DNA of 52,655 bases from Nemertoderma westbladi (GCA_032718475.1 JAUCBJ010007731.1:1-52655); one strand, 5' to 3'; positions 1 through 52,655 are shown, counted from the first letter of the stretch. Translations and numbers: made by a program. The notes: a model not told the origin generated them from the sequence alone.

Positions 1-101
1 CGGATGAAAAGGACACTGACGAGTTTACTCCAACTCCTTTTGACAAACAACCATCTTGGAAAGTTCCAACTTCCAACATAGGAATAAGAGAATTTCCTGT
101 A

Positions 102-1058
102 GTGCAAGTTCGAGTTCATGGTCCCAACAAGAGTTACATAGTGAACGCCCTACTTGACTCCGGCAGCACAGGAACATTCATCGATCAAGAACTAGCCGAA
201 GATATCTTTGCTGGACAACCCAAGTTCCGGACTAAATTGAATATGTCAGGAATTATGCAGGTTTGGAAATCTACCCTAACGGCAGATTACTATGTAGGTG
301 TGTTGTCCACCCCCCAGGATAAGTTAGGAACACAAGGTATAAGGTCAGTAAAAATGGTGGCTATAAAGAACTTTGCTACTACTCAAGCAGACCTTTATAA
401 TTGGGACGAAGATGAGAGCGTCCAACATCTTAAGATACCTCGATTCCAGACAGATTATCCTGGAGTGCAAATACTTATCGGCCAAAACGCGCATGAGGCG
501 CTCGAGCCATTAGAGAAACGGCCTGCTCAACCACAGCCACTACAAACCTATGCGGTAAGAACTAGAGTAGGTTGGTACTTCACTGGCCCTTCCCGTAGAA
601 CTCTCAAAGAGAGATTACCTCAACAACAGGTATACCAAGTAAAGGGGGAAGTGGAGAGCAGTGATGTGGACGACCCAACTGAGGGAACACCATACTCCTC
701 AGATAATGACGATATTAACTCCAATGTAGATCAATGGAGACATTGCCTTGGGACGATTAATCCAGCCGACATCGCTTCCAGAGGAGCAACTCCTCAAGAA
801 CTGATAGATACTCCAGGCTGGTTAGGTGGACCCGACTCCCTAAGTAAAGAAGAAGATGAATGGCCTCCCCACCTTAACCCGGCTGAGATTAGACAGGCCA
901 AGGGAGCGGAGAAAGTAACACGACAACCTAATCACCCAGCTGGTCGTTTATGTTTACTGGAAAGAGACCAAAAACTGTCCGGAAACCATGGAAGGCAAGA
1001 TACTCTTCCTACGACCACTTCCCTAATCCGACAAATATCTAGGGACTCCATAACGTAA
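102..1058 (+). pseudogene. pol: Deleted pol remnant: aspartic protease fused in frame to the RNase H tail and the integrase C-terminal tail
   Basis: LLDSGS protease motif. The sequence jumps to QWRHCLGTINPADIASRG (RNase H end) and then to GRLCLLERD...SRDSIT (pol C-terminus of copy B). RT, the RNase H core and the integrase core are absent. Confidence 0.85.
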
Positions 1059-2680
1059 TAACATATGGAGTGGGTGTGTGACTATATCATTTTATATTTG
1101 TTTTTATTTTATATTTATGTATGTATTATTATGTAATTTTATTATAATCGTTTTCTTTAATTTTATTTAGTAGAATGTTATTTTAGAATATTTAGTAAAT
1201 TAGTGCAATATATTAGTGTTTATTACGTACATAATTACTTATAATATATATTTAGTGCGACGGCAAGAAGTAATTATTTTCTCTTTCCTTACTGTCCGTA
1301 TTATATTATAAATGCGAGACTATAGTAAGATGACATGTCAGTACTTCTTAAAGTACGGTAAAGCCACTACTATATTTAAGTATTATTGGTAGGCAGAGTA
1401 TTAGGAATGCAAAGTTCAGATCCTCGTGTCTCGGCTAAACCAAGCTCTGGGTAGACCTTGGAAACGACTTGCCTCTTCACACTGACATTGCTTCGTGCGA
1501 TATTGCTCTTCTACCTTATAACAAATAATACATATAGTAGCGTGATGTCCCTCTAACAGTAGCGTCAATCGCAAATAAATCTGTTAAACTTTTGACCATC
1601 TGTAATTCTAGTCGATTAAGATATCGTGGCACCCACCGATATACTTGAAAGACAAATTCTAGAATCAGTGGTTAACGTCCCCAGACAAGTTCTGGAATAA
1701 ATTGGTGCCCATCCTAGATATTAATTTAATATTTATTAAAATCTTTAAAATTCAGATCCGTTAACAATTCTAGTCGATTAAGATATCGTAGCACTTACCG
1801 ATACTCTTAAAAGACAAATTTCATAGAATTAAGGATCTTATGTCCCCAGACTTGCTCTGGAATAAAATTTATGTCAATTTAACATCAAATAATAAAATTC
1901 ACGGGAATAAATTAAATTCATATTTAAATGAATTTCATAAATTGTCATTTTGTGCAATTTATAACATTCCCAAAATTCCAGTAATTAATAGATCATGGGA
2001 GCGGAGATTCATATTGAGTGTGCTAAGAGTGTGAGAATCTCCAACATATAGTCAATAGCCGATAAAATTTATAAAATCATGCATAAAGAGGATATTGACA
2101 ATTAAAGAATTACTATTAAATAACATCCCAGATCTGTATGCATGAGGATTGCCCTAATTCTACCGCTAGTTTTCCATAATGTCACCATGGCAACACCCAC
2201 GCTAGAATTAGAAGCAAGTTAAAAGAACAATAAAAGGCTTGCCCCATTGCGTAGCATAAGAGTATACATAGCGCACTATTAGTATCCAAGGATACATAGT
2301 AAATACGTGACATTCTGGAAGACACTGACTAACGGACAAATGGTATGCATGTGTGCAGTAAGTAATGATTGTATGGAATTTGTGCGTTTATAGGTGAATG
2401 TTACTACTAAAGTGTGTTTACAGTAGCTAATCGCAATTGTAAAATAGCCCTAACTCTACCGAGATAACCTCAAGTGGATTCAAGCCTTTGGGACGGACAG
2501 TGGTGGGACTTGTGCCGGTTATCGTTGTCGTGCTGTGCTACATGTTGGCGTAAACACTGCGACAGCGGTACATCGGCGCTGAGAAACCCACTGTCCGGGG
2601 GCAAAAGGCCTAGTAGGAAGCGACGCCCGCTTACCTAAAATATTAACGTATATTGATATTAACAAACTCAGATAGCAAAT

Positions 2681-4129
2681 ATGACGGAATTAATAGAAGA
2701 TGACCTTGGTATTAGAGAGCGATATACTCTACCTTTACAAGCGTTTGTGGATAGCTTGATACGCGGTGAAGCTGATCCGACTATTACGGAGGACGATGGG
2801 CGCTATATCGAACCGCCGATGTCCCAGGAACAACTTACGCGCGAAGCGGACTATAGAAAATTCACCGCTCGCTATACGAATCGTAATGGTACGTATATAG
2901 ACTTCTTAACTACCGGCCATCCTATCGATTTACATGATACGGACGATGTATACGCCGAAAGGGAAATGGTTCTATTTAAATATCATACCCAGCGGAGTCG
3001 TAACGATAAACCGAGAATAGATCACGAAAATTATATTCGTAACAGACTGGGAAGACGAACCAATATGCCTAGAATCTGAGGAGATTCAGCCTATTGCGCC
3101 CGGAACAACGACAACGATTACATCCTAGAATGGTATCAAGGTCCACAGTGTCTCACTGCGTACGATTATCGCCATGCCAACTATGTTTCTCGGCAACGTT
3201 GTCGGTTATGCGCATCGAGAGACCATGTTACGCCCATGGACACAAACGTCCGCTGTTCCTATTTCCACGAACAACCGGCGATGGAAATTTATTGCGCGTA
3301 TTGCAGATTTAATAATTTGCATATTTTTGCGGTTTGCCCTCAATTTATGACTCAATGTCATCATTGTCAATTAAAAGGACACGCCAGCTTTGATTGTCCC
3401 TTTAACCATGATTTAGAGAGCGTAGATGAAATGATTGTACTACGTTATATCAGAGCTTGGGAAGCGAACGCTGATTTACATTGTGACTCACGCCATCGCT
3501 ATTATCCCGGACGCGCCTACGAAGGAGTTTATGCGTTCCATCCATATTTGTTTGCCTCCGTCGAGCAGAAATCGCGCCTATCAAGTTATGAACTATTGAA
3601 GCGCGTTGGAGAATGTATTTCAACCAAATATGTGCGTAAATTTCTCAGGAGCATTAATCCGAGTGACATCCAGTCTTACAACTTAATAAACTTTATCCGT
3701 CAAGACCCTGCCTATGGAGACTTATTCGTCAACTCACACCCTGAGTTACAAGAAGTATATCGACGGCCTTACGAGTATCGAGCCCGCGAACGCGAGTTAG
3801 AAAGAACCATTAAACCAAGGAAGTTTCTAACGGCCTATGGTCCACCCACGGCCCTCGTTCAGACCACTCGTAAAGGACCCGTAAGAGCGGCTGTCTTGAA
3901 ACGAGCTCTCAAAGCCGTTAGACCCCTCTCCCCTGACGTTGATGTTAATCAACCCGGTACTTCGACCGGCGGATATACCGATCGCAATCCCATACCTTCT
4001 GATGCAATCATATTGCACCCTTCACCCAGGAGTTATAGCCCTCCTAGTAAAGTGGCTCGCCCCAAAGAGAAAAGGACTCTTGCTAGCTTCAAAAAACTGC
4101 GTAAACGCCGTCCGCGCAAGAAAGACTAA
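2681..4129 (+). pseudogene. Deleted accessory ORF3 of copy A: N-terminus of ORF3a joined to the intact zinc-finger/basic C-terminal part
   Basis: 2681-3050 matches the start of the 672-aa ORF; 3050-4129 matches ~30156-31186. It contains CRLCASRDH..C, CAYCRFNNLHIFAVC, CHHCQLKGHASFDC and a KKLRKRRPRKKD tail. Confidence 0.8.
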
Positions 4130-4207
4130 CTGTTTAGAGTATTTTTGTATTTTAGAAACTGTGATTTTGTATATTTTATAGACTTAAATCCCATTTTCTG
4201 GGAGCGG

Positions 4208-5472
4208 TGTAAAAGCTTTTGTGGGATAACTGATACGTTTGCCTTTGCTGGCCAGTTCCCCCCCAGGCGCTGGAATACTCTAAAAAAGGTTTTCTAACTG
4301 TATATATATTCCCCTCGCCCGCAAGGTACCTTTACAGGTGTTTTAACGGACATAAAAATCATTCTGCTATATACGTGTTTTAGCGGACATGGTAAGACAA
4401 AAACTTGTAATGCACCAACCACCTTTCACAGCTTAGCCGTGATGATTCATATTACGACATCTAGCAGCTGGTTGCTGACATGGAAACAGCCATTGGCCGC
4501 GTGGTTCTTTGTTTGGCTTGGGCCAATCAGGGCGGTTTTTCCTGTCGACGTGTAGCTTTTCTGCCGATCATAAGGAGAGTGTTCAGTCTTACTGTTTTAC
4601 TTGTTACTTTGTTGTTATTGCTGTCTAAGCCAGAAACACCGGCATTTTGGATAGATACTGCTGTACCGTAAACTGCTTGAATTATCGAAAGTATAAACTG
4701 TTACCGAATCGAATCACAATTAATTAATCAACCAAATCGAAAGACAGCATTAACTCACTTAATTTAATTGCATTAATCATATTGTTTGTACTGTTATTTT
4801 ACCGTCAGTTATTAATTGTACCTATTTGTTGATGGAAATATTGCTATTTGGATAATACGGATAAATCACCCAATTCCCAATTTTCTTGATAACACTACAG
4901 GTTAGAGAGACCGGCTATACATAACAATTGCGATTTATATTAATGTGGTGTGTATTGAATCCAATGTTATTTAGCAGACCCTACGTGAGTCAATTACTGC
5001 TCTCTTTATGTGTGATCAAATGTACTGACTGTCGGCAGAATAGTGTGTATGATCGTGATTGGTAACAAAGTATTTCCTAAAGAATACGCTTTATACTTTA
5101 ATCATAAGCAGTATCGTTGCGTTTTAGTATAAGTCTTAGTTCTGTTTAAATAGATAAAGCGCCACGTCCTAAAGGAACTGTTAATATTTCCCGAAAGCCA
5201 ATAATATCTGTCAGAGATTAATTATTAACGATCTATCGAATAATACATTAGGTATACACTGCAACCTTACACTGTAATAATACAATTCAAGCATCCGAAT
5301 TCAGTCTCCCGGGTGTAGATCCATCGGGTGAATGATCGCGCATGGGCTGACTTCGGCTAATGTTTTGCGTATTAGCATAAATTATTGTCGTATGCTAAAG
5401 TGGTTTTAATTAACGAAAAGACATATAAATTTTGGCAGGTTAAACTGCTAAAGGTCTTCGAAAGCGCGAACA
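4208..5472 (+). repeat. 3' LTR of copy A (1265 bp, TG...CA)
   Basis: Starts TGTAAAAG after GGGAGCGG and ends GCGCGAACA. Clearly homologous to, but visibly diverged from, the copy B LTRs. Confidence 0.9.
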
Positions 5473-6287
5473 GCCATGATTGACATCTAGTGCAACTTCA
5501 CCAACCAAAGATCGTGGACGGGTTTTTTAATTCGTTGCCCACCAATTTCAATCACATTTCGGCACCCGGATCTCGGGGCATTCATTTCCGAGCTCCAGGT
5601 GTGGCACTACGCCGACCGGGTCCAAATGGAAGGGCTAGTAAGCGGAACACGCAACCCGACTCCCCGTCTGCCTGTCTATGCTAGGAATGATTTGGAGATA
5701 AACGTAGCTAAGGAAAACAAAAGGCATTGGCTTTAATGATAACGGGGCTATTCCTCTGGAAACTGTTTTAGTCTACTTGGATTACGCCGGCCATCGGCTG
5801 GGACGGACGAATGATGCTATTGCCCCTGTCCAAGGTGTGGTCGGTGAAGAATAAACCAACTACACACACACACTGTAGAGTACTGTAAACTCTGTATATC
5901 GGCATGTATAGTTTTTATTATAGTTTTTATAGTTTTTATATCTTTAATTGTTGCTTTAAATAATTGGATTGTTTGCTGTTTGAAAAAAAATTGAACCAGG
6001 TGAATATGTAAGTCAGTTACTTAAATTTTTCATGTATTTGTGAACCCCACGGCCCCACGAAAAATACTATTGTAATACATGTTTATATTAATATATACCG
6101 GTATAATATATAATAATAAATAAACAAATATATTTTTACTTTACGCCCATATTGGCGCCCATTATTATCATGTATACAGTACAATATACTATAATATCGA
6201 TAGAACGCGGCCAACGCACAGTACACATGGGATCTAAGTTCGCTTCTCCTTTAGCGTGTGCTAAGGATTTTGTATAAATTGGGATCT

Positions 6288-6292
6288 AAGTT
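6288..6292 (+). repeat. Left 5-bp target-site duplication AAGTT (right copy 32543-32547)
   Basis: ggatctAAGTT|tgtaaaag ... gcgcgtaca|AAGTTcac. Confidence 0.92.
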
Positions 6293-7570
6293 TGTAAAAG
6301 CTTCTGTGGGATATAACTGGCCCCTTTGCTTCGCAATCCAGTTTCCCCCCAGGCGCTGGAATACTCTAAAAGGTTCTCTAACTGTACATATATTCCCCTC
6401 GCCCGCAAGGTACCGTTACAGGTGTTTTAACGGACATAAAAGTCATTCGTCTATATACCTGCTTTGGCGGACATGGTAAGGCAAAAAACCCTCAATGCAC
6501 CAAATACCTTTACACAGCTTGGCCTTGATGATTCAGATTGCGACATCTAGCAGCTGGTTGCTGGCATGGAAACAGCCATTGGACGCACGGTTCTTTGTTT
6601 GGTTTGAGCCAATCAGAGCGATTTTTTCTGTCGACGTGTAGATATTCGGCCGATGATACTAGGAGTGTTCTGTCTTACTGTTTTTTCTTGATATACTTTG
6701 TTGTTGCTATCTAGGCCAGGAACACCGGCTCTAGAGTCAATTCGTTTTCATACTTTAGAAGAAACATTAGTAGGCTTAAATTATAGAGCGTATAACTGTT
6801 ATCAGTTCAATCCAGTCCATATCATATATCACATATCATACTGTTGTTCATATCATATCTTAACCTACCGTCTTAATGCTTTTACTGTTGTCATATTTTG
6901 TATTAGTTGGTTGAATATTATTTGGAGAATATTTATAAAGAACCCAAATTTCCCAATTTTCTTGATACACTACAGGTTAGAGAGACGGGTTATATATAGC
7001 GATTGTGACTTATATTATTGTGGTTTGTAGTGAATTTAATGCTATTTGATAAGCACTACATGGGTCCGTTGCTGTTCTCTTTATATATGATAAAATTCAT
7101 TGACGGTCGGCAAATTAGTGAGCAGTATTGTGTGTTACCGGTAGTGTGCATGATTGTGACTGATAACTAAGCATTTCCTAAAGAATGCGCCTCATACGTG
7201 AATCATAAGCCTTACCGACTTACCATTGTGATTAGTATAAGTCATATCTCTGTTTACTTAGATAGAGCGCCACGTCCTAAAGGAACTGTTAATATTTCCC
7301 GAAAGTGAATAATATTAGTGAGAAATTATTTATTAACGATCAATCGAATAATACAATACAGTAAGCTTACACTGCAATAATAATCTAAGCCCTCAGAATC
7401 CAGTCTCCCGGGTATATCCAGCGGGTGAATGGACGCGCACTAGGCTGGCTTCTGCTAATGTTGTGTTTATTGGTATTAAATATTTGTCATCTTCTAAAGT
7501 CTATTTATAAACCAAAAGACATATAAATTTTGGCAGGTTAAACTGCTAAAGGTCTTCAAAAGCGCGTACA
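6293..7570 (+). repeat. 5' LTR of copy B (1278 bp)
   Basis: TGTAAAAG...GCGCGTACA. Same length as 31265-32542, with only about seven substitutions seen by eye. Contains a CCAAT box near 6609. Confidence 0.97.
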
Positions 7571-7940
7571 ATAACAGTTATTGACTTTATTGCAGTAAGC
7601 AATAAAGTTGAAAGTACCGGTCGACCGGTAAACCTGAACCGGTACTTTTGTAGGTCAGTAGGCCCAACTGCCAGAACCGGTACTTCGGTAGGTCCGTAGG
7701 CCCAACTGTCCTAACCGGTACTTCCAGTATAAGTACATTAGTATTATTCGATTTTGATTATTGCATACCGGTAGGGTGTTTAAGAGATTAGGGACTGTAC
7801 ACCCCTTGTTTCTTTGGAGCTTACTTATTTCTGTCAGTTTTATTTACATGTAAGTTAATATTGAGCTGAAGACGTGTAAGTCTGCTCAGATTGTTCAGAT
7901 AATTGTAGGCCGGACTGTTGTCGGATTGTTGTTGGGTTTG

Positions 7941-8399
7941 GAGAGATTACGGCGTGTGTAGAGTTTGTCCAATAGAGTGCCAGTTAGTAAGTTGGGGCAG
8001 CCATAGCTGTAAGGTCAATCCCCTCTTAAAGAATAAGTCGTACTACCGTGTTAGAACGCATACTAACTAACCATTTTGGAATCTGCACATACTGTAGTTT
8101 ATTTAGGCTTGACAGTATTCTGCCAACGTTTTGGCCTGTGTTTGTTTGTGTGGTCTGTTCAGGTACCGTAATAGTTATTACTCAGATATTTTGTAGGCTG
8201 GATTGTTGTCTAGCTATTATTAGGTCTGAAGAGATTGCTGCGTGTGTGGAGTTTGTCTGATAAAGTGCCAGTTAGTAAGTTGGGGCAGCCATAGCTGTAA
8301 GGTCAATCCCCTCTTAAAGAATAAGTCGTACTACCGTGTTAGAACGCATACTAACTAACGATTTCGGAATCTGCACATACTGTAGTTTATTTAGGCTTG
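7941..8399 (+). repeat. Direct duplication (~170-bp core, 288-bp period) in the long 5' UTR of copy B
   Basis: cagttagtaagttggggcagccatagctgtaaggtcaatcccctcttaaagaataagtcg... occurs at 7981 and 8269. Confidence 0.85.
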
Positions 8400-9682
8400 G
8401 TGGTAGTCTGCCAGCGTTTGGTTTGTATTTTGTTTGAGTATTCTGTACGGGTAGCGTAATATTTATTATTCAGAGTTTATGCGATTATTCGCAACATTCA
8501 TGTCCCCAAGTTTATTCCTACAGTAATTGTGCTTGTTACACATACCGTTATAGTTAAATTAACCCCGGTACTACACGGGCTGCTTGGCGTAGGTAAAGAC
8601 TGGTGACTTTGTGCTCTGGTCACTCCAGCAGATGCCGTGGTTCTTTTAACTGTTCAAGTATATTTAACTACTGATTATTTGTTTTACCAGTACTTGTACC
8701 TAATTTAGGGTTTAGTGTACAGTGCTTTCCGAAGGTAATTAGTGTGTAGGCAGTGTATTGTGTTGTAAAGTAGTTAATAGGCACGCTGGATCTGGTAGTC
8801 CGCGGTAATTAACTTCTAGGTAGGAACACTCCGTGATACATAACGTAGTACCTATAGCGATACGGCTATAGGTCGTCAGGCGGTGGTATTTTCCTATCTG
8901 GACAGTGCAATATATTTACTACTACTTATTATTTTCAAATACCGTAGTACCCTGTCCGTTGTAATAACCAGAATTCTAACCCTTTGTTAGACTGGTTTGT
9001 AGACTTCCTGTAAAATTACCCTAAAATATCTGTATAAATTATCTGTTTTAGTGTCCCATAGGTAGCACTTCACTGAGAGCGCACAGCTTCTGTGTAGTGA
9101 CTCCCCCAGAAATAATAACATTTATTTCAAATATTGACAAAACCCATTTTTAAACGGGTATATATCTATTATAAATCAACTCAAACGATTTATAAATAGT
9201 AGGCCTGCCATACAACAACTAGGTCTCAATATCAGTTGGACTACTGCTTAAATAACGGTAATAAAGTAAGTTAAAGTAACCAAGTAACCCTAAAATATTC
9301 AGAAATTCAATTATTCTAAAATAATTGACATACCGGTATTTACCATAGGCTTATTATATTTATTTCTATAAATTTGTGCTGAAATCATACCGGTATTCTG
9401 TAATTAATTCTAGTTCATAATTATACTTATATATACTATAAGTGTAAGCTGCATACCGGTATTCACGATAGGCCTATTATATATTTATATATATTTGTGC
9501 TAAAATTATATACCGGTACTCTGTGACAAACCTAGTTTACAATACTTATATATACTATAAGTGTATACCGGTATTCTAATATATTGTAATAAAATACCGG
9601 TACTAGGCCAACGGTCATACTGAATTACTAGACTTGCTTTAACTGTAACTATAGCAGTAAGCATTCAACTGTATAGCTAAAC

Positions 9683-9820
9683 ATGTCTGACACCCAGCAA
9701 AACCTGTCGGACAGTCTAATCGATACAACCATCTGTGACACAGATAGGAGTGTGGAGCGATTAAGAAAGGAGTTCAGCTCACCTCCTACTGAAAGAAAGG
9801 TCATCCCTCCAGTAGTAGTA
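9683..9820 (+). CDS. gag: True N-terminus of gag (46 codons), cut off by the LINE insertion
   Basis: ATG at 9683. Removing the LINE plus one TSD copy joins ...PPVVV to SDPKLIQ... (17429), in frame with the 17603 ORF (174 nt, no stops). Confidence 0.85.
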
Positions 9821-10081
9821 TTATTATTTATTTATTATTTATCGCGCCAATTGCGCGCAAGCGCTAGTCAAGCTAGCATTTATTTGAATTATTTTATTTA
9901 TATATTATATATTATTTATTTGTATTATCATAAAATGAAATAAAATATGTACAAAAATTACACAAAACCAAGGAAACAACCCTAGAAACAACGATGCGAG
10001 TAAAAACCAGTTACACTATATAATTCGCTGGCAACAATCTACCAGTTTATTGACACTATTGTTTGTGGGACCTGGGACACA

Positions 10082-13000
10082 CTACCGTTTATGTACATTA
10101 AAAAAATTTAGAATACGATCATGTTTCAGGGTTATTGGCAATGAAGAGTTGTAACATTCTACTATAAAATTCCGTGCAATGCACTGTTGGTTGGTGAGAG
10201 AGTTCAGATCTATTCTTCCCAAAAGTGATACTTTGCTGTATCTGTAGGTTAAAAGTGATGAGAGTTTCGGCAGAGGATAATGGAGTGTCGATTTAACATA
10301 CGTAGAAAAAATCCCGGCGTATTTGTTTGACGCGTTACTGGTTAGCCTGAGGTAAGTGAGGGAAGATTGTATCAGCACGTTTGGGCAGTCTCTCATCCGT
10401 AAGATTGCCCCGAGATTGTGCCTAAACAGTTCACAGGATAATGGCCGACAGTCCAATAAATTGTAGATGATCAAATTGTCCACATATGGGCCTAAGTGAG
10501 TGACACTACGCAGCGCTTTCCTGTACGAGATATCGAGTTTTTCTAATTCCTCTTTTGTCATCATTCCGATCGTGTACTTTAGAGAATGTATGAGTGATGG
10601 TAGTGCAACAAGGCGCCACAGGTGCCCTACAGTTTGGCAACTCAGATGACGTGTAGTCCAACCACGACGATGAAAGGCATCGGCTAGTCTTGTAGTTGAC
10701 TGTACGATTTCGTTGAGGACTTGCGAACCAGATGTTCTTGGCAGTTTATAGCCAAGAAAGCAGATAAACGGATCAGCTAATATCAAGTTTTGTTTAATGT
10801 TGAGGAACAGTGGCACTGAACTTTCAGGTTGATTTTTACCCAATATGAATGTCCAGATTGTCTTTGATTGCTCAATATTTAATTTGATTTCACCAAGCTT
10901 TGTATTAACTAAACTTATCATATGTTCTAATTCTGCTATGGATTTCCCAAATATGAGAATATCGTCGGCATAAGCAATTATTTGAAACCATAGATTAATA
11001 AGGTTGGAGCTGTCACCCGGTGTCTCAAATGTGGATAAAACGCACCCTGTATAAATATTGAAGAATATCGGGGATAGAAGGGACCCCTGTTTAATGCCAC
11101 GTATGAGTTTGATGCCCTCTAAGTCAATACAGTCACCGCATTTAAGAAACCCCACGGTGTGAGAGTAGTAGCTGATAAGCACTAGGCAAATATGCGGATT
11201 AATATGCTTGGATAACTCATTGAACAAAATTACATAATCTACATTGTCGAAGGCACTTTGTATGTCGAGCTGGCAGACGTATATTGTTTGGCCGATTTGT
11301 CTCTGATGGTTTAAAAATTCCAGAATAGATGCTATGATAAGATCCATACCAATCTTAGCCTGATAGGCCAGCTGAGCCTTCGGTATCAGCTGGTATAGGG
11401 CTGGGAAGCATTCATGTAGTATAACTCCTTCGAGAATCTTTCCGAAAATGCAAATTGTGGATATTGGTCTATATGATCTAGATGAAAGTACTGGTCGATT
11501 CTTTCCTTTATAAATATTGGTTATTAGAGTATTCCCAAACAAAACTGGGATATCTCCTAATCTGAGACATACATTGAACATGTCAGCTATTAATGACGTG
11601 GCAACTTCTTTATTTAAACACAATAAATGCTCTAGAACTAGACCGGAAGCATCTGGTGATTTGCCACGCACTAGAGATTCCAATGCCCGTTCAACAGTTC
11701 TAGGAGAAATAATGGGTGGAATGGTTGTGGTACAGGTTTCTTGTATATTCGCTTTGAGTATGTTGAGCTCATCCTTGAGTTTGAGATCAGGATTGTTATT
11801 GTTTTTCATCTCTTCCTTAATAACGGATTGAGCTTTTTCCGAAGCTATTGGCTTATCTTTGCTATTGAAGTAGTTCCAGAATCTCCGCGGGTTATTGTGC
11901 ATTAGTCCAGCTTCCTTTTTGACTTTTGTGGCCAGTGCACTCTTTGCAAGAAAGTTTTTCAAGCGCCTAATTGATCGGCGAGATTCGTTATATGCAGGTT
12001 TGTATATACTAGACTCATTCTTGTTATCATTGCTCCATAAGTCATATAGTTGACTGCAGGTTCTGATACGGCTCTTTAGTTTCGGAGATGCTCTGATGCG
12101 AAGATTCTTGGTATGTCGTCGAGTTGCAGTTCGTTTAGGTAAGTGAAGGGCAGCCGCTTCATAAATGGATTTCTCAATATCTGATGCAAAGAATGTAACA
12201 TCTGCAATTGTCCATTGTGATAATTGACTAGGTTGCACATTATAAGTTACTTTCAGTCGTCTGACAACTTCTTCCTGATATTGAGTTAGCATGGTCGAAT
12301 TTACCTTTTCCCATGCAATACGTGGTTTGACTTTAAGTGTCCTAGGTTGAGTGGTATGCTTAACTATTGTATGGTTTGTTTTACAATGAGAATCTAATAG
12401 GCATGACGATGTAGCATGTACATGTACATTATCAAGGTGGAAATGAGCAACCACTGGTACATGATCTGAATATAGTTGGAAGTCGTGCTCAAATACTTTC
12501 CCTTTTGTTACACAATTGAGCATATGTTGATTGGTGATAATGTGATCTATGTATGAGAAACCATTACCGCGAAATGTAATACAAGGTCCGGAAAATGGAG
12601 AGTAGGTATCAATTGCGACCAGCTCAGATTCTTTGAGGTAATTATGAAGTAGGCGGCCTCTTTTGCTTATTTTGAGTTTGCATTTCCTAGGACCTTGTAG
12701 GTTACCTAAGTCTGTGTTTGTGTCAGCTAGGATTACGGGTGATGAATCGCTATGTACCTGGAGAATAGTACTGAGCCGCCCAACGTGGTCATTGTAGAGC
12801 GTGGAGTCTTTGGATGTGTCCGGGAAGTAGCAGCATGTCACTACAAATGGCTGTTGGTAGTTACAATAATTAGCACGGATTCCAACCATATCATCCTTAG
12901 AGTCAAATCGAGTTATGTTGTTGAAGGCTGAAGTCCTATAGAACAATGCTACTCCGCCACGTATTACAGTAGATGAGTTATTTCTAGTAGTGAAGACACA

Positions 13001-13228
13001 ATCAAAGTCGTCATGTAGCCCCAACAGTAATTCCTTAGCTTCAAGCTTGTCTAACCAATGTTCCTGTAGCGCGAGGACGTCCAACTGGCTGAGAAGATCT
13101 TTAACAGCATCGCTGCTTGAAGTGAAACCATGACAGTTAAAAGTTCCCAAACGTATATCCCGTATCGATTCATCACAAGCTTGTAAAGTTATTGTGTTAG
13201 GGGCTACATTATCGTTGATGTTAAACAT
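10082..13228 (-). CDS. LINE ORF2: apurinic-like endonuclease + reverse transcriptase (1048 aa, intact)
   Basis: APE motifs TFNCHG, LQEHW, GGVALF, ADTN, SYIDHI, SDHVPV. RT motifs YRPIS, LDIQSAFDNV, GIKQGSLLSP, YADD, FLGY. Confidence 0.96.
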   Translation of the reverse strand: MFNINDNVAPNTITLQACDESIRDIRLGTFNCHGFTSSSDAVKDLLSQLDVLALQEHWLDKLEAKELLLGLHDDFDCVFTTRNNSSTVIRGGVALFYRTSAFNNITRFDSKDDMVGIRANYCNYQQPFVVTCCYFPDTSKDSTLYNDHVGRLSTILQVHSDSSPVILADTNTDLGNLQGPRKCKLKISKRGRLLHNYLKESELVAIDTYSPFSGPCITFRGNGFSYIDHIITNQHMLNCVTKGKVFEHDFQLYSDHVPVVAHFHLDNVHVHATSSCLLDSHCKTNHTIVKHTTQPRTLKVKPRIAWEKVNSTMLTQYQEEVVRRLKVTYNVQPSQLSQWTIADVTFFASDIEKSIYEAAALHLPKRTATRRHTKNLRIRASPKLKSRIRTCSQLYDLWSNDNKNESSIYKPAYNESRRSIRRLKNFLAKSALATKVKKEAGLMHNNPRRFWNYFNSKDKPIASEKAQSVIKEEMKNNNNPDLKLKDELNILKANIQETCTTTIPPIISPRTVERALESLVRGKSPDASGLVLEHLLCLNKEVATSLIADMFNVCLRLGDIPVLFGNTLITNIYKGKNRPVLSSRSYRPISTICIFGKILEGVILHECFPALYQLIPKAQLAYQAKIGMDLIIASILEFLNHQRQIGQTIYVCQLDIQSAFDNVDYVILFNELSKHINPHICLVLISYYSHTVGFLKCGDCIDLEGIKLIRGIKQGSLLSPIFFNIYTGCVLSTFETPGDSSNLINLWFQIIAYADDILIFGKSIAELEHMISLVNTKLGEIKLNIEQSKTIWTFILGKNQPESSVPLFLNIKQNLILADPFICFLGYKLPRTSGSQVLNEIVQSTTRLADAFHRRGWTTRHLSCQTVGHLWRLVALPSLIHSLKYTIGMMTKEELEKLDISYRKALRSVTHLGPYVDNLIIYNLLDCRPLSCELFRHNLGAILRMRDCPNVLIQSSLTYLRLTSNASNKYAGIFSTYVKSTLHYPLPKLSSLLTYRYSKVSLLGRIDLNSLTNQQCIARNFIVECYNSSLPITLKHDRILNFFNVHKR

Positions 13229-15812
13229 ACTGCCTCATATTTGGATGGAATGTCTCGAATTGGTGACTCGGATAAATCTGCTTCTTTATATCATCAAATT
13301 TGTTATCTCCAGACCTTCCCGTGGTGTAGTTAATCGATTTGTGACATTCTGTACCAGTTGGCCAGAAGGAATGACTAAGCAATGTAGTGCGGTTTCCGCG
13401 GTCAATGGTTACTCTCATACATATATTGTTGTTGTCAGACATAACATGAGATATTCTGTGAACAGGGATACGCCTGTCTTGAAGATAATCCTTGATGCAG
13501 TGAGTATTAACTTTATTTACCTTTCCCTTTACAGTTAGATACGCATAGGGGTAGTCATGTCCTGAGAACTTATTTGGTGGTTGCTTGTAGACTGCGTGAT
13601 GATTGGAATGCAAAGAGGAAGTTGGCTTCTTCGTGTTCAGTCCCTCGAGTATGCCCTCGCGGTGATCTATGTAATGCCTTGAAGTAGATGTTGGTCTATA
13701 TTCTGTGAATGTTGCCTTTCTCGTATCTTTAGCCGAAGAGGCAGTTCTTTGGGAAGAATAAAGTCGGTGAGCATTAGAACCAGTTCTTGTTTTATTTGAT
13801 GGTTGATGTTTTTCCTCCAGTTTGCTACAATGGTTAGTTTGGTGCTTAATTGAGTTGATAATGTTATGGTTCACTTTATAAATACCAGTGCCAGTAGATT
13901 TGTTAGTGGACTTTGTGTGGTAGTTGTCTTTTGTGGTGTTATTGTGGGGGTGTATGATGTCATTATTGATTGGTATGTTGAGTTGGTCAAATTGGTTTCT
14001 GATGCTTGTGGCCGAATTTATATATGGTTTTGGTTCCCATCTTGATGTTTTCTTTTGCTGCAACCATTCCCCGTCATCATTAGTGGTCATTGTTAGGGGT
14101 CCATAGATTGATTCACTGTTCTCATTCACTCCCTTTCCGGTGTGGTCTGCCGAGTGTAGAGTTGCGTTAGTCCTTGTGAGATTATTTATATCTGCTTCTA
14201 ATACGAGTCTCGCATGACGCTCATGATTAAGTTCATCTCTTAGGTTGCACAGTTGTTGTTTTAGCATATCATTTTCGTGTTCAACTTTGGTTAATCTCGA
14301 CTGAATGACGGCAGAAAATTCTTTCATATCTGCTCTAAGTTGCTCATAGTCTGATGTAGGTGTTGTTATGTTTGTCGTGCTAGATTGTTTCAACCTCTTC
14401 CGACAGTTATCCGAAAAAAGTCGGTCTTTAATGCATTGAATAAGCTCGTAAATGTCTAGGTTCAGATCTTTCATGGAGTTTCTGGGTCTAAGCTCTAGTG
14501 TAGAGGATTGTGTTGGTTTCATTAATCCTTTGGCGGCAATAAAAAGATCGTCTCTTGTCTGGAGAAGAGTTTTACTTGATTCTGCTGATAGTCGTTTTAG
14601 GGCATTCTTTTTGTTTGCTGATAAAATATTGTTGATGTCGATTGTTAGTTTTGGGAAATTTACTTGGCTCGATACAGGTTTTCTTTCATTACTGTTTCCT
14701 AATGTAGAAACGGAGCACTGACCAAAAACACGGCATTCGCATTGCAACAAGGATTTGCAGGTTGAACAGGGATACTGCGATGTTATCAGTTCTTTGTGAT
14801 CAGGAAGTTTGTAGCACTTTACGTTATCTATGCTGTTTCGCACCCATTTTCTCGCTTCTTTACTATCGTGAATCACAGGTGATATGGTTGATTCTCCTCT
14901 GACAATTGCCATAGCATATGCACATAGAAAGATACCACAATCATGGCTATTCTTTTGAATAGTGAACTTATGAGGAGAGGTAGTAGTTTTCCATTTTGTA
15001 TTTGTAGAAGGAACTCCACAGAACCTATCAATTTCGTTAAGAATGTGAGCGATTTCTTCTGTGACCTTGGATGGGTAGATATGACCCAGTGAACATACCC
15101 TATATATGAGCCTCCTGTTTAGGTTAGCAACGTGTAATACAAAATGCGAGCCTTTTCCATTCTTTACCAGACATTCTGGAAAAAATATAAATGAATCTTT
15201 TTGATATACACTGTTGTTCTTCATGTTGATATACCGCTTTGCCACATACTGAACTGCAGTGAGCTTGTCAAACTTTTCTCTATGAACCTTCTGTGTGAAT
15301 TGACTGAGTACAGCTGCAGAGTCATAATTTAGAGAGATAATGCCAAGAAATCCATCTATTACTGCGTCAGAAATCCAGCGTTTTCCACTTAAAGTGTCCA
15401 CGTCCGAGGGCATTGGGAGAACTAAACCTGGTGTCGTTTTAACAAGTCGTATTGATTCAATATATGCTTTAATTTCTGCGTCCATCTCAGTGGGGTTCTT
15501 TGGTTGGTTGTCTTGGCTGCCTCTGTCGGGAAACACTTCGAATAAATCAGGATCATTACTGTTGATATCCATATCCCCTTTCCCTTTAGTGTTGGTTGAT
15601 TGTAGGCCTATAGTTGAATTTTGAGGTATTATTGAGTGGTCATTTATAATGTAGTTACTTGTCGGCAGTCGGGGTTCAAACATCTGAGCGTCTACAGACA
15701 GATTGGATGATGCAGCATTTGATGGTTGCTGCAGTTGGATTTCTTGGTCACTGTCACCGGCAATTGATCGAACTACCCAATTTCCATCCTCCATTTCATC
15801 CTCCACTACCAC
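13221..15812 (-). CDS. LINE ORF1 (C-terminal part): Ulp1/SENP (C48)-like protease domain, Cys cluster, coiled coil, C-terminal RRM-like ORF1 domain
   Basis: LSGKRWISDAVIDGFL ... GSHFVLHV ... QKNSHDCGIFLCAYA matches the C48 signature. Coiled coil at LTKVEHENDMLKQQL. FWPTG motif typical of LINE ORF1 ends. The frame is open up to 15923 and overlaps the ORF2 start by 8 nt. Confidence 0.82.
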   Translation of the reverse strand: MVVEDEMEDGNWVVRSIAGDSDQEIQLQQPSNAASSNLSVDAQMFEPRLPTSNYIINDHSIIPQNSTIGLQSTNTKGKGDMDINSNDPDLFEVFPDRGSQDNQPKNPTEMDAEIKAYIESIRLVKTTPGLVLPMPSDVDTLSGKRWISDAVIDGFLGIISLNYDSAAVLSQFTQKVHREKFDKLTAVQYVAKRYINMKNNSVYQKDSFIFFPECLVKNGKGSHFVLHVANLNRRLIYRVCSLGHIYPSKVTEEIAHILNEIDRFCGVPSTNTKWKTTTSPHKFTIQKNSHDCGIFLCAYAMAIVRGESTISPVIHDSKEARKWVRNSIDNVKCYKLPDHKELITSQYPCSTCKSLLQCECRVFGQCSVSTLGNSNERKPVSSQVNFPKLTIDINNILSANKKNALKRLSAESSKTLLQTRDDLFIAAKGLMKPTQSSTLELRPRNSMKDLNLDIYELIQCIKDRLFSDNCRKRLKQSSTTNITTPTSDYEQLRADMKEFSAVIQSRLTKVEHENDMLKQQLCNLRDELNHERHARLVLEADINNLTRTNATLHSADHTGKGVNENSESIYGPLTMTTNDDGEWLQQKKTSRWEPKPYINSATSIRNQFDQLNIPINNDIIHPHNNTTKDNYHTKSTNKSTGTGIYKVNHNIINSIKHQTNHCSKLEEKHQPSNKTRTGSNAHRLYSSQRTASSAKDTRKATFTEYRPTSTSRHYIDHREGILEGLNTKKPTSSLHSNHHAVYKQPPNKFSGHDYPYAYLTVKGKVNKVNTHCIKDYLQDRRIPVHRISHVMSDNNNICMRVTIDRGNRTTLLSHSFWPTGTECHKSINYTTGRSGDNKFDDIKKQIYPSHQFETFHPNMRQYV

Positions 15813-15916
15813 GATCTCATAATGAGGTTTTGGTTCAGTTGGGACCTTGGAAGTATCCTTATCTGCGTGAGGTGGATTTGAAGATGGTTCATCTGCAGTC
15901 GGAGATGAAACTCGAC

Positions 15917-17155
15917 TTAAAAGTTACTCGGATTCCAGGACACCAATGCCCGGCTGAGCCAGGAGATCATGGGCTGTATGGATGCCCAGGCCTCCACCCG
16001 ACTCAGGTTAGCAGACACTCCTTCCACACGTTTATTAATTGCTCGTTCGCATTCAGGTATTACAATATCTCCAGGATCATTACAAAAATATGAGTTCGCC
16101 TGCTTTGTATAATTGCTATCCTTCTTTGTAAAATATTCAGTTATCTTTGTCTTGCGAGTAGACTTAGTATTAATAGTATTATTATTCACATTCTTATGAT
16201 TAATGGGCAAAAACTGAGGATTCAAAAGTCCGTTGGGTCTGGGGTTTGTCTCAATGTTGGGCGGACTTGGAGGAACCGGAAGTGAAAGTCCATTGTTGTT
16301 CACCATGTCATTGGACGAGGACGTACTCGGAGCAACTGGAAATCCATCGGAGTTTAACACGGCATTTAGAGAACTTGGAGCAGCTGGAAGTCCGTCGGAG
16401 TTCAACATGGCGTTGGGCGAACGCGGAGCAGCTGGAAGTCCGTCGGAGTTCAACATCAACACGGCGTTGGGCGAACTCGGAACAGCTGGTAGTCCGTCGG
16501 AGTTCAACACGGCGTTGGGCGAACTCGGAGCAGCTGGAAGTCTGTCGGAGATCAACACGGCATTGGGCGAATTCGGAGCAGCTGGAAGTCTGTCGGAGCT
16601 CAACAAGGCGTTGGGCGAACTCAGAGCAGCTGGAAGTCTGTCGGAGTTCAACACCGCATTGGACGAACTCTGAGCAGCTGGAAGTCCGTCGGAGTTCAAC
16701 ACGGCGTTGGGTGAACACGGGGCAGCTGGAAGTCCGTCGGAGTTCAACACAGCGTTGGGCGAACTCAGAGCAGCTGGGAGTCCGTCGGAGTTGGAGTTCA
16801 ACACGGCGTTGGGCGAACTCGGAGCAGCTGGGTGTCCGTTGGAATTCAACACGGCGTTGGGCGAACTCGAAGCAGCTGGGAGTCCGTCGAAATTCGACAT
16901 GGCGTTGGGCGAACTCCGAGCAGCTGGAAGTTTGGTTGGAAATCCGTCTGAGCCGGGGTAGTGCTCAGCATGATCATGCGTATCAGTGCACGATTGAGCG
17001 GATGAAGTGCCTGAGTCCCAACGGAGGTCCTCTGGAAATATCGCTTTTCCTTTTAAATCTAAAAGGCGCATAGCACGCTTGAGTTTTTCTGGACGAGATC
17101 CCGTAGTGATTAAATCGTTCTTGTCAAGGAACCGTTTCAGTGTCTCCGTGTTCAT
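15917..17155 (-). CDS. LINE ORF1 (N-terminal part): SAP-like motif + 16-aa tandem repeats
   Basis: MNTETLKRFLDKNDLITTGSRPEKLKRA resembles the SAP consensus (..ELK..L...GL.T.G.K..L..R). Followed by (NSDGLPAAPSSPNAVL)n. Confidence 0.7.
   Translation of the reverse strand: MNTETLKRFLDKNDLITTGSRPEKLKRAMRLLDLKGKAIFPEDLRWDSGTSSAQSCTDTHDHAEHYPGSDGFPTKLPAARSSPNAMSNFDGLPAASSSPNAVLNSNGHPAAPSSPNAVLNSNSDGLPAALSSPNAVLNSDGLPAAPCSPNAVLNSDGLPAAQSSSNAVLNSDRLPAALSSPNALLSSDRLPAAPNSPNAVLISDRLPAAPSSPNAVLNSDGLPAVPSSPNAVLMLNSDGLPAAPRSPNAMLNSDGLPAAPSSLNAVLNSDGFPVAPSTSSSNDMVNNNGLSLPVPPSPPNIETNPRPNGLLNPQFLPINHKNVNNNTINTKSTRKTKITEYFTKKDSNYTKQANSYFCNDPGDIVIPECERAINKRVEGVSANLSRVEAWASIQPMISWLSRALVSWNPSNF
16320..16930 (-). 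repeat. 48-bp coding minisatellite (~12 copies) in LINE ORF1
   Basis: Unit ggagcagctggaagtccgtcggagttcaacacggcgttgggcgaactc on the + strand. Confidence 0.92.
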
Positions 17156-17428
17156 TTTACGGAGACGAGAGTAATCTATATCCAGAAATACGTGGACGCT
17201 AGCACTCGGCTAAACGCCCGTTCTGTCGATCCGAGGGATCGCTTGTTGAGGTCTCAGACGTGGTTGTAGGCTACGAACCCGGCCTCCAGCGAGTATTCTC
17301 TGCCAGAAACCTTCGCGCGCGTATTACAGTTGACAGAAGGTACAGCAAATAAAATAAAATAAAATCGGAGATAAAATTAAGTAAAAACGTTCCGTCAGAA
17401 CGAAGTTATAGATGTTCAAATAGTAGTA

Positions 17429-20422
17429 TCAGACCCTAAGCTAATCCAACACCATAGGTCTATCATCGGCACTCGGGCCCAAGTCAAACGGAACCAGGAA
17501 GCAGCTGTCCCACCGCAGCAACAGCCTAGTCAAGAAACTTGTTCCCAGCGATCCGATAGCTCCAGTAATTCGGATACTGTCGAGCTGACCCCCGAACGCG
17601 GATTGCAGATGGCGGCTAAAGCCTACTCGGACCCCCTTCTCACCCTTCCTGCCGCAGTGCTAACTACTATATTGATTGCGGTGGAGGAACATCAAGCCGA
17701 TTGGGCGAGAAATAAGCGAGCGACCCAAGACAATTATGCGGGATACGCCAGGGAAGAATTGATGTCTATTGTCGAGTCACAATGGAACTTTCCCGGACCC
17801 GGACTCCCGCTAGATTTGTCCGAGGCCACTTGGGAGGATATATACAGGATGGGAGTGACTAAAGATACGATGGATCCAGCTGTTTGGAAGAGGTCGGCAG
17901 CAGGATATGTGCAGGGATTCTTCGGCTCCTTAGAGCGATTAGAAGAACAACTGTTTCGACAACCCCAAGGACCTCAAGAGCAGGAAGAACTGCTATATCA
18001 AGTACGCGAAAGAACCCTACGCATTCGACTAATCCTATCAGCCTTTGAGGAAACTTCCAAAAGAAGACAGGACACGTCGCTGCAGGTTGCTGTCAAAACT
18101 TGGTTCCAGCGGGTAGGTCTCAAAATACAAGAAACGGACCAGTGGAAATCCCAACTGTCTGAGAGACTAACCTATGACGAACCAACCGATGTCACCCTTT
18201 CTCAAGTGGAAGGCGAAGAGACCGCAGAGAGACCACGAACGAGAGACGCCATCGACATTTATCTGTCCGACTATCAGCGATTCCTAGGAGACGAAGAGTT
18301 GAGGAGACGGCTGTCTGGACTTTCCCCTAATAGTGAAGGAACCCAGCGTGTGTTAGACTCAATCGATGCTGAAATGTTAGCTGCTAACCAAGCTAAATTT
18401 GATGAAAAACTCCGCCTCGCTAGAGCCCAAGAAGGGCAAGTAAAGAAAAAACGGATAGAGGACCGAAAGGCAGCAGCAGTAACGGCGGCAGAAGCAGAAG
18501 CAAAAAGAGAGGCAACGGCGGCAGAAGTAGAAGCAAAAAGAAAGGCAACGGCGGCAGAAGCAGAAGCAAAGAGAGAGGCAGCGGTGGCAGAAGCAGAACG
18601 GAGAGCATCTGAGGAGACTACCCAACTAGAGTTGGAAAATCTGCAAGAGACGCAAGACAACATAAATAAACAGTTAACTGCTAGTCACATGCAGATGATG
18701 AGAAGATCTACTCCCAAACGCCAGGGATACACATCATCGGAGGAAAGCGAAACCACCGATCCTGAAGGCGGAGGAAATAGATCTCGTCTAAGCAGGCGTA
18801 GAAAAACATCTCACCGTTACAAATTGCCTGATTTGCCCCCAGCTGTGAGAAGACAATTAGCTAGCACAGACTTAAGTAGAATAGAACCTACAGACCAAAT
18901 TATTAAGGTCAAAACACTCCCTACTATAGTTGATGAGCCTGAAATAATTAGGCCTGTCGTTCCCAAAGTCACTCCTGTGCTAGAGACCCCTGTACTTCCA
19001 GAGCTTAACTCTAAATTCCCTTTACACAGTACTACACTGCCTGTGCCCGGTAGAACAGTCCATGAGAATATCCCTGTCCTGGAAGCTGAGAGAGAAATCA
19101 AAGATTTGTCTCCCGTCGTCCCACGTCAGCCCGCTACAATGTTGGCGACTCCCGCTTCGGCGGTCGAGTGGGTAGAGGAGGGACGGCGGGGGATGAATCT
19201 CCTGCTCGGACAGATGCAGGAGACTGTCTACCAACTTAAGGGAACAGTAAGGGAAGGTAGGGCCGAATTGCAAGAAGTGCAGCAAAGTATCGCGCTAGAA
19301 CGCGACAAATTAGTCAATATCCAAAAAGGGATACCAATACCCCCTGTAAAATTGTGTCAACCTGTTAGGTCTGAAGTATTACATGCGCAAGGTGTGGAGC
19401 CTACACGCATCTATACTGCTAGTGAAGTAGAAACTCCTATAGCAAACCCTATTAAGGGTGATTATAGACCTGTTATTAATGATATCCCCTATAGACCTAA
19501 CAATGATCCGAGAAATTTATATACCGATAATTCGATATTAAATAACACGATGGCCCAAGAAAGCTTTACGCGTCAGATGGCTAGAACAGAAGCCCGCCAA
19601 GCGGTTAAAGTGGGAGAGATCGTCAAATTCAATGGAGATGAGATGAAATGGTTACCTTTCAACGAATATTACAAAGATAGCATACAAAACTCTGTACTAT
19701 CTAACGGAGAGAAACTTAGGTTCCTCATCAAGTGCTTGGAAGGACCTCCCAGGTTAATGGCGTTAAAGTTTATTGGACATCCAGAAGGATTAAGACAAGT
19801 ATGGGATACATTAAACATCAGGTATGGTAACAAGGATAACATAGCTAAGTATTTGTATGCAAAATTAGTAGCCCCCCGACACTTCCTTAGTAGTGGGATT
19901 ATAGAGTTTTCCGATGAAATTCAGGAAATCTGTAGACAATTGGACTGGTTAGGTAAGTCTCATGAATATCAGAGTTCCATGGTTATTGGAGCAGTAGTCT
20001 CTACTTTACCCAAGGGTGGAGTATGTACACGTTGGGACAAGAAAGTGTTGTACATGAATGAACAACAACGACGAAGCCCTACCATGACTGATCTCATGTC
20101 CTTCTTAGATGGTGAAGTAAAACTACAACTCATCAAGCAGTCCAGAGAGAAAACATCGGAAAATAAGGTAAGTGAGAAACCCGCTTCTAGGAGAAGAGTA
20201 ACACCGGTGTGTTACACTGACGACGGCGAAAGCCAAGCTTCTCAAGAAGAGGACAGCGGGAAAGACACTGAGAGATCTTACTACGTTGACAAAACCTCAA
20301 AAGATGTAAGTAAATACAAGGCTCGAAACAACGATAGGAGAGAACAGGTTGCCAAGACCCCCCCTCAGTCTCCTAACAGAATGCACCGAAGAAAACCCGA
20401 AGAAAAAACGAGAGTGCATTAA
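17429..20422 (+). CDS. gag: gag (main part), with 33-bp AAEAEAKRE repeats at ~18480-18600
   Basis: Long ORF with a BEL-type capsid region (KFNGDEMKWLPF...LSNGEKLRFLIKCLEG...LNIRYG). Ends at an in-frame TAA 15 nt before the next ORF. Confidence 0.88.
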   Translation, partial: SDPKLIQHHRSIIGTRAQVKRNQEAAVPPQQQPSQETCSQRSDSSSNSDTVELTPERGLQMAAKAYSDPLLTLPAAVLTTILIAVEEHQADWARNKRATQDNYAGYAREELMSIVESQWNFPGPGLPLDLSEATWEDIYRMGVTKDTMDPAVWKRSAAGYVQGFFGSLERLEEQLFRQPQGPQEQEELLYQVRERTLRIRLILSAFEETSKRRQDTSLQVAVKTWFQRVGLKIQETDQWKSQLSERLTYDEPTDVTLSQVEGEETAERPRTRDAIDIYLSDYQRFLGDEELRRRLSGLSPNSEGTQRVLDSIDAEMLAANQAKFDEKLRLARAQEGQVKKKRIEDRKAAAVTAAEAEAKREATAAEVEAKRKATAAEAEAKREAAVAEAERRASEETTQLELENLQETQDNINKQLTASHMQMMRRSTPKRQGYTSSEESETTDPEGGGNRSRLSRRRKTSHRYKLPDLPPAVRRQLASTDLSRIEPTDQIIKVKTLPTIVDEPEIIRPVVPKVTPVLETPVLPELNSKFPLHSTTLPVPGRTVHENIPVLEAEREIKDLSPVVPRQPATMLATPASAVEWVEEGRRGMNLLLGQMQETVYQLKGTVREGRAELQEVQQSIALERDKLVNIQKGIPIPPVKLCQPVRSEVLHAQGVEPTRIYTASEVETPIANPIKGDYRPVINDIPYRPNNDPRNLYTDNSILNNTMAQESFTRQMARTEARQAVKVGEIVKFNGDEMKWLPFNEYYKDSIQNSVLSNGEKLRFLIKCLEGPPRLMALKFIGHPEGLRQVWDTLNIRYGNKDNIAKYLYAKLVAPRHFLSSGIIEFSDEIQEICRQLDWLGKSHEYQSSMVIGAVVSTLPKGGVCTRWDKKVLYMNEQQRRSPTMTDLMSFLDGEVKLQLIKQSREKTSENKVSEKPASRRRVTPVCYTDDGESQASQEEDSGKDTERSYYVDKTSKDVSKYKARNNDRREQVAKTPPQSPNRMHRRKPEEKTRVH

Positions 20423-20437
20423 GTTACCCAAGGTAAA

Positions 20438-23400
20438 GTGAGTAACATAAAACCTAACTGTGCGCTGTGCGACGGGACCCACCGTTTGAGTGCGTGTGCC
20501 GAATTTCTAAAGAAATCCCTTGTAGACAGACGTGCAGTCGTGTGGGACAAGCGGTTATGCTATAATTGCCTCAGACCAGGACACCAACGGCGAACCTGTT
20601 ACTCCGACATAAAGTGTGCAAAGTGTGGCGCGAAACATCACATCTTGTTACACAGTGAGTTTGAACGAGACAAACAGAGTCAGGTAAGTGAGCCCGAACT
20701 ACATGTCCAATTCAGTGATGTAAATGACACTGATCAGGAGTCTGAGATGGAAGGATTCTATACTGACGAATTCTCCGACGCCAACGAATCCTGTTATCTA
20801 ATCAATACCGCAGTGTATCGAGCACTTACTTATGAAAAGGACACCAACAATGAGTTTCCCCCAACTACTTTTGCCAAACAACCATCTTGGAAAGCTCCAA
20901 CTTCCAACGTAGGAATCAGAGAATTTCCTGTAGTGCAGGTAAGAGTTCACGGTCCTAATCACAGTTACATAGTGAACGCACTCCTTGACTCCGGCAGCAC
21001 AGGAACATTCATCGATCAAGAATTAGCCGAAGATATCTTTGCTGGACAACCCAAATTCCGGACTAAATTGAATATGTCAGGAATTATGCAGGTTTGGAAA
21101 TCTACCCTAACGGCAGATTACTATGTAGGTGTGTTGTCCACCCCCCAGGATAAGTTAGGAGCACAAGGTATAAGGTCGGGAAAAATGGTGGCTATAAAGA
21201 ACTTCGCTACTACTCAAGCAGACCTTTATAATTGGGACGAGGATGAGAGCATCCAACATCTTAAGATACCTCGATTCCAGACAGATTATCCTGGAGTGCA
21301 AATACTCATCGGCCAAAACGCGCACGAGGCGCTCGAAACATTAGAGAAACGGCCTGCTCAACCGCAGCCACTGCAAACCTATGCGGTAAGAACTAGAGTA
21401 GGTTGGTACTTTACTGGCCCTTCCCGCAGGACTCTCGAAGAGAGAAGGCCACAAGAACGAGTATACCAGGTGAGTGATTGGAGCGAGGAGAGCAGTGAGG
21501 TGGATGAACTAACTGAGGAAACACCATACTCTTCAGATAATGACGACATCTACCAACTCTTCGATCAAGAGAACACCATCGACCTACTTACCAAAAACCA
21601 AACTTGGAAAAATCAGGTGAACCTATGTCAACTGATTCGCCCATCGGAACCCATCGCTTACAATGACGAACTAAACGATGAGATAGAGCGTTGCAACGCT
21701 AGAACTCGGGACGAACTAGCCGTACGATTCTTTACTCAAGAACTGGTAGAGCCCAATTCATATGATAAGGCCCTATCGATAGAAGAAGAAAGAGCCAAGC
21801 AAATCCAGGAAACAACTACACGTTTTTTAAAGGAACAAGGTAGATATGAAATCGGCCTACCATTTGGAAAACGAGAACCTAGATTTGTAAATAACAGACC
21901 CTTGGCAGAGAAAATAATCGCTCAATTGCATCGACGCCTTACGGCTAATACTTCAGCTGAAGAAATGTACCAAACTCAGCTGAAGAAATTTATAACAAAG
22001 GGATACGCGGAGCGAGTGCCGGAAGGAACACCAGTGACTGAGAGAACGTATTACTTAACACATCATTACGTTCCCAAACCCGGTAAACCCCATGAAGTCC
22101 GAGTCGTATTCGATGGCTCTGCGCTATATATGGGCCAATCCCTCAATTCCGAGTTGTTACCCGGACCCAACTTACTCCAATCTTTGTTGGGAATACTTTT
22201 GAGATTAAGACAATACTCCATCGCGTTCGCCTCCGATATCGAAGGAATGTTCTTACAAGTCAAGGTGCTGGATAGAGATAGAGACAGCCTGAGATTTCTG
22301 TGGTGGCCTGAAGGAGACCTCAATCAGAAACCGGTAGAGTACTGGATGACCATCCAGGCTTTTGGAATCATATCAAGCCCTTCCAACGCCTGCTCCGTGG
22401 TGCGAACCACTGCGAATGACAACCGAGACTCCTTCTCAAAAGAGGTGATAGACAACATCAAACGGAATATATACATGGACGACAATTTAAGGTCCCTTCC
22501 ATCAGTAGAAGAAGCCATAGATGTCGCGAAAGGAACGGTAGAGTGTTTGAAAAGAGGTGGATTCCGACTGACGAAATTCACCAGCAACTCCCGTGAGTTT
22601 CTGGAAGCGATACCGGTAGAAGACCGCGGAGCGAAAGACCTAGACTTAATAAAGGACGATCTTCCTGAAACCAAGACGCTTGGCTTGAAGTGGGACACTG
22701 AAAGAGACATCCTGTTTTTTCAGCTCAAACAGCGAGATAATCCAGTTCGGACCAAACGGATTTGTTTAAGTATCCTGAGCACTTATTTCGACCCATTGGG
22801 ATTTATTAGCCCAGTTATATTGATTGCTCGGAGTTTAGTACAACAAATGTGGCTTGAAAACCACTCATGGGACGATCCGCTTAAGGGAGAATTGTTAAAG
22901 AAATGGATGAAATGGGAAGATTCTCTACCTGCCATCGAGAACTTTATAATTTCCCGTACATATTTTGGCCATGTTCTTCCTACGTATTCCTATCAACTCC
23001 ATGTGTTTGGAGACGCCAGCGACATAGGAATAGGTATAGTAGCATATCTGCGAGTCGAAACCCCAGATGGAATCAAAGTCGCCTTGGTTACCTCTAAGGC
23101 ATTGATTAACAACAAGTTAAAGGTTCCTCGAGCGGAGTTAAAGGCGGCTTTATACGCTACAGCCATCGGCCAGAACGTAACGGAACAAATCGACTACCCA
23201 CTGGAGAAAACGGTTTATTGGACCGACGCTTTACTCGTGTTGGAGTATCTAACCAATGAAGTCTGTCAGTTCAGCGTTTTTGTTACTAACAGGGTAGCTA
23301 TTATTCTTAGTCGCACAAAGATAGATCAATGGAGACATTGCCCTGGTACGATTAATCCAGCCGATATCGCCTCCAGGGGAGCAACTCCACAGGAACTGAT

Positions 23401-23971
23401 AGATACTCCAGATTGGTTGGGTGGACCCGACTTCCTGAGCAAGGAAGAGGATGAATGGCCTCCTCACCCTACTACGGCAGAGATTAGACAAGCCAAGGGA
23501 GCGGAGACAGTCAAACCTAAAACCCGGGCGAGTAAATCGAAGTTATTTAAACCGACTATCGATCTATCTGTATTACATACTTCCGGGAATGATGCTTCGG
23601 ATCCACAATCCCTCAACACAAATAAGTCTGTTGTGGAAATTAGAGATAAAGATTGGAAATCTGGAATACCAGACGTCTCGCAAGGAATCTCACCCATGCT
23701 GCAGAGAGCAATGCATCATTACAGTTCCTGGAATCGGCTCTGTAAAGCCGTCACATATTTAAGACGATGTTTTCATCATCACTACTCCAGAACGAAGACC
23801 ACTAGTGATACCGCTCCATTGACATCTGCACAAGTTCATGTTATTAAAAATTTACCCAAATATAAGACATCTGACCATTTTATAAAGGAGAAAATTAGTC
23901 ACCAGGAGCATGAAGAAACCAATAGGCAGATACTGAGACTCCTGCAATGCTATGAAGATTCCGAAAAGTAA
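20438..23971 (+). CDS. pol: gag zinc knuckles + protease + reverse transcriptase + RNase H
   Basis: CALCDGTHRLSAC, CYNCLRPGHQRRTC, CAKCGAKHHILLH; LLDSGS; SDIEGMFLQV, YMDD; HVFGDAS, RAELKAA, WTDA, NPAD. Confidence 0.96.
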   Translation: MSNIKPNCALCDGTHRLSACAEFLKKSLVDRRAVVWDKRLCYNCLRPGHQRRTCYSDIKCAKCGAKHHILLHSEFERDKQSQVSEPELHVQFSDVNDTDQESEMEGFYTDEFSDANESCYLINTAVYRALTYEKDTNNEFPPTTFAKQPSWKAPTSNVGIREFPVVQVRVHGPNHSYIVNALLDSGSTGTFIDQELAEDIFAGQPKFRTKLNMSGIMQVWKSTLTADYYVGVLSTPQDKLGAQGIRSGKMVAIKNFATTQADLYNWDEDESIQHLKIPRFQTDYPGVQILIGQNAHEALETLEKRPAQPQPLQTYAVRTRVGWYFTGPSRRTLEERRPQERVYQVSDWSEESSEVDELTEETPYSSDNDDIYQLFDQENTIDLLTKNQTWKNQVNLCQLIRPSEPIAYNDELNDEIERCNARTRDELAVRFFTQELVEPNSYDKALSIEEERAKQIQETTTRFLKEQGRYEIGLPFGKREPRFVNNRPLAEKIIAQLHRRLTANTSAEEMYQTQLKKFITKGYAERVPEGTPVTERTYYLTHHYVPKPGKPHEVRVVFDGSALYMGQSLNSELLPGPNLLQSLLGILLRLRQYSIAFASDIEGMFLQVKVLDRDRDSLRFLWWPEGDLNQKPVEYWMTIQAFGIISSPSNACSVVRTTANDNRDSFSKEVIDNIKRNIYMDDNLRSLPSVEEAIDVAKGTVECLKRGGFRLTKFTSNSREFLEAIPVEDRGAKDLDLIKDDLPETKTLGLKWDTERDILFFQLKQRDNPVRTKRICLSILSTYFDPLGFISPVILIARSLVQQMWLENHSWDDPLKGELLKKWMKWEDSLPAIENFIISRTYFGHVLPTYSYQLHVFGDASDIGIGIVAYLRVETPDGIKVALVTSKALINNKLKVPRAELKAALYATAIGQNVTEQIDYPLEKTVYWTDALLVLEYLTNEVCQFSVFVTNRVAIILSRTKIDQWRHCPGTINPADIASRGATPQELIDTPDWLGGPDFLSKEEDEWPPHPTTAEIRQAKGAETVKPKTRASKSKLFKPTIDLSVLHTSGNDASDPQSLNTNKSVVEIRDKDWKSGIPDVSQGISPMLQRAMHHYSSWNRLCKAVTYLRRCFHHHYSRTKTTSDTAPLTSAQVHVIKNLPKYKTSDHFIKEKISHQEHEETNRQILRLLQCYEDSEK

Positions 23972-23977
23972 TTCCTA

Positions 23978-25357
23978 TTGTTGAGAAATCCGCAGATGCG
24001 CTTAAGGGATCGATTCTCGAGCACAATGATAGATGGGTTAATACGTGTTGGAGGAAGACTCACCAACGCGCCCTTATCCTTTGACACCAAATTCCCCATA
24101 CTTATTAGAAATCTTGAAGTACAAATCAAGATGATTGTAGATGTTCACAGTAAACTTTATCATGCTGGTAGAGAACGAATTCTTAGCGAAATTCGAACTC
24201 GCTATTATTTTGATAAACCCCGTAGAGCTCTGAACCAAGTTCTTAGGAACTGCATACCCTGTAGGAAAGCATTCAGTAGGCCTTTAACACAGCGAGAGGC
24301 AGAATTACCTAGGGAACGAGTAAGCTTCTATGAACCACCTTTTACTAATACTGGTGTAGATTTATTTGGCCCTATTGAAGTATATCGTGCGAGGACTATA
24401 GTCAAGAGATGGTGTGTCATCTTCGTGTGCATGACTTGTAGAGCCATCCATCTCGATATGGTGAACGATCTATCTACCAACAGCTTCGTCTTAAGTTTAC
24501 AACGACAGATCGCTCGCTTCGGGACGAGTAATACCATGAGATCGGATAAGGGAACGAACTTCATTGGTGCCAACAACGAAATACAGGCTTACGTGAAGGA
24601 CTGGAACCAACGACAGGTGGACGACCAGCTAAGGATAACAGCGTCTAGCTGGACCTTCAACGCCGCCGACGCCCCTTGGTGGGGAGGAAGTTGGGAGAGA
24701 TTAATTCGAAGTGTCAAAACCGCATTTCACTTTATAGTGCCATGCCGCGCGTATCTCACCGACGAACTTTTGCGGACGTTAATGGAGGAAATAGCTGCCT
24801 ATCTCAACGAGAGACCGCTTATGCCAGTCTCATCGAGTCCCGATTCCCTAGAAGCGTTAACACCCGCGCACTTCCTACTGAAGAAACCTGTAGCCATGCT
24901 CCCACGATCGGAGATTGCCGACGGAGACGAATACTGCCGTCGAACTTGGCAACTTATGCAGTTGCTATCCCATCGTTTCGCTGACCATTTCGAGAAACAT
25001 TATCTGCCCACGCTACAACTTCGAACTAAGTGGTTTGCGCAGCAAGAAAACGTCAGCGCCGGAGATATGGTGCTTATTGTAGATCCAGACCTCCCACGTA
25101 AACGGTGGCAGACAGGTCGTATCATCGAGACTCACATCTCGGATGATGGTTTAGTGCGCTCAGTAGAACTTGTCGTCATGCAGCGTAACTTCAAGAAGCC
25201 AGGCATAATCTTTGAGACGCAACAACTCAATCGCCCAGTTGGTCGTTTATGTTTACTGGAAAGAGACAGAGAACTCTCTGGAAACTATGGAAGGCAAGAC
25301 ACTCTTCCCACGACCACCTCCCTAATTCCTCAAACATCTAGGGACTCCCCAACGTGA
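23978..25357 (+). CDS. pol: Integrase (in frame with upstream pol after one TAA)
   Basis: HHCC (HSKLYH...CIPC) and DDE core GVDLFGP / SDKGTNF / WERLI. BEL-type C-terminus LQLRTKW...DGLVRSV. Confidence 0.96.
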   Translation: MLRNPQMRLRDRFSSTMIDGLIRVGGRLTNAPLSFDTKFPILIRNLEVQIKMIVDVHSKLYHAGRERILSEIRTRYYFDKPRRALNQVLRNCIPCRKAFSRPLTQREAELPRERVSFYEPPFTNTGVDLFGPIEVYRARTIVKRWCVIFVCMTCRAIHLDMVNDLSTNSFVLSLQRQIARFGTSNTMRSDKGTNFIGANNEIQAYVKDWNQRQVDDQLRITASSWTFNAADAPWWGGSWERLIRSVKTAFHFIVPCRAYLTDELLRTLMEEIAAYLNERPLMPVSSSPDSLEALTPAHFLLKKPVAMLPRSEIADGDEYCRRTWQLMQLLSHRFADHFEKHYLPTLQLRTKWFAQQENVSAGDMVLIVDPDLPRKRWQTGRIIETHISDDGLVRSVELVVMQRNFKKPGIIFETQQLNRPVGRLCLLERDRELSGNYGRQDTLPTTTSLIPQTSRDSPT

Positions 25358-26791
25358 TACGTCTGGAGTGGGTGTATGACTATATTGTTTTATCTATTTT
25401 ATTACATTTTTATATGCGAACTTTATTATGTACTTTATTATAATCGTTTTTATTCAATTTTATTTAGTAGAATGTTATTCTAGTGATTATTTAGTGGATT
25501 AGTGCGATATGTTAGTGTTTATTACGTACGTAATTACTTATAATATATATTTAGTGTGACGGCGAGAAAATAATCATTTTTCTCTTTCCTTACTGTCCGT
25601 ATCATATTGTAAATACATGACTACAGTAAGATGAAATGTCCGTACTTATTAAAGTACAATAAAGCCACTACTATATTCAAGTATTATTGGTAGGCAGAGT
25701 ATTAGGAATGCAAAGTTCAGATCCTCGTGTCTCAGCTAAACCAAGCTCTGGGTAGACCTTGGAAACGACTTGCCTCTTCACACTGACATTGCTTCGTGCG
25801 ATATTGCTCTTCTACCTTATATTAAATAATACATATAGTAGCGTGATGTCCCTCTAACAGTAGCGTAAAACGCAAATAAATCTGTTAAACCTTTTGACCA
25901 TCTGTAATTCTCGTCGATTAAGATATCGCGGCACCCACCGATATACTTGAAAGACAAATTCTAGAATCAGTGGTTAATGTCCCCAGACAAGTTCTGGAAT
26001 AAATCGGTGCCCATCTTAAATATTAATTTAATATTTAGTAAAATCTGTAAAATTCAGATCCGTTAACAATTCTAGTCGATTAAGATATCGTAGCACTTAC
26101 CGATACTCTTAAAAGACAAATTTCATAGAATTAAGGATCCTATGTCCCCAGACCTGCTCTGGAATCAAATTGTGTCAATTTTAACATCAAATAATAAAAT
26201 TCACGGGAATAAATTTAAATTCATATTTTAAATGAATTTCATAAATTGTCATTTTTGTACAATTTATAACATTCCCAAAATTCCATTAATTAATAGATCA
26301 TGGGAGCGGAGATTCATCCTATTTAGTGTATTAGAGTGCGAGAATCTCCAACATATAGTCAATAGCCGATAAAATTAATAAAATCATGCATAAAGAGGAT
26401 ATTGACAACTAAAGAATTATTATTAAATAGCATCCCAGATCTGTATGCATGAGAATTACCCTAATTCTACCGCTAGCATTCCATAATGTCACCATAGCAA
26501 CACCCACGCTAGAATTAGAAGCAAGTTAAAAGAACAATAGAAAGCTTGTCCCATTGCATAGCATAGAGAATATAGCACACTGCTAGTATCCAAGGATACA
26601 CAGTAATAACGTGACATTCTGGAAGGCACTGACTAATGGACAAATGGCCTGTATGTGTGCAGTTGGTGACAGTTGTGTGGAATTTGTGCGTTTATAGGTG
26701 AATGTTACTGCTAAAGTATGTTTACAGTAGCTAGTCGCAATTGTAAAAGTAGCCCAACTCTCCTATAGAAAGAACCTAAGTGGATCCAAGC

Positions 26792-26942
26792 CTTTGGGAC
26801 GGACAGTGGAGTGACTTGTGCCGGTTATCGTTGTCGTGCTGTTGCTACATGTTGGCGTAAACACCGCGACGACGGTACATCGGCGCTGAGAATCCCACTG
26901 TCCGGGGGCAAAGAGAAGTAGGCAGCGACGCCCGCTCGCCTA
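26792..26942 (+). promoter_or_regulatory. Structured RNA leader upstream of ORF3 (long stem-loop + short hairpin); sister copy at 2484-2637
   Basis: GGACAGTGG (26801-09) pairs with CCACTGTCC (26895-903). Inner TATCGTTGTCGTG pairs with CGCGACGACGGTA. Substitutions between copies A and B preserve pairing. Confidence 0.65.
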
Positions 26943-26983
26943 AATATAAACTTATTTGATATTAATAAACTCAGATAGCAGAG

Positions 26984-29002
26984 ATGACGGAGTTGATAGA
27001 AGATGATCTTGGTATTAGGGAGCGATATACTCTACCTTTACAAGCATTTGTGGATAGCTTAATACGCGGTGAAGCCGATCCAACCATTATGGAGGACGAT
27101 GGTCGTTATATCGAACCGCCGATGTCCCAAGAGCAACTCGCGCGTGAATTGGACTATCGAAAATTCACCACTCGTTATACGAATCGTAATGGTACGTATA
27201 TGGACTTCTTAACGACCGGCCATCCTATCGATTTACAGGATACGGACGATGTAGATACAGAGAGGGAAATGGTTCTATTTAAATATCATACCCAGCGGAG
27301 TCGTAACGATAAACCGAGAATAGATCACGAAAATTCTATTCGTAATAGACTGGAAAGAGAAAACATCGAAGAACCGGATAAACATATCGACTTCAACGAA
27401 TACCTAGAATTTTTGAGAGAAACCTATCTCAACATCGCTAGTCAGCAGAACTTAGAGACTCGATATCCTCAAGGTATACACCACAACCCTGTGGCAGAAC
27501 TCAAACGGCTCTATTTCACTATGATGTATCTTACCGCCGATCGTCCCCTACCTGTTATCCCGGATAGTTTTGAACAAATGGAAGAATATTGCAAAACTGG
27601 AGAACGTTCACCCGCGTTTCCTCTACAGGATGTACGTCTTTGGTATTATTGTGACGAATGCCCTAGACCCAACCAACAAACTGAAAGACACAAACATCCG
27701 CGGAGACGTTGCGCTAAACATAGTTTTACGCGTTACACTTACGGGAGTTTCGAGCGAAACCTGTTCGACATACCACCCACGATCGCTCGTCTTAAACGAT
27801 CACTGAATAAACCCATGATCAGAGTTCCGGAATACTCGGTCAGGCCTCCTCATTCCCTAGTGAGACCTCAAACTCTTGATCCTAACAGTATCACTGATCC
27901 TCCCGAACTATATTCCTTGTTCAAAGACTTAGTGTTACCCGAACAATTAATCGGTGGTGCTCCGGTAGTGGGTTCGTTAGACATCCGCCCATCCTACTTA
28001 GCCGGATTGGGACGCGGGCAGCTAATATCGCCCTTTGATCCTTACAATCGTCCAGGATTAAACCCGATGCAACCCGCCACGGAAGTCGAGGAGAGCGTTA
28101 TAAGAAACGCTTTAGACGCCATTCGACAGAAAATCGGAAAGGGAACACAAGATTGTTTAGAGAAACGTAAACTACAGCAACAAGTACAATCGGTGAAGGA
28201 GTTAGCCTTGCCACAGTTCGATAGAGAAATCCAAAACCTCGAGGAAGACATCGAGCTTGGACGCACGTATTCTCTACAAGAATTTTTAGATGAATGCTTA
28301 CAGAGACAAGCGGAAGAAATTCTACTCGAGGAGAAACACACGAAACTGGAAGAGAGAGAAGAAGCCGCTTTAGCCCAACCGGAAGCTCAAATCCTCATGA
28401 CGGACCTCTACTCTAAAACCGTTCGTCATCCCTCGATGATTCCACATTTCGGGGACAAGCTCTTCGCGACGATACAACCTCAACCGGTTGATATCAGTAC
28501 AGGATCGCAAAATCTTATCGCTGACGCCCCTATGTTACAGCGTCCGCCGATCGAGGCCGCTCGTGTTGACGGTATACTCGTTGAACCTCCGGACAATCGA
28601 GCGGATCTTGTCCGTCGTATGGTACACGATGTCAACATACGCGCTAGACCCTTACAGAACTCGTTTTATGGGATCAAAGACCACCCTTATTACGTTAATC
28701 TGACTCAATATTATATGGTAAAACCAGAAGACCCGACACATAATTTAAAGTTTCTACCACTGATAAATCCTCTAGACATTGTCGAACTCGAACAATTGCA
28801 GAAACATCTGGATCAGTTAGTAAAGGTAAACTCATTTAGAAAACCATATAACATTTCTCGAATCGAGAAAGATATAGAACCTCCTTATAATCTCGATGGA
28901 TTTATTAAAACTCGATTAGTCCATTGGAATCTAGATGTATTATTTGAAGAGGAGAAAATACAAAGATATAAAATGTGGAGACGTATACCACTCGGCATAT
29001 GA
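26984..29002 (+). CDS. Accessory ORF3a, 672-aa unknown protein (CxxC...CxxH motif, coiled coil)
   Basis: Long ORF between pol and the 3' LTR; N-terminus conserved in copy A. No signal peptide, furin site or TM helix seen, so it is not env-like. Confidence 0.85.
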   Translation: MTELIEDDLGIRERYTLPLQAFVDSLIRGEADPTIMEDDGRYIEPPMSQEQLARELDYRKFTTRYTNRNGTYMDFLTTGHPIDLQDTDDVDTEREMVLFKYHTQRSRNDKPRIDHENSIRNRLERENIEEPDKHIDFNEYLEFLRETYLNIASQQNLETRYPQGIHHNPVAELKRLYFTMMYLTADRPLPVIPDSFEQMEEYCKTGERSPAFPLQDVRLWYYCDECPRPNQQTERHKHPRRRCAKHSFTRYTYGSFERNLFDIPPTIARLKRSLNKPMIRVPEYSVRPPHSLVRPQTLDPNSITDPPELYSLFKDLVLPEQLIGGAPVVGSLDIRPSYLAGLGRGQLISPFDPYNRPGLNPMQPATEVEESVIRNALDAIRQKIGKGTQDCLEKRKLQQQVQSVKELALPQFDREIQNLEEDIELGRTYSLQEFLDECLQRQAEEILLEEKHTKLEEREEAALAQPEAQILMTDLYSKTVRHPSMIPHFGDKLFATIQPQPVDISTGSQNLIADAPMLQRPPIEAARVDGILVEPPDNRADLVRRMVHDVNIRARPLQNSFYGIKDHPYYVNLTQYYMVKPEDPTHNLKFLPLINPLDIVELEQLQKHLDQLVKVNSFRKPYNISRIEKDIEPPYNLDGFIKTRLVHWNLDVLFEEEKIQRYKMWRRIPLGI

Positions 29003-30462
29003 AGTATAGTGATCTCCCCAACGCTAACCAATGCGCCACCTTGTGGCATCCAGTAGGGATGACCCTAGAGAACGCCACCAAGGAGTGGAATGAAACTCTT
29101 AATGTTATTGAGATGTATGGAGTTGTCACCTACGATAATGAAGGTAGCGTTCCGGTCGGAGAACTAGGAACTACGCGCATGATCCACATACGCGGATTAG
29201 CGGGTTCTACCCACGTGTTTACTCGAGCGTGTTCCGACGTGATTGATTATTCTTTTGAAACTCTCACCGAAACACAAAAGAATCTCCGACATGGACAATT
29301 CGAACTCGCGCAGCGTTACGTCATTGACACCGAATGCAAACCGGCCATGGGCATCGATGGATCGATGTTACCCCAACCCGTACTCGAGATGTTATTCAAC
29401 GAAAGCATCCTTAAAATCGGCTCAGCTGTTTATGGAGATCTCCAAAACGACTTTCGGAATATGGAGAACATTCCATACCCTTTCGTTGATACTCAGCTGA
29501 TTGCTCCCTGGGCAGAAGGTCGAGGTTTCTTCCGCACTATGTATGCTAATACGCCTAGCAACATTACAAAGGTGCAACGAACTTCCATCGGACATCTTGC
29601 CTTTCAGGAATACGGATGGAATTTCAAAGTCGGAAATCCCATTAACTATCAACAAGTATACGGAGATCATTATTCTCGCTTGTACTTTGATGGACCATTA
29701 ACCGCACCTGGCGCCGTGTATAGCTTCATGAGTGTTCCACTCCGTCCCTCCTTAGCTACATACACGATCTTTGAAAATACCGCACTTGCCGGTTGGCTAG
29801 CCGATGTGTGCAGTCGTACTATACGCGCCCATCCATTAATACTTGGGACCAAACTCGCTAAGCTAGATGAACATAATAAATTCATCCGTTTCGAATGTTT
29901 CCGGCGATTTTTAACCCCGTTCCGCAACGTGGATAGCCAATTTAAAGACCGCGCTTTGACCAAGCTCAGCCTAAGAAACTCAGCTGCAGAGAAGTTGGAT
30001 AGCGCTGGATTCGCCGTTTTCCAAGAGATTTGTATATCGAACTTGCACTCCTCTGTTATACAAAGACCTCGAATCCCCACAGGTTATTCTGTCGTTGAAA
30101 TTCAGACAATAGGTCCACCTGAAGAGACAGACGCGCCCACTTCAGCTATGCACTTGGAAGACGAACCAATATGTCTAGAATCTGAAGAGATTCAGCCTAT
30201 CGCGCCCCGGAACAGCGACAACGATTACATCATAGAATGGTATCAAGGTCCACAGTGTCTCACTGCGTACGATTATCGACATGCCAACTATGTTTCTAGG
30301 CAACGTTGTCGGTTATGCGCATCGAGAGACCACGATACGCCCATGGACACCAACGTCCGCTGTTCCTATTTCCAAGAACATTTTTGCGGTTTGCCCTCAA
30401 TTTATGACTCAATGGCACCATTGTCAACTAAAGGGATGCGCCAGTTTCGATTGCCCTTTTAA
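28975..30462 (+). CDS. Accessory ORF3b: DEDDy 3'-5' exonuclease-like domain (WRN/EXD/Mut-7/RNase D type) + first zinc finger
   Basis: ExoI GVVTYDNEG; LPQPVLEMLFNESILKIGSAVYGD (ExoII); FVDTQLIA; SIGHLAFQEYGWNFK; ExoIII-like PLRPSLATYTIFE. Confidence 0.72.
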   Translation: METYTTRHMKYSDLPNANQCATLWHPVGMTLENATKEWNETLNVIEMYGVVTYDNEGSVPVGELGTTRMIHIRGLAGSTHVFTRACSDVIDYSFETLTETQKNLRHGQFELAQRYVIDTECKPAMGIDGSMLPQPVLEMLFNESILKIGSAVYGDLQNDFRNMENIPYPFVDTQLIAPWAEGRGFFRTMYANTPSNITKVQRTSIGHLAFQEYGWNFKVGNPINYQQVYGDHYSRLYFDGPLTAPGAVYSFMSVPLRPSLATYTIFENTALAGWLADVCSRTIRAHPLILGTKLAKLDEHNKFIRFECFRRFLTPFRNVDSQFKDRALTKLSLRNSAAEKLDSAGFAVFQEICISNLHSSVIQRPRIPTGYSVVEIQTIGPPEETDAPTSAMHLEDEPICLESEEIQPIAPRNSDNDYIIEWYQGPQCLTAYDYRHANYVSRQRCRLCASRDHDTPMDTNVRCSYFQEHFCGLPSIYDSMAPLSTKGMRQFRLPF

Positions 30463-31186
30463 TCACGATTTGGAAAGCGTAGATGAAATGATCACACTAC
30501 GTTACATCAGAGCTTGGGAAGCGAACGCTGATTTACATTGTGATTCGCGCCATCGCTATTATCCTGGACGCGCTTACGAAGGAGTTTATGCGTTCCATCC
30601 TTATCTATTCGCTTCGGTCGAACAGAAATCACGCATATCGAGTTACGAGCTACTGAAGCGCGTCGGAGAATGTATTTCAACCAAATTCGTACGCAAATTT
30701 CTCAGGAGTGTTAATCCTAGCGACCTTCATTCCTATAACTTAATCAATTATATCCGTCAGGATCCGGACTATGGAGACTTATTTGTTAACTCACACCCCG
30801 AGTTACAGGAAGTATATCGACGGCCTTACGAATACCGAGCCCGCGAACGCGAGTTGGAAAGAACCATTAAACCCCGGAGGTTTCTGACTGCCTATGGTCC
30901 ACCCACGGCTCTCGTTCAGACCACTCGTAAAGGACCCGTAAGAGCGGCTGTCTTAAAACGCGCTCTCAAAGCCGTTAGACCCCTCTCCCCCGACGTTGAT
31001 GTCAATCAACCCGGTACTTCTACTGGCGGATACACCGACCATAATCCTATACCCTCTGATGCAATCATATTGCACCCTTCACCCAGGAGCTATAGCCCTC
31101 CTTGTAAAGTGGCTCGCCCCAAAGAGAAAAGGACTCTGGCTAGCTTTAAAAAACTGCGTAAACGCCGTCCGCACAAGAAAGACTAA
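30281..31186 (+). CDS. Accessory ORF3c: zinc-knuckle/basic C-terminus, originally continuous with ORF3b
   Basis: A 50-nt deletion at ~30380 relative to copy A (~3274-3323) shifts the frame; copy A reads straight through. Confidence 0.8.
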   Translation: MPTMFLGNVVGYAHRETTIRPWTPTSAVPISKNIFAVCPQFMTQWHHCQLKGCASFDCPFNHDLESVDEMITLRYIRAWEANADLHCDSRHRYYPGRAYEGVYAFHPYLFASVEQKSRISSYELLKRVGECISTKFVRKFLRSVNPSDLHSYNLINYIRQDPDYGDLFVNSHPELQEVYRRPYEYRARERELERTIKPRRFLTAYGPPTALVQTTRKGPVRAAVLKRALKAVRPLSPDVDVNQPGTSTGGYTDHNPIPSDAIILHPSPRSYSPPCKVARPKEKRTLASFKKLRKRRPHKKD

Positions 31187-31255
31187 CTGTTTAGAGTATT
31201 TACGTATATTAGAAACTGTGATTTTGTATATTTTATAGACTCAAATCCCATTTTC

Positions 31256-31264
31256 TGGGAGCGG
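31256..31264 (+). promoter_or_regulatory. Short polypurine tract before the 3' LTR
   Basis: TGGGAGCGG directly abuts the LTR TG in both copies (also 4199-4207). Confidence 0.6.
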
Positions 31265-32542
31265 TGTAAAAGCTTCTGTGGGATATAACTGGCCCCTTTG
31301 CTTCGCAATCCAGTTTCCCCCCAGGCGCTGGAATACTCTAAAAGGTTCTCTAACTGTACATATATTCCCCTCGCCCGCAAGGTACCGTTACAGGTGTTTT
31401 AACGGACATAAAAGTCATTCGTCTATATACCTGCTTTGGCGGACATGGTAAGGCAAAAAACCCTCAATGCACCAAATACCTTTACACAGCTTGGCCTTGA
31501 TGATTCAGATTGCGACATCTAGCAGCTGGTTGCTGGCATGGAAACAGCCATTGGACGCACGGTTCTTTGTTTGGTTTGAGCCAATCAGAGCGATTTTTTC
31601 TGTCGACGTGTAGATATTCGGCCGATGATACTAGGAGTGTTCTGTCTTACTGTTTTTTCTTGATATACTTTGTTGTTGCTATCTAGGCCAGGAACACCGG
31701 CTCTAGAGTCAATTCGTTTTCATACTTTAGAAGAAACATTAGTAGGCTTAAATTATAGAGCGTATAACTGTTATCAGTTCAATCCAGTCCATATCATATA
31801 TCACATATCATACTGTTGTTCATATCATATCTTAACCTACCGTCTTAATGCTTTTACTGTTGTCATATTTTGTATTAGTTGGTTGAATATTATTTGGAGA
31901 ACATTTATAAAGAACCCAAATTTCCCAATTCTCTTGATACACTACAGGTTAGAGAGATGGGTTATATATAGCGATTGCGACTTATATTATTGTGGTTTGT
32001 AGTGAATTTAATGCTATTTGATAAGCACTACATGGGTCCGTTGCTGTTCTCTTTATATATGATAAAATTCATTGACGGTCGGCAAATTAGTGAGCAGTAT
32101 TGTGTGTTACCGGTAGTGTGCATGATTGTGACTGATAACTAAGCATTTCCTAAAGAATGCGCCTCATACGTGAATCATAAGCCTTACCGACTTACCGTTG
32201 TGATTAGTATAAGTCATATCTCTGTTTACTTAGATAGAGCGCCACGTCCTAAAGGAACTGTTAATATTTCCCGAAAGTGAATAATATTAGTCAGAAATTA
32301 TTTATTAACGATCAATCGAATAATACAATACAGTAAGCTTACACTGCAATAATAATCTAAGCCCTCAGAATCCAGTCTCCCGGGTATATCCAGCGGGTGA
32401 ATGGATGCGCACTAGGCTGGCTTCTGCTAATGTTGTGTTTATTGGTATTAAATATTTGTCATCTTCTAAAGTCTATTTATAAACCAAAAGACATATAAAT
32501 TTTGGCAGGTTAAACTGCTAAAGGTCTTCAAAAGCGCGTACA
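31265..32542 (+). repeat. 3' LTR of copy B (1278 bp)
   Basis: Near-identical to 6293-7570 and followed by the TSD AAGTT. Confidence 0.97.
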
Positions 32543-32993
32543 AAGTTCACATAAGATCTAAGTTCGCTTTGCTTTCAACGTTGGATCTAAGTTCACTTCT
32601 CGTCTATCATGATGATTTACCAAAGGCTTTAAATAGCATAAAGTGGGATCTAAGTTCACCCAGTAATGAAAAACATCTAGTTAGGATCTAAGTTCACACA
32701 GTTAAGATCTAAGTTCACCTAGGTGGGATCTAAGTTCACCCAGTTAGGATCTAAGTTCACCCAGTTAGGATCTAAGTTCACCTAGTTAGTATCTAAGTTC
32801 ACACAGATATGATCTATGTTCGCATATGTAGGACCTAAGTTCGCAAAGATCTAAGTTCATCAAAGTCAGGCCTTGCAGGATCTAAGTTCGTTTTACCGAT
32901 AGCTGATAGGCCTTGCAGGATCTAAGTTCGTTTTACCGATAGCTGATAGGCCTTGCAGGATCTAAGTTCGTTTTACCGATAGCTGATAGGCCT
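32543..32993 (+). repeat. GGATCTAAGTTC(A/G) motif array (left part at ~6228-6292), ending in three 40-bp tandem units
   Basis: More than 15 motif copies, many at ~20-bp spacing. aggccttgcaggatctaagttcgttttaccgatagctgat occurs three times at ~32868-32993. Confidence 0.88.
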
Positions 32994-33168
32994 TATGTCC
33001 GGCTGTCAGGACTCCTGTAAAGCTGTGCTGACTGGCTGAAGTCACTGCACACTGTGCACTGAGTCAGGCATTCTCTGATTCTCAGATTCTGGAGGTGTAA
33101 TCGTCAGATCGTAAACAATAACCTGATAGGGCCTAACGACTGAACGATAACAGAATAAAGTGAAGAGG

Positions 33169-33198
33169 ATGGAAGATTTTTGCGGATCACGCTTTTGG
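33169..33198 (+). CDS. ABCC1: ABCC1/MRP-like transporter, coding exon 1 (MEDFCGSRFW)
   Basis: Typical MRP N-terminal FCG..FW followed by a GTAAGT donor. Orthology within ABCC1/2/3 is not resolved. Confidence 0.8.
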
Positions 33199-35141
33199 GT
33201 AAGTTGCTATACTTGTATACGTCGGGCCACCCACATACTGCAGTACTGTAGGCCCTAATACCGTAATAGCTTTAGAATTAATCATATTTCTGTCTTTCAG
33301 ATGTCTGGCTATTGCTGTTCAGATTTAGGTCTACTTTTTAACAAAACGTTTAGACACGCAGACACGCACCAATATTCTGATATTATTACCGTATCTGATT
33401 ATTCCTTGTCCTCGGCGTCGGCAGCTCAAGTTCTGAAGTTAATTTCCATAGCCTATCCCCCATACCAGCATACTGCAGTACTGCCATACTGCCATACCAG
33501 CATACTGCCATACACATGATACAGCCATACATTGTACATGGCAGCATGATTGGATATTTCACAACGATCTATACACTAGGCTGCTAGGCACTCAGGCGAG
33601 GCCTATTCAAGTATTCTGGATTCCTGTATTCAGCCATTACCGGTAGCGGTACCAGATTACAGTATTCAGGTATTACCGGTAGGGTAGGCTTACTTACCGG
33701 TACCGTATCTCGGTCCTACCATTTGGAATACCGGTACTATTGACTATCCCGCCTACTATTAAATTATCCACAACAGCACTAAGCACGCTAAGACTAAACA
33801 ATGTTTTACCAAAAAGGAAACTACAAACGAAAAGTATCTACTCCAGTCCAGTACTCTCGCCTCGCATCTATCAGTCTATAGTATAATGGTACCGTATACA
33901 GGTCAGCAGGTACCCAGTACCGGTAGGCCTATCAGCTTATATAACTCAGACTAAGCTGCTAAGACAAATCTGCAAATAAACTTATAGAGCTGTAGAGTAC
34001 CGGTAGGCCTAGAAAAATTAATAAATTAAAATATAAATACCGGTAGGCCCTAAACAGCTAAACAAAAGATAAGTATGTCAGTATGTCATGGCTGCATGGT
34101 TAACTAGCTGTTTTTGAAGCAGTATTCTGTATTCTGTTTTTTTCCGAAAATGTGCTGGAGAGTTTTTCAAGATCTTCAAAAAACCTTTCAAACGAGCCAT
34201 AAATTTATCGAATTTGAGTCAAAATTGGCGGGGTACCGGTAGCTGGGTAGTATTTTGAAAAATTGATTAGAAACTTTCCCGCTCAAACATGTCTGTCTCT
34301 CTGTCTGTGGTCTGTTAATCGGCACTAATGTTTGGCACTATGCACTACTGACTACAGCACTATGGACTATGGCTGTATACCAAATCACTAAAATTATCAA
34401 TATGGGGGTTTCATAGTCGGTATTTCCATTCCGACGTCAATTTTAATGTTTGGTGGTATCTAATACTGTAATATGTCTGTGACGGTTTGTCTGTCTGTCT
34501 GTCTTCTAAATTGTGACGAACAAACTGCTGAACCGGTAGACAGTGATAACTTGAGAAGTCGAGAACTAAAAAAGATCCCGCCAAGCCGTCTTAAGATTTG
34601 AAATCCCCATTAAATTCTTCATCAAGATGAAATAAAAAATCAAAAATGTGAAAAAAGGTTTACCCCAGGAGCCACCCCCCCCCCCCCCCCCCCCTTTAAT
34701 TGAATTATGCCGTACTTCTTACAATTTATGTAGCTGCAAGCAAAGTGGAGCCCCCCTCCCATCGCCACCCCCCTCCCACCGCCACCCCCCTCCCTCAATC
34801 ACCACTTACAGACTTTTACGCTGTCGGACAGCTTTAAATCCAACAAAGTTATTAGCTTGTCAAAATAGTAACGCAGACGATAACTACAAATATTTCCCAT
34901 TACTGACCCACCACTCTAATAGTATCAGTTCGCTAAGGCACCGTCAACATCGTGGCTCGCCCCACAAGGTATCCTTATTAATTGTCATTTATAATTTTTG
35001 TACCGGTATATATTAATATAGTAACAGAAAGGATTGGTTATATTTTATTTGGTGCAATAATAATTGTTAAGTACCACCAACAATTATGTACCTTACACCC
35101 TTACAGTACATGCTGAATTACAATATAATCTACTATTGCAG

Positions 35142-35321
35142 GACGCGAACCTAACTTGGTACACGGATTCCCCACAACTTACAGAATGCTTCCAGCTTAC
35201 CGCCCTCTCCTGGGCTCCAACCGGGTTCTTTCTGCTAACCTTACCCTTGCACGTTTTATATTCTCTACGATTTTCTGTTAAACGAACTCTTCACATCCAC
35301 CCTATATATCTTTCTAAACTC
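35142..35321 (+). CDS. ABCC1: ABCC1/MRP-like exon 2
   Basis: tgcag| DANLTWYTDSPQLTECFQLTALSWAP...LSKL |gttagt; 180 nt, phase 0-0. Resembles MRP1 [26 protein letters not shown]. Confidence 0.88.
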
Positions 35322-35378
35322 GTTAGTATAATTTATATATGTTTAAACTGTAGTTCTACATTATTATTATTATGGTCT

Positions 35379-35752
35379 AGGTACAATACCGTGTCCTACT
35401 ACGGTATGGTACACCACACCGTGCCATACTAACGGTGTGGTACACCTTACTATTCCCTACTACGGTATGGTACACCACACCGTGCCATACTAACGGTGTG
35501 GTACACCTTACTATTCCCTACTACGGTATGGTGCACCATACTGTGCCCTACTTCGGTGTGGTACACCATACCGCGCCCTACTGCGGTATGGTACACCATA
35601 CCGCGCCCTGCTACGGTGTGGTACACCTTACTGTGCCCTAGTACGGTGTGGTACACCACACCGTGCCATACTAACGGTGTCGTACAGCTTACCGTGTCCT
35701 ACTACGGTATGGTACACCATACCGTGCCCTACTACAGTATGATGTACCATAC
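35379..35752. repeat. 30-31-bp minisatellite (~12 copies) with self-complementary units
   Basis: Unit ggtacaccataccgtgccctactacggtat; ccataccgt pairs with acggtatgg. Confidence 0.88.
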
Positions 35753-36235
35753 CTTAAGATTTATCTCACAAAAAAGTTTATCGGTAAATAGTTTATCTAA
35801 AAGTAATTTGGAAGGATATTGGCTACTATGATGGGTCTGTTTCTTCCAACCGATATATTTAGTTTTGATACCAGTACCGGTACTGTATTAAATAACTTAG
35901 TGTATATAATAACAATAATAAATATCAAATAATTTCCGATATGATTTTTACCCTGTGACTGCAAACTAATCGTTTTATCGTGTTGCCTTTACTTATGTAT
36001 CAGTGCAATGGAAAGCAATGAATGGCAGACTGAATGTTGTTTTACCCTTTAATCGTTTGTTTGTTTGTTTTAGCTTTAATTTAGTTTCTGCTGTCAATCT
36101 CTGATTATTTCTAATGGACAACGGAATGGGTTTAGGGAAACTTATAGAACTTATCGCAATTACAAACAACGCCAAGATTTTAAATTGTATTATTCCTGTA
36201 CCGGGTATACATTATATTAATAAAACATAACTCGA

Positions 36236-36277
36236 AGCAAACGTTTCGGAGCAATACAAGCAACCATCATCAGTGCA
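36236..36277 (-). ncRNA. Minimal hammerhead-ribozyme-like motif (Penelope type), possibly degenerate
   Basis: Minus strand tgca-CTGATGA-tggttgcttgtattgctcc-GAAA-cgtt-tgc. Core boxes and a palindromic AACGTT stem III are present; stems I and II are weak. Confidence 0.4.
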
Positions 36278-36342
36278 GTTTATTGCAATTTAATGATCAA
36301 TATATATTCGGTCTAATCTAGTCGCTGCTATACTGGTCAATG

Positions 36343-39300
36343 AACTTTACTAACTTTACTTTACTAACCTTTACTATCTAACTTTACTTTACTAACCTTT
36401 ACTATCTAACTTTACTTTACTAACCTTTACTATCTAACTTTACTTTACTAACCTTTACTAACTAACTTTACTTTACTAACCTTTACTATCTAACTTTACT
36501 TTACTAACCTTTACTATCTAACTTTACTTTACTAACCTTTACTATCTAACTTTACTTTACTAACCTTTACTAACTAACTTTACTTTACTAACCTTTACTA
36601 TCTAACTTTACTTTACTAACCTTTACTATCTAACTTTACTTTACTAACCTTTACTATCTAACTTTACTTTACTAACCTTTACTAACTAACTTTACTTTAC
36701 TAACCTTTACTATCTAACTTTACTTTACTAACCTTTACTATCTAACTTTACTTTACTAACCTTTACTATCTAACTTTACTTTACTAACCTTTACTAACTA
36801 ACTTTACTTTACTAACCTTTACTATCTAACTTTACTTTACTAACCTTTACTAACTAACTTTACTTTACTAACCTTTACTATCTAACTTTACTTTACTAAC
36901 CTTTACTATCTAACTTTACTTTACTAACCTTTACTATCTAACTTTACTTTACTAACCTTTACTATCTAACTTTACTTTACTAACCTTTACTATCTAACTT
37001 TACTTTACTAACCTTTACTAACTAACTTTACTTTACTAACCTTTACTATCTAACTTTACTTTACTAACCTTTACTAACTAACTTTACTTTACTAACCTTT
37101 ACTATCTAACTTTACTTTACTAACCTTTACTATCTAACTTTACTTTACTAACCTTTACTATCTAACTTTACTTTACTAACCTTTACTATCTAACTTTACT
37201 TTACTAACCTTTACTATCTAACTTTACTTTACTAACCTTTACTATCTAACTTTACTTTACTAACCTTTACTATCTAACTTTACTTTACTAACCTTTACTA
37301 TCTAACTTTACTTTACTAACCTTTACTATCTAACTTTACTTTACTAACCTTTACTATCTAACTTTACTTTACTAACCTTTACTATCTAACTTTACTTTAC
37401 TAACCTTTACTATCTAACTTTACTTTACTAACCTTTACTATCTAACTTTACTTTACTAACCTTTACTATCTAACTTTACTTTACTAACCTTTACTAACTA
37501 ACTTTACTTTACTAACCTTTACTATCTAACTTTACTTTACTAACCTTTACTAACTAACTTTACTTTACTAACCTTTACTATCTAACTTTACTTTACTAAC
37601 CTTTACTATCTAACTTTACTTTACTAACCTTTACTATCTAACTTTACTTTACTAACCTTTACTATCTAACTTTACTTTACTAACCTTTACTATCTAACTT
37701 TACTTTACTAACCTTTACTAACTAACTTTACTTTACTAACCTTTACTAACTAACTTTACTTTACTAACCTTTACTATCTAACTTTACTTTACTAACCTTT
37801 ACTATCTAACTTTACTTTACTAACCTTTACTATCTAACTTTACTTTACTAACCTTTACTATCTAACTTTACTTTACTAACCTTTACTAACTAACTTTACT
37901 TTACTAACCTTTACTAACTAACTTTACTTTACTAACCTTTACTAACTAACTTTACTTTACTAACCTTTACTATCTAACTTTACTTTACTAACCTTTACTA
38001 TCTAACTTTACTTTACTAACCTTTACTATCTAACTTTACTTTACTAACCTTTACTATCTAACTTTACTTTACTAACCTTTACTATCTAACTTTACTTTAC
38101 TAACCTTTACTATCTAACTTTACTTTACTAACCTTTACTATCTAACTTTACTTTACTAACCTTTACTATCTAACTTTACTTTACTAACCTTTACTATCTA
38201 ACTTTACTTTACTAACCTTTACTATCTAACTTTACTTTACTAACCTTTACTATCTAACTTTACTTTACTAACCTTTACTATCTAACTTTACTTTACTAAC
38301 CTTTACTATCTAACTTTACTTTACTAACCTTTACTATCTAACTTTACTTTACTAACCTTTACTATCTAACTTTACTTTACTAACCTTTACTATCTAACTT
38401 TACTTTACTAACCTTTACTATCTAACTTTACTTTACTAACCTTTACTATCTAACTTTACTTTACTAACCTTTACTATCTAACTTTACTTTACTAACCTTT
38501 ACTATCTAACTTTACTTTACTAACCTTTACTATCTAACTTTACTTTACTAACCTTTACTATCTAACTTTACTTTACTAACCTTTACTATCTAACTTTACT
38601 TTACTAACCTTTACTATCTAACTTTACTTTACTAACCTTTACTATCTAACTTTACTTTACTAACCTTTACTATCTAACTTTACTTTACTAACCTTTACTA
38701 TCTAACTTTACTTTACTAACCTTTACTATCTAACTTTACTTTACTAACCTTTACTATCTAACTTTACTTTACTAACCTTTACTATCTAACTTTACTTTAC
38801 TAACCTTTACTATCTAACTTTACTTTACTAACCTTTACTATCTAACTTTACTTTACTAACCTTTACTATCTAACTTTACTTTACTAACCTTTACTATCTA
38901 ACTTTACTTTACTAACCTTTACTATCTAACTTTACTTTACTACCTTTACTATCTAACTTTACTTTACTAACCTTTACTATCTAACTTTACTTTACTAACC
39001 TTTACTACTAACTTTACTCCTTTACTATCTAACTTTACTTTACTAACCTTTACTATCTAACTTTACTTTACTAACCTTTACTATCTAACTTTACTTTACT
39101 AACCTTTACTATCTAACTTTACTTTACTAACCTTTACTATCTAACTTTACTTTACTAACCTTTACTATCTAACTTTACTTTACTAACCTTTACTAACTAA
39201 CTTTACTTTACTAACCTTTACTATCTAACTTTACTTTACTAACCTTTACTATCTAACTTTACTTTACTAACCTTTACTATCTAACTTTACTTTACTAACC

Positions 39301-40675
39301 TTTACTATCTAACTTTACTTTACTAACCTTTACTATCTAACTTTACTTTACTAACCTTTACTATCTAACTTTACTTTACTAACCTTTACTATCTAACTTT
39401 ACTTTACTAACCTTTACTATCTAACTTTACTTACTTACTAACCTTTACTATCTAACTTTACTTTACTAACCTTTACTATCTAACTTTACTTTACTAACCT
39501 TTACTATCTAACTTTACTTTACTAACCTTTACTATCTAACTTTACTTTACTAACCTTTACTATCTAACTTTACTTTACTAACCTTTACTATCTAACTTTA
39601 CTTTACTAACCTTTACTATCTAACTTTACTTTACTAACCTTTACTATCTAACTTTACTTTACTAACCTTTACTATCTAACTTTACTTTACTAACCTTTAC
39701 TATCTAACTTTACTTTACTAACCTTTACTATCTAACTTTACTTTACTAACCTTTACTATCTAACTTTACTTTACTAACCTTTACTATCTAACTTTACTTT
39801 ACTAACCTTTACTATCTAACTTTACTTTACTAACCTTTACTATCTAACTTTACTTTACTAACCTTTACTATCTAACTTTACTTTACTAACCTTTACTATC
39901 TAACTTTACTTTACTAACCTTTACTATCTAACTTTACTTTACTAACCTTTACTATCTAACTTTACTTTACTAACCTTTACTATCTAACTTTACTTTACTA
40001 ACCTTTACTATCTAACTTTACTTTACTAACCTTTACTATCTAACTTTACTTTACTTACTAACCTTTACTATCTAACTTTACTTTACTAACCTTTACTATC
40101 TAACTTTACTTTACTAACCTTTACTATCTAACTTTACTTTACTAACCTTTACTAACTAACTTTACTTTACTAACCTTTACTATCTAACTTTACTTTACTA
40201 ACCTTTACTATCTAACTTTACTTTACTAACCTTTACTATCTAACTTTACTTTACTAACCTTTACTATCTAACTTTACTTTACTAACCTTTACTATCTAAC
40301 TTTACTTTACTAACCTTTACTATCTAACTTTACTTTACTAACCTTTACTATCTAACTTTACTTTACTAACCTTTACTATCTAACTTTACTTTACTAACCT
40401 TTACTATCTAACTTTACTTTACTAACCTTTACTATCTAACTTTACTTTACTAACCTTTACTATCTAACTTTACTTTACTAACCTTTACTATCTAACTTTA
40501 CTTTACTAACCTTTACTATCTAACTTTACTTTACTAACCTTTACTATCTAACTTTACTTACTAACCTTTACTATCTAACTTTACTTTACTAACCTTTACT
40601 AACTAACTTTACTTTACTAACCTTTACTATCTAACTTTACTTTACTAACCTTTACTAACTAACTTTACTTTACTA
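36343..40675. repeat. 28-bp tandem satellite, ~154 copies
   Basis: Unit tttactaacctttactatctaactttac with a recurring tatc>taac variant. No G on the + strand. Confidence 0.97.
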
Positions 40676-41178
40676 CATTGCTGTATTAATAACATATTGT
40701 GTTTCGCTTTGCTTTTTATTTTTGCTGTGTTTGTTGACATTATCATTTGAATTTCATTTCTAAGATATTGAACAAATTTTTTTTTATAAAATAAAGTTAT
40801 ATTTTAGACTTTAACAGTCCAACTCTTTTGAAAATAGACCAAACCGGGACAATTACTAAAATATTATTATATGTTACGTCAGAAAATAGGCAAGAAATGT
40901 CTGATTAAGATATGTATTAAAAAATAATATAATAAAATGTAGATTCTTAGTATAAATAATCCACATGAATTAACGATTTTTGATACCGTCATTAATTTCC
41001 TGTAAATTTGGAAGAAAAAAACCAGCATTTTGTGTTGCACGACACCAACCCGGCCTTCTAGGGATCAACACCGTTAAGTTATCTAACATTATTATGAAAC
41101 GAAATATTTGCCGTAACATATTGTGTGAGGCGTTTCTGATTCAGCGCTTAATAAATTGACAATATTAATGTTTAACAG

Positions 41179-41295
41179 ATAATCTGCGTTCTCCAAGTTG
41201 TCAGCTCTTTCGTTGATATCTTCTGGTGCTACCACTACATATCCAGTGTTCCAACGGTATACCTCGTTACAAATACAGTTTGGATCGTTACTGGG
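41179..41295 (+). CDS. ABCC1: ABCC1/MRP-like exon 3
   Basis: aacag| IICVLQVVSSFVDIFW...YLVTNTVWIVTG |gttaga; 117 nt, phase 0-0; hydrophobic TMD0 helices. Confidence 0.75.
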
Positions 41296-41624
41296 GTTAG
41301 ATATTATTAATATTTATTGCTACACAGGGATTTATATGAATGCGAGAAGTATATAAAGGGCGGCCATAGGATAATCCTGATTGATTTACCAAAAGTTGCA
41401 TCTAATATGCAATAGAGATTGTGTATCTTGATATTGCTGGTGACTCATTAATTCTCTTTAACTACCCACCTTTACAGTATAGACACTAGTAGGTTTAGGG
41501 TAACACATACTTACTGTTCAGTTTACAAGCCTTTACCTAATTATATTTAATTGATAAAAGAAGGAGAAACACAATATATATCCAATAAACTACTTTATAT
41601 TCCGGTACTATTATTCTGTTCTAG

Positions 41625-41734
41625 ATTTCTTTGTTTATATGGATTTATTATCTAAACCGTCTCGGTTCTACAACCTCAGACTATCTAACCATCATTTGGC
41701 TCCTTTTTGTGGTCGCCGGCGCTTTTCGTTTAAG
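41625..41734 (+). CDS. ABCC1: ABCC1/MRP-like exon 4
   Basis: ttctag| ISLFIWIYYLNRLGSTTSDYLTIIWLLFVVAGAFRL(R) |gtaagt; phase 0-2. Parallels MRP1 RRKGVQSSGIMLTFWL. Confidence 0.78.
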
Positions 41735-43059
41735 GTAAGTAATTCTTTTATTTACCCAACTTTACTAATTGTACCGAAATTACATCGGTCAGTTAGTAGG
41801 AATGTGCCGGAATCGGGATTAACTGGGATTTGGGGAGCATACAACAAAGTGAGAGTTAATTTAGTAAAAAATATAATCAACATTGTTGAACGGTGTATGG
41901 GGCGAGCCACTAAGTTGGCGGAGCCTTGGCGAACTGACCCTGTTGGAGTATGTCAATAATGGCAAATAGTTGTTGACGTAACCATTTCATTAACGTAACA
42001 TTCAAATAACTTTGTTAGATTTAAAGCTGTAGAATTGAAAATTTGTAGGCATAAATATGTCCAAAACTTGACATTATTTAGTGACTTTTGACACCAACAG
42101 TTCAACAGTCTCCTGCTAGATGGCTACATGTCTAAGCATTAAATGCCCTCCCATTTCTTTGCTTTTATCCGTTAAAGCTGAAACTTGGCAGAATTGTACT
42201 AGACCATTAGCTGTGTCATTTAAAATTTTTCAGTGGTCTTAAATATCGACTGCAGTTTTCCAGACTGCCTCTAGGTGTAAAGTGATCAAGGGAAATCTGC
42301 TTAGATTTTGCTTATATTTCTCTCGAGTTGACACTTACATAAGTTTTTGTCACGTGCTGCGCGAAGGACCCACTTCAGGTATAATATGGTTAAGGTTAAG
42401 TTACAACAAATTATAGATATTGATACCAGCGCAAGCAACCCTCAGCGCCTAGCCTTTTCTGCAAGCTGGCTCCCAAATTGCAGACAATTAGACAATTTGT
42501 CAACAACAAACAACCCCTCCGCCCTGGTAGCCAATGAGAGAACCTGGAGCTTTCGGGTATTTGTAGTAATTACAGGTAGGTAGGTTAATGCCATGTAGTA
42601 TTATATAGTTGGACCAAAATGGGATGGTGGGGAGTCATATCAGTGTGTAGACTGTAGACGTGTGTATCCCATTATAAGTATCAATCTGTATCCAATAATA
42701 TTGATCACTGGGGTCATCACTATTATTATTAATTAATTGTGAACAAGACATGTCTGGGGGGGGGGGGGGGCAGTGGGACTTGTCTGGGGGGGCAGTGCCC
42801 CCAAAGCCCCCCCGCACGATACGGGCCTGAGATCAAGCCCAGGTCCCCAGCCCAATTAGTTACCTGCATTCTACACAGCTCCGTAAAGACCTAACCCTAT
42901 CTCCTTATCAACATCAATTCGGTCGGGTCGGGAGTTAAGCCAATTGCTCCCGTCACAGAAGTGCCTTATAGGTACATTGTAGGTTTCTTATTATTTACAG
43001 TGCATAAGAGATTATATACTAATAATAATTAAATACTACTATACTGTATTTACTAGTAT

Positions 43060-43260
43060 ATCATCTGTATATTTAAATCACCGAACTTTAAATCTATCGA
43101 TAGCTGCGCTACCCGAAGGTAATTAAATCATCCAGTTATTTTTTAACTGGTACTCATTTTATCGACCCCAGTGGCTGAGAGGCTGAGTGGAACCTGGCGG
43201 GGCTGAACCTACAACCAATAGATTGCAGGCCCGGCGGTCAACCAACGGCCCCGCCGTCCG
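43060..43260 (-). mobile_element. tRNA-derived SINE (central domain resembling Meta-SINEs)
   Basis: Minus strand: degenerate A/B boxes (ggttcagccc), then cactcagcct...ggtcgataaaatgagtaccag. Boundaries are approximate. Confidence 0.55.
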
Positions 43261-44845
43261 ACAATACTTCTTACTATAATACTTCTTAAATTACTGTAAA
43301 TATTTAACTATTAGGCATACTTTTGAAAATGTAGCACTTTTCACACCAACTTCAGCGAGACTGTTATAATAGAACGAGAATCTTAACGGTATAAGTGCTG
43401 CTTACTCTTGCACTCTTCTACTTACTACTCTTCTAATTGCAAGCTCTATATTCAAAAACAAAGGGGCAGTAATTGTAATTCATTTAACTATTGTTAGTAC
43501 CTATACTATACTATTCATTTTTTGACTTATTATAGTTACTAGTTGGTCTGTATAGAAAACATATAATATAGTCAACTACAAGTATAATAAAAAGATAACC
43601 GTCTGTATCAGTTAATCAGCATAATATAGTAGCTATGGGGCGAGCCATATATTACAATAGCACTGCTATTATGCGGATACACCATAGTTAGTATAGATTT
43701 TAGTTTAATTAAGTTTATAGTGCATTACTCGCTGCAATGTATATTGGGTATAATGACATTGGCCACGCTCTGGATTTGCGTTTCAGATTCGTTCATTAGA
43801 ATGGATAAATTCTCCATTCTTTTTCAGAATGGAGAAAATCAAATTATTGCAAATAATCGTTTTCACGTGATGTTTCTGTATTTGTAGGGAATAAAAAACC
43901 ATAGTATGATTTTTTTTATGTTTCCCCCTTCGGAGAATTCTCAAATAGCTGTTTCCCCTCCGAGGTTTATAACAACCGAGGTGCAAAAAGTTTTTTCCAT
44001 AAAAAATAATACTCCGAACCAATGACAATTTTTTTCTCGAACTTTGAAATTGTATCTAAAAAAAAAACTGTATGTATAATAGTGCTTAAATTTAAACGAC
44101 TAGACTTTAGTCGTCCCATACCTAGTCAATTTGTTTTAGTAAACTTTTCAATTGGAAGTTAAAACTCTGTGTAACGTTTAACATTTAAAAATAAAGTTTT
44201 AATCCAAAAATAATACTGTCAGTGATGTTTTTTATAATGCATAAAGGAATAGTTTCATGATAAAAAACCGAAAATTCCAGCATTCCGGCGCCGGAATCTC
44301 TGTCATTTCGACCGGAATCGACCCAATACCCGCCAGAACGGGTTTCCAGTACATCCATTAGGTGAGCTTAGCGACGTATAAAGGTGGAAATGTGACAAAA
44401 TCGCCAAAGATTGTTATCTATATTTATTTAACACTTTTGATTTCTTGTTTATTCATCAGTAGCTTTTGTTAACAATTAGCATATCCGTGACTTATTATAG
44501 TGGAGTGGCGAATTAAAGTGTGAGTATCTGTCTGACTATATTTAACACTTTCAATTTCATGTTTCTTTCCTTAGCAACATGGATTTTACATATCAACAAG
44601 GAAGGTCATTATTTGGTGAGATTTTTCCAAAATTTTGTGAAAACAAACTTTAGTCAAATAACAATATTAAAACTTTGACCAAAACATATAATATATTATG
44701 TTTCAATAATTACTGTTATTCAGTAATACATACCCATGTTATCCTTGTTATCGTTCAATGTTGGCAGGGTGACACTGGGTTTAATCCAGTGTATTATACC
44801 TTATAACATGCCGGTGATTGGTGTCTTGTGGCTCCCTTTTATTAG

Positions 44846-45214
44846 ATGGCTGATACGCGAACAGTTGTATGAGACGGTAGTTTCCCTACATCCCCCTCGT
44901 CTCGTCTGCTACGCCGTGCACTACCTCGGTTGTCTCATCCAACTGGTTCTCTCACTCCTCGTCTACCGACCTCGCGTCGACTCCGGATGGACTCCCGTTC
45001 ACGCTCCCACAACCTCCTCGGATCGCCTCCCATCCGTGGTCCCCCAGACCCGCTCCCTTCCATCGCGTCTCTCCTTCTGGTGGCTCAACTCGCTACTTCT
45101 CCTCGGCTACCGACGTCAGCTCGTCCGAGAAGATCTCCCTTCAGCTCCCCACGAGGAACGATGTTACTCGCAGACCAAACAGTTTATGGCCAATCTAAAG
45201 AAGGAGTTCAACAG
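44846..45214 (+). CDS. ABCC1: ABCC1/MRP-like exon 5 (end of TMD0 + L0/lasso motif)
   Basis: cccttttattag| ...LIQLVLS...SLPSRLSFWWLNSLLLLGYRRQLVREDL... |gtgagc; 369 nt, phase 2-2, matching exon 4. Confidence 0.88.
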
Positions 45215-45295
45215 GTGAGCCTTAACAATATCTAGAATCAACATACAATATTGACCGAATCGTACTGACCGAAATGTTTGGCTGTATAAGTTTAG

Positions 45296-48200
45296 CCAAA
45301 ATCCACGCACTCATGCACAAAAATCCATGAAGTCCTTCACAAAAATCCATGCACTCGTACACAAAAATCCATGCAGTCATGCACAAAATTCCATTAAGTC
45401 CTGCGCAAAAATCCACGCAGTCATGTATAAAAAACGGTGAACTCCTGCACAAAAATCAATGCCCTCATTCACAAAAATCCACGCAGTCATGCACAAAAAT
45501 CGGTGAACTCTTGTACAAAAATCAAAGCACTCATGCACAAAAATCAATGCTGTCATGCACAAAAATTCATGAAGTCCTGCACAAAAATCCACCAAGTCAT
45601 GCACAAAAATCTACACAGTCGTGCACAAAAATCAATGAAGACCTGTACAAAAATCCACGCATTCATGCACAAAAATCCACGCAGTCATGCACAAAAATCG
45701 GTGAACTCCTGCACAAAAATCAAAGCACTCATGCACAAAAATCCACACATTCATGCACAAAAATCCACGCAGTCATGCATAAAAAACGGTGAACTCCTGC
45801 ACAAAAATCAATGCACCCATTCACAAAAATCCACGCAGTCATGCACAAAATTCGGTGAACTCTTGCACAAAAATCAAAGCACTCATGCACAAAAATCAAT
45901 GCAGTCTTGCACAAAAATTCATGAAGTCCTGCACAAAAATCCACGCAGTCATGTATAAAAAACGGTGAACTCCTGCACAAAAATCAATGCCCTCATTCAC
46001 AAAAATCCACGCAGTCATGCACAAAAATCGGTGAACTCTTGTACAAAAATCAAAGCACTCATGCACAATAATCAATGCTGTCATGCACAAATATTCATGA
46101 AGTCCTGCACAAAAATCCACCAAGTCATGCACAAAAATCCACACAGTCGTGCACAAAAATCAATGAAGACCTGTACAAAAATCCACGCATTCATGCACAA
46201 AAATCCACGCTGTCATGCACAAAAATCGGTGAACTCCTGCACAAAAATCAAAGCACTCATGCACAAAAATCCACACATTCATGCACAAAAATCCACGCAG
46301 TCATGCATAAAAAACGGTGAACTCCTGCACAAAAATCAATGCACCCATTCACAAAAATCCACGCAGTCATGCACAAAATTCGGTGAACTCTTGCACAAAA
46401 ATCAAAGCACTCATGCACAAAAATCAATGCAGTCATGCACAAAAATTCATGAAGTCCTGCACAAAAATCCACCAAGTCATGCACAAAATTCCACACTATC
46501 ATGCACAAAAATCAATGAAGACCTGTACAAAAATCCACGCTTTCATGCACAAAAATCCACGCAGTCATACACAATAATCGGTGAACTCCTGCACAAAAAT
46601 CAAAGCACTCATGCACAAAAATCCACGCATTCATGCACAAAAATCCACGCAGTCATGCATAAAAAACGGTGAACTCCTGCACAAAAATCAATGCAGTCAT
46701 TCACAAAAATCCACAGTCATGCACAAAAATCGGTGAACTCTTGCACAAAATTCAAAGCACTCATGCACAAAAATCCATGAAGTCCTGCACAAAAATCCAC
46801 CAAGTCATGCACAAAAATCCACACAGTCGTGCACAAAAATCAATGAAGACCTGTACAAAAATCCACGCATTCATGCACAAAAATCCACGCAGTCATGCAC
46901 AAAAATCGGTGAACTCCTGCACAAAAATCAAAGCACTCATGCACAAAAATCCACACATTCATGCACAAAAATCCACGCAGTCATGCATAAAAAACGGTGA
47001 ACTCCTGCACAAAAATCAATGCACCCATTCACAAAAATCCACGCAGTCATGCACAAAATTCGGTGAACTCTTGCACAAAAATCAAAGCACTCATGCACAA
47101 AAATCAATGCAGTCATGCACAAAAATTCATGAAGTCCTGCACAAAAATCCACCAAGTCATGCACAAAAATCCACATTATCATGCACAAAAATCAATGAAG
47201 ACCTGTACAAAAATCCACGCTTTCATGCACAAAACTCCACGCAGTCATACACACTAATCGGTGAACTCCTGCACAAATATCAAAGCACTCATGCACAAAA
47301 ATCCACGCATTCATGCACAAAAATCCACGCAGTCATGCACAAAAATCCACGCAGTCATGCATAAAAAACGGTGAACTCCTGCACAAAAATCAATGCACTC
47401 ATTCACAAAAATCCACGCAGTCATGCACAAAAATCGGTGAACTCTTGCACAAAAATCAAAGCACTCATGCACAAAAATCAATGCAGTCATGCACAAAAAT
47501 TCATGAAGTCCTGCACAAAGACCTGCCAAGTCATGCACAAAAATCCACACTATCACGCACAAAAATCAATGAAGACCTGTACAAAAATCCACGCGTTCAT
47601 GCACAAAAATCCACGTAGTCATTCACAAAAATCGGTGAACTCTTGCACAAAAATCACAGCACTCATGCACAAAAATCACTGCAGTCATGCACAAAAATTC
47701 ATGAAGTCCTGCACAAAAATCCACCAAGTCATGCACATAAATCCACACAGTCATGCACAAAAATCAATGCCCTCGTGCACAAAAATCCACGTATAGTCAT
47801 TAGTCATTCACAAAAATCGGTGAACTCTTGCACAAAAATCAAAGCACTCATGCACAAAAATCACTGCAGTCATGCACAAAAATTCATGAAGTCCTGCACA
47901 AAAATCCACCAAGTCATGCACAAAAATCCACACAGTCATGCACAAAAATCAATGAAGACCTGTACAACAATCCACGCATTCATGCACAAAAATCCACGCA
48001 GTCATGCATAAAAAATGGTGAACTCCTGCACAAAAATCAATGCACTCATTCACAAAAATCCACACAGTCATGCACAAAAATCAATGAAGACCTGTACAAA
48101 TATCCACGCATTCATGCACAAAATTCAATGCACTCATGCACAAAAATCCATGAAGTACTGCACAAAAATCCACGCAGTCATGCACAAAAATCCACACAGT

Positions 48201-49370
48201 CATGCACAAAAATCAATGAAGACCTGTACAAATATCCACGCTTTCATGCACAAAATTCAATGCACTCATGCACAAAAATCCATGAAGACCTGTACAAAAA
48301 TCCACGCAGTCATGCACAAAAATCCACGCAGTCATGCATAAAAATCGGTGAACTCCTGCACAAAATTCAATGCACTCATGCACAAAGCACTCATGCACAA
48401 AAATCCACGCAGTCATGCACAAAAATCCACACACTCATGCACAAAAATCAATGCACTCATCCACAAAAATCCATGAAGTCATGCACAAAAATCCACGCAC
48501 TTATGCACAAAAATCAATGCACTCATGCACAAAAATCCATGAAGTCATGCATAAAAATCCACGCAATCATGCACAAAAATCCACGCAGTCATGCAGAAAT
48601 ATCCACACAGTCATGCACAAAAATACATGAAGTCCTGCACAAAAATCCACGCAGTCATGCACAAAAATCAATGCACTCATGCTCAAAAATCCATGAAGTC
48701 ATGCACAAAAATCCACGCAATCATGCACAAAAATCCACGCAGTCATGCAGAAATATCCACACATTCATGCACAAAAATCCACGCAGTCATGCATAAAAAA
48801 CGGTGAACTCCTGCACAAAAATCAATGCACTCATTCACAAAAATCCACGCAGTCATGCACAAAAATCGGTGAACTCTTGCACAAAAATCAAAGCACTCAT
48901 GCACAAAAATCAATGCACTCATCCACAAAAATCCATGAAGTCCTGCACAAAAATTCACGCAGTCATGCACAAAAATCAATGCACTCATGCACAAAAATCC
49001 ATGATGTCCTGCACAAAAATTCACGCAATCATGCACAAAAATCCACGCAGTCATGCAGAAATATCCACACAGTCATGCACAAAAATACATGAAGTCCTGC
49101 ACAAAAAACCACGCAGTCATGCACAAAAATCAATGCACTCATGCACAAAAATCCATGAAGTCATGCACAAAAATCCACGCAATCATGCACAAAAATCCAC
49201 GCAATCATGCAGAAATATCCACACAGTCATGCACAAAATACATGAAGTCCTGCACAAAAATCCACGCAGTCATGCACAGAAATCAATGCACTCATGCACA
49301 AAAATCCACGCAATCATGCACAAAAATCCATGAAGTGATGCACAAAAATCCATGCAGTCATGCACAAAAT
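45296..49370. repeat. 22-bp-monomer satellite with higher-order structure
   Basis: Monomer cacaaaaatccacgcagtcatg and variants. A 528-bp (24x22) block repeats at 45423/45951. Confidence 0.95.
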
Positions 49371-49592
49371 CGAGTTATGTTGGTTGGTGTTATAAGCCAC
49401 GATTCTAATTAAACCAATTTAATCTCACAAATTATATTATATTTAATTTATATTTAATTTATATTTAAACGTCAAGCTACTAATAGTAAAAAACCGTACC
49501 GGTAGGTATGTACAACAAGTAAATAAAAATCGACTGGAGACCCAGACATGCATGTAATAGTGATCAGCTGACTGCAGACAGCTGATCGGTAG

Positions 49593-49623
49593 GTTTCGCC
49601 CCAATACAGCGGGCTTTCTCAGG
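49593..49623 (-). ncRNA. Degenerate hammerhead-like core in the 3' region of the Penelope-like element
   Basis: Minus strand CTGAGAA-a-gccc...gggc-GAAA-cc. The 3/8 core positions are mismatched and stem I was not found. Confidence 0.35.
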
Positions 49624-49707
49624 ATGCTCAAGCTAGCAGGACGACAGTAGAGTGAAGTTCCCAAAGGAGGAGAACAGGCAAAGTGTGATGGGGCTGATAC
49701 ATACTAA

Positions 49708-50764
49708 CTAACCACTGGGAAGCAGCACCACAAACTTACGCCAATCACGTTTCTGCTTGTTGATAACTGGCTGGCGCGTGCGAATATAGTACATTTCAAG
49801 CTTTTGCAGAACAGGCCGCAGTGGGTGCCTAGCAATAACTTTGAAATGTTTAAAAAGCTCGCGCCAGTCAGTCAGCCAACGTGTATTGGGCTCGCCGCGG
49901 TGCGTCATGATGTGGTTGTGCACAGTCTTGCCCTGCTCACTCCCGTTATTGGCTGTACCGTCCTGGTGTTGTCTAACGCGTTCAAACAGGTGTTGGATAG
50001 TGTGTCCAACATATTCCCCCTTACAAGAGGGACAGGAGAAAGAATAAACGACGTTAGAAACAAGGATATCAGGGACAGGATGTTTTAATGATGGGAGCGA
50101 CTGGCGCAGTTTGGAGGTTGTAAAAACAAACCGAACTGGCCGTGTGCAAGACGTGGGTATGAGACCACGCAACCTTCGAACAAAGAGGTCGGTTGCCCGG
50201 CCACGGTACTCAAACTTACAGATAATCGGCCTGGAACTGTCAGCCGGCACGTTGCCATCAAGGTCAATGACCTCACAGGGAACCACCGCTGGCACTTCGG
50301 TCCCTGTGTCACTGCCTGTGCGCCCCCTAGCGGCTTGTACCACTGTAAGCTCATGTAGGACCATCGCATCCGTATATTGGTTATTGTGAAGAATAGACTT
50401 CGCTTCCCCAATAGCAGTATTGAGTTGGGAACCATCCCCCACCCTTACTGACGTTAAATATACGATGGAACATACCACGAACCACACCGCGTTTGTATGA
50501 CTCAGGGGCGCACGCAGTAGCATTCAGGACGAGCCCAGTGTCTGTAGGCTTGCGGTACCACGCAGTTGAAAGTGCGTGACTCGTACGTGTCACAACCATA
50601 TCGAGAAAGGACAAGCGACCCTGTTCCTCCAACTCAAGGGTAAACTTGATATTCGGATTGAGGTCGTCGACCTTCCCTCAACTTTCTCAGTGGGGTCGTT
50701 ACTTCCAACACTGACTGACTGAACAAGTCATCGACGTACCTCGTACTGAGCTTGGTCCCCACAA
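49708..50764 (-). mobile_element. Penelope-like element fragment: RT C-terminus/thumb + GIY-YIG endonuclease, frameshifted
   Basis: RYVDDLF; LSFLDMVV...WYRKPTDTG; NVVYSFSCPSCKGEYVGHT...ERVRQH...LEMYYIR...IN. Confidence 0.88.
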
Positions 50765-50928
50765 TGATCTGCTCGTCGAACTCCCTTAGTGGGGGGACGT
50801 TAGGGACTAACGTCCCACTAAGGGAGGCGGTGCAGCTCTCTGCTGATCTACTGTATGAGCAACATCCTGACACCCAGCCAATCAGCAAGGACCAATGCTT
50901 ACTGCGTACCTATTATGTACTATAATCA
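50765..50928 (-). repeat. Candidate short 3' LTR of BEL copy C
   Basis: On the minus strand it follows the purine tract AAAATAAAGAGAAAG, starts TGAT and ends ATCA, where Penelope RT sequence resumes. The partner LTR is not in the window. Confidence 0.35.
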
Positions 50929-51042
50929 CTTTCTCTTTATTTTTTTTATATTTTTTTTTTATGTGTGGGAAGGGCGTCTCGCCCTCAATCCCACCCCCTC
51001 AGTCCAAAACTTTGGACCACTAAACCCCACACTTACTCTACC

Positions 51043-52655
51043 CTAAGGTGTTCCTTCTAGTAGACAGCACTTCCCTACAGCCATCCTGTTGGTCTTTCTG
51101 TCTTTCGCACCTATCTTGCCACCTATCCGCACTTCTACCGATCGGATTCTTCCGTCCTCATCGGAGTAAGTGCTCACAACTCTCGCCAACCGCCACTGGT
51201 TGTTGATGATGGTATCATCCGTGACGATCACGAGATCACCCTCCCTTAGCTCTCTGTTCTGTTTCCTCCACTTACTTCTTTTGTGGAGCGTGGATAGGTA
51301 TTCCTCAACCCACCTCCTCCAATACTCTGCACTTATCGCCTTACTGACTTTCCAACTCTGGTGGGAGTGTATGTCATCTGGGTCTGCACCCCGCATATCA
51401 ATGGTCGCTGGTTTTCCATTAGAAAATGGCTGGGCGTCAGCACGTCCAGTGATTCAGGGTCATCATTCTTTGGGTATAGCGGTCTGTTATTAATGAAACC
51501 CTCGCACTTCGCAAGTACAGTTCTTAGCACGTCCTCCGTAACCATATGGGTGTTTATCAATTTTGTCATCAGACGCTTCGAACTACCCACGAGTCTCTCG
51601 ACGCATCCTAGGGTATGTGGTGCATACGGCGTCCTCTTCTCCCACTTTACTTGTCGTCGCCTCATGGCTGCCCTAACTTCCTCTCCTTCCAGGATATCCA
51701 AGGCCTCTGCCATCTCGTTCTTTGCCCCCACAAAGTTGGTTCCGTTGTCGGAGTATATCACTGCAATCGTCCCACCTTTGCGGTCTCTAAACCTTTCTAA
51801 GGCATTAATGAATGCTGATGCGGTTGCATCCTGGGCGAGTTCTATCCCTACCGCCCGCGTGTTATTACATACGAAGATAATACCGTAGCGTTTCTCCGTG
51901 TGCCGCATCACCTTGATCTTTATCGGCCCGAACATGTCCACACCGCAATGTGTAAATGGCGGGTCGTGCTGTCTTACCCTACTTGCCGGTAGTGGTGCCA
52001 TCTCCTGTATGGCTCGCTCCTTCTTCGCTTGTCGGCAGGTCTGGCACTGCCCCACTACCGCCTTTACCTTCTTCCTCAACTGTTTGACCCAAAAGGTCCT
52101 CCTTGTCTCCGTGAGGGTTCAGTTGGTGCCCCCGTGCAATATCGACTTGTGGGAGTCCCAGATAATCTGGTGGACTATCGGCGATCCTGTGGGGATGATG
52201 ATGGGCTTCGGTGGTACAACGATACTGTTGTTATATCCCACCCTAGAGTTCATTACTAGAATCCCGTCGTCATTAAGTTGTTGTGACAGCGTGGTCAGCT
52301 TGCTGTCCCATCGGAGATGCTGTTGTTTACCAACGCATTCCACCTTGTTGCCGTAGTTCTTCCTATGCTCGTAGCGGATAACTGCTTTGGCCGCTTCTTC
52401 CAGATCTATCGTTGTTCTAGTCTTCATGTCTTTGCCAACTCTCATGAGGAAATTCCCGAAGGCTCTCCAGTACGCCACTAATTTCTTGGTCTTGTACCAA
52501 CTAGAACTGTAGCTAAGGAGTTTATCTGTCGGGTTATCGCACAGTTCTCCTGGTTTCGGTTGCACGTCCCTAATCTCCCTTACCATCTGGGAGTATATCT
52601 CTTCTCCCTCTGAATCTCCCTCTTCTCCTTCTGACACTACTTCTCCTGAACCCGG
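51043..52655 (-). mobile_element. pol: 3' part of a third, unrelated BEL/Pao element (degraded integrase)
   Basis: HKSILHGG*...CQTC, GVDMFGP, YSDNGTNFVGA, VERLV, LHKRSKW...DGRIRSV. One in-frame stop (52119) and a frameshift near 51400. Confidence 0.92.

Follow-up and report, generated by a model that had tools for sequence, protein, structure and literature searches.

The window, the whole 52,655 nt stretch of the Nemertoderma westbladi assembly analyzed here (GCA_032718475.1 JAUCBJ010007731.1:1-52655), contains a retrotransposon bounded by a 5-base target-site duplication (6288..6292, identical to 32543..32547). Its 5' and 3' LTRs (6293..7570 and 31265..32542, both + strand) have TG...CA ends and show 7 mismatches over 1278 bases, and a short purine-rich tract, as read from the sequence, lies ahead of the 3' LTR (31257..31264, + strand). 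The gag-pol region (17381..25357, + strand) matches the Pfam families DUF1759, Peptidase_A17 (Pao retrotransposon peptidase, E 2e-36), Integrase_H2C2 and DUF5641, and the motifs DSG, YMDD (22472) and GDAS in pol follow the protease, RT, RNase H, integrase order expected of Pao. DUF1759 and DUF5641 are marker domains of BEL/Pao. By its LTRs, target duplication and Pao-type gag-pol domains, the host element is a BEL/Pao LTR retrotransposon. The gag-pol of this main copy has in-frame stops at 20420-20422 and 23969-23971. A LINE encoding a Ulp1/C48 peptidase, an AP endonuclease and an RT (Pfam) lies on the - strand (9818..17326, ends approximate) between 6-base direct repeats at 9818 and 17321; a candidate gag ATG is found at 9683, and the insertion point of the LINE is apparently the start of gag. 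A second, internally deleted sister copy (1..5472, + strand) lacks most of pol, has its 3' LTR at 4208-5472, and is considered below.

Between pol and the 3' LTR, after a gap of 1.6 kb from pol, is the region of interest, ORF3 (26984..31186, + strand). The sequence-only reading described about 4.2 kb of sense coding sequence that follows integrase and precedes the 3' LTR in a duplication-bounded element, and the LTRs, the 5-base duplication and the gag-pol domains bear this out. Three overlapping + strand frames cover 26969-31186; the stop of ORF3a and the ATG of ORF3b overlap at 28999-29002. The split into three frames arises because of two breaks that are private to the main copy. At the first (28968..28970, + strand) there is an indel relative to the contigs of other copies, carried by all 14 contigs (4 runs) that span 28970, while at the second (30379..30380, + strand) a stretch present in the sister and in other copies' contigs is missing, deleting most of zinc knuckle 2. 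In the family, the three frames are thus read as a single long ORF3 of an estimated 1,400 codons or so, interrupted twice in the main copy. A programmed frameshift or stop-restart pair joining ORF3a and ORF3b was rejected, since none of the 14 contigs that cross 28970 agrees with the window there.

The first part of ORF3, an N-terminal region of about 660 aa (26984..28969, + strand), has no known family and no transmembrane segment: no match was found in Pfam, NCBIfam or the PDB, the sole PHROG match had an E-value of 0.1, and the highest 19-residue hydropathy is 1.21. The same value is the ceiling across all parts of ORF3 (at most 1.21), so that no transmembrane anchor is present and the possibility that ORF3 is an env gene for a fusion glycoprotein was rejected. 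Downstream of the middle domain described below are zinc knuckle 1 (CX2CX4HX9C; 30307..30363, + strand) and zinc knuckle 3 (30413..30454, + strand), the latter with two ligands altered in the main copy and a canonical CX2CX4HX4C in the sister; variants among copies occur within it at 30437-30438. The knuckles resemble those of nucleocapsid proteins and AIR2. They are followed by a conserved C-terminal domain (30464..30871, + strand) and then a basic tail; Pfam and PDB searches with this domain gave no match, and its single-sequence structure model was unusable (pLDDT 44).

The middle of ORF3 (29104..29820, + strand, ends approximate) carries a domain of about 250 aa that is unbroken in the window copy, and its identification as a distant RNase D/PF01612-type DEDDy exonuclease is supported by four concordant profile or embedding tests run with controls. 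The ordered motifs claimed earlier were found where they had been placed: Exo I D-x-E (29134..29142, + strand), the Exo II Asp (29437..29439, + strand), VDTQ (29485-29496), SIGHLA (29584-29601) and Exo III Y-x3-E (29761..29775, + strand). In a 29-row alignment (A5), D46 and E48 of Exo I, a Lys, D147 of Exo II and Y255 of Exo III form invariant columns, and Exo I, Exo II and the Exo III Tyr stand in DEDDy order and spacing both in A5 and in a separate script alignment. Relative to RNase D, the domain has two extra insertions of about 30 aa each. The NCBIfam RNase D profile matched it at E 0.0049, and its HMM scores of 14.5 and 16.1 bits compare with maxima of 4.8 and 7.7 over 500 shuffles each, the HMM giving 14.5 bits having been built from 32 RNase D/NrnC/PolA exonuclease domains. 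With hhalign, the match had a probability of 94% and scored 53.5, whereas none of 60 column shuffles exceeded 24. The Atlas score was 0.93, the top clusters being PF01612 and the ten best family matches all belonging to one family or clan. A blind search with alignment A1 against 301 bacterial genomes gave 41 places, mostly in RNase D-size frames; among the 61 genomes with mapped PF01612, where overlap was compared by hand, 8 of 10 matches fell inside PF01612 domains. Two of the 41 places were in PolA-size frames, one of these inside a mapped PF01612 domain.

The local profile matches span just 46-54 columns centered around Exo II, which includes the Exo II Asp in the locally aligned core, and the placement of Exo I and Exo III rests on global alignment, with MAFFT misplacing Exo I in 3/6 alignments. 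The Pfam scan of the domain gave nothing at E <= 1, no exonuclease was among the matches of a PDB sequence search, and PHROGs gave weak matches only (top 'exonuclease' E 0.25). The fold assignment rests on sequence profiles, the single-sequence structure model being unusable (pLDDT 29). The proposed DEDDy identity is supported by the embedding test and by weak but controlled profile matches that score above shuffles, and not by the structure model; the profiles do not point away from a DnaQ-like fold. A giant-virus donor of the exonuclease was also considered and rejected; the Atlas taxa are no more than a lead, which no alignment or tree backs.

The domain is best described as a D-E-D-E variant rather than a canonical DEDDy enzyme, because the Asp expected four residues past the Exo III Tyr is replaced by Glu. 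This substitution, already pointed out in the sequence-only reading, is seen in the window copy, in most copies of run X1 and in the homolog P0001 (see below), and at this codon no Asp-compatible variant class was present at >=25% in run X1. Since Glu is shared by most copies and by a homolog that is 30% identical, it is a family trait, and its interpretation as a decay mutation was rejected. The Asp of Exo III is a metal A ligand of importance in the RNase D of Trypanosoma brucei (TbRND; PMC7797062); Glu at this position may weaken or change activity.

Conservation within the family was assessed from other copies and from the sister. The family is abundant and diverse, with 22,306 and 7,070 contigs in two DNA runs (contig depths were not taken as copy numbers). 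In the exonuclease domain, 33 of the 40 variants listed (of 102 rows) are synonymous, where a share of 0.23-0.30 would be expected, and no indel reached 25% among 3,803 contigs. The flanking regions of ORF3 gave dN/dS values of 0.10 for the N-terminal region (123 codons common to the sister copy) and 0.05 for the C-terminal domain (267 codons), compared with 0.22 in one pol stretch; a value for the linker was discarded, its alignment being of just 5 codons. Far from a dN/dS near 1, these figures, read from sequence comparisons, indicate that the exonuclease domain is under purifying selection and that the module is conserved in the family, as it is across the contigs of other copies. The sister copy had been cited as conserving both ends of the region. 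The ends of ORF3 are indeed kept there, including three intact knuckles (3200-3397), but what lies between is lost in a deletion corresponding to about 27353-30155 of the main copy, with the whole exonuclease included. It is therefore uninformative on the exonuclease domain, and was rejected as support for it. The identical deletion joint was found in runs X1, X4 and X5, indicating that exonuclease-less copies have spread.

A single homolog of ORF3, P0001, was found by phmmer among 1.84 billion representatives (E 2.6e-6, 30% identical). It has the same layout as ORF3, with an exonuclease, an acidic linker, three knuckles and Y-x3-E-N, and is a single-member cluster on a 9,449-base contig; its top Atlas neighbor, at 0.86, is a Euglenozoa PF01612 + zf-CCHC cluster, which is a lead only. 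A word-based search returned no homolog among 2,304 candidates at near lengths or 2,797 at longer lengths, and the one hit among 1,350 when starting from the P0001 domain was P0001 itself. Locus scans of viral and metagenome contigs revealed no relatives, phage records gave none (best E 4), and no rotifer DEDDy protein was among the results of the ORF3 homolog searches.

The mention of DEDDy extra ORFs in bdelloid rotifer retroelements by the sequence-only reading has a published basis: the LTR elements Juno and Vesta carry a DEDDy ORF3, common to Athena/Terminon (Rodriguez et al. 2017, PMC5408684). Both have a third ORF after pol, at the env position and free of transmembrane segments, that encodes an RNase D-like domain, and in both cases the catalytic motif is altered from DEDD, to D-E-D-E here and to DEED in the rotifer ORF3 (PMC5408684). 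The host here is BEL/Pao, which is not mentioned in PMC5408684, and, unlike in rotifers, ORF3 has about 1,400 codons, three knuckles and two conserved regions without known family. Purifying selection is seen here, whereas the ORF3s sequenced in PMC5408684 were of env and GDSL type only and proved close to neutral in their within-genome evolution. TbRND likewise has several CCHC fingers placed after an RNase D-type domain; it is cellular, has a canonical DEDD and four fingers, and trims U-rich guide RNA (PMC7797062), while ORF3 is element-borne, has Glu in Exo III and carries three knuckles in addition to a long acidic linker. In Egalitarian and EXD1, too, a DEDDy domain belongs to a large protein that binds RNA through further regions, but these are host genes, and CCHC knuckles are not mentioned in the sections available (bioRxiv 10.1101/2025.08.03.668247); PDB sequence searches found no match of the ORF3 domain to either. 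An extra gene behind pol is also carried by env-bearing BEL/Pao elements (roo, and mosquito elements with a chuvirus-like glycoprotein), and these encode fusion glycoproteins (PMC13524379), whereas ORF3 has an enzyme-like domain and no transmembrane segment. In literature listings outside Repbase and subscription journals, no published BEL/Pao element with a DEDD exonuclease was found, nor any literature on a DEDE motif; part of the former search probably misses the slashed form of the name, and Repbase notes or supplementary alignments could contain such an element. An exonuclease in place of env is thus known from rotifer LTR elements, and is now found in the BEL/Pao superfamily.

No tRNA-type primer site was seen at 7571..7581 (+ strand), and these bases are the exact reverse complement of an 11-mer within the LTR (6792..6802, + strand). 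An LTR/primer-site match of at least 11 was reached in 3/1000 shuffles, and the sister LTR keeps 10/11 letters of the 11-mer, inside a region of 64-67% similarity. This suggests that the element uses a self-priming-type primer site, with 7571..7581 as the candidate. To our knowledge, no other BEL/Pao element noted as self-priming has been reported with an exonuclease, which weighs against the reading proposed next.

Tentatively, and as the leading reading, plausible but short of probable, we propose that the ORF3 protein is a knuckle-guided 3'-5' exoribonuclease that trims the 3' ends of RNA made from the element itself. The knuckles would hold the RNA for the exonuclease active site, as in the trypanosome RNase D, whose RNA-binding zinc fingers greatly boost its exonuclease activity (PMC7797062). 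The DEDDy-type domain would then trim single-stranded 3' tails of element RNA, such as tails added to genomic RNA or the 3' end of the self-made primer that the 11-base LTR match suggests, and the protein would act in trans, because copies without the exonuclease spread too. That the domain is catalytic we infer from the five catalytic positions, which stay acidic or Tyr in two proteins 30% alike. A fuller scenario, in which this BEL/Pao family no longer primes with tRNA and encodes a D-E-D-E RNase D of its own, equipped with nucleocapsid-like knuckles, that matures the 3' end of a self-made primer or strips inactivating RNA tails, is distinctly unlikely as a whole.

Catalysis may be weak or dispensable if the DEDDy fold serves as a binding surface, the protein being an RNA-binding adaptor that works together with its knuckles and long N-terminal region to package, protect or transport element RNA. 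The Exo III Glu is non-canonical, the knuckles are nucleocapsid-like and AIR2-like, and about 3/4 of ORF3 remains when the exonuclease domain is excluded, all of which suit an adaptor. In the available text of one preprint, Egalitarian keeps the five DEDDy residues, yet they are dispensable both for its binding of RNA and for its role in vivo; it carries signals including I-factor retrotransposon RNA, and Exd1 is described as inactive (bioRxiv 10.1101/2025.08.03.668247). An adaptor role is nevertheless rather doubtful, given that two proteins only 30% alike share the Tyr and all four acidic positions. Dead paralogs usually lose catalytic residues unevenly. An active nuclease might instead be turned against the host, destroying or mis-trimming the piRNA/siRNA precursors that would silence the family. 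Its cellular relatives mut-7 and EXD1 work in small-RNA pathways (PMC5408684). The abundance of the family and the spread of domain-less copies would fit such a trans-acting factor. Mature piRNA 3' ends are 2'-O-methylated and resist such enzymes. This methylation would resist trimming, and the rotifer DEDDy ORF3s are still small-RNA-covered and show no clear link to copy number (PMC5408684), making counter-silencing unlikely.

Two further explanations carry much less weight. PF01612 includes the WRN and PolA proofreading domains, and the two PolA-size places in the blind search, one in a mapped PF01612 domain, would accord with a DNA enzyme that trims cDNA ends or proofreads at reverse transcription or pre-integration; as most places were in RNase D-size frames, ORF3 lies 1.6 kb apart from pol, and CCHC knuckles indicate RNA, this is very improbable. 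Least credible of all is that the motif order is coincidental or the gene a neutral passenger, with no DnaQ-fold protein in use. The lack of Pfam and PDB matches, the short local match, the structure model at pLDDT 29 and the deletion of the domain in the sister and other copies could be taken that way, but shuffle-controlled profiles, the blind genome search and Atlas are concordant, the synonymous excess within the domain is strong, and a distant homolog has the same layout.

The one earlier report, on rotifer elements, came without evidence of selection or function. In the BEL/Pao case the family is abundant, purifying selection is clear, the non-canonical active site is conserved, and TbRND gives a mechanistic model for the RNA-binding module that accompanies it. 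Because the intact domain of about 250 aa is directly assayable, the question of why a nuclease was captured becomes testable, with processing of the element's own RNA set against the countering of small-RNA silencing. Should the fuller, unlikely scenario hold, the retrotransposon would bring along a nuclease dedicated to end maturation and, together with P0001, would be the first representative of a so far overlooked exonuclease-plus-three-knuckle family travelling on retroelements.

The main copy (6293–32542) is bounded by two forward-strand LTRs of 1,278 bases with TG...CA ends (5' LTR, 6293–7570; 3' LTR, 31265–32542), which differ at 7 of 1,278 bases and share an identical 5 bases on both outer flanks. 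The copy is inserted in a degenerate minisatellite whose units are about 14 bases long (6270–6292 and 32543–33000). Inside the LTRs lie a long leader (2.1 kb), an antisense LINE, gag-pol and the accessory gene ORF3 (26984–31186), and the Pfam matches of gag-pol (DUF1759, Peptidase_A17 (E 2e-36), Integrase_H2C2 and DUF5641) assign the element to BEL/Pao on domain content. A spacer of 1.6 kb separates pol from ORF3, and another 78 bases separate ORF3 from the 3' LTR. The leader contains direct repeats about 290 bases long (7895–8474); the spacer between pol and ORF3 contains shorter ones, about 100 bases long (25906–26184), which the sister copy has as well. Since gag-pol has two in-frame stops and its start appears to be interrupted by the LINE (9818–17326, reverse strand), the main copy is dead. 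Ahead of its endonuclease-RT frame the LINE has a 900-aa frame that encodes a Ulp1/C48 peptidase domain (E 2.5e-5, passing the Pfam cut-off), and a repeat-rich 430-aa frame lies upstream; a literature search on this listed human LINE-1 work only. Elsewhere in the window, a long tandem array with very uniform 28-base units (near 36200–40700) lies between inverted repeats that are about 135 bases long and 73% alike, the whole possibly being a foldback-type DNA element (34828–42030), and an integrase remnant of another LTR element (Integrase_H2C2, rve; 51336–52118, reverse strand) adjoins a long A/C-rich repeat region starting at about 45000.

In the main copy, ORF3 is split into three forward-strand frames (26969–29002, 28972–30462 and 30236–31186). 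Contigs from four public sequencing runs, three from one organism and one from another, aligned to every one of the region's 30 bins, with 80–99+% identity. An indel relative to the window is present at 28970 in 14/14 contigs spanning it, and in two long contigs (X4 record 21 and X5 record 27) it is the sole gap, of a size compatible with an unbroken frame. A second indel near 28970 occurs in up to four contigs, its net effect on the frame being unreadable from the indel rows listed. At 30379–30380 the main copy lacks a stretch present in the sister copy, and contigs of other copies have extra letters there. Both breaks are private to the main copy, and the family ORF3 would therefore most simply be a single reading frame of some 1,400 codons. 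Its N-terminal region of about 660 aa, without a known family, is followed by an exonuclease-like domain and then by an acidic linker that leads to three zinc knuckles; beyond these come a conserved domain of helical appearance and a basic tail. No transmembrane segment was seen in any part. A Cys/His cluster in the N-terminal region (27650–27720), which has no Pfam match, may be a further zinc site.

The sequence-only reading had placed the middle of ORF3 among the DEDDy exonucleases, on Exo I (D-x-E, 29134–29142), Exo II (D, 29437–29439) and Exo III (Y-x3-E, 29761–29775). Searches of Pfam and PDB sequences with this region gave no match, but the other profile tests agree with the assignment. 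NCBIfam RNase D matched with E 0.0049 across 46 residues. An HMM of 32 domains (RNase D, NrnC-like and PolA) scored the window domain at 14.5 bits (best of 500 shuffles, 4.8) and the lone protein homolog, P0001, at 16.1 bits (best of 500 shuffles, 7.7), while hhalign gave 94% with a score of 53.5 (column-shuffle maximum 24, n = 60). Atlas neighbour scores reached 0.93 to clusters with PF01612 in 28–41% of members, and 10/10 best family matches belonged to one family or clan. A three-row profile (P0001 and two window stretches), searched blind at E ≤ 0.1, matched 39 of 301 bacterial genomes; within the 61 with mapped PF01612 domains there were ten matches, eight of them inside those domains and two stop-containing noise by hand comparison. 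These positive tests are not fully independent, because all draw on the Exo II core of 46–54 columns. In global alignment D46, E48, K139, D147 and Y255 are invariant across 29 rows, with Exo I and Exo III in register, but MAFFT wrongly put Exo I elsewhere in three other runs. A single-sequence structure model of the domain reached a pLDDT of only 29. Taken as profile evidence, the middle of ORF3 very probably has a DEDDy (DnaQ-type) fold.

That reading had also noted Glu in place of the last Asp, and this holds. None of 46 variant places in run X1 is of a kind able to give Asp at 29773–29775; X3 and X5 have a few changes of that kind, at places mostly outside the rows listed. A search of 1.84 billion representatives gave a single homolog, P0001 (648 aa, E 2.6e-6, 30% identical). 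It shows D-V-E, D and Y-x3-E-N and, beyond them, an acidic linker and then three CCHC-type knuckles that resemble those of retroviral nucleocapsid and AIR2. It shares the exonuclease-linker-three-knuckle layout of ORF3 without the long N-terminal region. Because X1 lacks Asp-type variants and P0001 has the same Y-x3-E, the D-E-D-E site is old and conserved. P0001 forms a cluster by itself, and its contig is 9,449 bases long.

The sister copy (1–5472) matches both ends of ORF3, as had been claimed, and keeps all three knuckles intact (3200–3397), but it lends no support to the exonuclease itself: about 27352 is joined to about 30156, so that the whole domain is gone, and most of pol is missing too. 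The same joint recurs in runs X1, X4 and X5, and the exonuclease-less derivative has therefore spread; the sister copy belongs to a spreading non-autonomous subfamily. Between main and sister copies dN/dS is 0.10 in the N-terminal part (123 codons) and 0.05 in the C-terminal part (267 codons), compared with 0.22 for a pol stretch (236 codons), and by this measure the subfamily still keeps the C-terminal domain of ORF3 under strong constraint. Within the domain (29110–29800; three runs, 3,803 contigs) no indels reached a frequency of at least 25%. The best-supported 40 of 102 variant rows comprise 33 synonymous and 7 nonsynonymous changes (expected synonymous share 0.23–0.30), none in a catalytic codon; the rough selection ratio of 0.06–0.09 is indicative only, the rows being phylogenetically non-independent and a selected subset.

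The closest mechanistic model for ORF3 is Trypanosoma brucei RNase D (TbRND), an exonuclease with CCHC fingers; there the fingers bind the RNA, and with them the exonuclease domain trims much more strongly (PMC7797062). The top Atlas neighbour of P0001 is a Euglenozoa cluster with PF01612 and zf-CCHC (0.86, a lead only). By analogy, we infer that the ORF3 protein would be a knuckle-guided 3'-5' exoribonuclease, its knuckles holding RNA for the exonuclease domain. It is possible, if unlikely, that it serves instead as an RNA-binding adaptor like Egalitarian, which retains all DEDDy residues yet does not need them (bioRxiv 2025.08.03.668247). A nuclease countering silencing is an unlikely reading, action on cDNA is quite improbable, and, with the profile matches and selection described, the lack of any real nuclease fold or use is hardly to be expected.

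For the knuckle-guided exoribonuclease, self-priming may offer a local clue to the substrate. No tRNA-type primer site was seen after the 5' LTR. Bases 7571–7581 complement an 11-mer of the LTR (6792–6802) at every position, with six more pairs beyond a 3-base mismatch; this is the best duplex among all LTR windows, an 11-base match was reached by 3/1,000 shuffles, and the sister LTR keeps 10/11 letters. The pairing resembles Tf1-type self-priming. For such a primer the 3' end would have to be precise, and an enzyme that trims single-stranded tails as far as a duplex could make it so. With the 11-mer close to a palindrome and the start of the transcript unmapped, the exonuclease-primer link is offered only as a hypothesis, and we regard maturation of the element's own primer by ORF3 as rather unlikely.

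In the rotifer elements Juno and Vesta and in Terminons, Rodriguez et al. 2017 (PMC5408684) described ORF3s that encode putative DEDDy exonucleases, RNase D-like and with the motif DEED; the available text does not mention BEL/Pao. Later reviews (PMC6338049, PMC6431247, PMC5718144) repeat this account. A 2026 survey of env-bearing elements (PMC13524379) gives, in its available part, only glycoproteins as BEL/Pao extra genes and does not use the word exonuclease; the available part of PMC7968707 held nothing relevant on retrotransposons. Literature searches, within their coverage, found neither a BEL/Pao element with a DEDD exonuclease nor a DEDE motif, in keeping with the sequence-only reading, which named such ORFs for bdelloid rotifers and not for BEL/Pao. 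The rotifer and BEL/Pao genes embody the same idea; what sets them apart is the host superfamily, the motif, the size and the zinc knuckles. The DEDDy ORF3 of this BEL/Pao family is real and conserved, and apparently undescribed so far.
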